Of a stretch of DNA of 64,000 nucleotides, positions 1-64,000 are shown one piece after another. The position numbers and the translations under genes are program-made. Position 1 is the stretch's first letter. The number at the start of each line of letters is the position of its first letter. The stretch covers positions 117,869,741 to 117,933,740 of the forward strand of contig CM041465.1 of assembly GCA_023213395.1 (NCBI GenBank), given 5' to 3'. The DNA is from Cycas panzhihuaensis. Its lineage: Eukaryota; Plantae; Cycadophyta. The notes under the pieces were generated by a model. That model was given only the letters and a program-made list of their open reading frames with translations. It was not told the origin of the DNA and made no database searches.

Positions 1-101
1 CCTTTCAAATGCTTAAATACTCTTTCAATCAAGGATATGAACCTTTTAAATACTTAAATACTTTTTTAATCAAGGAGATACACATTTCAAATGCTCAAAT
101 A
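1..101. repeat. Degenerate ~41-bp tandem repeat (tttcaaatgcttaaatactctttcaatcaagga...), interrupted by a TRIM and resuming at ~416
   Basis: Units start near 3, 45 and 85. The third unit 'atgctcaaata' continues as 'ctcttcaatcaag' at 416-428 after the TRIM. Confidence 0.7.
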
Positions 102-410
102 TATGACTTGTCATTACACCAAAAGTTTGCGAGTGATTTGAGAAGAGGACTCATCAGCAAGTGAACCAGCTATAATCTAACACTCCCTTGTGACGAGGAG
201 GCCATCATAGCATATATCGCCTATGTTATAATTCCACTTGAATTAGGGGTACACAGGGACCCCATTGGGGAAAGGGGCTTTGTCCATCATATGCATGGGA
301 TTTGAACCTTGAACTTAGGATTTGATACCACTTGTGACTTGCTATTATATCAAAAGCCCACTAGTGATTTGTAAAGACTCCTTAGTAAGTGAACTAGCCA
401 TAGTCCAATA
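102..410 (-). mobile_element. TRIM (terminal-repeat retrotransposon in miniature), ~309 bp
   Basis: ~80-bp direct terminal repeats at 102-182 and 333-410. Reverse-complement iMet PBS 'tttgatacca' at 321-330, reverse PPT 'ctcccttg' at 183. TSD aaata at 97-101 and 411-415. Confidence 0.9.
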
Positions 411-3022
411 AAATACTCTTCAATCAAGATAACTAATCAACCTTGAAAACCAATAAGATTTTGAAATAAAGATAAAACTTATAATCATTTTTAAAAATAA
501 TGAATATAAATGGCTTATAATCTTTTCATCAAGGATGCATATAAGAGGCCTTATAATGAAATATGATGTATATAAAGATACAATGATATTCTTAAATAAA
601 AGGAGTCTTAAATCTTGAAAGAGTCAAAATAATAACTAATAACTTATGCAATGATATACTTATATGATTTCAAGAGATGTTAGGATCTTAAGGTAAATAA
701 AAATTCCTTAAACTTATAAAATAATAAGCTTAAAGTGCATAAGATTACTTGCAAATACTCTTATATGTAATATAAGTGAAATAAAAGAAAGTCCTTTATA
801 TAAACCATGTGCACTCCTTAAAGCATTAAAAAAGGCAAATAGCCTTAAATAGGCAACAATGCTCAAAGAAACCTCTTAAGTAAGTAGAAAATGCTTAAGA
901 AAATCACTTAGATTTAATTCTAAAAGTTAAAGAAATAAAATAATATGGTGAGAGGTACCCATTTATAGCTTTTGAATATAATAGAGCTCCTATTACTCAA
1001 GAAGCCAAAAAAATATGCTAAAAGGTTGCAAAACAACTTATAAATATTATAAACACTAGTAAATATCATCAATAATTAGTTAGTATATAAATATCAATTA
1101 AATGTATTTAGTTAGAAAGAAAATTTAGCTCAAAATATTTATAAAAATGTCAAACTAGCATTGAAATAGAGTCTTGATTTTAGGGGTTTCAATGACCTAC
1201 AAAATGATGTTAGAATAAGATGAAACATATTCTATTATATAGAGCTCTAAAAATTCATTCCAATAGTTCAGACGACTTGAGAAACGGAGTTGTAGAACTT
1301 AAGTTATTAATAAGACAGTGAAAAGACCTATTTATGGCTAATGAAATATGAGTAATAAATAAAGGTCAAATTTGACCTGATCAAACTCTACAAAAAATGG
1401 CTCAAATCAAACAAATTAGAAGTCTAAGGTATAGATCTATGAGTCAAGAATCCAACGAGTCTAATGAATTGAAATCTAACTCACCAGCACTAAGATATAG
1501 CTAAAAATGTAAATAGTCATCTTTAGGTGAAAATCAAGAAATAAAAAATAAAGATATTAAGGTTTAGCCCTTTTGAAAATGGGTTGTTGGTCATATGATA
1601 AGCCACGGGACCGATGGCTATAACCCTAAGGGGGCCTCATATCTCAAAGATTATCAAATAATAAATAAAATTTTTGATAAAACAAAAAGCTTTCAATTCA
1701 ATTTATAAAACTTCAAGGTCCGCTAAAAAAAGAATGGTCATATGTAGACCAAATAAGACTAAGAGTTAGCGGATGGAGGGGGCTAAGCCCTAAAACATGC
1801 CTAAATTTGAAATTGTATTCCAATCCAATTAAATCAAATTAAAACATTTAAAAAAAAAAGATTTTTAATAAAATAATAATGGCTGTGAGGATATTAGTGG
1901 ATAAAGACATGATTTTCATGTAGAAATCAATTGAAATGGCTTGAAAACTAATTAAAATGTCAATTGGAAGGGTGTTAGAGATCCTTCATGAGGATCGAAG
2001 AGAAAGACTTAAAAAAAAAAAAGATTTTTGATGCTAAAAGAGCTCACGTAGGTCACACATAGTAGTATGGTGATGTAGAGGCAAATAGAGGCCAAAAAGT
2101 GATCACATGCACTAGAATATGATCAGAAAGTGGTTTAGACATGGTGCCTCAAAGCCTGCAGAATAAATCCAACAAAAAATTTTTAAAAAACAAAAGATTT
2201 TTAATATATAATATTGAAAAAAAATGTGAATGAAGGGCCCATGGACAATGGTCATTCAGGGAGCTTGTTCTCCTTACATAGATTACAAAACATGACAAAA
2301 GCTAAGAGGTGACTTAAGCTTGTTGATGCCAAGGTGCCCTTGAAATTTTATGAGAGATGGATATCTATAGGGTAAGAACAAACTTGCCAAAGATCAAGAG
2401 ATCATTGAGGGTTCAAGGGTCATATGGCTAAAACAAGGCTGAAAAAACATTACGAATAGATTCTAGAGGCTTCGAAATGCCTTGCTACCAAGTTTTAGAG
2501 GAAACTAGTGAAAAACAAAGCCAAACGAAGTAATTTCAACTTTAGTACCTTATGGTTTCAATAGGTAATAAGATATACTAGGCTTCTGGGAGCTATAACT
2601 CACCATAGAAGTGATAGATTTTTGAACCATCTTTTCTGGAGCATAGAAGACTCAGAGATGAATCCAACGGGTGGTCACTTAACATGGTTTTGAGTAGCGT
2701 GGAGATCACACCAGCCAACCAAAGTTTAAGAGTTTGAAAAAGACCTTGAAAAAATAGTGGAAAATGATTAAAATCTTGAAAAATATCAAATGAAACTTTA
2801 AAATAATTATACTAAATGATTGCTGGGATAAATGCGCATACTATAGCTACAAAAATCTAAAGAAATATAGATTAAGTAGAGCATATATATATTAATAATA
2901 GCCAAATATCAAGAAAAAGCTATATAAAAATAGTAATAAACTTTATAAAATTGACAAAATAATGAAGTATTTACTTACTGTGAGAGTAGATTAATGCTTT
3001 GATATAGGTAGCTAAGATCTAT

Positions 3023-3096
3023 ACTATAATACCAAATGTAGGAGGCCCAAGAAGCATTGATACCAAATGTGGATGAAGCAATATGCTCTAATACCA
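3023..3096 (-). promoter_or_regulatory. Three stacked tRNA-iMet PBS-like motifs at a 31-bp period
   Basis: actataatacca 3023-3034, gcattgatacca 3054-3065 and gctctaatacca 3085-3096 are reverse-complement variants of TGGTATCAGAGC. A weaker fourth copy lies at 2996-3007. Confidence 0.75.
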
Positions 3097-4670
3097 TATT
3101 AGAATTAAAAATGCAAGATAGAGTGAAGCAAGTAAATGCATATAACTCAATCCATATTCAAAATATGCTTATGAAATAACATTATATTAATCCATTGTGA
3201 AGAGAGTATATCAGATTTCTAATAAGATGGTTGTGTTGAAGAACACTAGGGTTTAGAACTCCATAGAATATATACTTGTGAAGGAGGAGGGAAACCTCCT
3301 CAACTTCCAATTCAAAATAATATAAAATAATGATAATGCATAATAAAATTATCTTACCTTAACTTACCATTAACATGTGTGCACTCACATGTTTCTAAGG
3401 TGGGAGTTGGGTGAGGAACATTAACCCCAACATCTTTTTCATTCCCATCATATCCTTGGTATGTCCAAAGGATAAGCTTAAGGGCCCTACTATTTAATTC
3501 CTCAAATACTAGGGATGATATGATATTAATCAAGGATCTGTTATTAATACTATCCTCTTTAGGGCAAAATCATGGGTCTTAATTATGATGGTAAAGTGGG
3601 GATTCCAATAGTTCTCTCTCTCCTTTTGTAGAAATAGGTCCTTTATGTTAGGGTTAATATTCGTCACCCCACTCCCACAATTTACACATGTGAAGGTAAG
3701 TATGGTAAGGTTAAAGTTACTTTAGTTAAGCATTATTTTATTATATTTTAAATATTTGTTGGCTAATATGTAGGCCGGGTGATGGCACTTGCCACCTCCT
3801 CAAAATTCTATTTAAGGGGTGGGAATACCTCCCTGGTGTTTTTTAATACTACCATTATTTGGAAAATATTTGTTAACTCAAGATGTTCTCAGTTTAACAT
3901 CCTTCTCTGCTCTTTTGAATCCATCATTTAGTACTAGAACGCAAAGGGTTGGTTGATAATTGTTTATGCTGATCTAGCTCTTCATACATTTGGTTAAAGT
4001 GCTGCATATGACTTCTTGTTGGATTCCTAGCAAGCACAACTGTCTACTAGAGAAATTAGTTTGAAGTTTCGCCTTGTGTAGAAGAAGATCTCACTCTCTA
4101 AAGTCAACATTCTACAAACTAGTTATAACTACATTACCAAGTTCTTTGTATTTTATGTTTAGATATAAATTTATATATATTTCTTTGATATACTTTCTCC
4201 ATAAAATTTTGGTTTTATTTGTGGCTCTGTTTGCATGATTATTAAAAAAAAAGTCTATACTCCTTTGTGTGTTTGGTTCTCGATAAATTTCTTAGCAGTG
4301 ATTATAGTACTATTTATTTTCTCTTCTATGGATTAAAGTGGTTTTCCTTTTCTTCTACATTACATACGAACCCTATCTGCCAAATACCTATAATAAAGTC
4401 TAATCTGTTCTGCTAAGAAGTTCTCACACATTCATTACCTGCATTTGAATATTTGTAGCCGCCCACTTCATCGACCAGCTAATCCGACCTTGTCTCACCT
4501 AATTGAACACCAGTTTGCATGTTTGTCTCTACTCACTCTGAGGAGAACTGACCTCTCGCTTCGTCCATCGTTCTTTCGTTTGTCGCACTTCTGTCTACAT
4601 CAAGCAATGGTACAATCCTTTCCAACCCAGTTGAATTTCTTATTCTCTGCCCCATTTGAATGGGCACCTT

Positions 4671-4673
<3 letters not shown>

Positions 4674-4709
<36 letters not shown>
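4674..4709. repeat. (TA)n microsatellite
   Basis: Direct reading. Confidence 0.95.
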
Positions 4710-4713
<4 letters not shown>

Positions 4714-7700
4714 GTGACTATGTTAGGTGTGGGCTAAAAAGCCAAAGCTACTTGTTTCTATCTTCCCCCCTTGAATGTCTTTGTATTCTAAGTTTTTCTG
4801 TCCCTAATGCCTCCAGAATTAGTGATTGACACCATGTTCTACCGGTGTTTCATCTGAACAATTTCGGCACAAGTTTTCGTTTCTGACAAAGTGTTCACAT
4901 AATATTCATCCATTCGAGCATAAGAAATTATAAAAGCCACTTGAATCAACACCAGAAACAAGAACACTAACTGCATCTTTTGATCTGAATGGTAACAAGA
5001 AACTAGATAGAAACATTAACAGAAAACTTCCAAAAATGAAATTTCAACAAAAAATTTTGAAGAGGATTTTTTCCCTTTTTTTAAGCAGATCCAACCTTCA
5101 GGTTCAGCTATTAGAGAGTCTAATAAAGCATAGTTTTGTCATGTATTTTTTGTTTAGATTATGCTTTAGCCACTAAGATTTTGAGTATAAAACCACAAAA
5201 AATACAAAGCTTTAAAGTTAAAGGAGGTACCCGATTCGAGGTTTCAAATTTCTGTGCTTCTCTAAGCACCTAGGCATAGTCTGGTTCCGCTCGTCTTCCC
5301 CTCATCTTCTACTAGTTTTATCTCATTCTCATCTGCAAATTTTCTAGTAAATCCATTTTGAATCGATTTCTTGATGGCCAGTTTTGTTGTATTATTCACC
5401 TCTACATAAGCGTATCCATTGATTTGGCTTTTATTTTGACTTTATTCATTGCAAATTATTCCTTGAAGTAGCATTCTCTCTACAATTCTTTGTTGTGAAA
5501 ACTCTGCTTATTTTAGAGTTTTTTTGTTTTAATTCTCATAGTTGCATCCTCCATGGTCTCTGTCATTATAGTATAGTGGTGAATATTCCTGCCTGTCACA
5601 GTTTATTTCCATGAACTGTCCCTCTCTCTAAGCTGATTGTAGTTTGCCTATTTTTTTAGGAGATTTGGAGTGGATTTAATCATTTTTTTATTAGATTTGT
5701 GTGGATTCATCGCCACTGTACACTCATCGACTACAATATTTATAACCTACTTTTGATTTGTAGCCAATAATTTTTGATCCCGTGACCAACATTGGGTACT
5801 AATTGAAGCATTATCTATGCTACTATTTGACTAACCACTTCATCTGGCAATATAACAATTGCAACTTGATAAGGTTATGTCATTTATAGCTTGAACGCTC
5901 TAGATGTATCACCTATGTTTCATTCTTTTATATATAAAAATATATATATTCTTAGATCTTACTGTTGTATCTGGTAGCTCGCCCCGAGGGGATTGATTCA
6001 ATCATTTACAGATCAATTTTTCATCAAAATTTAGCATCCTTTTCTCTGATCAGAGTGCCGATGAATGTCCATTTACCTTTTCATAAATTTATTTATTTTT
6101 TCAAAAGGTTTTTTAAAATTTAATTAAATTTGATTATTTTTTGAATTCTGTGGGTGCGATTTCAATTTAGTCCCCTCCACTGTTGGCCCTCGGTCATAGT
6201 AAGCTTCATGTGACTTTAAATATCGATGGACCCTAATTTTTTATAAACCTTTTTTAAATTCTTTTGATTTTTCAAAAACTATATCTTATATTTGATAATA
6301 TTTGAAGTCTTAGCCCTCTTTGGACTCTAGCGACTAGTCAAGTTGGCCTCCTTGTGACCTTTAGCTATTCTATTAAAAGGGGCTTTTCAACTTTATAAAT
6401 ATTTTCCTTTTTTTTTTTTTATTTATCTTTAATACATTGGGTAGTTGGCTAATTTCTATAATATCTCTTCACTAGGATATCAATTTCTAATGAAACCTAT
6501 CCCGTTGAGTCCAAAATTTTGTGGGATATAGTTTAGACTGGTTATTTACCATATTTGGAGCCGATTTGGGTTGATTTTAATGAGATAAAGTCAATAATTA
6601 TTTTTTAAAGACTTTTTGAATTATTATTACAGAATCCCTTTTTTATTAGGTTATACTTTATCACCGAGAGATCATTTTTTTCCTAGATCTACTCTACATC
6701 AATCTATTTTTAGCAAAATTCATCACTGTCTACTCATTTTATTTTTTAGGATTTGTTTTAATTATTATTTTAATCGGCAAAAGGAACACTTTAATGTTTT
6801 TAAACATATTTACATAAAAAGTACTAACATTTTTAGCTGTATCTCCTCAACCAGAAATCAGATTTCCAAACTGTACGATTCGTTGGAATATTGATTCATA
6901 GAACTACTACCTAAAGGTATTTTTTGCTTGATTTGACTAATTATCGTATAGGTATGAGTATGTCAAAGTTGATATTATTTGTGCTACCTATTTTATTAAC
7001 CTTGGAAGGACACTTTTAATGATTTATTTAATATCTTGAGCTTCATAGCTCAGAATTAAGTATTGTCTGATTCTGGTAAAAGATTTTTTAGAGATCTATA
7101 GTTTTAAGTTATTTTTAATTCATTTTGAGTCTATTTTGTAGGTGCTTCAAGCTATCAAACTTAAGGTACATAAACGCCTAGTTTATCAATATTACACATA
7201 TTTATACACCATTTCTCAAGTTTATTGACTTAAAGCATATCAAGCAGCTCTCTAAATTATATTTGATCATTTTACATTGTTTTATAAGGTTTTTACTAGT
7301 ATTTCATGATCTTTTGAGCCTCATGCTCCCGTTAAGCCCTAAAAAGGTAAGCATATCATTTGTACATTAAAATCTTGACTTGCAGGAACTCATTCTCAAA
7401 ACGGTCAAATCTGTTGAATAGATATTTTATTGAACTTCAAACTGGTATAACCTCATCTTAATTTGATATTATTTAGTATAACTTTAAAGTTGATTAACTT
7501 AAGCATTCAATATATCCCAACAAGCGTGTCCTCTTAACTTTTTAAGGAGTTATTTCTTTTATTTTTCTTACTAATTACTTATGATACATGTTTGGGGCTT
7601 TCATTTTACCTTTATATTCGTTTCTTTTAAGCTAATTTGTAGCAAAAAATTAATCATATACATCTACAGCAAGTGACAAGCCAAATGGTCTTGCAACCTA

Positions 7701-8508
7701 AAATAGGTACAATTCATTTTTTTAGAAGTTTCTTCTTCATATTTTTCATTTATCTAAAGAGAAAGTCTATATATATTTTAGATTTCCTATATCATATATC
7801 TTTATCATAGACAAAAGAAATAATTATTCATCTTACATTGAAAAGTTTGGTCTTTTTTCACTCAAGTTAATATTTATTCATTTGAAATTTTAAAAGCTTA
7901 GAATTTTTATTTCTTCATCATCAAGAAGTTTTATTTTAGATCTGCATATTTAAAGATCTTAGTTATTTTGCAAGTTTGCTTATATAATCATTCTATTTCA
8001 AAGTATATTTGAAATTATATATTATAAGTTTATTAATTTATTAAGTTCTTTGATTCCTTCTAAAGGCACATATTTTTTTGAGAAGTATAAAAAGCTTACT
8101 TAGTAAAAGCATCCTTGATCCATTATTATACTTAAGGTTGCATAAAGTGTACTTTATTTCCAAAGGAACATTTCACATTTAAAGGCATTGCATTCTTTTG
8201 GGAAAGTGATTACTTACATATTTCTTTCAAGAGTTTATTGTTTATTTAATCCTGATTAGAAGTTATTATGTTTCATTCAAGTTATTTTCTTTTTACATAA
8301 AAGGAATCTCATTTCATTTTTGAAGGCATTACATCTATTTTCTTAGAAGTTATTGGTAAGACCATATCATTGATAACTTATTGACATTGGATTGCATACT
8401 TTTTAGAATATTTTTATCATCTACTTGCATTAGTATTGAAATCATTTAAAGGAGTTGTCTACTTGAAAATCATATTTCTTTTTATTATGTACTAAAGTTT
8501 TCTATAAA

Positions 8509-9215
8509 ATGGCAATGAATCTAAATCAAATACAATTCTCTATATTTAATGGTCATGATTTTCAAAAATGTCATAAAATAATACAAACTTACTTTATCAC
8601 AAATGATCTTTGGAGATATCTATAAGATGGATATGACCTTAATAATAAAGAAGACATGAAAAAAGATAATGAAATCTTAGCTATATTATTTTACACTATA
8701 GATGACAAATTTTTTCTAAAGTTTATGAAATGACAACATCCAAAATAGTATGGGATACCTTAGATTCTATTTATGAGGGAGAAACCCTCAATGTAAATGA
8801 ATTTAAAATTGATGTTGTTGAGCATGTGAGACAGATGTCAGAGCAGGTTGTTTGTGATGAAAAGACCAAGGAAGAGAATTCAAGTCAAATGAACGATCAC
8901 CTTATTGTATATAAAGCTGATCCTTCATTTGAGAGGGAGAAACCTTACGATATGATAATTACTCACAAAATAAAGATTTCAGAAGATAAAGTTAAAGTTC
9001 TAAGAGATAAAGTTAGAGTTGTAGCCATTCATCTTCATTCAAATCAAGCTACACCTACTTGGACTTCATTTGAACCACTCAATATTAAAGAGACACATAT
9101 TACCAAAAGGACGATGCGAGTTGATGGTGATCAAGCTAAAGGATAAACATTCAAAGTTTTTTTCAAGTTCAACTTCCATAATATTAAAGAGAAGATGAAG
9201 ATGTTCATGATGACC
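8509..9215 (+). pseudogene. gag: Truncated, degenerate Copia gag (N-terminal DUF4219/UBN2-like part) of E1
   Basis: Translates MAMNLNQIQFSIFNGHDF...TNDLWRYL*DGYD...KKDNEILAIIFYTIDD, then shifts frame into ORF 8730-9146 (SKIVWDTLDSIYEG). It ends at the PPT. Confidence 0.85.
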
Positions 9216-12200
9216 ATTAAAGGGGAGAATGTTAGGGTTAATGTTTATCACCCCACTCCCACCATTTACACATATGAAGGTAAATAAGGTAAGGTTAAAG
9301 TTACTTTAGTAAGTATTATTTTATTATATTTTAAATTTTAGATGTTGAGGATGTTTTCCTCCTCCCTTAAACTATATTTTTACTAGGGTGATAAACCTTG
9401 GTGTCTTTTGACACCACCTTTATTTTGGACATTTGTAATACTCTCTCAAAGATGGATTGAATAAAAAAGATTATTGTGTTTATGCAACAATGGTTTAATT
9501 ACTTGATGTATTGCTCTACTCTATCTCTATTTTTATAAACTTTCACTTTAGGTCAAAGATGATGATTGACTGACCCATAGGTTTAATATGAATAGTATAG
9601 GTAAGTGCTCACTTATGCCTTAAGGCTTCAACAAGTAGGTCCATTTAGTTAAGGTAGATTCGTAATACATCCATCATAAACATACCTATAGAAATGGTTT
9701 GAAGTTTTTTAATAATAAAGAATATCTTCCCCTTACTAATGGGTTAGGAAAATGGCCTTTTTAAATCATAACAACTAGGGTGAATGGGGATAGTTTTTGG
9801 AAAGAGGAAAATTTTAGTGGGTTAAGGCTTAATAAGTAATTTTAAGGAAGTTGACACACCTTTAGCTTCTTCTATTGCCTAAAATTGGGTTGTTGCAAAC
9901 GCATAAGTGGTCTCAATCATTTAGATCACTCTCTTTCCCTTAACATTGTAGCATTGTATGACTTCATAGGACATTTGGCCCTTAGAAGGTTGAGTTTCTA
10001 GTTTAAATTAAGAAGTCTTTTTAGGTTGGTTTTAAGGTGACTTAGCGGGAGTTTGTTGCTAAAGTTGGGATGTCCCCTTACCTCCTTAGGCTTGAGGTTT
10101 AGGATCCCCATGATCTAGGAATGGGTCTTTATGAATTATTTATTTTAGATTAATCTTAGAAGTGGGTTGTGCTAGAGGATCCTTTGAGGATGCTAGCTTG
10201 GGATGCTAAGTCCAATAATGGGCATCTTCATGGAAATAATATTGATAAATCAAGCACCATATCTTCTTAAGGGTAGAAGGGTTCTTCTTCTAAGAATGAG
10301 GATCAAGATTATTTTCTTTAGTCTAAGGAGTATTTTGGGTTATTTGATGAACTAATTAATTCCCATATAAGGGTATAGGTAGTTGTTGTTGGCCATGGGC
10401 TAGTTGTAGCTTAAGACCATGTATAATCCACTCAAATGAGAAAATTATAGAGGTAAGAGAGTTTATCATTTTGTTAGGGATACCAATTAGAGGCCTTTGA
10501 GCTTGTGGTTAAGGCTTAGGGTCCCATAATAGAGGGAGTGCTTCATGTTAGAGTGTGGGTTTATTTTTCTTCATAAATCTTACCTAGATCTTGATGTATT
10601 TTAAGGCTAAACATTTGGTAAATTTTAAGTCATAAGTGATTACACCCATCTTAAGTACTTTTACATGGACCTCATGGTGAAAATATTGATAAATTTATCC
10701 TTTTCTAGGTCCTTAAGAAAGGTATCTTTATATAAATGTAGAAGATCATGGAAGTAATAAATGAAATCTTTATTAAGTTTATCTTGTCCTTACTTGAGGG
10801 AGAGATAGGCCTTAGCCTCACTCTCAAAAGGCTATGAAACATTAAAATATTTAACAAAAGCATCAACTAACCATTGGAAGTAGTAAAGGAACATGATGGG
10901 AGGATATAACCATTTGAGTGTATCTTCTTAGATAGTCTAAGAAATAATTTTATAAGAATATGATCATATGGATAATAATTGATGCATGCTATACAAACAC
11001 CTTGACATGGCCCTTGGGGTCTTAATAGAAAGTTCCTTTGAACTTAATAACTTTTTGGAGATGAGGAAATAGGTTGGTTTGAAGTGCCTTAAGAGAAAGA
11101 GGGCTTACACAGTAGTCAACAAAGGGGTATATCCTAAGTTGATCTAAAAGATCATTAAGTAGGAATATAGGTTGGGGTTGGTATGGGTAGGATGTATGGG
11201 CCCCACCATAGGGGGTTTTCCCTTATTGGTTACATTGATGTAGTAGAATAGGTTTGAGAATACCCCTAGCTTAGTAAGAATTTGTTGTTTAGGCATATGG
11301 ATTAGGTGTATGTATTAAGGACCCTACATAACAAGGGGAACCATAAGGATTTACTTGGTATAGATAGGGTTGGTAGGTTTGAATAGGGTTTTTCCATGTC
11401 ATAGTAATAGCTTGGATTTGAAATAGAACTCATCCTTATGCAAGAATTCCTTAAGGAGAAAACACATAAGGGGGGGTCAAAACAGGTCTAAACTACTAAG
11501 ACTAGTAGGGTGAGGTAGAAGAATTTTAATAAGAAGGGTTAGGATATGAAGGAAGATGGGGAATATATTTCTTTCTACATGGGCCTCCAATTAAATAGGA
11601 AACCCTATATGGGTGAAGGGCATCTATTTTAAAAAGAATTTCAGGGTGGGGCCTACCTTACACCTACTACTAAGTGGTACAGTCAGGCAGGACAAAGGTA
11701 AACTATGTAGGCTAAGGTATAGGTTAGGTAGGGCCTAGAGGAGGTTGAGGTATATCCCAAGGCCCTATAGGTTAAGGTTGGATAGGATGAAAGGATAAGG
11801 TAGACCATGCCTCTAGGTTTTAGGTGATAGAGGTGTAAAATCCACTTGTTAGAGGGATAAGTAGGGCCAAATAAGAAAGTAGTTAGGTAGGAAAGAGACA
11901 TACCATGAAAGAGAAAGACACATATAGGGTTGTTATTCATAAGGGTTAAGAAGGAGGGGGGGAAGTCATGAAGCTACCCCCTATGAGGTGGCCTCCTATT
12001 GTGAGACTGCTTGCTATCTAGGTTGAGAAATATGTATGTATGAACTAACATTATTTCCAAATAAGTGGAATGCATATGTAGGAGTGGAATCAACTAAATA
12101 TCCCTAAAAGTATGCCCTTAAGGTGGCCACAATCTCCCAAGGGTTTTTAAGGGTTTGGGTATAGTTAAGTAAGACTTTATCCATTTGGCACTAATCAACG

Positions 12201-14470
12201 AAATATGGTTGAATAGTGGGACCTAAGTTTATTAGCATATCATGGGGTTGGGAAACTCTAATGATATGATTAGGGGAGCCTATAATATTTTGGTAAAAGG
12301 GAATTATCTCATATAGAGTATAGGAGGAAACCCTCACATTAGGGAGAGGGTGGTGCAGATCATAAGGATTGGTCACTTGTGACTAATTAAGGCCATAGGC
12401 CTAGTAAGGGTCTTGGTCTTGAAATGGGTCATAAGGTTAATAGGGTTGTTGGGATTGAAATGGGTCCACAAACCACTCGATGGGAGGTTGGTTTACTATT
12501 GAGGGATGTTTGACATACAAAGGGCTAGAGGGGATAGGTAAACTAGATATATTAGAGGTATGCCTTAAAGGCATGGGGAGATTCATGATATATAGGGGGT
12601 AAACCAAGGGAAATAAAATGCAAATGGAATGCCAAGGTGAATACTTAAATCCTAAAGTAGTGGAAGAAAGGTAAGAGATGCTCATAAGAAGTAATCATGT
12701 GCTCAAAATGGTGTTGCCTTAAGGCAAGAATTAAAATAGAACAAAGGGGAGAGTATGCAATATATCACCAACTCAGATTAATGAATCCCTAGTATGGTCA
12801 CTAATGAATGCCTCTAGTCAATAAATGGACTAGGATGATTACATAACATAACTGTGGACCTAGGGCAAAAAGGTATAAGTTAGGGAGAGAGAGGTTAAGG
12901 CCCCTATAGGGCACTCATGTGTCTTGTAGATATGAGTATAAGGTTGAAAGGAAGGAAGTTAGATTAGGGGTAATAGGTAAATGAGTGTAAATATAAATAA
13001 GGATAAGAGGGAAATGATCTTAATAGAAATCTATGTAACTATCTAGTAAGCTATCAATATAAATAAGCATACAAAAGGTAAGCATGAATGAAGAAAAGTA
13101 AAATGAAAGTTGCTAACTAACTGACAAAAGAGAGATAAAATTAATCTATTCTACTTAGTAATTACCTTTAGAGAGGCTAAACAATGCCTAATAAAGAGAC
13201 CTTAGAATGCAAGAGTGTCAATAGGGTGCATACATCCCAAATATCGACATGTTTACGTGCCTATTCCTAAAAACTACTCATCCTAAGAGTGACTAACCTA
13301 GCTTATCCTAAACTCTTAATAAACCTAAAATACTAAACTCAATTTATGAGGGGGAAGGGACCAATTGGAGCAAGAGGCCTGAAGAAGTTAGATTCATAAG
13401 ATTGATTTGCTTATGGATAAGTCAGTGGGGATTCATTAATATTGGTTACTCATCTCACAATGAGTGTAAAGCAATCCAATAGATTTTACATTTAATTCCA
13501 ATGAGCCTTGAACTCTAAGAGGTGAATATGATAAAGTCCATCACTCTCAATGGGATAAATAGAGCTCACTTAGTTATCTAAATCCCATGCATAAGTGCAA
13601 GGTAGGGATAAATACCTTCTACTGTATCATTTAAAATGTATATCAAAATACTCAACTCATCTAAGGGCATAAGACCACCCCTCTTATCTGACAATAAAAT
13701 CTAAGTAAATAATAAGTGATCTTCCTCTATTTATAAGGGAATAACCCTTGCTTAAAAGAGAACTAAAATGAGTAGAGAGTAAAGCCCTATAATACAACTA
13801 TATACATTTTTATTTTAGTAAAAAATTATAAAGAGTTCATAGTCTAATAGAAAAATCTTTTTGGTTCTATGGGCTTGATGACTCATAATAAGTGCAAGCC
13901 TCCACTCTATTTGGCCTTTACTAAAGTGTGTATATACAAGTAAAGGAGATGCAATGTAATGTAAATGCAATATGAAGAATGCAAGTTATTTTTCCCTCTT
14001 TTATCTTTTCTTGCTTTTAATGATTTTTATATTTTCTTGTAAAAGAAAGAAACTGACCTCCATACAAAGGGGAAGGAAGATCAAGTAGATATGCATTATA
14101 TATATACAGGCAAGCATTTCCTTTTACTTTTTAATGGAACTGTGGAATGAATGTATACATTTTTTTCTCTTTTTAGAAGTTAAAATTTATCAGGGAAGAA
14201 TTTATTGAAGAGTACCTAATTTTTGCTCTAAGTTTTTATTAATCACTTTCTTCTCTCACTATGTAGACTTTACCCAACAAACAAGATTAGTAAAAAATGC
14301 ATATATCAAGACTTTTAGGAAAAATCTTATAGCATTTATACTTACTAGATTGATTTATAATGAAAATAAAGTTTATTAAAATGATCAAAAGTACCTAAAA
14401 GATAATTTAAAAGTAAGCTTGATAACTCATACCTTCTAAGCAACTTTGGGAAAATTTTGGTAGCACTTCT

Positions 14471-17400
14471 TGCTAACATGGCGATTAATTATTAAGCAAA
14501 TTAGTTAATATTTATGTGGTTTAATTAAGTGAAAAGGTGTAAAGCCAAAATGTATGACTTATTTGGAGGGTCATAACCCTGATCAAGTGACATCTCTTAG
14601 AAGAATATATAATTCTTGAGCCCTTGGGTATTCAATGTATGAAACCATTGTGAAATAATTAAGTGATCTATCAAGGATCCTTTTGTGGTGGGTTTTTTCC
14701 TAAAATGATTTTCTTATGTAAATCTTGTATACTATGCATTTATTTTCTATGTGTATATTTATTTGCTTACTGTGTATAGTTAAAGATTTTATGAATGGAA
14801 ATATTTATATATGATTTCATATTCCTGAATATGGTATTAAATTCGTAAGGTCCTACACAACTGAAACTTAATGTTGAGTAAGGAAATGGGATCATTAGTT
14901 ACCGAGTAATGCTGTTTAACCCAAGATGAGTCTTGAGGGTCCATTAACCCTAACAACATGTAGAAGAAGGCACAGTATATCAATGGTGGTTGAAGCAGTG
15001 AAGATCACTATTCAATAGAATATAAGGGTTTATTAAAGTTAATATTTAAGCGTGAGGTCCATGTTTATGATTAGAGTTAGATCGTTGGGGGTCATTCGAA
15101 GCTGATTGAAGAACTATAATAGTCATTCAAGCTAGTAGAGCATGTACTGATGACGATTCGATGAATTTAAGGACAACCATCCTTGTATACATGTAATTTA
15201 GTTCAATTCTCAATAAAGCTCTCTAAATTTTCAATGAAATAAGCTTGTATTACCATTAAATCTTCTTCTCTACATTGGTGGACATGATTGGAGCCAAGGT
15301 TTAGTGTTTTTCTGTCCTTATTTAAATTCTAGCCTGTGTACATAGTAATAATAGCTTAAGTTCATTAAACAATACTATCTTTACATGGGATTGAACCTCA
15401 TTTATAACTCATATATATGAAATAAGCCCATATTTGGGATATTTATGGCTATTATCTACATGGCTGGGAAGACTACAAGTTGGCTGAGTGGATTACAAGT
15501 TGGTTGGGTACTATATACATGAACACAGCTGCATCTATGTGTTAGACATTAACTGGGCATATTTTATATTGGCTAACCATGTGTTGTATTGACTAGGCAT
15601 GAGTAGGAGGCTACTGGGTAGAGTTGGGATAGTTTACCAGTTGTATAAGCCTGGGTAAAGGTCAGTGTAATACCCATTGGTCCATGTAATGTGCCCAGGT
15701 CACATATATGCTTGGCTACCACACCTTCCCATATCACATAAATACGACCTTTAAATCCCATCATTTGATGATTATTACTAAGGTTTATACTTAGTAAATA
15801 ATCGCATGACTTGTGTCTTTCATTTTTACCACATGGTTTAAGTTAAAAGGCATGAGGTATATTGGAAAGTTGTAACCTAGAGAATATACCTTTTGGTGTA
15901 TTCTTTTCAATTAAACTTTATAAAAGTGACCCTTAGACCATTGAAGCATAATATATTTACTTATTGTGAAGTTATTTGAGACATTCTTGAGCCATTTTAA
16001 GCATGGATTGAGGATGTTATTATGTATTTTTCACTTGGAGACCATGCATCATCGCATGTGAAGCCATCCTTTGATTTGGAACATATTTTTTAAGCCTTTA
16101 TTTGTGTTAGTTATGATATTTACATGGCTATTTAAGGCCATTTGTTAATGGTTTATCAGGAATAAATAGTCAATGGTTCACTTAACATGGGTATAGTCAG
16201 TGTTAGGTGCCCTTAGAAGCATGATTATGAGCCAAAGAAATACACCAGGGTGCATTTTATTTTGCATACATTCATTTTTGGTATCAATTGGTTCATATTG
16301 AAGCCCATTTCTTGAGATGGAGTGCATTATGCCTAAAGTTATCTTCAATGATAACAATTTTAGCGAGTGGAAGGCCAATATGGAGATTATTTTGATGGTG
16401 AATCAACTCTAGGGAATCACCAAGGTGAAAGTGGACATAATTTTATTAGACCACAAGGAGTGAATTTGTCTCGAAGAGAAAAAATTTATAGACGTGGGAC
16501 TATTGAAACTGTCACTAGTGCTACACCAGAGAGTGTTGGTTCACAATATGGACAAACAGGATAAAATATGGACAAAATTATATGATACATTTAAGAAGAA
16601 GAAGATAAATAAGCTTTTTGCCTTGATGTTAGAGTTGTTTAATTTGTGTGTGGAAGATGAGAACAATATTAGCTCCTACATTAATAAAATCACAAACTTG
16701 AAAAATAATCTAGAAGAACTGAAGTAGAACTCAATCGATGATGCATTATTATTTACAATAATCATGTTGAAGCTACTAGTTGTATTCACTACTTTCCAAA
16801 CCATTTACGGTAAAGATGAAGTGATGGAAGCATAAACGTTTGATGGGATTAAAAACCTAATTCTAGTGGAGGATGCCAAACTTAAACATCATGGAATACT
16901 TGGAGGTTCTGACTTAAGTTAGGCCCTAGCCATGAAAACTCAGAGGAAGAAGGCCGCTAAGGAGGAGAAAATCACACAGAGGTTAGGAGAAAGTTCTCAA
17001 GATAAGAAAACATTTAATAGAAAATGTAATTACTATAAGAAGGATGGTAACTATGAGAAGAATTGTTGGTTCAAGAATTATGACAAGCACAAAGTCAACT
17101 AGGATGATAAATTTGGAATGTAAAATTATAAACCAGTTATAACACCATGTGTAAAATGCATAAAGTTATAAAAGAATATGGCCAAGCCCTCTATAGATGC
17201 CACAAAGTAGCACCGGTTAGTAGGGAGATTGATCTATTTAACTTATACCAGGCATGATATCACATACCCTATCAGGTGGGTTTCTCACTACATGTAGAAT
17301 ACTTAGGAATCTCATTTGGTTGTAAAGAAGCTGATTCTAAAGTATTTAAAGGGGGTAATCAATCTTGGTCTCAAATAACATTGAGATAAAGAGATACGAT

Positions 17401-18323
17401 TGCATGGATACACAGATACTAATTATGGAGGAGATTCTGATGATTAGAAGTGTTGGATATATATATTTGGTGTTGGCAATGGATTTATTTTGTGGTAGTT
17501 GAAGAAGCAATAGATAGTGGCACTATCTTCTACAGAGGCAAAATATTAGGGACTCAATGCTAGTGCAAAGGAAGCTATATGGTTACAAGGTTACTTAGAG
17601 TTTCTAATGGATGCCTAGTTATCTTTGTTGATAATCATAGTACCATTTATCTGTCAAAGAATCTAGAGTTTCATACGTGTACGAAGTACATTAAGATTTA
17701 GCACCATTACATTCGTGAACAGATCAAATCAAGGAACCTATAGGTTGACTATAGTCTAAGTGAATTCTAACCTATAGATGTGTTCACCAAACCTCTCATT
17801 GAAGATTAATTTACGAAGATGTGTACCGAACTTAGACTCATCAATGTTATCATGGAGGAGAGATGTATTGATAAAGATAAAGAAGTTGTAGGATAATTCT
17901 AACCTTTTTGATAACACAACTATTGCAGTTGGAAGGCTTCCTACATTCACATTAGAGGGGGATGCTAATGTGGCAGTTAATTATTAAGCCACTTAGTTAA
18001 AGTTAATGTAGTTTAATTAAGTAAAATGGTGCAAAGCCAAAAGGTGTGACTTATTCGAAGGGTCACAACCCTAATCAGGTGATACCTCTTAGATGAATAT
18101 ATAATCCTTGAGCCCTTGTGTATTCAATGTATCAAGCCATTATGAAATAATCAAGTGATCCATCAAGGATCCTTTTGTTGTGGGTTTTTTCTTGAAAGGG
18201 TTTTCCCACATAAATCATGTATATTGTACATATATTTTCTATGTGTATATTTGTTTACTTATTGTGTATGGTTAAAGATTCTGCAAATGGGAACATTTGT
18301 ATATGATTTCATGTTCCCAAATA
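14471..18323 (+). mobile_element. Internally deleted Ty1/Copia element
   Basis: LTRs 14471-14831 and 17963-18323. PBS 'tggtattaaa' at 14832, PPT 'agaggggga'. TSD cttct/ctttt (4/5). Gag remnants at 16320-17100 (knuckle-like CNYYKKDGNYEKNCW) and RT C-terminus/RNase H remnants at 17110-17850. Confidence 0.88.
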
Positions 18324-19574
18324 CTTTTATTTCCCTACATGCACCAAAAGCTTATAAAAAGAATTGAAAATGTGGCGAAGGTACTAATCTTGCTCTCAAA
18401 GCTTCTAGACTTATAAGAAAAGCTTTAAGGACATGCTTCACCACGTATCAACTTAACGCATGCATATATATAGTAAATATAACAATTTAAAAGTAATGTA
18501 ATCAAATAGAAATTATAAATTTTAAGAAAATTAAATTTTGTAATAAGTAGAGTTTTAGAATTAGTGGAGTTGTTACCATATTCCTAATATGAATGATGTT
18601 AGTTAGCCATTTTTTCCCCTACAAAATGCTTCTAACAAAGAGAAAAGTAAATTAAGATAGGAAAATAAACAAAGAGCCAAGCAATAATGCAATAAAAAAT
18701 TGAAATAAAATAAAAGTTAAGTAGAACTAAAAAGAGAGGATAAAATACAAATGAAGTGAGGGGTATTATCCTAACTCTCAACCAAAAAAGCTAACTCATG
18801 ATGTGATTACTTGATCTAAGAAGTCTCTAACATTGAATTGCATCTAAACTCCATGTAAAAAGTGGAAGTCAATAGGAAAATTTAAAAATGAATGGGAGTC
18901 TACAAGAATTTTATAAGTATTCTAGTTACATAAGACTATCACAATTTGGATTTTACTCCTTATGGAAAGAGAGAGAGAGATTTATAAAAAATGAATTCAG
19001 TGAAAGAATAGTTTTGGGCCTAAGGTTTGGAATCAAAGCATAAGCCAATACCATGGGTATATTACCTATGGATTTGACCCAATATTAATATTAGAATATT
19101 TAATAGGAAAATAGTTTTGGTGTAATTAATAAATGAAATACCATCCTTTGTAGGATACTTCATATTTTGATTTTTATTGAAAAATAAATGATGGAGAATA
19201 GGGCAGAACATATACAAAATAATCATAAATCAATACATCATTGTTGCATAAACATAAGATGTTTTGTATTAAATCTATTTTTGTAGAAGAGAATTACAAA
19301 TTTCTAAAAGTAGGCGGTGTCTAAAGACATCAAGGTTATACACCCCTCAAAATATATAGTTTGGGGGAGGAGGGAAACTCCTCAACCCCTAGAATTTAAA
19401 TAATAATAAAATAATAACTTAACTCAAATTAACTTAAATAAAATCAACCTTAACTTATACTTACCTACACATGTAAGCACCCACATGTGTAAATTGATGA
19501 GAGTGAGGTGTGCACTCTTGGTTGGAAGGTGGGAGTGAGGTGATGAGCATTAACCCTAACATTCTCCCACTTAA

Positions 19575-20285
19575 TGATCATCATGAGAAATGTCTTCTCT
19601 TTAAACTTGTGAAATTTATACTTGAAAAAATCTTTAAAATTTTATCTTTTAGCTTGATCATTATCAACTCTTCTCATCCTTTTTGCAATGTATGTGTCTT
19701 CGCCATTGGAGGGTGCAAAAAATCTGTAAGTAAATGAAGCTTGATTCAAATGTGGAGGTGTGGCTACAACTTTGACTTTATCTCCTGAAACTTTAAGAAA
19801 ACTTTGAACTTGAACTTTGTCTTATGAAATTTTTGTGTTATGTGCAACTGTCATATCATCATATCTCTCCCCTTTAGATGGAGGATTAAGTTCTTGTGCA
19901 ATAAGATGATCATGCATTTGACTTGAATCTTCCTTGGTCTCTTCATTATAATCCACCTATTCTGGCACCTGTCTCGCATGCTCAACATCAATGTTAAATT
20001 CATTGAGGGTATCCCCCCCTAAGTAGAAATCAGAATGTACCACACGGATTTAGAAGTTGTTAGTTCACAAACTCTAGAAAAGACATTATTATCTATAGTG
20101 CAAAATAATAAAGCTAGGGTTTTATTTTCCTTTTTAATGTTTTCCTTAATACTAACATCATACTCATCTTATAGGTAACTCCAAAAATTATGTATAATAA
20201 AATAATTTTGTATTGTTTGATTCCATAGTGAAAAATTATGGCCATCAAATATAGGAAATTATATTTTATTAAGATTGATTATCAT
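19575..20285 (-). pseudogene. gag: Degenerate gag remnant of E2
   Basis: Reverse-complement homologous to the E3 gag (36312-37020) and the E1 gag. Contains multiple stops. Confidence 0.85.
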
Positions 20286-21868
20286 TTTACCAAAAATTTT
20301 AGTACATAAAAGGAATATTCTTTTACTAAGTCAAAAACCTCAATAAATGAATAAATATGACAAACTTATAAGATATAATTTTAGATAAAATTTAAAATAT
20401 AATGAATATATGAGTAAATTTTGAATATAATAAAGATCTTCTTAGCTAGGTATGGATTAAAACTTTCATGATGATAAATAAAGAAGTCTTAACCTTTTAT
20501 TTTTTTAAATGAAGGGGTATTTTAAATGTTTAAGTTTATCAGATTCAAATCTATATTAAACAATGACAGTATAATGTGAAATTATATGAATATAAAGATT
20601 AATAAAAAATCTATTCAATGGAAGTCATCGTTTTGAAAACGGGTTCCTACAAGTCAATATTTTGATGAAGCAAAGGTACAGACCTCTTTTCAAGGCCTAA
20701 TGGGAGCTTGGGGCTCAAAATATTATAAAATACTAATAAAATACTTATAGAATGCTAGAAAATAACCAAGTATAGTTTATAGGGCTGCTTAATATACTTT
20801 TCAATTGAAATTTTGAAAAATAATATATACAAAATGTGTAATAATGATAGATTGGAGGTAATTAAGTACCTCAACTTTGATGGCTTTGACAATAAGTAAA
20901 AACACTTCAAAACTTATAAATAATAGTGTTAATTCGAAGAGGAGTGAGTCAGTTTCCTAACAAAATTGACGAAACTGAATTCTGATATGAAATATAAAAG
21001 TTATAATAAAAATGGCAACAAGTACTTTTATGGTAAAAAGTTTAAAAGGTGCTAAAAAACACTAAAATGTCACTTTGGTCGATTAAAATAATGATTAAAT
21101 AAATCTTAAAAAATAAAATAAATTGATGGTAATAAAGTTTTTTGATAGTAGATGACTGCAAAATATATCTGGGTAGAAAATAATCACCCGGTGATAAAAT
21201 ATAATCCAATGAAAAATGGATTTTATAAAAATAGTTTTAAAAGATTCTAAAAATCAATGCTTAACTTTGAACTGATTAGAACCTAGTCAAATCAGCTCCA
21301 AATAGGTCATATGACCAGTCAAAATCATACCTCAAAGCATTTCTAACGCAATGGGATAGGTTTTGTTAGAAACTTATGACCCAGTGAAAAGTTATGGCAA
21401 AATGTTTCCAGGTACTCTATGTAAAATGAAAAAAAAAAAAAAAGTTTATAAAAGTTGTTGGCCTCTTTTGAAACGAGATAACGGTTATATGAGGGTTTAT
21501 ATGACCAGGGGCCAAGACTTGAGGGGCTTATATCTTTTAAACATGGATTTAAAATATATATATAATGTAGTTTAATTTTTTAAAAACTTTATATTTATAA
21601 AGGATATAAAAAATAACACATCGAATCAAATTTTGAATGTGTTGTGACCGCCGCCGTCTGTCGTCGTGCCTGTCACATGGACCTGCACACCGATGCCAGA
21701 CCTATGAACTAGGCCACAATGAGATCGTCGCAACCACATAAAGACACTGCCTACACTATGCTCTACCTCTATCATGCGGTTTGACTCAAGGTTCGACAAC
21801 AGGGCAGGTAGGAAAGCTGAAGTCTACTCTTCCTTCTCGTTCATAGGGGAGGCCCGAGAGAATCCGCT

Positions 21869-21907
21869 ATGGGAAATGGTACAGGAAGTTTTGGTAAGAG
21901 GAGAAAC
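21869..21907 (+). pseudogene. RPL37: Captured 5' fragment of 60S ribosomal protein L37 mRNA
   Basis: atgggaaatggtacaggaagttttggtaagaggagaaac = MGNGTGSFGKRRN, versus the plant RPL37 N-terminus MGKGTGSFGKRRN. Preceded by a pyrimidine-rich, 5'UTR-like sequence. Confidence 0.8.
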
Positions 21908-22471
21908 GCAGAATCGGGGATCAAAAATATTTTCATGAGCAACTGGAATTTCGTCTTTGAGGCCCTATAATTAGAGTAAAATTTGGTTATGTTTTTTTTA
22001 GGAAATTAATTACTATGGTCCTTCCAGGATTAAGTTTATAGCAGAACATCAAAAATTTATAGGAGGTAACATAAGAAAATCTGATCACCAAGTCCCCGTG
22101 GAGCTATAAAGTCATGATGGACGTGGCCATGACCGACTTATTGTGACTCCCTAAACAACCACCAGCTAAATGGGTGTCTCTACCACCGACGTAAATGAGA
22201 AATGACTGGACACAGTGTTCATCTATCTCGATCAAGAGTTAGAGTAAGAGACGGGGGACGTACAACAAGCTACACGTGATATGGATATGGGTCTCTTATT
22301 TTAAAAAATATTTTTGGTTTTGTTTAACAAGGGGGAGAGATAATTATTTTGTTAGACCAAGCTTGCCAGTATGCATTAAAGGTTGAAAGTTGAGTTCACA
22401 AGAGATTTCTTCTTGCACTCTAGCAGTAGTAGTGGTTGTGGTATCAATGGAACCAAGAGTTTTCCTGTGTT

Positions 22472-22591
22472 GACCGAGATAATGGAACAATTACCTTAAT
22501 GAACACTGGCATTGGAATGACAAAGGAAGAACTTGTTGATTGCCTTGGAGCAATAGCCCAAAGTGGAACTGCAAAGTTCTCAAAAGCATTG
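22472..22591 (+). pseudogene. HSP90: Captured fragment of an organellar HSP90 (HSP90-5/HSP90-6-like) ATPase domain
   Basis: [40 protein letters not shown]. The 'DCLGxIAQSGT' motif is typical of plastid and mitochondrial plant HSP90s. Confidence 0.9.
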
Positions 22592-22960
22592 ATCGGTTCT
22601 AACAACACAATGTTTGAGATCTGACAGTTATTCACAACAATATTGAAGATCAATGCAGTATAATGGATCCCTTATTCTTTCATCTTCTATACCTAGCTGC
22701 AGTATTTGTGGATCCCTTATAGCTGTACAATCATAAGTATAAGAAACCAAAACTATGATTGCTAGAACTAATTCAGGATTGAAAATGTGGAAATTTGTAT
22801 AAGTTTTATGTTAATATGGATCACATTTTCTTGCAAAGTTATTCACTTTCTTTTGATTTTTGTTTAATGGTTTATGGATTTGAGAGTATAAGTTTGCTTT
22901 TCTGATTAGTTTGCTAAATCTTATAGAAGAGTATTTATATTTTTAAAACAAACAAAAAAA

Positions 22961-23096
22961 ATGTCTGATATTTCAAAGATGTTTTTGGAAGCAAAGGATA
23001 ATGTGAAGGTCTTGACAACTCTTGAGTGCTATTTCAAGATAATTTCTAGTGAACCTTTGCCAAGGGTTCTTGAAACAATAAGTCCTATGATGAATG
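22961..23096 (+). pseudogene. Captured axonemal dynein heavy chain fragment, part 1 (DHC_N1 tail; DNAH10/I1-alpha-like)
   Basis: MSDISKMFLEAKDNVKVLTTLECYFKIISSEPLPRVLETISPMMN. The frame continues at 27581 once the nested element is removed. Confidence 0.8.
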
Positions 23097-26000
23097 TGTT
23101 AGAATATTAATGAACATTTGATTTGTCCCACATGCAAGTGGATCCTACTCTTCCATCATGACTTGTATTATAAATACATAACTTTCTGTATCATATTGTA
23201 ATGATATTATAATGATATTTTCTTAATACAATGGAGGTACCTTAAGGGTACTGTTCGATCCTATGGAGGTGTGTTTCATTCTGTTTGTAAATATTATTTA
23301 TGTAGGTTGATTTCCAGCATGGTATTAGAGCTAAGGTGAAGTCAAAGCCAAGTTAAGCGAGGTGAAGCCAAGTTGAAGTGAGTTTGAGTGTTGATTGGTG
23401 AAACCCTAATTTAGGTGTATGTGGAGGTGGCTCCATAGAGCTTTATTCATTCCTGTTCCCATTTTTCAATGCCATTTGTATGCCCCAGAGATGTTATGAG
23501 TCCTTGGCTGAGCTGTGGAAGAATGTAAACCCTAGTTGTAGAACTGTGAAGTCATAATACGATCATTTTAAAAGGTATGATACTTATTGACTGTGTGGTA
23601 TTTGCCATCCTACATGCATATATATCATTGCTAGTTGATGATTTCATTCTGAACCTGCATAATGATATTTTGTTCACCTATTAGTATATTTGCGTCACTA
23701 TGTATTTTGCCATATCTGCATGAATCTGAATCACCGAGATGTTGATGCGACCTGTGTTCTATTATCACCGTACAATAATTGCCCAGCCATGATATTAAAT
23801 AAAGGTGCCCGTCAGCTATGATATTACAACCGTTGGATATATGTAGTTGCCCATTTATTAGATCATTGGTTTAGGTTTTGAGCATTATATTGATATGTTG
23901 CAGCCAATTCATTATTCACTATTTTGTATTACATCTGTGTAAGTATCATTAATTACCGTTGTTTTTGCCCTCGTGCCTATGTGAATTTGTAATCTGTGTT
24001 AAAATTCTTCAGCCAGAGGTCTTCTATTAACCCTATGTGATTATTCTACCATCTTTTCTTATAAACTTGCATCATGTATGTGTCCTGTACTCTGTTTGTC
24101 CACCTGCGTGATGATATTCTTCATCGCCCAGTGATAGATAATATTATTGTGCCACCATTTATCTATAACTTCATCACTGCCTATTAATGTATATGTGCAA
24201 CTGTCATTAATACATTACAGTCGACTGAAATATGTCATTAATATTTGCACTGCCCTTTCTACATTTGCAGTCTTTTATTTTTGTAGTTGCCCATTGAAGA
24301 CTTAATCCGTGGCCATATTTATAAGCTTTCGTGTGATGACTTAACGAAGCCCATGTAAAATTATTTTTTGCCGAACTTATATCTGATCTCTGCCCATGGA
24401 TCATTAACATTTGCATGATATATTCATTACCTATTTGATGTATTTGAGTAATCATGTTGCTGTGTCTGTTTGCATATAATCGTCTAGCCCATGTTGATCT
24501 GATCAATGCGATGATCTTTGAACCTTATACATCGCAATCCACCTGTGTGTAGCCATTCATAGCTTCATCATCTCTGCATTGTAGCATTTGCCCATATCCG
24601 TGTAATGACATTGCCACTGCCATTAATATATTGCAATCATCGTTAGTCTATTCTCCATTACGACCATTGAATATTATGCATTTCAATTAATTTTGTTTTC
24701 TTTTGTTATGCTTCATAAAGTCATTTTTTATATATATTGAACGTTCAATATTCAATTTATATTGTTGCTTGCTATTTCGCCATTGTATTTTATCAAATCA
24801 TTTTTGATATTTGAATGCCCTTTTAAGATTATTTTTTAAGTCACTTTGGTATATTGATACCTTTTTTGTTAATATACTTTGTCGCATTTTTTGACCTTAA
24901 TGAGATGAGAGTGTATACCCTTTAATGGCCTAAACATATTTTATAAGACCTCATATTGATATATGGAGATTAAGACAATTTTGAAATGTGCCAAAGTGGT
25001 GATGTATGCATGGGTTAGATGGCAACATGAGGTGTATTTGAGAGGCATGTTGGTGATATGGATAACTCTCTAGTATGAATCTTTATAAGAGAGTTTTATG
25101 ATGATGTAAATGGGTGATTTTGAGGCCTTGCATTATTCTCTTGCAAGTAATTGTGTGATAGGCAAGGTTGCCAATGTTTGATGCTCTCTAGCATAAAAGA
25201 GTAATTTGGGTGATGTTGCGATATGAGGTATCTATTTGAGGCTATCATACATGGGTTACACATGAGAGAGTGAGTTGGGTGAAGAGATATCTATTGTTTC
25301 TCTTGTTTACATAAGTAAGTTGGGTGACTTAGTACTCTTTGGAATGTGATCTTTATGGGCATGATAATTTGACATATTTTGATGGTGTATTCTTTTTGAT
25401 GGACAAAATTGAGGGCATGTCAAGGGCATGAGAAAGGTAATAAGAAGACATTGTAATCAAGGTAATGATTAATAAGCAAATGAGTTATTATTACAAGGAA
25501 GCAATCTTTGGCATTGAGTTGATAGTGGAGTCCTTACAGTTATGGCCTTATGGCAATATGAGTGAGTAGTTTTTTGAAGTTCTTGGTTAATGTGTTGATA
25601 TGATGACATGAGATGAAGTTTGAGGTTTTTCATTATTCATTTGTATGCGATTATATGAGAATACTTTGATGATATGAGGTATTGATGAGGTGACTGTTTA
25701 GGCCTTCTTGTATGTATTTCATATGGGAGAGTACCTTGGTAATGCGAGATGACATTAACTTATATTTTGCACTCTATTGGCTTAAGACTTTTTGTGGATA
25801 TATGATGAGGTATGTGTTTGCATGAGAGAGTTGATGAAGTGATGACTTGGCAATTATGAACCTTGTAACATGTGAGGTTACATGATAAGGTTGGATACTT
25901 TATTGGTGAGTTAAGGAAGAAATTAGGCATGTTTCATGATGTGAATAGGCAAAGAAGGATGAGTTTTTGTTGAAGTTACATGAGTTGAAAGTGCAATGGC

Positions 26001-27575
26001 ATGAGGTGTGTGTTTTAGGCAATCAAGTGAAGTGTGTGTCTTGGTAGCGACACATGACATGTATGATCATCATGAGATTTATGAGGCATCGATTTGGTGA
26101 AGTGAGTGTTTGGATTCTATGTGACTGGTTAGTAATATATGAAATGGATAAGACAATGATGTGATAATAAAGTCAATGATGTGAGATATGAAACATGAGG
26201 AAATTTGTTAAGAGTGATCAATAGGCAAGTTACCAATGATAAGTGAGTTTATTGATTGAAAAAGGGACGTGGCATATGGACATGGTATTTACAATCATGG
26301 AGGATAATGATGTAGTTATATATGCTCATGAAACAAATGAATATTACTTAAGGGATTCATTTCTTCTAGTACCTAAATGCAATAGTGAAAACTACTTCTT
26401 TTGGATAATTAAAATGAGATGTTTATTCATAGCTAGAGGTTTATGGAAGATTGTTACTGATGAATATGATATCCCCAATGATGAAGAAGAAAAGCAAATG
26501 CTTGAGAAGAAAGATAGAGAAGCATTCATTATTATTCATGTTGCATTCAATGAGATTGATCTTCCTTCCAAATTCTATTTTGTTATTCCTATGACTACAT
26601 GCAAGTAATGCTAAAGAAGCTTGGGATTTTCTAAGGAAAGTATTTGAACAAACTCCTGAAGAAATACAACAAATGATTGAAAAGGTAATTAAGGCTAGTT
26701 ATGGTACAGGTATAACGAATGAAGAAAGTATCATCAACATTGATGAAACAACATGTGAAGATGAAGAATGTCTGAGTACTAACAAAATTTCTACTATTAA
26801 ATGCATTAATGAGATTACAGATGAAGACATTCAAAATGATGAATTGATTTTAAGAGAAATTGAATCTAATGATCCTATAAAGGATGAGTCTTATATTGAT
26901 GATATTCCTTCTTTAAGCATTGATTCAAGTTTAAAGAGTATGCAAGTTGATCAAGACTCCACTCCTAAGATTGAAGAATTCACTGTTGTTCATGGTGATC
27001 AAGAGTTTATACAGGATAATGATGATAGGCAAGTTGTGATTAAAGATGGTTACTTATAGGATCTTCATCAGACTAGACCAGCTCCAATAAAGAAACATGA
27101 TTTATACTTACTAGAGCAGCCACATCAACATTGTCACTATAGAATTGAAGATGGAAATCAAGCTGAAGATATCATCTTACAAAGGCATCAATATAGAATT
27201 GAAGATAAAAATCAAGATGAAGACATCATTCTGTAACAAATACATCATTACAAGATTGAAGACAAGGATCAAGTTGAAGACATCATTCTCAAGACATTTT
27301 TAAAGACAAAGCATTGGAAATATAAACGACCCAAATGTACATTCAGGGGGAGTATTAGAATATTAATGAACATTTGATATGTCCCATATGCAAGTGGGTC
27401 CTACTCTTCCATCATGACTTGTATTATAAACACACAACTTTGTATATCATATTGTAATGATGTTGTAATGATATTTTCTTAATACAATGGAGGTACCTTA
27501 AGGGTAGCGTTCGATCCTGTGGAGGTGTGTTTCATTCTGTTTGTGAATATTATTTGTGCAGGTTGATTTCCAACA
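23097..27575 (+). mobile_element. Non-autonomous gag-only Copia-derived LTR element (TR-GAG-like) nested in E2
   Basis: LTRs 23097-23319 and 27353-27575. PBS tggtattagagc at 23320, PPT 'agggggag'. Perfect TSD gaatg. Confidence 0.93.
26351..27345 (+). pseudogene. gag: Degenerate Copia gag N-terminus with an acidic, repetitive extension
   Basis: DSFLLVPKCNSENYFFWIIKMRCLFIARGLWKIVTDEY...KKDREAFIII is DUF4219-like. ~51-bp tandem units occur at 27139-27295. Confidence 0.8.
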
Positions 27576-27580
27576 GAATG

Positions 27581-27780
27581 CTCTTTGTATAGTCTAGATT
27601 CTTTCACGTTACTATTCATATGATTCTCACATGGGCTATCTTATGGAGAATATAGCACATCAGATTGCAGAAATAGTCTTGAAAGAGATAAATCTCAAGA
27701 TTTTATTCAAGATGCATGCTAGTGATGCTAAATGTAAATTAAATATGGTAAAAAATGTATTAGACTCTTGGAGGTTTTAA
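27581..27780 (+). pseudogene. Captured axonemal dynein heavy chain fragment, part 2
   Basis: ALCIV*ILSRYYSYDSHMGYLMENIAHQIAEIVLKEINLKILFK...VLDSW matches the recalled DNAH10-type motif ALRMVWIISRHY...RM..LMERIA.EIA.RV...NL..LFK. Confidence 0.8.
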
Positions 27781-28199
27781 AGATAACTTACAGGAACAAA
27801 GTGGCTTCAGTGCACATAAACATATAATCATGGAAGAGATATTTCAAAAATTTCTTCAAATAATAACAGTAAAAAAACATTTAATGGAAGAATATAACCA
27901 TATAATAGAGCCGCAATAAAACCAAGAAATTTTTTAAATATATTGATAGAAATATATCAAATAAATGAAATGCATATATATTTGTATCTGAAATATTTCA
28001 AATATGTTAGAGCAGAAAACCAAGAAATATATGTTTAAATCTAAAATAAAACAAGGAACCTCATCAACAGATGTAGCAGATTTGTAGTAGGTTGATTTCT
28101 GAAGATAAGATCTTCTTCCACACAAGTCAAAGCTTCAAACAGATTTCTCTAGTAGATAGATTTACTATTATATATGGCTTGTTGGGTTGAATATGCACC

Positions 28200-28510
28200 A
28201 AAACTTGCAGATCTGAAAAAAGAACTTGAAAAATGGTCAAATATGTGATAAAATATATAGATCTAAAAGAAAACTTGAATAAATATTATAAATCTGAAGT
28301 AAGTATTGCAGATCTAAAGTAAATATTATAGATTTGGAGCCAATATTACAGATCTGAAGAAAATATTATAGATCTAAAATAAATAAACCATAAAATGATA
28401 AAATATTTGATAAAATAAGCATATTTTAAGAGTATATAATAGATCTGAAAAAAACTTTGAATAAATATTACTTGCAGCTGTGCTCCTGCATAGATCTGAA
28501 AAAATATTAG
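28200..28510. repeat. Degenerate ~20-bp AGATCT-containing tandem repeats in the E2 leader
   Basis: Repeated 'aatattatagatctaaagta'-like units; the reverse-complement homologue is in E3. Confidence 0.75.
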
Positions 28511-29358
28511 ATAAATAGATAAAAATATACTTGAAAATTATCAAATATATGATAGAAATATATAAAACTTGTTGATAAAACCTCTATAGAGTGATAAAAA
28601 CTTGATATTTACTATTTGTAGCTATGCACCTATATAAATATGAAAATAAATCTGAAATATATTTCTTACATCATAAGTAAAACTCAAGAATAATCAAATC
28701 TCTGATAAAAAATACAAGAAACTTATTGATAAATTTTACGGAAAATGAATATAACCAATCTTTGCTTGATTTTAAGTAGATTTGCTATAGATATCAATAA
28801 ATCTTCTTGCTCTTCATAAAAACTTCAATAGGCCAGCAAAATGCTAATAGATCAACTAGATCTAATATCAAATGTAAGAAAATAAGCGATGGAGAACAGG
28901 GTAGAACATATACAAAATAATCATAAATTAATATATCATTGTTGCATAAACATAAGATCTTTTGTATTCAATCTATTTTTGTAGAAAAACATTACAAATG
29001 TCTAAACGTATGCAGTGTCTAAAGATACCAAATTGCACACCCCTCAAAATATATAGTTTGGGGGAGGAGGGAAACTCCTCAACCCCTAAAATTTAAATAA
29101 CAATAAAATAATAACTTAACTTAAATGAATTTAACTCAACTTAACTTAAATCAAATCAACCTTACCTTATACTTACCTACACATGTGAGCACCCACATGT
29201 GTAAATTGATGAGAGTGAGATGTGCACTCCTGGTTGGAAGGTGGGAGTGGGGTGATGAGCATTAACCCCAACAATTTTATATCTTAAACTTAAGTTAAAC
29301 CTTATTAAGGAGGTATTTTCTTTAAAAGTTATATAACATCTATTCTAGTTTCTTAACC

Positions 29359-29600
29359 TTAACCACTTTATTTTTCTACTTTTAATTTTAAATTATGTTT
29401 ATTTTACAAGTATCTTTAGAAATTAATGGAGGTAAATTAAACCTCTTTATTGAGATATTTAACCTAAAAGTTGTGTGACATCTCTTTTAGCTTTTAAAAC
29501 TTAACCAATTTAATTTTCCACCTTTAATTTTAAATTATATTTAATTTATGAGTGTGTTTAGACATTTAAGGAAGTAAGTTAAATCTTATGGCATCTCTCC
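29359..29600. repeat. Two diverged direct repeats, ~140-bp period
   Basis: 'ttaaccactttatttttctacttttaattttaaattatg' at ~29359 and 'ttaaccaatttaattttccacctttaattttaaattata' at ~29501. Confidence 0.6.
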
Positions 29601-32199
29601 TTAGCCTGGCAAGATCAATATCCTTAATGATCTAGGATTTTTAGGTTTTAGATTATATTAATTCAATCAATATATTTTGTTACCCATGTACTTTTGAAGA
29701 TATTTATAATACTAGAAGAAACCTAACTAAGGGGTTACTTATAGTAATTGAGAAAGTTTTAACAATAAAAGCATCTAACAGAATAAGATAAGCAAGAAAA
29801 CACTATAAATAGAGGAATAAAAAATGTAGAAAGTTCTTGTAAAGTTACATAAAAGTCATATTTATAATCCATCAAACTTAGGTGGATACCTTATTTTTCC
29901 ATTGACTAAGATTAGACTCATCATCAACTAAGGACATACACACCCATCTACCACAATAATAGGTAAATGTTAGTAGACATGCTTATAAATCTCAATGACT
30001 AAATTTGAAATAAAAATAAGAAGCACATATGTTTAATTCATATGTTGTGATGAATGGAGACTTATCTGGTTGTGGAAAATACTAGGGTTGATAGAGAATA
30101 CCATATAGTTGGCTTTGTAGACTTTGTCATGGCCAAGGGTGTATTTCTTTGAGTATTGGGTATAGAGATTATTTTCCTTGCATCAATGCATTTCTACAAG
30201 TGGAACATAAACTAGGGTTGATAAGGGCTCTATTAGAGAGTTTGCTATTATAACCTACTGTGACTTATTGAAATGTAATCACTAACATTAAAATTATATC
30301 TATCAAGGTTGTTAGCATTACATAGAGTCTCGATGAAAGGATGATGTCTATTATATTATAAACTCAGCCTCAATAACCTTTGTCATGGATATTTCTTATT
30401 TTAAATTTCATGGTAACATTATTTTCAAGAGCATTTAAATGCATTCCTTGAGCCCTGGCATATATGTATTGATAACTATTTGATGATCCAGGTTTTGACT
30501 AATTCAATTTTATAAAGTTTAGAACTTATTTATATAAGATTCCACCAATGTTACTTGCCTCAACCATGTGATTTGATTAAAAAAAGACTAGTTCCAAGTT
30601 TCTATATATTATTTAGGAAAACTATTATAAAAGTATACCCATGATTGGTTAGTGAGGTACACATATTATCATCAATAGAACTAATAATGTGCCTTACTGT
30701 CAAGGTGGATAGAGATAAATATTAATTAGTCATCGACTAATATTGGATTGAGTGAAAATTAGTATTCTAACATGTTTTTCCAACTCCTTGCACTATCTTT
30801 GTTAAGATCTAGGTCAACTATAGGTATTTTAATCTTGTGATGGAGTAATTGTTATTATGGTGGCATGGTTAGAGGTGAAGGAGAACTGCTTACTAAAGGA
30901 GGACCACTTGACAAGCTTTAGGTGCTTATTAAGTTGGATGACATGTTTAATAATTAAGCATAGATCTATATCACCTAGTTCACAAGAGAAAATATGTCAT
31001 TCTTTGTGGCCATCTCATTCTTAAATTTAGTAAACTAAGTCTCCAATATAGTGATTTAGTCAACCCAGGTAGGAGCTATCATATGTATTAGAAATAAATG
31101 CCCAATACAAGTCCAAGATTATACAAGACTATGAAACATAAAGATATATATATATGAACAAATAAATAATTATATGTAGCAATATAAAACACAAGCTACT
31201 TATGGGAAATAACCACATTCAATTATATTATGATAAACTAATACATATTTATAGTATATATCACTACTTAGTTGTTCAATCAAAATTTATGAGCTATTTG
31301 GTTAACTAATGACTAGTTACATAAAGAAGTATGCATATTATAAACCCTTAGTAAATATCAAATGGGTAATTACATTAATTTAATATTTCTATTAGTTAAT
31401 ATTATTGAGGTTAATAGTTACCACCCCAGTCCCACCTTCTAACCAAGAGTGCACACCTCACTCTCCTCAATTTATACATATGGGTGCTCATATGTGTAGG
31501 TAAGTATAAGGTAAGGTTGATTTGATTTAAGTTAATTTGAGTTAAGTTAAGTTATTATTTTATTGTTATTTAAATTTCAGGGGTTGAGGAGTCTCCCTCC
31601 TCCCCCAAACTATATATTTTGAGGGGTGTGCAACCCTAGTGTCTTTAGACACTACCTTCATTTTGGACATTTATAATACTCTCTCTACAAAAATGGATTG
31701 AATACAATGGATCATGTATTTGTGTAATAATAATATATTGATTTATGATTATCTCTTTTATATTCTGCCATGTTCTCCATAATTATTTTTCCATCATTTG
31801 GTATCAGAGCTATTTTAGGCCTGCATTATTTTCCTTCATATGGTATTAGAGCAGGTTGATCTATTAGCATTTTGCTAGCCTGTTGAAGTTTTTTTATGAA
31901 GAGTAAGAAGATTTATTGATATCTACAGCATATCTACTCACAACCAATAAATACTAGTTATTTTCATTTTTCTCCAAAAGTTTATTAGCAAGTTTTTTAT
32001 ATTTTTTTATCAGAGATTTAATTATTCTTAAAGATATACTTGTGATATAACAAATATATTTTAGATTTTCTTTAGATTTATGCAGGTGAATAGCTACAAA
32101 CAACAAATATCAAGTTTTATCACTCTACAAGAGGGTTTATCAACAAGTTTTATATATTTTTATCAAATATTTGACATTCTTCAAGCATATTTTATCTAT

Positions 32200-32700
32200 T
32201 TATCCAATACTTTTTCCAAATCTATGCAGGAGCACAACTATAAGTAATATTTATTCAAAGTTTTCTTCAGATTTGCTATATATCCTTTAGATATGCTCAT
32301 TTTATCAAATATTTGATAGCTTTTTGGTTTATTTTGTTTAGATCTACAATATCTACTCAAGTTTTCTTTAGATCTACTATTTTTTTAATTATTTCACCAT
32401 TTTTTGGTTATTTGCTTTAGATCTACAATATTGGCTATAGATCTGTAATATTTACTTTATATTTATAACATTCATTTTAGATCTTCTATATATTCTTCAT
32501 ATCTACTTATTTCATCAAATATTTCACCATTTTCTAATTTATTTATTTCAGATCTATAATATTTACTTTAGATTTGTAATATTGGCTATAGATCTGTAAT
32601 ATTTACTTTAAATTATAATATTTATTCAAGTTTTCTTCAGATCTGCTACATATTCTTTTAGATTTGCTTATTTTATCATATATTTGACTATTTTTTCAAG
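32200..32700. repeat. Degenerate ~20-bp AGATCT tandem repeats in the E3 leader
   Basis: Repeated 'tagatctataatatttactt'-like units. Confidence 0.75.
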
Positions 32701-33661
32701 TTCTTTTTTTAAAGCTGTAAGTTTTGGTGTATATTCAGCCCAATAAGCCATATATCATAGTATATCTGTCTACTGGAGAAATCTGTTTGAAGCTTCAACT
32801 TGTGTGGAATAAGATCTCATCTTTGGAAGTCAATCTGCTATAAATCAGTCACAACTAATTACCAGGTTCTTCATATTTATATTCAAATTTAAACATATAT
32901 TTTCTTACTTTTTTAATTTATTTTCATCAATACATTTAGATCTACTCTCTCAGAACTTAAAACTTTGTAGATCCATGTGTTGGTAGCATTGAAAGCTTGA
33001 ATCTCTAGATTAATCTTTACCATTTTAGGTCTTTGGATATTCGACCTTTTCCTAATTTAGTCCTTTTACAGGCATATTTTTGTTTATTTTTTAAATAAAA
33101 TAGTCTATAAGCAACCCCAAACAGAAACAAAATCTGTAGAAAATGTAACTTTGTTACCCTATTCTGGTGCTTGCATAATACACTATCTTCAAGCCTTTGC
33201 AGCAATTAGCATGCATGGTATACACATCATCTAATTCAAGACTCCTTATATACTTTATATCTACATTTGATATCTCATATACTTTGCAAGGTACATTGTC
33301 ATATTTAAATGTATGTGAGTTTTGTTTAATAAGAGGTTGCACTATTCTTAGTTAGAGATTTGATCTAATTTCTATTACTGGTCTGATAAGCACTCTTCCA
33401 TTTATATGAACATTTATATTTATAAATATAAACATTATTACCATACAAACATACACTTACATACAAATATTATTACTAGTATATTGCTTCACACATTACA
33501 TTCAAGCATTAGTATACTTTTAATTGCTAAAAGTCAAAGGTTGTTTCAACCATTAACAACAAAAGCCATCAATACTTATTTTAAAACCTTCTTGATACAA
33601 ATCAAGAAACTTTTGATAAAAGGCATCAACAATAGTAAAAGTCTTCCATGATTAAGGAAAA

Positions 33662-33862
33662 TAACCATCGACCACAAATTGCATCTTCTACATCACGTGC
33701 ATCCTTAAACTCGATAAAGCAATAGCCTGGAGGCCTGGGAGGAATCTTCAAATTAATATCAACAATAGGTCCATTCTTATAAAACAGGTCTTCAACTTCC
33801 CATTCCCGAATATCACCAAGTAGATTGCCAACATGCAAGGTTTGACTGGCTCAACTGCTCAC
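33662..33862 (-). pseudogene. Captured 5' fragment of an ASF/SF2-like SR splicing factor (SR30/SR34 family) RRM1
   Basis: (V)[63 protein letters not shown], continuous with no introns. Confidence 0.92.
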
Positions 33863-36311
33863 TGTCACCGACCCTAACAACCTTCACTGGTAATTATTCT
33901 CTCAAAGAGATCAAAAGAGCTCCAAAAGACTGTCTGGTGGGTGTTGGTTGAACTAAACAAGCTCCATCGAAGGGAATCTAAAGCTTCAACTCTTGTTTTC
34001 TTTGCAGACCCCTAGATATGAGAATCACATGTCGATCATTTTTAAAAGGAGATAGACAAGAAACTGAATCAATAGGCCACCCTTCATAGGGTGCAAATCT
34101 TGTTACTGGAACTGGTTCCTCATGTCTTAGTTCTTCATCCTACCTATGCACGCTCTGACCATCTGCGTGCTATGAACTGCATGCTCCTCATCCTCTTGTA
34201 GACTGCAGACTTGAACTGTGTGCTTTCACTTGATGTAGTTCAGTCCCCTCACTAACGTATTATTCAAGGACCATCCCACTAAAGCTAAGTTGTATCATTT
34301 CTTCAAGCTATCGATCTTGTCACTGTCTGTAGCTTATATAGCTTGCATATTTTCTTTTGATAAGCTATAGCTTACATAAGTTGTAGGCATCATAATATTC
34401 ATGTCTCTCCTCCCATTCCTGCTTTCTTTACACTCTCAAAGTAATTTGTAACTATTTCACTTGCTTGCAGTAAGGACAGTTTGGAATCCTTTAAAGCTTT
34501 GACAACACTAAAACAAAGTGAAGATCATTTATATCCATCATTTAGACATCTTAGAAAACTGCTGGGAGGTGGAGTCTTACTATTAAGCTCACCATTTCCT
34601 TCATGAGGAGAAGGTGTTCGCCTTGATTCAAAAGAGAATTTCCCTCCAATTAAGGCTCACCTAGAATGGTCATTCCCTGAGGAATTCAACCCTGCAAAGG
34701 ACTACCTCCTTATCAAGTATTGGTTATATCCACCAGCTGACAGTTTGCAATCATTGCTGAAGACTGGTGATAGTGATTCTGCTTAATTTGAAGTTCTATT
34801 GCATGGAACATTAACTAAGCTGATAGTTTGCAATATGCTGCATCTTGACCATTCTCCCCCTCAGATCTCCTATGATTCCATCTGCATTGGCGCGTGATAG
34901 ATAGGTGCAGCTATAGTTGCATGGCAGCCGCATTCACGACAACACCATTTCTCCATTCATAGATTCAAAATTTTATTTTTTATTTTAATTTTTATAAGGT
35001 TTAAAAAAATTAAATTAAATTAAATACTTTTTGAAATCTAATGTTTAAAATCCTAGCCCCCTTTACATTTTAGCCCTCAGTCATATACTACTCCACGTGG
35101 CCTTTAGCGCATTACTTAAAAGGGTTTTCTCAATTTCATAAAAGTTTTTCTTTTATTTTTTTTATTTTTATTTTTTTTACATAAGGTACTTGGCAAAGTT
35201 TTACCATAACTTCTCACTGGGTCATCGGTTTCTGATGAAACCTATCCCATTGAGTCCATAATTTTCTGTAGTATGATTTTGACTAGTCATATGACCAATT
35301 TAGAGTTGATTTGACCCATTTTCAATCAGTTTAAAATCGATCATTCTTTTTTGAAGATATTTTTAACTATTTTCATAAAAAGCTTTTTTTGTCATATTAT
35401 ATTTTATCACTAGGTGATTATTTTCTACCCAGATCTATTCTACAGTCATCTATTATCAGCAAACTTTATTACCATTTATTTATTTTATTTTTAAGATTTA
35501 TTTTAATCATTATTTTAATCAACCAAAGTGACACTTTACTGGTTTTTAACACTTTTTAAATATTTTATCATAAAAGTACTTATTGCCATTTTCATTATAA
35601 TTTTTCTGTTTTACATCAGAATTAAGTTCTGTTAGTTTTGTTGGGAAGCTGATTCACTCCTCTTTGAACTAACACTATTATTTATAAGTTTTGAAGTGTT
35701 TTTATTAATTTTCAAATCCATCAAAGTTGAGGTACTTAACAGCCTCTAATCTGCCATTATTACACATATACATATATTATTTCTCAAAATTTTCAACTGA
35801 AAATATATGAAGTAGCTCTATAAACTTTATATGACTATTTTACATCATTCTATAAGTCTTTTATTAGCATTTTTATACTATTTTGAGTCCTAGGCTCCTG
35901 TTAAGCCTCAAAAGGAGGTCTGTACATTTGGTTCATTCAAATATTGACTTATAGGAACCCGTTTTCAAAATAGTTAATCCCATTGAATAGGTTTTTTGTT
36001 GATCTTCACTTTGGTGTAATTTCATCATATTATGACTTTGTTTAGTACAGCTTTGAAGCTACTAAACTTGAGTATCAAAGTATATCCTAGCAAGCTTATC
36101 TTAAGAACCTTTTATTGTTCATCTTCAAAGTTTCAATTTAGATTTACATAATTAAAAGAATCTTAGTTATATTATAATTTATTTATATATTCATCATATT
36201 TCAAATTTTATTTGAAATTATATCTTAGAATTTTCTCATATTTATTGATTTATTGAGTTTTTTAACTTAGTAAAAGCATATTCTTTTTTATGTACTAAAG
36301 TTTTCAGTAAA

Positions 36312-37020
36312 ATGACAATCAATCTTGATTAAGTACAATTTCCTATATTTGATGGCCATAATTTTTCACTATGGCATAAGACTGTGTAAAATTATTTTAT
36401 TACACATGATCTTTGAAAATACTTACAAGATGAGTATGATGTTAGTATTAAGGAAAATATTGAAAAAGATAATGAAGCATTAGCTTTACTAGTTTGCACT
36501 ATAGATGATGATGTCTTTTTTAAAGTTTGTGAACTAACAACTTCTAAATCTATGTGGGACATTTTGATTTCTACTTATGAGGGAGATACCCTCAATGAAT
36601 TTAACATTAATGTTGAGCATGCCAGACAAGTACCATAATAGGTGGATTGTAATGAAAAAACCAGAGAAAATTTAAATCAAATGTATAATCATCTTGTTGC
36701 ACAAGAACTTGATCCTCCATTTGAGGTGAAGAGATATGATGATATGATAGTTGTTCACAACATAAAGTTTTCAGAAGACAAAGTTCAAGTTTAAAGTTTT
36801 CTTAAAGTTCAAGTTGACAAAGTCAAAGTTGTAGCTACACATACACGTTTGAATCAAGCTTCATTTACTTACAGATTTTTTGCACCACTTAATAGTGAAG
36901 ACACATATATTGTTAAAAGGATGAAGTAGGTTGATAATGATCAAGATAAAAGACAAATCTTCAAAGTTTTTCTTAAGTATAAATTCCACAAGTTTAAAGA
37001 GAAGACATTGTTCGTGATGA
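36312..37020 (+). pseudogene. gag: Degenerate gag remnant of E3
   Basis: MTINLD*VQFPIFDGHNFSLWHKTV*NYFITHDL*...EKDNEALALLVCTIDDDVF...SMWDILISTYEG. Confidence 0.85.
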
Positions 37021-40000
37021 TCATTAAGGGGGAGAATGTTGGGGTTAATGCTCAGCACCCCACTCCCACCTTCCAACCAGGAGTGCACACCTCACTCTCA
37101 TCAATTTACACATGTAAGTGCTCACATGTGTAGGTAAGTATAAGGTAAGGTTGATTTGATTTATGTTAATTTGAGTTAAGTTCATTTAAGTTAAGTTAAG
37201 TTATTATTTTATTGTTATTTAAATTTTAGGGGTTGAGGAGTTTCCCTCCTCCCCCAAACTATATATTTTGAGGGGTGTGCAACCCTAGTGTCTTTAGACA
37301 CTGCCTTCATTTTGGACATTTGTAATACTCTCTCTACAAAAATGGATTGAATACAATGGATCTTGTTTTTGTGTAACAATGATGTATTGATTTATGATTA
37401 TATCTTTTATGTTCTTCCCTATTCTCCATGATTATTTTTCTATCGTTTGGTATCAGAGCTATTTTGGGCCTCCATTATTTTCCTTTAAATATTACCTAAT
37501 ATTTCCCTTTTAATGTCTATCCATATCATATATAATTACTTTAAATATGATGTCAGGTCTATATAAAATCTAATTATCTATTGGAGCACATAGATAACTA
37601 GCTACTATATTCACTAATCCTTTAGAATGGTCTTCCTATACATGGTTGATCAACATTTGCCTACCAAGAAGCCTTTAACTACTTCCATTCTACCTATTTT
37701 TGGCTCTCCTAGTTAAGGTCATACCTCTAAGAGAAAATTTAAGCTGAAAACCCTTAGCTCCATCTATTGCACCATGGAGCAAAGGCATAAAAAATATTAG
37801 TTGAGTAGAAACATGTGACAAAAAACCTTTTTTTTAAGGCAATGGCTCTATTTTAACATCCTATTGAATTAAGGTCTAAACTTCATATCATTAGAACTAT
37901 CCTAAAATATCTTTAAAGCATATAAAATGACCATTCTTGGAAAGACCCATGAATTGTCTTTGAAACACAACTAATGATGCTTAATTTTAATGTTGTATAA
38001 GAGAGATATGGTCATTTTATTGAGCATAGGTCCTTAAAACAAAGAAAAATAAAAGAGTAAAAAATAAAGTTGTAATCCATTTGCATCATGGCTCAATTAT
38101 TAATATAACCTCCTAAGGGGATAATGGACTTTAAGAAACATTATAAAATAATTAAATGATATTTTATAAAGTTTATAATCTTTATAATATTAAAAAATAA
38201 AAGAACATTTTATCATTTCATCATTTTGACCTATGCATGACCCATGAGGGTATGTTTAATTCCCACTCATTATTTCTTAATGGATTTCAATCTAAGGACA
38301 CATTTCTAAGGTAAATCTAATACTTTAAATGTAATAATAGCCTTACATTCTCCTGAAACACACTCATAGAGAAGAAAATAATAGTAAAAAGTGTCCAAAT
38401 TCTTTAATAAATTCTGAATAGGTATTTAATCTATTTAATGAGTTTCCCAACCTTTGAATTTATTAGAACAACTACCCAACAATACCAACTCACCTCTAAA
38501 TGCCACTATCTCACTTATTTATCATTTACAATCACCAATAAAGCTAAAATTAAATGAAATATAGGGGGGAATAGCTAAATTATTCATCAAAACTCTACAA
38601 ACCCTTAATATTTTATTGGCATATAATTATGGCTCTCACAACAACTTGTAAATTTCTTTCTTCCTCTCAGATTTTCCTTCTAATATATTGTATCTCAAAA
38701 AACAAAGTAGATCTTTCTATCACAGTAATTTTTCCATCAAATGACAATCATTCAATCTTTAACTTGTTGATGGTGTGGCACCCAACAAACCCAATGAACC
38801 CACTCTTATCATTGCACTCTCACATTACCTATAGAATTACTTCATAAAGTATGGGTTCTCTCAATCAATAATCTCTACATCAAAGCCCTAACATACTATT
38901 CACATAAGCTAATAAACCATATGTTACTCCAAGCCATGCTATAATACCTTAATTTATTCTATCCAATATAATAGTAAGTAAAATTGTGGCCTTCTTACCA
39001 TATCGCTGGCTTCATAGGGTGACCAAGCATATATTTGAAGCCTTTATCTTGGGCTCACATTTAACACCTATATATATACTAGTAAAACATGGAAATAACC
39101 AATCCAAAAATAAATTATACATATAGAAAACCTTCTTGGGATTTGAGGTAACTATAACATCTATACTTTGAAAGGATTTTCATGTATAGGCACCAACATG
39201 ATTTAGGCTCATGACACCAACATGCTCTAAGCGACCTAATAAACACAGTTCAAAACTATCCACAACCTATAATAGAACTTTATTAATAAATAGACAGACT
39301 ACTACTTTTATTATTCACAAACATGCATATTTAAAATAAGTTCTAAATAAACCCTTAATAGGCAGATACACTCATAGTCTTGTAGTCTAATGAGGGGCAA
39401 AACAAGTTTAAACTAGGGATGTAATTCCACTTTCTAGAAATAAATGCCTAATATAGTTCCAAGATCATATAAAACTATGAAACATAAAGACATGTAGATG
39501 AACAAATAAGAAATAATATGCATAAATATATAAAAAAAGCTACTTGTGAGCAATGACCACTTCCAATTATATTATGATAAACTAATATATATTTATAGTA
39601 TATACCATCACTTAGTTATGTTATTATAATCTAGGAGCCACTTAATTAACTAATGATTGATTATATGATGAATTGTATATGATATGACCCCCTAATATAC
39701 ATCAAAGGGGTAACTATAATAATTTAATATTCCCATGGGTTAACATTACCTAATATTATGGACAAAAAGGGATTTCAAGACGAAAGATATAGGGAAGAAG
39801 GGGTATAATGAAATAAGATTAACAACACAAAATAAGATTTATCAAATTAGTGAGTAGATAGACAAAATGGGACTTTAAGAACTGGAAAATAAAGTTGAGA
39901 AGAGGGGAGGAGGGTATCTATAACCTATCAATCCCTAAAAATGTGTAATAATTTTAACTAATATACTTAAATGAGTATGAAAATCTTGATAAAATAAGAT

Positions 40001-41034
40001 AGATGAGTTTTAAGTGATAAAAGAGGGTCATGGGGCCCATGGAAGTACTTGTATATCATTTTTCTTAAAAAAGTAGGTTAAATCTAACTTAGTAAAAAAT
40101 GAGACGAGTTCATCAAAATAAGATGTATGATGAATAAAGATAAAAGTGAACCCATGGGCTCTTTTCTCTAATTTTGAGAGACTCTTGGAGCATGTCTTAT
40201 CTACAACAGATTAATATTTACAAAAATGGCCTTACTACGATAAAATTATCCAGCTTTTTTCCCCTTATTTTTATAGTGAAGACTTTTGGACTTGTAGTTA
40301 AATATTTGTATAGGAAGAAGTTTGAAAATAGTTTGAATAATTTATTATGGTTGTTGTTATGGTGATTTAGAATGCTTACTATAATAACTTTATACTTTCT
40401 TTATAATTTAATAATGGTATTTGATGCATAGTGTGACGATACATAATAGTATTTAGGCAACCAATCTTAAGTAGATTTTAGACACATATTTTACCTAGTT
40501 ATTAATCCCTTTAATAAACTTCTAAATTGGTATTAATCATATGGCCTAATTTCTTAGGGCACTAGCTTTGAAGGTTCATCTTACTTACAATTGTATTAGT
40601 CATGTTGAGGTTGTTAGGAAGGGTAGCTTTCTAATACTAACCACTGACTAGTGTACTATAGGTTTTTAGTGTTTGACATATTTCCTACTCTAGGATAGGA
40701 AAGTAAGCTTAATGGGGCCCTCTTATATACTCAAAGCTACATGGAGATTTATTTTCATATGTAGGTATTGTATAAGGCCTGCATAAGTAGGTACCTTACT
40801 TCACTTTGCATATTAGCATATACCCAAGTATGCTTGGTCAAGAACGATAACTGGCCATGGATTATTAAAAACCCTTAGATTAAGGTCTTTAACTAAACTA
40901 TTTAAAGAAACTATTATAATAAGGGGTTTATTGATTTTTTTAATCTCTATAAATTATAGAAGGAAGGACAATGTAGAGAGAGTACTCAAATAGAAAAATA
41001 GAACATAAGGAAAATAAATGAAGGAGAGGGTTTT

Positions 41035-41038
<4 letters not shown>

Positions 41039-41078
<40 letters not shown>
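41039..41078. repeat. (TA)n microsatellite
   Basis: Direct reading. Confidence 0.95.
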
Positions 41079-41083
<5 letters not shown>

Positions 41084-41999
41084 TAGCTCTTCTTACTATT
41101 TTTCTTCTTCAAAATCATGCTTTTGGCTTTGAATGGTCTTATGAACTAGGCTCTGATACCACTTGAGATATGTTTGTCCTAATATTCTTCCATATACTCA
41201 ATTCTCTTTAAGCTCAAAAAGGCATAATAATAAGACTTAAGTAGTAAATCAAACACAACACCTTTTATGAGTAGATGGATACTAATTACAAAAAATATGG
41301 ATATACCAAGGTACCAAAGATCAATAAAGTTGTACTGAAATATAATCTCATAAAACTTTAATGCATAGTAATGCTCTTCTTGTAATCAACAACCCTTTAA
41401 TAGATAGTGTTTCCTAGATTTTGGGAAGTCTATACTCATCTCACACCAATAGGTAAGTGAAAGTATGTACTTCTTGTCTTTTATTTTAATTTTAGGTTAG
41501 TTTAGTTCTTATATAAGTATGTACTAGTATTTGTGTATTATTTTGGTGAATAGATGTGTGGGTTATCAGTATATGACAATTATTTCTATGGTTAGTGGCT
41601 TTAAAAGGTTGTCCATTAAGCTAATTTGAACTACAAAAGGCTTTCTAACACCTTTGAAGACACTTCTCACCCTTTTTTCACCACCATTTATAGTGATTCC
41701 ATGCTTGTCTTACTTTCTTGGGTATTTTTACTATTGAAACTATTAATTTTACATGCATTTTCCTTTGTCTTATTGTGATAAATGCATGTCTAGCCTTGAT
41801 TTTGAATTATTTTGTGTTAAAAACTATTTATCCTATACTCTATTCTATTGTAGAGAAACTTTGCAATACCATTGAGTTCATCATAGTACCATGGAAAACA
41901 TTTTTTGTGGTGCTATTAAAAACTTTATATAAAAGTATACAATAAAAATAAGAAAGTATATATTTTAATATGTAATAAATGCACCTAGCTATATTTTTG

Positions 42000-44900
42000 G
42001 CTTATGTTAGGTTAAAAATCTCGTGGGGATCTATTTTATTCTTCTTCCCAAGTCTTGGATTTAATGCTTTACTTATTTTTTATTATTTTTTAAATCCATG
42101 GGTATTTTCCCCATGGTTTTGGCCCATAGTTTGGATCTTAAACCATGGGCCCAATACTACTAAACCAATAACACTCAATGTCTATAAATACCTGCAATTT
42201 TTCCATAGGAAGGAAAGGTAAAAAATTATAGTGTTACACTATTGGAATGCTGCTAATGTTTTTGTAGTTTACATTACTCTTTCACTTATTTATTGCCTTC
42301 CTTTTTTGAGTGGAAATTAGAAATGAATTAGAGTGTGAAGAGGTTTGGATTAGAGCATATACCAAGAGCATCCCCTATCGACCAAGAACTAGGGTAGAAG
42401 CACCGCACAATCTATATTTCATTCCATTCTAATTGGTGTTTGGTTTATAGTTTGTCAAAATCTTCTAGTTTTTATTTGAATGTTTGTTTCTTTGTCATTT
42501 CACTTTGCATGTTTCATTTATCCATAGGAAAATATCTTACAAAGGGAGAGAGAGCAAAGTATCAATATCTAAGATCTGATTTGGTGATAACCACGCCAAC
42601 TTTGAGTCTCCATTTACTACTAGTTATTAGTTTCACATGTTATTTCCATTTCAAATTGTAGTTTCTTTAAATCATTTTATTTTGCCATATTTATTACTCA
42701 TACTAATTTGGCAAGTGGAGTATATTAACTTATTATCATACAAGTTGAAATTTTTTTGGAGCTAGTTAGAGATCCCCTTCTCTTTGTTATTCTTCCCATT
42801 AAAAGATAGTGCCTATTGCATAACTAGAGTGTTGCCCAAACTCCATTATTATATTCAAAAAGATATAAGCTTTAAAAGTTGGTTTTTAACCTATTTTAAT
42901 ACATTTTGGTTTATAATCATGTTTTTTTCTATCATAACTCAATCTAGTAAGTAGAAATGCTACTAGATATTTCTTAAAAATTCATGAATTATTGCATGTG
43001 ACTAACCTTGTTTTGAGTTATCTAGAGACATAAATGGCATGAGGCTTTGCATTCCTAAGAGGTTGAGTAAATCCCAAGACTTCCTCTCAAAACCATCACC
43101 TCATAAATTTTATTTAAAAAAAAAAAGGCTTTAAATCATATATTTTAATTTCATTTATATTTGGAAAAAAAAAAGATAAAAAGAGGAATTTGCTTACTTG
43201 TTTATTAGACTTACTTCTCCTCACCTCTTACATATAAGTTAGTTTAACTTTTAAACGAAAAAGAGCACTAAAAATCAAGTAAAAAAGTGAGAGAATATTG
43301 CATTTCATTATATATTATTATATATTAATTTTTTATTTATTTCATTTAAAAAAGGGCCATAATGGAGTAGAGATTCATAATTTTTATGAGTTCTTAAATT
43401 TGTGAGGCTGAAAAGCATCTCCTAGGTTAGATTTTATTATCCTTTTTGTTTCAAGCTAAAAATATATAGTTATATTATTAGATTTGCGTTTTGCTTCTTT
43501 AGTCTCTATTTAGGGATATGGTCTTCTTTATTCCAAAGAGTGGGGTCCATTTTCTCTTTACTTAGATTTCATCATTGGATGAGAGTACTGGGCTTATGGC
43601 TTTAAGTATTCATCTTCCTATTCATGTTCTAAATAATCGATAAAGGATTTCTATCTATATTATGTATTATTAAATGGGGTGTTGATAATCAAATGAGCTT
43701 TAGTATTCCTACTAAGAGCAATAACCTCTTCTATTTCTCCTCGTAGACCAGGAATCTCATTGGAGTTAGATGTGAGTATTATTAGGCTACCTGATAGTTG
43801 TGTAAAATGAGGCATTGGTATTGATGAGTTTCCACTAATTTATCCATAAGTAGATAGATCTATACTATGGTCTTAACTTCTTTAGACCTTTTACCTTGGT
43901 CAATCCTTTCCCTTATTCTTCTAAATTGAGTCTAGCATATAGGAATATTTATGAGTTAGGTTAGTATAGATCAATCTATCTTTTGAGGGTTTAGTTTTAT
44001 TAAGTTTAAGCATAGAGAAGCGATTAATTTTTTGGGCACATATGCCCCAACAATACCCTTATACTTTGAGGTCTATTTCAATGCTATTTAGTCCTTCTAA
44101 AATACTTACTAGATATATAGATTGATATCATCCTAAATTTATTAGCTAATTACTAATTTTCTTTTTTATTATTTTTATGCATTATTTTCTCATTTACCTA
44201 CTTGCATCATTGTTTGATTATATATATTTTTTCATGTTTTCTTTTTGTTCAGAAATACAAATATGTAAATAGGATGCATAGTCATTTATGGACATAATAG
44301 ATTCAAACCAAACATGCACATGGGATAGATAGATTTGACGTGGGAACCCATTCAGAAAAGACCCCACTACAGAAATAATTTAATTACATTTTTACAAATT
44401 TATTGTGTTACATTACAATGGACTTTGATTTATATTTATAAATCATAAGTGCCTCAAATATTTAATATTCAGATTACTTCTATCAGCTCATATATATCAC
44501 ATATTTATATCAATTAATATTTATACAATATTACACCACTTTACATTAGTTAGTAAATGGTTGTTAATACTACTCTAACATCCCCTCTTAATGTAAATAT
44601 GGGGTGTTGAAGTCTTCCTAGGGATTTGTCTATCTTTATCCTAGTTGATTAATCCCCCCTCAAGGATAACCTCACTGAATCTCTAATTTGCACAAATATT
44701 GATATAGCAATCTTCAGTAAGAGCTTGGTGAACACATCCACAAGTTGATCTTCACATGGGAAAAGCTCAACCTACATCTTCCTTGATCTAATCTACTCTT
44801 AGATGTAATAGTTCTATGCCTCGTATGTGCATGATTATTTGGAAATATCTCCAATAGTCTATGTAACCATACAACTCCATTTACATCGATACTTAGTCTA

Positions 44901-47900
44901 TAATACTCAACCATTTTCCTTGACTAAACCAAGAGGTTGAGCCACTTGAGCCATGTAGATCTCCTCTTCAACTCTTTATTAAGGAATACTAACCTCTTAT
45001 TCATTTGATATGACTCCAAACTATATGTAGCTATTAATGTAAGGAATAATTAGACTAAAAAAAACATAGAGACTAGTGTAAATATCTCCTCATACTTGAT
45101 TCTTTTTTCTATAATGAAATCCTATACAACAAGCTTTTCCAACTTACAAACCAACTGGGTTCTTGAGAGTGGTAAGGGACCCAAATCCCACATGTCACTC
45201 CTCTAATATAGCTCTCCAATGCAAATCTCCATTCATTGGAAAGTTGGTGTATATCACAAGTTTGACTGGCATGTTGATCCTTATTCTTTAATCATCTTTT
45301 AGGTCTTCAACCATTACACTAAAGTCCTCAATGGTCTTCCTAGCTCACAATAGAACACGAGATTGCAATCCATGCTTCTTCATATAATGGATCCTCATCA
45401 TCACTCCTACTAGGTCCTATTTCCATTTCAAATATAATTTTAGGTAAATAAACCTCTACACCTACTAAACCATGGCTTAGTAGAAAGGAAGAAATGAAGG
45501 ATAAAACTTATATCTAGATGACACCTTAGCATGATACATCAATAACTTATCAATTGACATTTAAACTAATCATAATACTTTCCCCTATAAATCACATTAT
45601 TTGTAAGCTTTATTTCAAACCTTATATAAATACACTCCAAACTCTTACAATCTTATTGTTGTAATCTGCGTTTAAGATGTCTTCACTCCAATGCACCTCA
45701 AATAACTAATGGAAGGATTCTAACCAATCCAATATATAATGGGGGATATTTCATAAACATACCTATTAAATAACTTTTACAATATCTTCTACCAAAGAAT
45801 ATGGGAGGTAAACTCTTACAATATACTAATGACCTCCACATCTACATCATGGTACCATTCTTCATCTACAACACAATCTAATGAGGGGTACACAGGACAA
45901 CTAACTCTTGTTTTATACCATGAAAAAGATAGAACTAATTTTAAGGCATTTGTTGTATACCACTTCATTCATACTTTAATTTCATCATAAACACACTAAC
46001 ATATCTACATCAAACTTGTTCAGATATGCACACTTATTAAACCAACATCTGATAGGTATAAACCTCATACTAACATCAATTCAACCACCCAAAGTATAAC
46101 GGTCCACCTCAAATTAATAACTACTTATATAAACATGCCATAATATTACAATTTTGAACCACATCACCTCATATATCTAATGTAAAAACACTAATATAAC
46201 TTAACAAAAACACCATTATATAATAAATAAACCACACCTTGTAATAATATGTGCAATGATACATACCACACAATAATGTTTGCTTCACGCTGTAGCTTGG
46301 TATCTCCATAAATCTTGTCCCTTCTAAAAATCAATGAACATACATTGATGTTGATAGATCACCCTTTAATCACCTTGCCCTCTTATCAATAAGTGATAAT
46401 TCATTACCTTAATAACTATCACCCATTAAACTCTCTCATGTAATCACATGCAAGAGAAAATATCATCACCTTATGTCACCAAACAATCACAAACAAAGTA
46501 TTTAAAGACACTTACTTTACCATCAAATCATCTCCTCACCATCATATCATGGCCTTATGCACACCTCATATATCATCGCCTCATGCATGCCATTAAATCA
46601 AAGTAAAAGCCATATGATATACTTTTTCCATATCAAATATTTAAAGAGTTTATATATACTCACCCACTTAGAATAAAAATATGCCTTATCACCACAAAAA
46701 TAAAGAGCTTCATAACTTTATAACAAAGGGCCTTCACGATATATATATATATATTAAATATAAAAACCTTTAAAAAATATTGATCAAATATGACGTGCTT
46801 CAACCTTTGAAAAATGATCAAATATTTGATATTATATCAAATATCAAATATAATTCAATAGCGTCTTCATAAAAAAGGTGATTGAAATCAATCAAATACA
46901 CCTCTATATAAAATGGTGATACTAATATATCAAATAGTGAAATCATTGGTGATTGAATAAATTGATAAAATAATATATTAATGACATAATCAAACTTTAT
47001 TAAAGGATGAAAAATATATGGGAAACCTACATATATCTTTTCATGGTGAAAAAAATTATCTATGGGTGACTTCATATAATATCAACAGGCATCTTTGATT
47101 TGATTAAATATATCAAATGTAGGTGATGTAAAATCATTATGTAATAACTAACAATAAAGATTAATAAGTGGGTAACATTTACCAAAGTATTCAAACAAGT
47201 GATGAGATTATATCGTTGGTGTAGGTGACTTGATAAATTTATCACATAGGCAAGAAACCTACATATATTTATCATTTAGTAAAATAATATATATCACGTA
47301 GGCTATTAAAAAATTAGAGAATACCTTGTATTTTACTACATCAGCTTTGCACATTTCTCTCTCATGGATTACAATCTTCATGCAGTGTGATCTACATTCT
47401 CCAAACTCTGCAGCTACATGAAATGCAACCTCCTCCAATGACTTCACTAAGCATCCCTCCACATAGTATGATCTGCATCCACTCTAAGGTTGAGAGTATG
47501 ACAATGGCATCTCAATTTACGATAACATCAGTGGTAATTTAAGATCAAACTCCTCTTTCCAGTATTCCTATAATCCCTTAATGTTAATCTATATAGGGTT
47601 AATTTCACTACTTCATCCTCAGGATCTATAAATATCTATGTCTCTTTGTATTTCAACCTTGAAAATGTACATATGCGCATATACCTACATCTCTCCTAGG
47701 TAGTAAAGATGGAAATGCAAATCATTTAGTAGTGAACTCAATGGAAACATAGGATAAACAAACTTGTCACCTTTAATAGGTTCAAAAGAAGTATCAATGA
47801 CTAGAAAATGAGTAACCAGGGCTTGCATATTAAAAAATAGAGGACACCATCATTTGCATAAATCAAAATAACTTCTACTCATCCACACACCTCTGTAGAC

Positions 47901-50900
47901 CATTGAAACCCTACAAAACAAATAACAAAAGGCTCCAAGATTTGCACATGATCATTGCACCTTCATGGATATTCTTTTGGTTATTGGATAACCTGATCCT
48001 CAAAGGGTAAGCTAACATGACTTGGTAACCAATGATTAAATGATCCACCTAACATATGCCTGATTGTACACTTCATTGCTCTGATACCATGCTAAGAAAC
48101 ACAAATATGCAAATATGATATAGAATCATTTATAAATATAATAGGCTCGAATAGAACATGCACATAGGACAGATAAATTTGATATGTGAACCTATTTAGA
48201 AAAAAAATCCACCACATAAATAATATAATTACACTTTTATAAATATATAGTATTATATTACAATGAACTTTGATTTATATTTATAGATCATAAGTTCCTC
48301 AAATCTTTAATATTTAGATTACATCTATCAACTCACATATATCACATATTTACATCAATTAATATCCATACAATATTATACCACTTTACATTAGTTAATA
48401 AGTGGTTATTAATACCACTCTAATACCTTTTACTTAATCCACTTTTCACCCTTTAGGTATGTTCCATATATTTACATGTTGTTCCTTCTAGCTTAGGAAA
48501 CAAATATTTTTTATCTACAAACTTGCATCTATATGACACACAGGTGCCCTAAAAGAGGCTTTTGTTTATACTCTTCTTGCTTTAGATTTCTTTCACCCTT
48601 TAGATCTATTTTCAAGTCATGTTATTTGTCCTCCCCTACCATGACTTGTGTTTTAGTAATGACCACATTTGGGACTTTCTGGTAGGGTTTAGCATATTAT
48701 TCTACTTCCCTCTTCATTTTATTTGAGCCTCTTCCTTTAGGATGTGACTTTTAAGGTTTGTGGTCTACTTACATGAATATTATTTAGCTTATTTACCTAC
48801 TCTAGATTTGTAGTTCATTCATCTTTAAGATCTATCTTTACTTTTTGGTTTACCTCTTGTATATGATGATTGTCTCATCACCTCAGGGGTTTACCTTCTT
48901 TAGATCCACATTCTATAGTCTCATCACCTATTGAGCAATGTTAAGTGGAAAATCACTATACACTTGAGTGGTCTATGAACTCTTATCAAGTTTAATATTC
49001 TTATTAACTTAAGGATTTGTATTAAACTCAAGATCCATATCATGCCTATGCCCAAGTTTTAACCTAGGGGGTTGATTTATTTGAATAACTAATACTCTTC
49101 CAAGGTGAAGAAGATGTTATTTATCCTTATGCATTAGACCCAGTATACCAAAACCTAATAAGACCCCATTCATACTTCATCATGGTTGCTCAAACTTATG
49201 ACCCTTCAATTGATCCTAGGTCTTCATCCTAATCCTTTTTAGTTGATCAAACTCACTTAGGGGAGGAAGTCTCTGACTTGTCCCAAACCCCGAAGAGCTT
49301 GTTGAATACCATGGTAGCCCTTAGTGCTCACTATGAATAAACAACTTTAGATATAACTCTTACTTGGGCCCATCACTTATTTAAAATAAGCATTAGCCTA
49401 ACCCAACTTATTCTCCCATCCCAACTATAAGTAATCCCTCAATAGGAAGTTATTTAATAACCAACCATTTTATCATCATCTTTGACTATCCAAGCCCCAC
49501 TGATAGCATTATTATTAGTGCCCCCCACTTTTATGATAGGTCCTCTACCCATCTAATTTCCCTCTTAGTCTATTCCACTTATTTCTTAGGCAAGTGGCCT
49601 TCACTCATTCATCCCACAACTAATAGTTGCATGGTCAAACCCCATTCCTTCACCTATTCTACCTCATCCTATATTTCACCCTTTACTCAGACCAACAATT
49701 TCTTAGGGTATGAATTATCCTTCTCCATACCTTGTTCATCCAATTAGACCAACTCTTTAACCTGCCCACTTTACTTATGTTCCACTTGGGTATATGTCTC
49801 TTAGTAGTGGGGGTAAGGTAGGCCTTGACCCTAACCTACCTATGGTGTTAATCCCTTATATCTATATGGAGGAGCTCCTTAATTTATAGGCCCATATGGG
49901 TAAAATCTAATTTCATGCTATTCTCTCACCCCATTTCACCTTACCAAGATACATATATTGTAGGTCTATCCTAGTAGTCTCATCAAGTTATTTGGCCCTA
50001 ATCTACTCTAGCCTATGAAATCCTACCAGGTTGACATGATATGTGATTAATCCCTACACTTATGTAGTGGTTTCCTATTAAGATAGGGGCATCCCTAGCC
50101 TACTCCATATTATTAGACCTACTATAATGGGCTAGCCCCCTATAGTATGATCTAATACTAATACCCATATAGGCCTCAACCTACCTTACTATTTATTGAT
50201 CCATTATCTCAACTTAGGGCATGCCTCTTTATTGACTATCATACTAGCCCTTTCACTTTAGAGGCACTCTAAATAAACCTTCCATCCGACTAATCAAAAG
50301 TACCCAATTAAAGGGCATATCTTCTTAGGATCTAGGGGCCCATATCAAGGTATTCTCTGTGGCATGCATTGATTTTTATCCGTAGGACCATATTTTAATA
50401 AAATTATTTACTAGGTACCTTAAGGGGAATGGCCTAAACTGGTTTTGTCACCTACCTGCTCCTTCATATATTGCTTCTAGTTTTTTATGCATACTCTTGT
50501 AAACTACTTTGACATATTATATCCTTTTAGGAATAGGGTTAAAGCCCTTCTCTCTTTTATGTGAGGCTAGTATGAGTTCAATAAAGACTTTGTTCACAAT
50601 TTTTATGACCTATTATACTCATCTAAGGCCATGTTTCCTAAAGATTTAAAGGTGTATATCTTTATAAATACACTTGGTCCTAAAGTCTACATGAAAGTGC
50701 TCAAAATGGGCATGATTACATGCTATTTTGATATTGCAAAATGTCTATCTTTAGAATCCTTTAAGATTAAAGTAAGCCCCAAGAAGATCAACAAGATCCT
50801 ACCATGGCATAAGGTACCCCCAATACCATAAGATCTAAGGCCCTATCCATAGGCTTAAAGGCCTCTTATTAGAAACCCCAATAGGATAATGGATTCACTT

Positions 50901-53354
50901 ACTTCTATAGTTTGTTCATTTGAGTGAGTTGTGAGAGATCTTAAATTACAACCAACACAAAGCCAACAAGTACCTCTTATTCCTTTACAAGGGCCTTAAT
51001 AGGTTCATAAGTAATATAGACCCACCCTCAGAATAAGAATAGTAAACTTGTCCTTCCCTAAGAAGGAAAATACAAAACTCATTACAAGAAGAGGTAGTTC
51101 TCAATTTATAACCATTTCACTCATGATGATTCCCACTATTAGACTTTACATCCCAAGTTAGCATTACCATGGGATGCTTTAACAAAATCCAGATCCAAAC
51201 CTAATTTAAAGCAATCAGATTACAAGAACCCTTTACTTGATCATGAGGCTCAAAAGCCTTAAGCTCAGTAATAAGCTTAATGAGGAAGGGGAAGATCCAA
51301 ACTTTAAAAGTGACCACAATCCAATCTATCCTTAGAACTAACAAGAGAAAAAACCTTTCAATCCATAGACCAAGAGCCCATGGAAGTATCCCAACATAGT
51401 AATGGTAAGGATAAGAGAGTCATTCAAATGCTTAAGACCACTCAAGTCTTTTCCACCACTAGAGCATAGGCTACTAAGAAAGTTGAAGGAGCTTCCTCCT
51501 CATAATAACCACTTATTGAACCTCAACCTATAGAGATATCTATCTTTCCTAAGACTATTCCTATATACCTAGGGTAGTATGACCCAAGGAGGCCCTTTCC
51601 CTAACCCATAAGTAAGCGGAAGGCCTTCTTAATTATTGAGGAACTCTAAATAGTTTTTGTGGTTGTATCCATCATGGACATCCTACAAAGTTATCCTAAT
51701 CAAAGAAACTTGCTTATGGAATCCTTAAGGTATAAAAAGATCCCTATCCACATGGTCTATGTCAAATCCATAGGCTAACTAATCATCATATTTAATCTAA
51801 AGGACTAGTCTCCACAAAAGGAAAGAGAGTGCAATTACCAATTCCCCTTTGCAATTGCCATTGAGATATTAAACTATTCCTTAAATATGATAATGGTTGG
51901 CAGCAGGTCCTTAGTTAATGTTATTTTTACTTGAATGCTTAAGAAATTGTGTATTAGGGACCTTAAGCCTATCCTTTGGAGATGTTAAGGGTATGATGAG
52001 AAAGGATCCCTTGGGAATAATTAAAATTCCCCTTAATCTTAAAGATAAAATGGTTCTCATAAAGATCATAATCATGGATATAGAAGTGGATTATAACCTT
52101 CTCTTAGGATGCCTCTAATTAGATCACATTGGGGTAGTTTGTTCTACCTTATAGAACTAACTACAGTTTATCATAATAGCTAGGTATGCATTAATACACA
52201 TGAAATTTCCCCTCCTAGTTCCTCCTAGAAGGCTATATAAGTAAATTTTGATGATGAGGCTAAAGAAATAGTCAAGCCCGACCCATGGTTTAAGTCCTTT
52301 TTTTAGGAACCAAGCCCCTAGATTAATTCAAATTCCTCTCATTTAGGACTTAGTATAACTTACTTTAATTTTATTAGCATGGGTAGCTATGGATACTTAG
52401 TTGTTTTTAACAACCCTAAGTCTAATCTAAAAGATGAGAGGCCTCCTTCATGCCATGTGGCCATGATCGCCTACACCCAAGGGGTTGTATCCCCCAAGGA
52501 TACTCCTCTTTTTGGTCCTTATCGAAGGTCCTTTCCATTAAAAAAACCCTAATAAGACCCTATGAAAAACCCTGAGACCACTCCATCATCTTCTTTAACT
52601 CATAAAGCCTCTCCTTTCTAGTGAGCTTAGCTTGTGTAATATTGATGCCAACTCATCCACACTTAGCACTCCAACTTTTGTGAGGAGATTATTGAGCTAC
52701 TATTCATAGTTCTACCCCCTCCTTAACCTATTCCATGACCCACCTATCCTATGGAAGCACCATTGGCAGTCACTTACTTAGAAAATATGTTCAAGGTTGT
52801 TGAAGCCCAAACCACCCAACCTTTTGACCTCTAAGTTATAGTTAGAAGTTTTAAAATTCATAAAGCATGTCTTGGTTCGCAATCCTATTGTGTTATCATA
52901 GTACTTAAATGGATTTAGAATAATGTCTCCTATAGGAGAGTTGAAGGACTCATCCCTCTCACGAGTCATAAATATAATTTATTGGGTTTAGGATTATCTT
53001 AATCCTATAGCCATGTAACTCAATCCATCCCAAAGTCTTTAAATCAATGACTTAGATATTAAGTTAGTTATATCTTCCTATATGATGAATCTATCATTTG
53101 CAATACCATTCCCATTTTCCCCTAATACATATGCAATAAGCCTCTTGATTTTGATCCTGAACTTAAGGATATTTGAGCTTCTATTCCCCAACTAGTACCT
53201 CTAGTTAGGTCACACTGCATCCATCATTGATGATACTATGATTTTGATTCTTTTGAATACTCTCTACATCTCTTCAAGTGGTAAGTAAATTACTACACTA
53301 ATCCCCCTCTCAAAGATCATGAACTCATAATTTAGGAGAAAGTAATACATAATA
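42000..53354 (+). mobile_element. Old Gypsy element, copy B (same family as copy A), split by the 44246-48425 insertion
   Basis: Gag-like remnant at ~50250-50830. Aspartic-protease-like remnant at 51830-52170 (IMVGSRSLVNV...DIEVDYNLLLG). Homologous to copy A; boundaries approximate. Confidence 0.7.
44246..48425 (-). mobile_element. Deleted, decayed Copia element
   Basis: LTRs 44246-44580 and 48090-48425. Reverse PBS gctctgatacca at 48078-48089, reverse PPT at 44581. TSD ctttt/ccttt. RT and integrase remnants at ~44700-46100. Confidence 0.85.
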
Positions 53355-55059
53355 TGAAGTAATTCTAAATTGGATCTACTTATATAAGAATTAAAAAAAC
53401 TAAAATAAAAGCTAAATAGGCACAATTATCTTAGACATCAATTATGAAATAAAATTAGGATTAACCTAAAAATAAAACTTATAAAATGAGTTAGGGGTTT
53501 CCCCTATTTATAAGTGCTAATATGGCTCACTATTATAAAACCAACTTCAATAATAATATTAATTTAAAAAAATGCTAATTTCCTAATATAGAAATTGACT
53601 TTATATTAATGAAAAGTATCACTCCCTAATAATAATACTAATAATAAAACTAACTGCTAATAAAATAACAACTTCTCTTCAATAGAATAAGATTAATACA
53701 ATCCATTCCTCCTTTAAAAAATATGTTTTCCATGAAATTTTATAATTTGGTTGCTTAGAAGTCTAGAGCATGTATGTCCTTATGCATATATCTCTAAGCC
53801 TCCACATAATAGGTCTTAAATATCATAGGCTTTAGATTCCCTATTACCTCATTATCTCAAAGGAACCTATATATATCCTCTTCTTATTTGTAATATTACT
53901 CTATCTAGAACTACTTTTATAGGTGACTCTCTCATTGATTAATCCTCAAACTTATGCATTCTAGGATCTTATATCTTGGTTGCATATTGTCTCCATTTGT
54001 AGTTGTCCTTAAGGAAAATTTGAGGGATTATAATGAAAATATATGGAATATAGAAATTATATTAGAAAGGTAGATTTTAGAAATAATAGGTAGAAATGTA
54101 AAGGTGGGATTACATGTAAGGGACAATCAATATATTGGTTAAATTACATGAGGAGAGGTATGTGTGGTACACATTAAGGATAGGAAATTAAAAAACATAA
54201 GGCATAAATGATATAAATGAGTTATTTCAGGGGGTAAACTAAGGGGAAGTATATATAGGTAATGTGATATATGATTACTAGGTTGGATAAGAGGTAGACA
54301 AAAAGGATTTATAAGTGATTAAGGTCTTATTATATAGAATAAAGGGTAATTGAATCTAGATCTACTAGTGAATTTAGGATTTTAATAGAATAAGGAAAAC
54401 AAGTAGGGAATAAGGACTAGGCATTCCTTATGGGAAAAAGATTTTAGTAATGGTATATAGAGATAATTTGTAGAGTAATATAAAGGGTTAACAGAAAAAT
54501 AATATAGGTAGTGAAGGTTAGTTATGATTAGGGTAGGGTTGTAGAGGGGAAAAAGTTAATGCTTTATAAAAGGGGTGTATAATAATAGTATTAGAGATCA
54601 AAGGTTAGAAGACAAGGAATATAGGGGGTGGTAATAAAGATTCTTCCTAGGGAATATGGCATAAAAGGATATCTCAAGTAGAATAGGAATCTCACCTACT
54701 AAGAGTAGGGGACCAAGGGCTTCATGTCCTAATTTGTTTATAGAATTTTGTGATATAAGATATGTAGAAATTAAGGAATATAGTAGAATATGATTATTTC
54801 ATGATTACTAAAAAATATTAACAAATCTCTAAATGGTAGGTGGTTTTGAAAAACACCAGTGTATTAAGCACCATTTATTTATAGGCCAAGAGGTGGGTGA
54901 GAATCTACCTCAATCAATACTTTTTTTAAAATTAAAATAATAAAATAATACTTACCTTTATCTAATGACAATTATAGTCAGTTAGAGTGGCTTTGTATAC
55001 TCCCAACATATTTACATAATCTTTAACATAAGATAATGAACATTATAACTAACATTCTC

Positions 55060-58000
55060 CCCCATAATATTCATTATGTATAACTCTAAGCTTTTCTCTG
55101 AATTTATGGAACTTAAATTTTCTAAGTGCCTTTGTAAAGATGCTTATTGCTTGATCTTTTATACTGTCATAAACCAACTCTATTTCACTTACTTGGATGA
55201 GTTTCCAAATGAAATAATACTACATCTTAATATGTTTGGTTCTACCTTGGAAGACTAGATTATATGTTATTTGAATAGTACTTTCATTATCATACCAAAT
55301 CTTAGTAGGACCATTTTGTTCTAACTGGAGATCATATAGTAGTCTATGTAACCATACTGTTTCACATGTACCTGATATTACTACATTATACTCTACTTCT
55401 GCTATGGATAATGAAATAATATTCTACTTTTTGGAACTCCATGAAATAGCTCCTGAATATAAACTAAAGGTATATCTAGAAGTAGACTTTCTATCATCAA
55501 TGTCACCTACCCAATCAGAATTTGTATACCTAATCAATCTAAAATTTGCTAAAGGTTTGTAGTATAGTCCATAGTTTATCATACTCTTTAGATACCATAG
55601 AATATGCTTAACTACTTGCCAATGGGTAGATTTAGGATATTGTATAAATCTCAACACAACACTAACCACATGCATGATATCAGGTTGTATTAAATTCAAT
55701 TATATTAGGCTCCCAATCAACTGTATATATAATATAGGATCCATAAGTGTAGCATCATCAAGTTTGTATAGTTTGATACCAACTTCTATTAGTATGGATA
55801 AGTCCTTATAATCACTCATATTAAAATTTTAGAGTAAGTCTAACATATATTTCCTTTGAGAAATGAAGATACCATCATTATCTTGTCAAACTTCTAATCC
55901 TAGGAAGTAATGTATCAATCCCAAGTCTATCATTTTGAACTCTTTACACATATCATCCTTGAATTTTTTAGAGAGGTAGGAGTCATTTCCTATATAGATA
56001 CGATTATCAACATAAAGTCCCATAATTAATATAGAATCTCCTTCAATTTTAATGTATATATTCATATCTGATTAAGTTCTTTCAAATCCTTAGTCTCTAA
56101 AATATTTGTCTATCCTAGAGTACCATGCTCTAGGTGCTTGTTTAAACCATAAAGTACCTCTTTCAGTTTATACACTTTATTTTATTCCCTTCTAACTTTA
56201 AAAACTTTTGATTGTTTAACATAACTGTTCTCTTTAATGTAGCCATTAAGAAAAGTACATTTAACATTCATTTAGTGAATATCCTAACTCTTTTAGGCAA
56301 CTAGACTCGACATCATATAAATGGTCTCCATCCAAGTAATAGGAGCAAAAGTTTCACTATAATCTATTCCTTCTCTTTAGGTATATCCTTTGGCAATGAG
56401 TTTTGCTTTATATTTGTTACTGGATCCATCTGATTTGAATTTAGTCTTATAGAACCATTTAATTCTAATGGTTATTTTATTAGGCAGAAGGTCAACAAGT
56501 TTCCATGTATTATTTTTTACTATAGAATTATATTCTTGTTCTATAGCTTTCCTTCATTCATCATAAGTATCTACCTCTTCAAAAGTATGAGGCTCATAGA
56601 CAGCCATTACTTGACTCATAAGGGTGAAGTTAACTCAATATGAACAAGTAGATCTCCTATCAAAGTTGTTACTAAATATGTTATCTAAGTCATGACTTCT
56701 TTGACCCATTTAAAGACCCTTTGAGGTTGTGAGGAGGATCCCTTATCACTTAGCATTAATACACTAATATTTTACCTTGAATCATATCTAGGTGACATAT
56801 AGATGGACCTAGGAGATGAGTCAATGTTTACCATAACATTCTTGCCTTTATCTTGAATATAAGTTGAGTGATAGTAATCATCCTCTTTAAATACAACATC
56901 TCTACTAACCATTGTTTTTCTTTCTTTGGGGTCATATACATTATATGATTTGGACATATTACTATACCTAATAAATATGCACTTAGTACTATTATCATCA
57001 AGTTTAGTCCTCTTTTATTTAGAAACATGGACATAGGCTAGGCATCTAAAAATTTCAAGTGATGGATACTAGTTTTGTAACCAATCCATGCTTCTTTGGG
57101 TGTCATCCACCTAAGGGTCTTGGTGGTCCACCTATTGAGGAGGTAAACTATAGTGTCGATAGCTTCTACCCAAAACTCATATCCTAATTTCTTGTCTTTG
57201 AGCATGCACCTAACCATCTCAACTATGGTGCAATTTTTCCATTTCGTAACCCCATTTTGTTATGGAGTGTAAGAGTTTATGTATTGCCTTCTAATCCCAT
57301 GATATGTACAATAGGCATTAAATTTATTAGAAATATACTCTTCCCTATTATCTGATCTTAAGAAAAGTATCTTGTATCCAATTTACTTTTCCACAAAGGC
57401 TTTAAAGTCTACAAAGAATTGAAAAGCATCTGACTTAAATTTCAACAAATAAACCTATGTTTTCCTTGTGTAATCATCAATGAAGGTGATGAAATACTTA
57501 GTACTAGCTAGTGATGGGACATCCATTGGACTGCAAAGATTTGTATAGATTAAATAAAGTGGCCCTTTTTCTCTATAGCTTCCATCAAGAAAACTATTTC
57601 TATGTTGCTTCCCTATGAGGCAACCCTCACAAATATCTTTATTAGATTTGATTTGCGATAGCCCTTCAACCATATTTATTCTCTTAATAAGAGCTAAGTT
57701 TCCATAATTTAGGTGGTTTAACCTTTGTGCCACATGTCATTATCTAATTTGATTATTGTCTTTAATGCATAGTTATCTGAAGCAGTTAAAACTAACTTGA
57801 AAAGTCTATCTTTAGTCATCTTTCCTTTTATAACAATAACTTTATTCTTCCTCTTATATTTGATAGTTTATTCACCATTGTCAAATATAACTTTATAGTC
57901 TATTTCCATCATCTGTCCTACTAATATAAGAATTTTCCTTAAAGCTAGAAAATAGAGAACTTCATCAAGATATATGTTTTCACCTAAATCTACCATGATG

Positions 58001-59293
58001 ATAACTTTACCTCTTCTAGTAGATTCATATGATGTGTCATCACTAAACATGATTGAGTCCTTCCTAGTCTTGTAAATAGTTTTAAATATCTCTTCTTTAT
58101 AGGTCATATATGTAGTGTAACCAGAGTTTATATACTAATAATCTTCTACTTTTTCATGGGTAATAAATCTTCATAAGAATAGATGATTATTCTCTCTAGT
58201 TTTAACAACTGCATTAGCACTACCCCTTATAGGAAGGCCATTCTTAGAAATGCACCTATCCTCAGTATGGCTAAATTTATGGTAAAATATACAATAAATT
58301 AGATCCCTTCCTCTTTGGCTAAGACTCTTGATTCTAGGATTTCCTCTATCAATGGAGGATTTCCTTCTACTTTCCAAGTATAGACCTTGATTATCCCTAT
58401 ATGTATTACTTGAATGATTGAAGTTAGGCCTTTGAAAGTTAGTATGACCTTGGCAATTTTGACAAGACTGGTTTGCTTCTTGATATCTCTCTTGGATTTG
58501 ATATCTTTGTTGGCTAGGATATATTTGATTTGCTTCTTGATTTCTTTAGTGGGGAGATTGGTATCTAGGTTAACACTCTGATGTATCTCTTGTCTAGGAT
58601 TTCTATCTCTCCCCCTTGGGTATTAGTTCCTTAATCTTGAACTTTTAGCTTGATCCTTGCCTTAGTTACAAAAGCATATTCTAAGGATTTGTTTAAGCTT
58701 TTCCTCTCTTCAATAGCCATTAATATGGCACTCAACTACTTAATCTTCAACATACTTAGGTCTTTTGAGACTTCTATACTTGTTACTATCATTTCAAACC
58801 TTTTAGCTTTACCAACATATTTAAGTGTCCTTTAAATAACCCTTTGTCTAGTTAGGGTCTCACCAAGAGATCTCATTTGATTCATAAGGTCTTGAACATT
58901 TGTTATGAATTCATTAATAGACTCATTGGGCATTATCCTCAAGTTTTTAAATTTGATCCTTAATGTTTAGAGCTTAGATGAGGCTACACCTTCATAAATG
59001 AGCTACAATATGTCTCATGCCTCTTTAGACTTAGATGCCTCACTAACCCTTACAAAGATGTGGTCTTCTAGGGTATAAAAAATCAAGGCTAAAACTTCAT
59101 TATCCTTTTTTACACATTCTTTAAATGCTTATTTTTCTACTTTAGTTGTATTTTGACCAAGTTCTGTGTATTATGTCTTCACAATGTACCACATATCTTT
59201 AGCAATAAGGATGGGTCTTATCCTCCTACTCTAATTCAAAACATTCAATCCATCAAACTTGGGAATGATTATGTTATCAAAACTAGTAGCCAT
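55060..59293 (-). pseudogene. gag-pol: Copia gag-pol pseudogene (gag, knuckle, protease, integrase, RT, RNase H in Copia order)
   Basis: ORF fragments CIFYHKFSHTEDRC, RLNHLNY...CEGCLIGKQHR...YFITFIDDYTR, YNVYDP...VSRDVVFKE and YTNSDWVGDIDDRKSTS. Many stops and frameshifts. Confidence 0.93.
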
Positions 59294-59633
59294 TGTGTTT
59301 CAAAATAAAGTTTTATTCAAATGTTTCCCAAGGTATAGTTTTGAAATAATATGTCATATTCCCTAAAAGGTTGTTAGGCTCTAAGTTTATGGGTCTTTAA
59401 GGAAGCATTTAGTTACTATTATGTCTAATGGTGCTTCCCTACAAGTGAAAAATCAAGGACCTAATATATTGGTATATGAGTGTTAGGCTCTATATACCTC
59501 AATACATAGGCTATAAAGAAGGTATAAAACCTTTTGACTTGTTTATCCATGTATGTTGAACTTATGCCTAGTGACAGATCTAGTGGTGATAGCTTTAGAA
59601 ATCAAGGTACTCATCCCCTTAGGTCTAGCCTAC

Positions 59634-59693
59634 TCTCTGAACTCCAAAAGAAAAGGTTTAGCCTGGTCTCTGAACTCCAAAAGAAAAGGTTTA
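59634..59693. repeat. 33-bp-period tandem duplication with 27 bp perfectly identical
   Basis: tctctgaactccaaaagaaaaggttta at 59634-59660 and 59667-59693. Confidence 0.9.
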
Positions 59694-62384
59694 CTCCAAC
59701 TCAGTCTACCACCATATACATCTAATAGTCAATGGCATTCCTCATTTAATATAAGTATGCCAAGGGTGTGTGCGGGGTGGTAACTTTAGGGGTCTTAATT
59801 GTTCTCCTTGCAGGGTTGGAAATAGGGTGTTCTTTTGGAAGTTTATCTTATTTAATGTGAAAATATATTTTATATATAGTCTTATTTAGCAAATAAGGTT
59901 CCTTCTTAACAAACAAAGTGAGATTTAATTTCTTTAAATTTCATTAAAGTTAATGTGTTGGGCCAAGTACACCAACACATTAAAGTAGCCCAATACATTA
60001 AAGCTATTAACTTTCTTTAATAACAAACACAAATTTGAGAAAATATAGATTGTATTAAGTATATAAATAAAAAATATTTAAATATTTGATAAACTATACA
60101 AAACTATTAATAAAAACTTTATAAAAATGAATAAATATTTAATATAATGCTTATCATGAGTTGCTTGATTACTCTAATACTAAATATAGAAATTAGAGAG
60201 AAAAGCAAAATAGGAATATTCCATGATTATCGAAAAATATTAACAAATCTTTAAATGGTAGGTGGTATTGAAAAACACTGGTGTATTAAGTACCATTTAG
60301 TTATAGGTCATGAGGTGGGTAGAAGCTCGCCTCAATCGACATATTTTTAAAACAAAAATAATAAAATATTAAATAAAATAATACTTACCTTTATCTAATG
60401 ATGATTGTAGTTAGTTAGAGTGGTTCCATATACTCCCAATATATTTACACAAATTTTAACATAGGATATTGAACATTATAACTAACAAGATAGGGAGGAG
60501 ATAGTTTGCAAGGCTATAGAACTTGTGAAACTAAGATAAACAAGGAAACTTCCAAAAGAAATGGCCAAATGTAAAATAGAAGTGGAATTTAAATTAAGTA
60601 CATTTTTAGAATCATCTTGCATCTTAGATCCTTTCTTGAGTGACTCATTAATGAGCATTTCTTTCCTTGATTCATGTGAGTCATTTATCGCTTTATCATT
60701 CTAGTCATGGATAGACTTCTCATTAGATTATTCTTTAATTTGATCACCTAGTTCTTTGTGCATGATACTTGCATTTTCTTCATGTAGCTCCTTTATGGGC
60801 TCTTCACTATATTATTTTTTTACTTAACTAGCTCTTTCTTTTATTTTTCTTACACAATCTTCCATGCTCTCTAAAAAAGTAAAGATTTCCAAATGCTCAC
60901 TTATGATGTCTTCCTTTTAATATTTATCTTTAAAATTTATAAAGGCTTTACGAAACATATATTTAGTAATGTATTTATTCTAATAATTATGCCACCATCT
61001 TCTAATTTGTTCATTAAAGAGTATGAGAAATCTTTTTCTGAAGAGTTCTCACTAAATCCAATGAGATGTATTAAAGGTCCATCCATGAATCTTTCTATGA
61101 AAATATGGCTTAATAGTTGGACAAAATCTAATTCTTAATATTTTAGTAATTTTAAAATGTGCTTCAACCTTATCTAGCCATTCTATGGATTATACTTCTC
61201 CCTCCTCCATGAAAATAAGGATGTATGGCTTTATTATTAAATATTAACTTTAAATAACAACTAATATATTAAATCAAATCTAAAATATATTTAATAATAG
61301 CTTAAAATAATGGCCTCTAAATCAACATTCTAACACTTTAGATGAAATTGAATTATGATGCCTGTAGCAAAAATTATATCCCTTTTAAGATGGGTTATAA
61401 TTAGGATTTTTAAGAACTATAGCAACACTTATTACTAAAATGCCAATAACTTTTTCCTCTAATATCTAATCGATCTAAAACCACTTCCCAAAGAAAGTAG
61501 GCATCAAGACATATATATTTAAAAAATAATTTAAAGTCAATCAGATACTTATAGCCAAAGTTATAACTATTTCAAGTAGTAGTAGTAGATTTTAGACCCT
61601 AATGCTAGTGATAAATAATAGGCTGAAACTAAATTCTTTATTATTTTTATAATGTTACTAGAAAAACTACTATATAACCACTTAAAATTTGTAGTATATA
61701 TTTGGTTGACTTAGATTCATAATTATTTTCTTAAAAGTCTTTCATTTATACTCCCTAAAATATAGATCCTTGATATGCCATAAATAAAGCTTTGATACCA
61801 CTTGAAGTAAACCTAAATTGAATTTACTTTCATAAATATAAAAGAAAACTAAAATAAAAGCTAAATAAGCACAATTATTTTGAATACCAAGTGCTAAATA
61901 AAATTAAGATTAATCCAAAAATAAAACTTCTAAAATGAATTAGGGGTCTTCCCTATCTACAGGTGTCAATATAGCTCCCTATTAGAAAACTAACTTTAAT
62001 AATAATATTAATAAAAAAAAAATCAATTTCCTAATATAAAAATTGACTTCATATTAATAAAAAGTACCATTCTCTAATAATAATAATAATAATAAAACTA
62101 ACTTTTATTAAAATACCAAATTCTCCCTAATGGAATATGATAAGTACACAACATTGATTGCTTTGAGAATAATAAGACATTGTTGGAGTACCTCCTAGGT
62201 GTGGCTCCTAACCTTCCTCTAAATTACCACAAATTAAGGTTTTGAAACTATCTTACCATTAATTTATAATTGGTTGATCTTGTTATAGCTCAAACCGCCT
62301 TCTACCCACTCCATAATAAAGCCCCTCCTTATTTTAAGGAGATGAATATCTTCCTGATGGGAAAAACCATAGATATCATCCTTG

Positions 62385-64000
62385 TGTTAAGAGCATTATG
62401 ATCTATTATTCATGTGCATTGATCACAAATATCAAATAAACTAGCTACAATGAATAATGACATGTAAAAATAGAAAAAGCAAAGAAAATGATGAAGTTAC
62501 AAGTAAATTTATCACTATGTATGGTTCTCTTATAGGCAAAGCTTTTGCATTAATCACTAGAATACATAAGCTACAAAGATGTGGGGTATACTATGTAGGC
62601 CATCCGTCAATATTTCAAAGTATATGATAGGCTGACTAAGCGGCAAGGAGGAAGACCCGACCTCATTATCAAATATCATTAAATTACATCAAGGGTCCAT
62701 TAACTATTATAATATAAACATAAAATTATAAAAATACAAGAAATAATAGGTGCTATTATAAAGTTTTAGTACCCTCCCTTAATAGCAGTTTTATTTCTTC
62801 TGATGTTGAGGTCGTATCTAAACCATTCAAACTTTAGTTTACTAAATACTTTGGTGAAGATGTTAGCCACCTGGTCCTTAATAGGATGGTAAATGAGATC
62901 AACTTCTTTATTCTAAATATACTTATGGATAAAGTGGTGATGGACCTCAATGTACTTGGTTCTAATATGGAATACAAGATTCTTCATCATCTTCTACATA
63001 CTTTGATTATCACAATAAAGGATGGTGGGTGTATGGTGTTGAAGTCCAAGTTTAGTCAGAATCCTTCTAAGCCAAATCAACTCAGTTGTAGCATGGACAA
63101 CAACTTTATATTTTACTTTAGTGGAGAAAAGGGTAATATTAGGTTGCTTCTTATAACTCCACAAGATTACAACTGAGTTCATATCAAAATAATATCTTGA
63201 ATTTGAATGGTGAGTTGCCCAATCAACATCTGTATGTCCTTGTAGAATAAGAGAGTCAGTTTGGTTGTACTGAAGGCCAAATTGATGTGTGCCATGGATA
63301 TATTTAAGGATCCTAATGGTTACTTTCTAATGAGATGCTTTTGGTTATGACATGTACTTCAAGAAGATCCCTACTACATATGAAATATCTACATGAGTGT
63401 GGATGAGATAGATGAGACTCTCAACTAATTATTAGTGTAAAGTGGGATCGAAAGACTTTTCTTATTTATCCAGGTTTAGCTTAGTTCTTATCTCTATGGG
63501 AATTGGTACTAACTTGCATTTTGTCATCTTGAATCTTTTTAAGAGCTCATTGGCATACTTAGTTTGAGTTAGGAAGATGTATCCTAGTTCTTGCCAAACT
63601 TTAATTTCAAGGAAGTAATGGAGCAACCCAAGATTTATTATCTCAAAGTTATTTTTTAGTTCTAATTAAAGCCAAGCAATGCCATTTGTATTATTACTAG
63701 TGATTTCAAGGCTATCTACATATAGAACAATGATTGTGATCAAATTATTTCTAACATGAATGTAGAGAATAGGGTTAGAGGGTGAATGATTAAATCCATA
63801 TTAGTTAAGGCATCTATCTTTATATGCTAGGTATGTGGTGCCTGCTTGAGTCTATAAAGGGATTTCTTGAGTCTGTAAACTAAGTGTTCTTATCCTAGAA
63901 TAACATAGTTGGTGGATTGTTTTAAGAAAAACTCTTCTTTGAGCTCTCTATTAAGGAAAGTATTCTTCACATCCATTTGATAAACATGGCATCTAAATTA
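62385..64000 (-). mobile_element. 3' part of a decayed Copia element (RT/RNase H ~62790-64000; probable 3' LTR ~62385-62770)
   Basis: ORF 62994-63182 WSYKKQPNITLFSTKVKY...ELIWLRRIL...LYCDNQS is RNase H. Reverse PPT 'ccctcccttaa' at ~62772. The left LTR edge is tentative. Confidence 0.8.

Follow-up and report, generated by a model that had tools for sequence, protein, structure and literature searches.

The sequence that we analysed, a stretch of 64,000 nucleotides (hereafter, the window), contains 111 plus-strand codons (~330 nt, read from window coordinates) of a dynein heavy chain, and this stretch is a dead cargo fragment rather than a gene in place. We put at roughly 0.78 the probability that it represents an antisense copy of a spliced host DHC1 mRNA captured by a Copia-type element. 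A second LTR element later split the fragment into two halves (Table 1).

Identity and state of the dynein fragment

The two halves were searched separately, and not as a joined sequence with the transposon removed. The left half (45 aa) matched positions 79-122 of Pfam DHC_N1 (PF08385; E = 4.6e-6) and the right half (60 aa) matched positions 130-187 (E = 6.6e-6); at 26.0 and 25.5 bits, respectively, each score lies just below the 28.3-bit whole-protein cut-off, and the halves are adjacent and in order. Among solved structures, they correspond to residues 392-435 and 442-499 of the Chlamydomonas chain 8glv_Cn, with the right half also matching DNAH10 residues 431-489, while the six codons between the searched halves (A-L-C-I-V-stop) exactly fill Chlamydomonas residues 436-441. 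Since the halves and their linking codons are collinear with dynein, the match cannot be due to chance. The significant PDB matches were confined to a 4625-aa Chlamydomonas chain and DNAH10; outer-arm chains reached just E = 0.34, and no chain named DNAH2 was among the PDB matches of the two halves.

The closest relative found was a protein of the lycophyte Diphasiastrum (61% identity), in which the fragment is equivalent to residues 323-431 of P0001; a protein of the liverwort Riccia was 56% identical, algal-grade sequences were below 48%, and one eukprot relative carries the name "Dynein-1-alpha heavy chain". Searching protein representatives with the 60-aa half returned 12 matches, all partial proteins and the Diphasiastrum model among them; full-length plant DHC1s, absent from these 12, are probably hidden behind 50% cluster representatives. 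With each half as query, no candidate protein sharing three 5-residue words was obtained, and P0001 residues 300-450 returned Riccia and partial proteins, with no gymnosperm. Assignment of the fragment to the DHC_N1 tail of the two-headed inner-arm I1-alpha class (DHC1/DNAH10) is supported, as judged from these matches.

The borders of the nested element are as follows: ...cct atg atg aat g/TGTTAGAAT...(LTR element)...TTCCAACA/gaatg ctc ttt gta tag... The left-half frame ends with AAT (23093-23095), the junction codon GCT (Ala) is formed by G at 23096 and CT at 27581-27582, and the frame resumes at 27583. Damage amounts to one stop (TGG>TAG) and no frameshifts in 111 codons. In a position-by-position comparison with two orthologues, of the 75 positions at which lycophyte and liverwort agree, 21 were altered (72% kept), conserved residues being replaced in ERHFK (ECYFK) and RMVW (CIV-stop); one C>T or G>A change apiece can account for eight of the 21, including the stop. 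The observed/expected CpG ratio is 0-0.22 in the two halves. DNA-level homology beyond 22961 or 27773 did not rise above shuffles, and we likewise put down to chance an "FKT" that lies upstream of 22961 in a different frame.

The sequence-only reading had joined the fragment by deleting an LTR retrotransposon at 23097-27575 together with one TSD copy, and had described the resulting ~110 codons as a DHC_N1 tail of DNAH10/I1-alpha type. This reconstruction stands: the nested element has an LTR pair, a 5-bp TSD (GAATG), a PBS and a PPT, the frame continues across the join, the codon count is 111, and the Pfam and PDB matches are collinear, with land-plant proteins as the best relatives. The Pfam DHC_N1 search that it had recommended, run per half, matched both halves.

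The carrier element and the proposed route of capture

Table 1 Features of the carrier element E2, its cargo and the nested element, in window coordinates.
Feature	Position	Strand	Remarks
E2, non-autonomous Copia-type LTR element	19175-29273	-	TSD ATTTT
E2 TSD ATTTT, left copy	19170-19174		flank reads ATTTT/TATTG...
E2 TSD ATTTT, right copy	29274-29278		flank reads ...CCAACA/ATTTT
E2 3' LTR	19175-19561	-	91% identical to 28873-29273, K2P 0.095
E2 polypurine tract	19562-19572	-	reverse complement AAGTGGGAGAA; adjoins 3' LTR
E2 conserved 3' scaffold	19573-21627	-	82% identical to E3 35158-37443; without pol
E2 Copia gag remnant	~19975-20200	-	counterpart of E3 36417-36635
E2 variable cargo slot	21628-28015	-	E3 and E4, of the same family, lack a counterpart
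HSP90 N-terminal ATPase-domain fragment	22472-22597	+	~42 codons; antisense to E2; E 2.5e-8 vs PDB HSP90 N-domains
Dynein heavy-chain fragment (DHC1/DNAH10-type), left half	22961-23096	+	antisense to E2; complete "exon N" (22961-23038) plus start of "exon N+1"
Nested-element TSD GAATG, left copy	23092-23096
Nested non-autonomous Copia-type LTR element	23097-27575	+	4.48 kb; splits dynein fragment
Nested-element LTRs	23097-23319 and 27353-27575	+	92% identical, K2P 0.082
Nested-element PBS	23320-23331	+	TGGTATTAGAGC; 11/12 bases match tRNA-iMet type
Nested-element weak gag remnant	26243-26605	+
Nested-element purine tract (PPT)	27344-27352	+	CAGGGGGAG
Nested-element TSD GAATG, right copy	27576-27580
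Dynein heavy-chain fragment, right half	27581-27773	+	remaining "exon N+1" (to 27663), then first 110 nt of "exon N+2"; homology ends at 27773
In-frame stop TAG	27595-27597	+	Trp (TGG) in all relatives
E2 conserved leader	28016-28858	-	common to E3
E2 decayed PBS	28859-28872	-	11/14 bases of TTTGGTATCAGAGC (tRNA-iMet type)
E2 5' LTR	28873-29273	-	pairs with 19175-19561

The dynein fragment sits antisense in the slot of E2, a region that differs between family members and whose borders are drawn by homology to the sister element E3 (about 31403-37464, plus strand; variable slot 32913-34961), which stops at 21627 and 28016. E3 retains an intact PBS (TGGTATCAGAGC at 31799-31810), and its segment 36417-36635 matches Retrotran_gag_2 (E = 2.8e-8). 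The PBS and PPT of E2 are placed as a minus-strand element requires. No protease, integrase or reverse transcriptase was found between the LTRs of E2 or of the nested element; both contain gag remnants only and are thus non-autonomous derivatives. A range of 21640-34950 considered as a single element was rejected, as it runs from the E2 slot (minus) into the E3 slot (plus).

The HSP90 scrap in the same slot derives from an unrelated gene and lies 340 nt from the dynein scrap in the same orientation, and the slot of E3 contains an antisense SR-protein RRM. The dynein cargo is not adjacent to the E2 PBS. Within the slot, the CpG-rich segment 21628-22310 gave nothing significant in Pfam or PDB, and Rfam and tRNA scans of the window returned nothing.

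Intron positions were taken from genomic contigs of two embryophyte-grade metagenome orthologues (L003-L006, with spliced transcript L001, and L008/L009). Both have phase-0 introns after ...HFK and after ...RIAxQ, and the dynein fragment crosses both points, as placed by these metagenome proxies rather than by a seed plant, without interruption (23038/23039 and 27663/27664). Because two shared introns are missing, the fragment is most likely a copy of spliced mRNA; antisense introns, moreover, could not be removed while the element itself was RNA. The donor DHC1 gene is probably alive in the host. Two further proposals of the earlier reading gain support here: that the fragment is cargo of an outer element agrees with the LTR pair, the perfect 5-bp TSD and the variable slot of the family, and that it was captured as RNA agrees with the absence of the two introns common to the proxies. 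On the left side of the exon-start boundary the sequence has no similarity to downstream dynein exons, and a circular-RNA (back-splice) origin was therefore rejected.

We propose that ~330 nt of spliced mRNA for the host inner-arm I1-alpha dynein (DHC1, the DNAH10 orthologue) was copied in reverse orientation and ended up in a non-autonomous LTR retrotransposon of Copia type, in the interval that separates its leader from its gag remnant. During plus-strand synthesis, the reverse transcriptase would have left the DNA of the element and continued on a host mRNA that had been packaged together with it, a template switch that would yield antisense cargo; a further factor may have been selection against splice and poly(A) signals in sense orientation. 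Already carrying both the dynein and the HSP90 scraps, the element would have inserted at its present site (TSD ATTTT), and soon after, a second small Copia-derived element would have inserted within the dynein scrap (TSD GAATG). Everything would afterwards have decayed neutrally; C>T and G>A changes would account for part of this decay, and one of them probably made the Trp codon a stop. As this decay fits the LTR divergence of the carrier (K about 0.095), the donor mRNA would have existed when the element was active.

Alternative origins and the swimming-sperm connection

Capture at the DNA level, perhaps as filler DNA where the element had been broken, or from unspliced or partly spliced pre-mRNA, would have brought in pieces of flanking introns; we consider it unlikely. 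The two ends of the fragment are also compatible with an exon taken from the genome along with its intron flanks, and with pre-mRNA that was only partly spliced. In one proxy orthologue (group A) an exon begins at precisely the base that corresponds to the left end, 22961, and no similarity to the preceding exon is seen; the right end abuts GT (TGGAG/GTTTTA), a possible donor site at a Ser codon beyond which homology is absent; and the flanks are AT-rich, as plant introns are. However, such an origin needs a host gene without both introns common to two deeply diverged embryophyte-grade orthologues, but with an intron missing from both of them. No AG precedes 22961, and a GT at the right end is expected by chance at ~5% per position, with boundary placement partly free. 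Survival of a DHC1 exon, from a gene or a pseudogene, at its original locus among transposons that broke it up is hardly credible. With at most 362 nt, the stretch has roughly the size of an exon, and introns of giga-genomes can exceed the window, but the fragment lies within one TSD-bounded LTR element, between its PBS and PPT and in the variable slot of the family beside an HSP90 scrap, and it spans two intron positions without introns. No neighbouring dynein exons were found in the 22 kb before the fragment or the 36 kb after it, nor dynein heavy-chain parts elsewhere in the 64-kb window (tblastn, queries up to 967 N-terminal residues), and an ORF continuing into the linker and AAA+ motor domains is absent beyond the 111 codons.

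The sequence-only reading had also considered a "fossil of lost flagellar machinery", in which the transposon of a host without swimming sperm (a gnetophyte or conifer) kept a piece of a vanished gene. The AT-rich window (31% GC, CpG observed/expected 0.18) resembles Welwitschia, whose GC is reported at 29% (PMC8275611), but 1-Mb windows of Cycas, at 27% to 48% GC, also reach down to such values (PMC9023351), and conifers and angiosperms lack DHCs by TBLASTN (PMC9237703). With one stop, no frameshift and 72% of deeply conserved positions kept, the decay fits a capture little older than the carrier insertion and the divergence of the carrier's LTRs rather than hundreds of millions of years, and spliced mRNA of the donor gene must have been present at capture; the fossil reading is therefore improbable. 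In a host without swimming sperm, such as an AT-rich gnetophyte, a spliced DHC1 transcript would have been made long after the supposed loss of flagella. Even less probable is a functional antisense module, in which host DHC1 would be regulated by small RNAs or antisense dynein RNA that arise from transcription of the element. The cargo is indeed antisense to the element's promoter, and TE-captured fragments are reported to raise donor-gene methylation in gymnosperms (PMC13477047). Yet the copy has decayed and is interrupted by a 4.5-kb insertion, its CpG depletion resembles that of silenced DNA, the LTRs are ~9% diverged, protein-level identity is 61% to the closest orthologue found, a lycophyte, and no sign of conservation or of further copies was seen, although blank sequence searches carry no weight here.

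Capture of a spliced DHC1 mRNA would bear on the biology of the host. Among seed plants, DHCs are found only where sperm swim, so that the literature agrees with the earlier expectation of I1-alpha dyneins, within seed plants, only in cycads and Ginkgo with their flagellated sperm (PMC9237703, PMC9023351); as a taxon clue, a DHC1 scrap therefore points, among seed plants, to a cycad or Ginkgo (PMC9237703). The scrap suggests that the host makes swimming sperm. Given a land-plant DHC1 fragment and a spliced mRNA at the time when the element was active, the host would have had a two-headed inner-arm dynein at that time. To our knowledge, dynein heavy chains in swimming-sperm plants are made only in sperm-forming cells. 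Activity of the carrier in the male gametophyte or spermatids would be a reasonable deduction from this site of expression, and the combination of that site with an inherited RNA-level capture argues that the Copia family reverse-transcribed in the male germ line. That, in a cycad-like host, the dynein scrap records heritable retrotransposition inside sperm-forming cells is a tentative proposal, which we would sooner doubt than assert, but it is more likely than the reading in which the host lost its flagella. If true, retrotransposon cargo would sample, in fossil form, the transcriptome of whichever cell type the elements jump in. This raises a testable question, namely whether retrotransposon cargo is enriched for sperm-cell transcripts.

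Comparison with known systems

The fragment shares with DHC1/DNAH10, the I1/f inner-arm dynein alpha heavy chain, a DHC_N1 tail collinear with residues 392-499 of the Chlamydomonas chain (8glv) and with residues 380-489 of mammalian DNAH10; unlike these proteins, it covers ~2.5% of the chain and has an in-frame stop and replaced conserved residues. LINE-mediated processed pseudogenes are likewise intron-free, decaying mRNA copies. A LINE-type origin was rejected, as the fragment has neither a 3' poly(A) nor a TSD of its own: no A-run follows 27773, the sole A-run lying on the mRNA-5' side (22945-22960), and no long TSD surrounds the fragment, which lies inside an LTR element and represents only ~330 nt of the middle part of an mRNA of roughly 13 kb.

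Maize Bs1 and similar elements are non-autonomous LTR elements with RNA-acquired fragments of several unrelated host genes, and in this they resemble E2; the cargo of Bs1 is in sense orientation and part of an expressed chimeric ORF, whereas that of E2 is antisense and dead. In retroviral oncogene transduction, too, reverse transcription takes in host mRNA through a template switch, and the cargo is without introns. Retroviral cargo, however, is in sense orientation and selected for expression, and the antisense orientation of the E2 cargo suggests that it was taken up in plus-strand and not in minus-strand synthesis, or that orientation was filtered.

Gymnosperm genomes have been reported to contain hundreds of thousands of TE-captured gene fragments (PMC13477047), and the dynein scrap is an ordinary instance of this known capture. 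Compared with the captures of that study, it is intron-free by proxy, antisense, located in the fixed slot of a Copia family that has gag only, and itself split by a later nested element; fragment orientation is not mentioned there ("antisense" occurs 0 times), and consistent antisense cargo in a fixed slot is not covered (PMC13477047). In common with the exon fragments of this Platycladus comparative study, it is a decayed, non-functional piece of a coding gene inside an LTR retrotransposon, its carrier holds more than one fragment, and reproduction-linked donor genes are over-represented there too (PMC13477047).

Identity and decay of the dynein fragment

Excision of the nested retrotransposon reconstitutes one reading frame from the two dynein halves. 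At the left junction, near 23090, cct atg atg aat g is followed by TGTTAGAATATTAATG..., and at the right junction, near 27570, ...GATTTCCAACA gives way to gaatg ctc ttt gta tag. On the left side the frame encodes MSDISKMFLEAKDNVKVLTTLECYFKIISSEPLPRVLETISPMMN, its last codon ending at 23095; G at 23096 and CT at 27581-27582 form an Ala codon across the junction, and the frame runs on from 27583 as LCIV*ILSRYYSYDSHMGYLMENIAHQIAEIVLKEINLKILFKMHASDAKCKLNMVKNVLDSWRF*, which bears out the in-frame join proposed by the sequence-only reading. The insert is flanked by a perfect 5-bp duplication (GAATG), and a repeat search of the window found its LTRs to be 92% identical; together with its primer site and purine tract, these features identify a small and complete plus-strand LTR element, 4.48 kb long.

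The two halves were searched separately against Pfam and solved structures. DHC_N1 was matched by the left half at positions 79-122 and by the right half at 130-187 (E ~5e-6 each). Among solved structures, the left half aligned with residues 392-435 of the Chlamydomonas axonemal chain 8glv_Cn (4625 aa; E 1.5e-7) and residues 380-423 of DNAH10, and the right half with DNAH10 431-489 (E 1.3e-6) and 8glv_Cn 442-499. Six codons link the halves; they read A L C I V stop and correspond exactly to residues 436-441, where relatives have ALRMVW. Because both halves and the linking codons are collinear across the insertion, a chance match is excluded. The structure matches of the halves included no DNAH2-named chain, and outer-arm chains matched at E 0.34 at best; we therefore assign the fragment to the I1/f alpha chain (DHC1/DNAH10), and the earlier identification as a DHC_N1 tail of the DNAH10/I1-alpha type holds for both halves.

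An exhaustive representative search returned as closest relative a partial 565-aa protein of the lycophyte Diphasiastrum complanatum, and residues 300-450 of this protein, used in a word search, brought in a further relative from the liverwort Riccia fluitans. Over the 111 codons, the fragment has 67 residues identical with Diphasiastrum, 61 with Riccia and 53 with an algal-grade protein, while Diphasiastrum and Riccia have 75 in common. These counts indicate a land-plant DHC1, closer to that of the vascular plant than to that of the liverwort.

The dynein stretch is a dead gene fragment. At 27595-27597 a TAG stop stands in place of a Trp that is universally conserved, and 21 of the 75 positions identical between lycophyte and liverwort are changed; eight of these 21, the stop included, each fit one C>T or one G>A change. 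CpG observed/expected is 0 and 0.22 in the two halves, and no ORF of at least 150 aa occurs anywhere in the window. In tblastn, the full set of retrieved partial dynein proteins, which covers up to 967 residues from the N terminus, detected no other dynein parts in the 64 kb, and DNA alignments of the flanks with orthologous upstream and downstream exon sequence did not exceed shuffles, whereas positive controls did.

The carrier element and its variable slot

The whole dynein region is enclosed by the LTR pair of E2, a non-autonomous Copia-type element. The E2 LTRs are 91% identical and its target-site duplication, ATTTT, is perfect; the positions of its purine tract and primer site place it on the minus strand. 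Two relatives lie in the window: the sister element E3, with common sequence 77-82% identical, and the more diverged E4, whose weaker similarity to E2 covers 4040-4185, 6412-6801 and 8466-9508.

What family members have in common is confined to the LTRs, the ~850 nt directly past the primer site and a final stretch of ~2 kb; a Copia gag remnant (Retrotran_gag_2) lies in this final stretch. In E2, homology ends abruptly at 28016 and 21627, and in E3 at 32912 and 34962; the slot between these ends is filled differently in the two elements; the match gaps in E4 imply a slot at ~4186-6411. The E2 slot (21628-28015) holds the dynein fragment and a piece of the HSP90 N-domain, both on the plus strand and hence antisense to E2, and the E3 slot holds a well-preserved SR-protein scrap. 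These slot-wise different fillings indicate that the dynein piece was brought here by a gag-only Copia derivative as its cargo, and the scaffold-and-slot layout with antisense cargo is confirmed within this window. With its LTRs at K2P 0.082 (MAFFT alignment) against 0.095 for E2, the nested element inserted soon after E2. A single element spanning 21640-34950 was rejected, as this range runs from the E2 slot into the E3 slot.

Features of the carrier region and other elements in the window
Feature	Position	Strand	Detail
E4	~3.4-9.5 kb	+	third family member
E2	19175-29273	-	LTRs 19175-19561 and 28873-29273
E2 purine tract	19562-19572		reverse complement AAGTGGGAGAA
HSP90 N-terminal ATPase-domain scrap	22472-22597	+	E 2.5e-8; 340 nt from dynein fragment
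Dynein fragment, left half	22961-23096	+	
Nested LTR element	23097-27575	+	LTRs ~23096-23319 and ~27352-27575
Nested-element primer site	23320-23331		tRNA-iMet type, TGGTATTAGAGC; just after left LTR
Nested-element purine tract	27344-27352		just before right LTR
Dynein fragment, right half	27581-27773	+	
E2 iMet primer site, decayed	28859-28872		11/14 bases
Tandem pair of 142-nt unit	29291-29574		77% identical; directly past E2 right end
Direct repeat pair	31089-31404 and 39435-39748		73-77% identical; immediately upstream of E3 and ~2 kb downstream
E3	~31403-37464	+	sister of E2
SR-protein RRM1 scrap	33629-33850	-	RRM_1 E 3.4e-10; antisense to E3
Autonomous Copia remnants, heavily decayed	55400-58600	-	gag_pre-integrase domain 57458-57736

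The nested element carries a weak gag remnant (26243-26605) near its 3' LTR, and ~2.9 kb (23330-26240) lie between primer site and gag; since this layout is the same as in E2 and E3, that interval may hold cargo too. The first 683 nt of the E2 slot (21628-22310) have 43% GC, CpG observed/expected of 0.79 and 25 CpGs, in surroundings of 24-35% GC and 0.1-0.3. Pfam returned nothing significant for this stretch, and neither PDB nor Rfam matched it; it could represent a far younger insertion, DNA of organellar origin or an unmethylated island. Elsewhere in the window, the direct repeats around E3 may be the LTRs of an older element that hosted the E3 insertion, and the autonomous Copia remnants contain integrase- and RT-like stretches without stops.

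Probable capture from spliced RNA and the source of the transcript

Word searches of proteins with each dynein half gave no match; a metagenome contig scan with the protein query P0002 yielded genomic contigs of DHC1 orthologues in two groups, A (L003-L006, with the spliced transcript L001, 100% identical) and B (L008/L009). Each group is ~65-70% identical to Diphasiastrum and Riccia, as close as those two are mutually, and A and B are ~67% identical, so that they represent two deep embryophyte-grade lineages. Phase-0 introns follow ...ERHFK and ...MERIAxQ in both groups, with one more after ...GRDPR; group A only has an additional intron just before VSELSKMF. In L003, an intron with a GC donor (4089-4243; CAG/gcaagt ... 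ttgcag/GTT) lies where the dynein fragment begins.

The fragment reads without a break through the first intron point (TTC AAG/ATA ATT, 23038/23039) and the second (CAT CAG/ATT GCA, 27663/27664). Because the fragment lies antisense in its carrier, splicing of the element's own RNA could not have taken these introns out. Both observations suggest a copy of spliced host mRNA as the simplest reading, with intron positions taken by proxy from groups A and B, and the absence of the two introns common to both groups supports the earlier proposal of capture as RNA. We keep alive the alternative of a partly spliced pre-mRNA that retained an upstream intron, or of a differently built host gene: the left end of the fragment at 22961 falls on the very base at which an exon of group A starts, with 59 identical nt out of 78 from there on and no similarity before it, and a GT directly follows the right end.

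The source of such a transcript bears on the suggestion that, in a conifer or gnetophyte host, the fragment would be a fossil of lost flagellar machinery. DHC1 and DHC10 are kept by all land plants with swimming sperm, and TBLASTN found no DHC in conifers or angiosperms (Lucas and Geisler, PMC9237703); flagellar genes are kept in Cycas and Ginkgo, and many were lost in Gnetum, conifers and angiosperms (PMC9023351). The AT-richness of the window (31% GC, CpG observed/expected 0.18) is near that of Welwitschia (29% GC; PMC8275611), and it also falls within the 27-48% of Cycas 1-Mb windows (PMC9023351). The decay of the fragment is modest against the E2 LTR divergence, which implies that spliced DHC1 mRNA existed while the E2 lineage was active. 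This fits a host with living dynein genes and poorly fits a loss of flagella hundreds of millions of years earlier, making the fossil interpretation highly improbable.

Proposed mechanism and comparison with known captures

Antisense, intron-free cargo would be the expected product of a template switch, during synthesis of the plus DNA strand, onto a co-packaged host mRNA; the antisense bias would be strengthened if splice and poly(A) signals in sense orientation were filtered out. Dynein heavy chains are not known to be transcribed appreciably outside sperm-forming cells. If transcription is so restricted, an inherited mRNA-level capture would place reverse transcription in that lineage; the dynein identity of the cargo is a clue to the cell type as well as to the taxon. 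Transposable elements are reported to have captured ~400,000 exon fragments in each gymnosperm genome, and reproductive functions are over-represented among the donors (PMC13477047); the dynein capture is an ordinary instance of this known gene-fragment capture.
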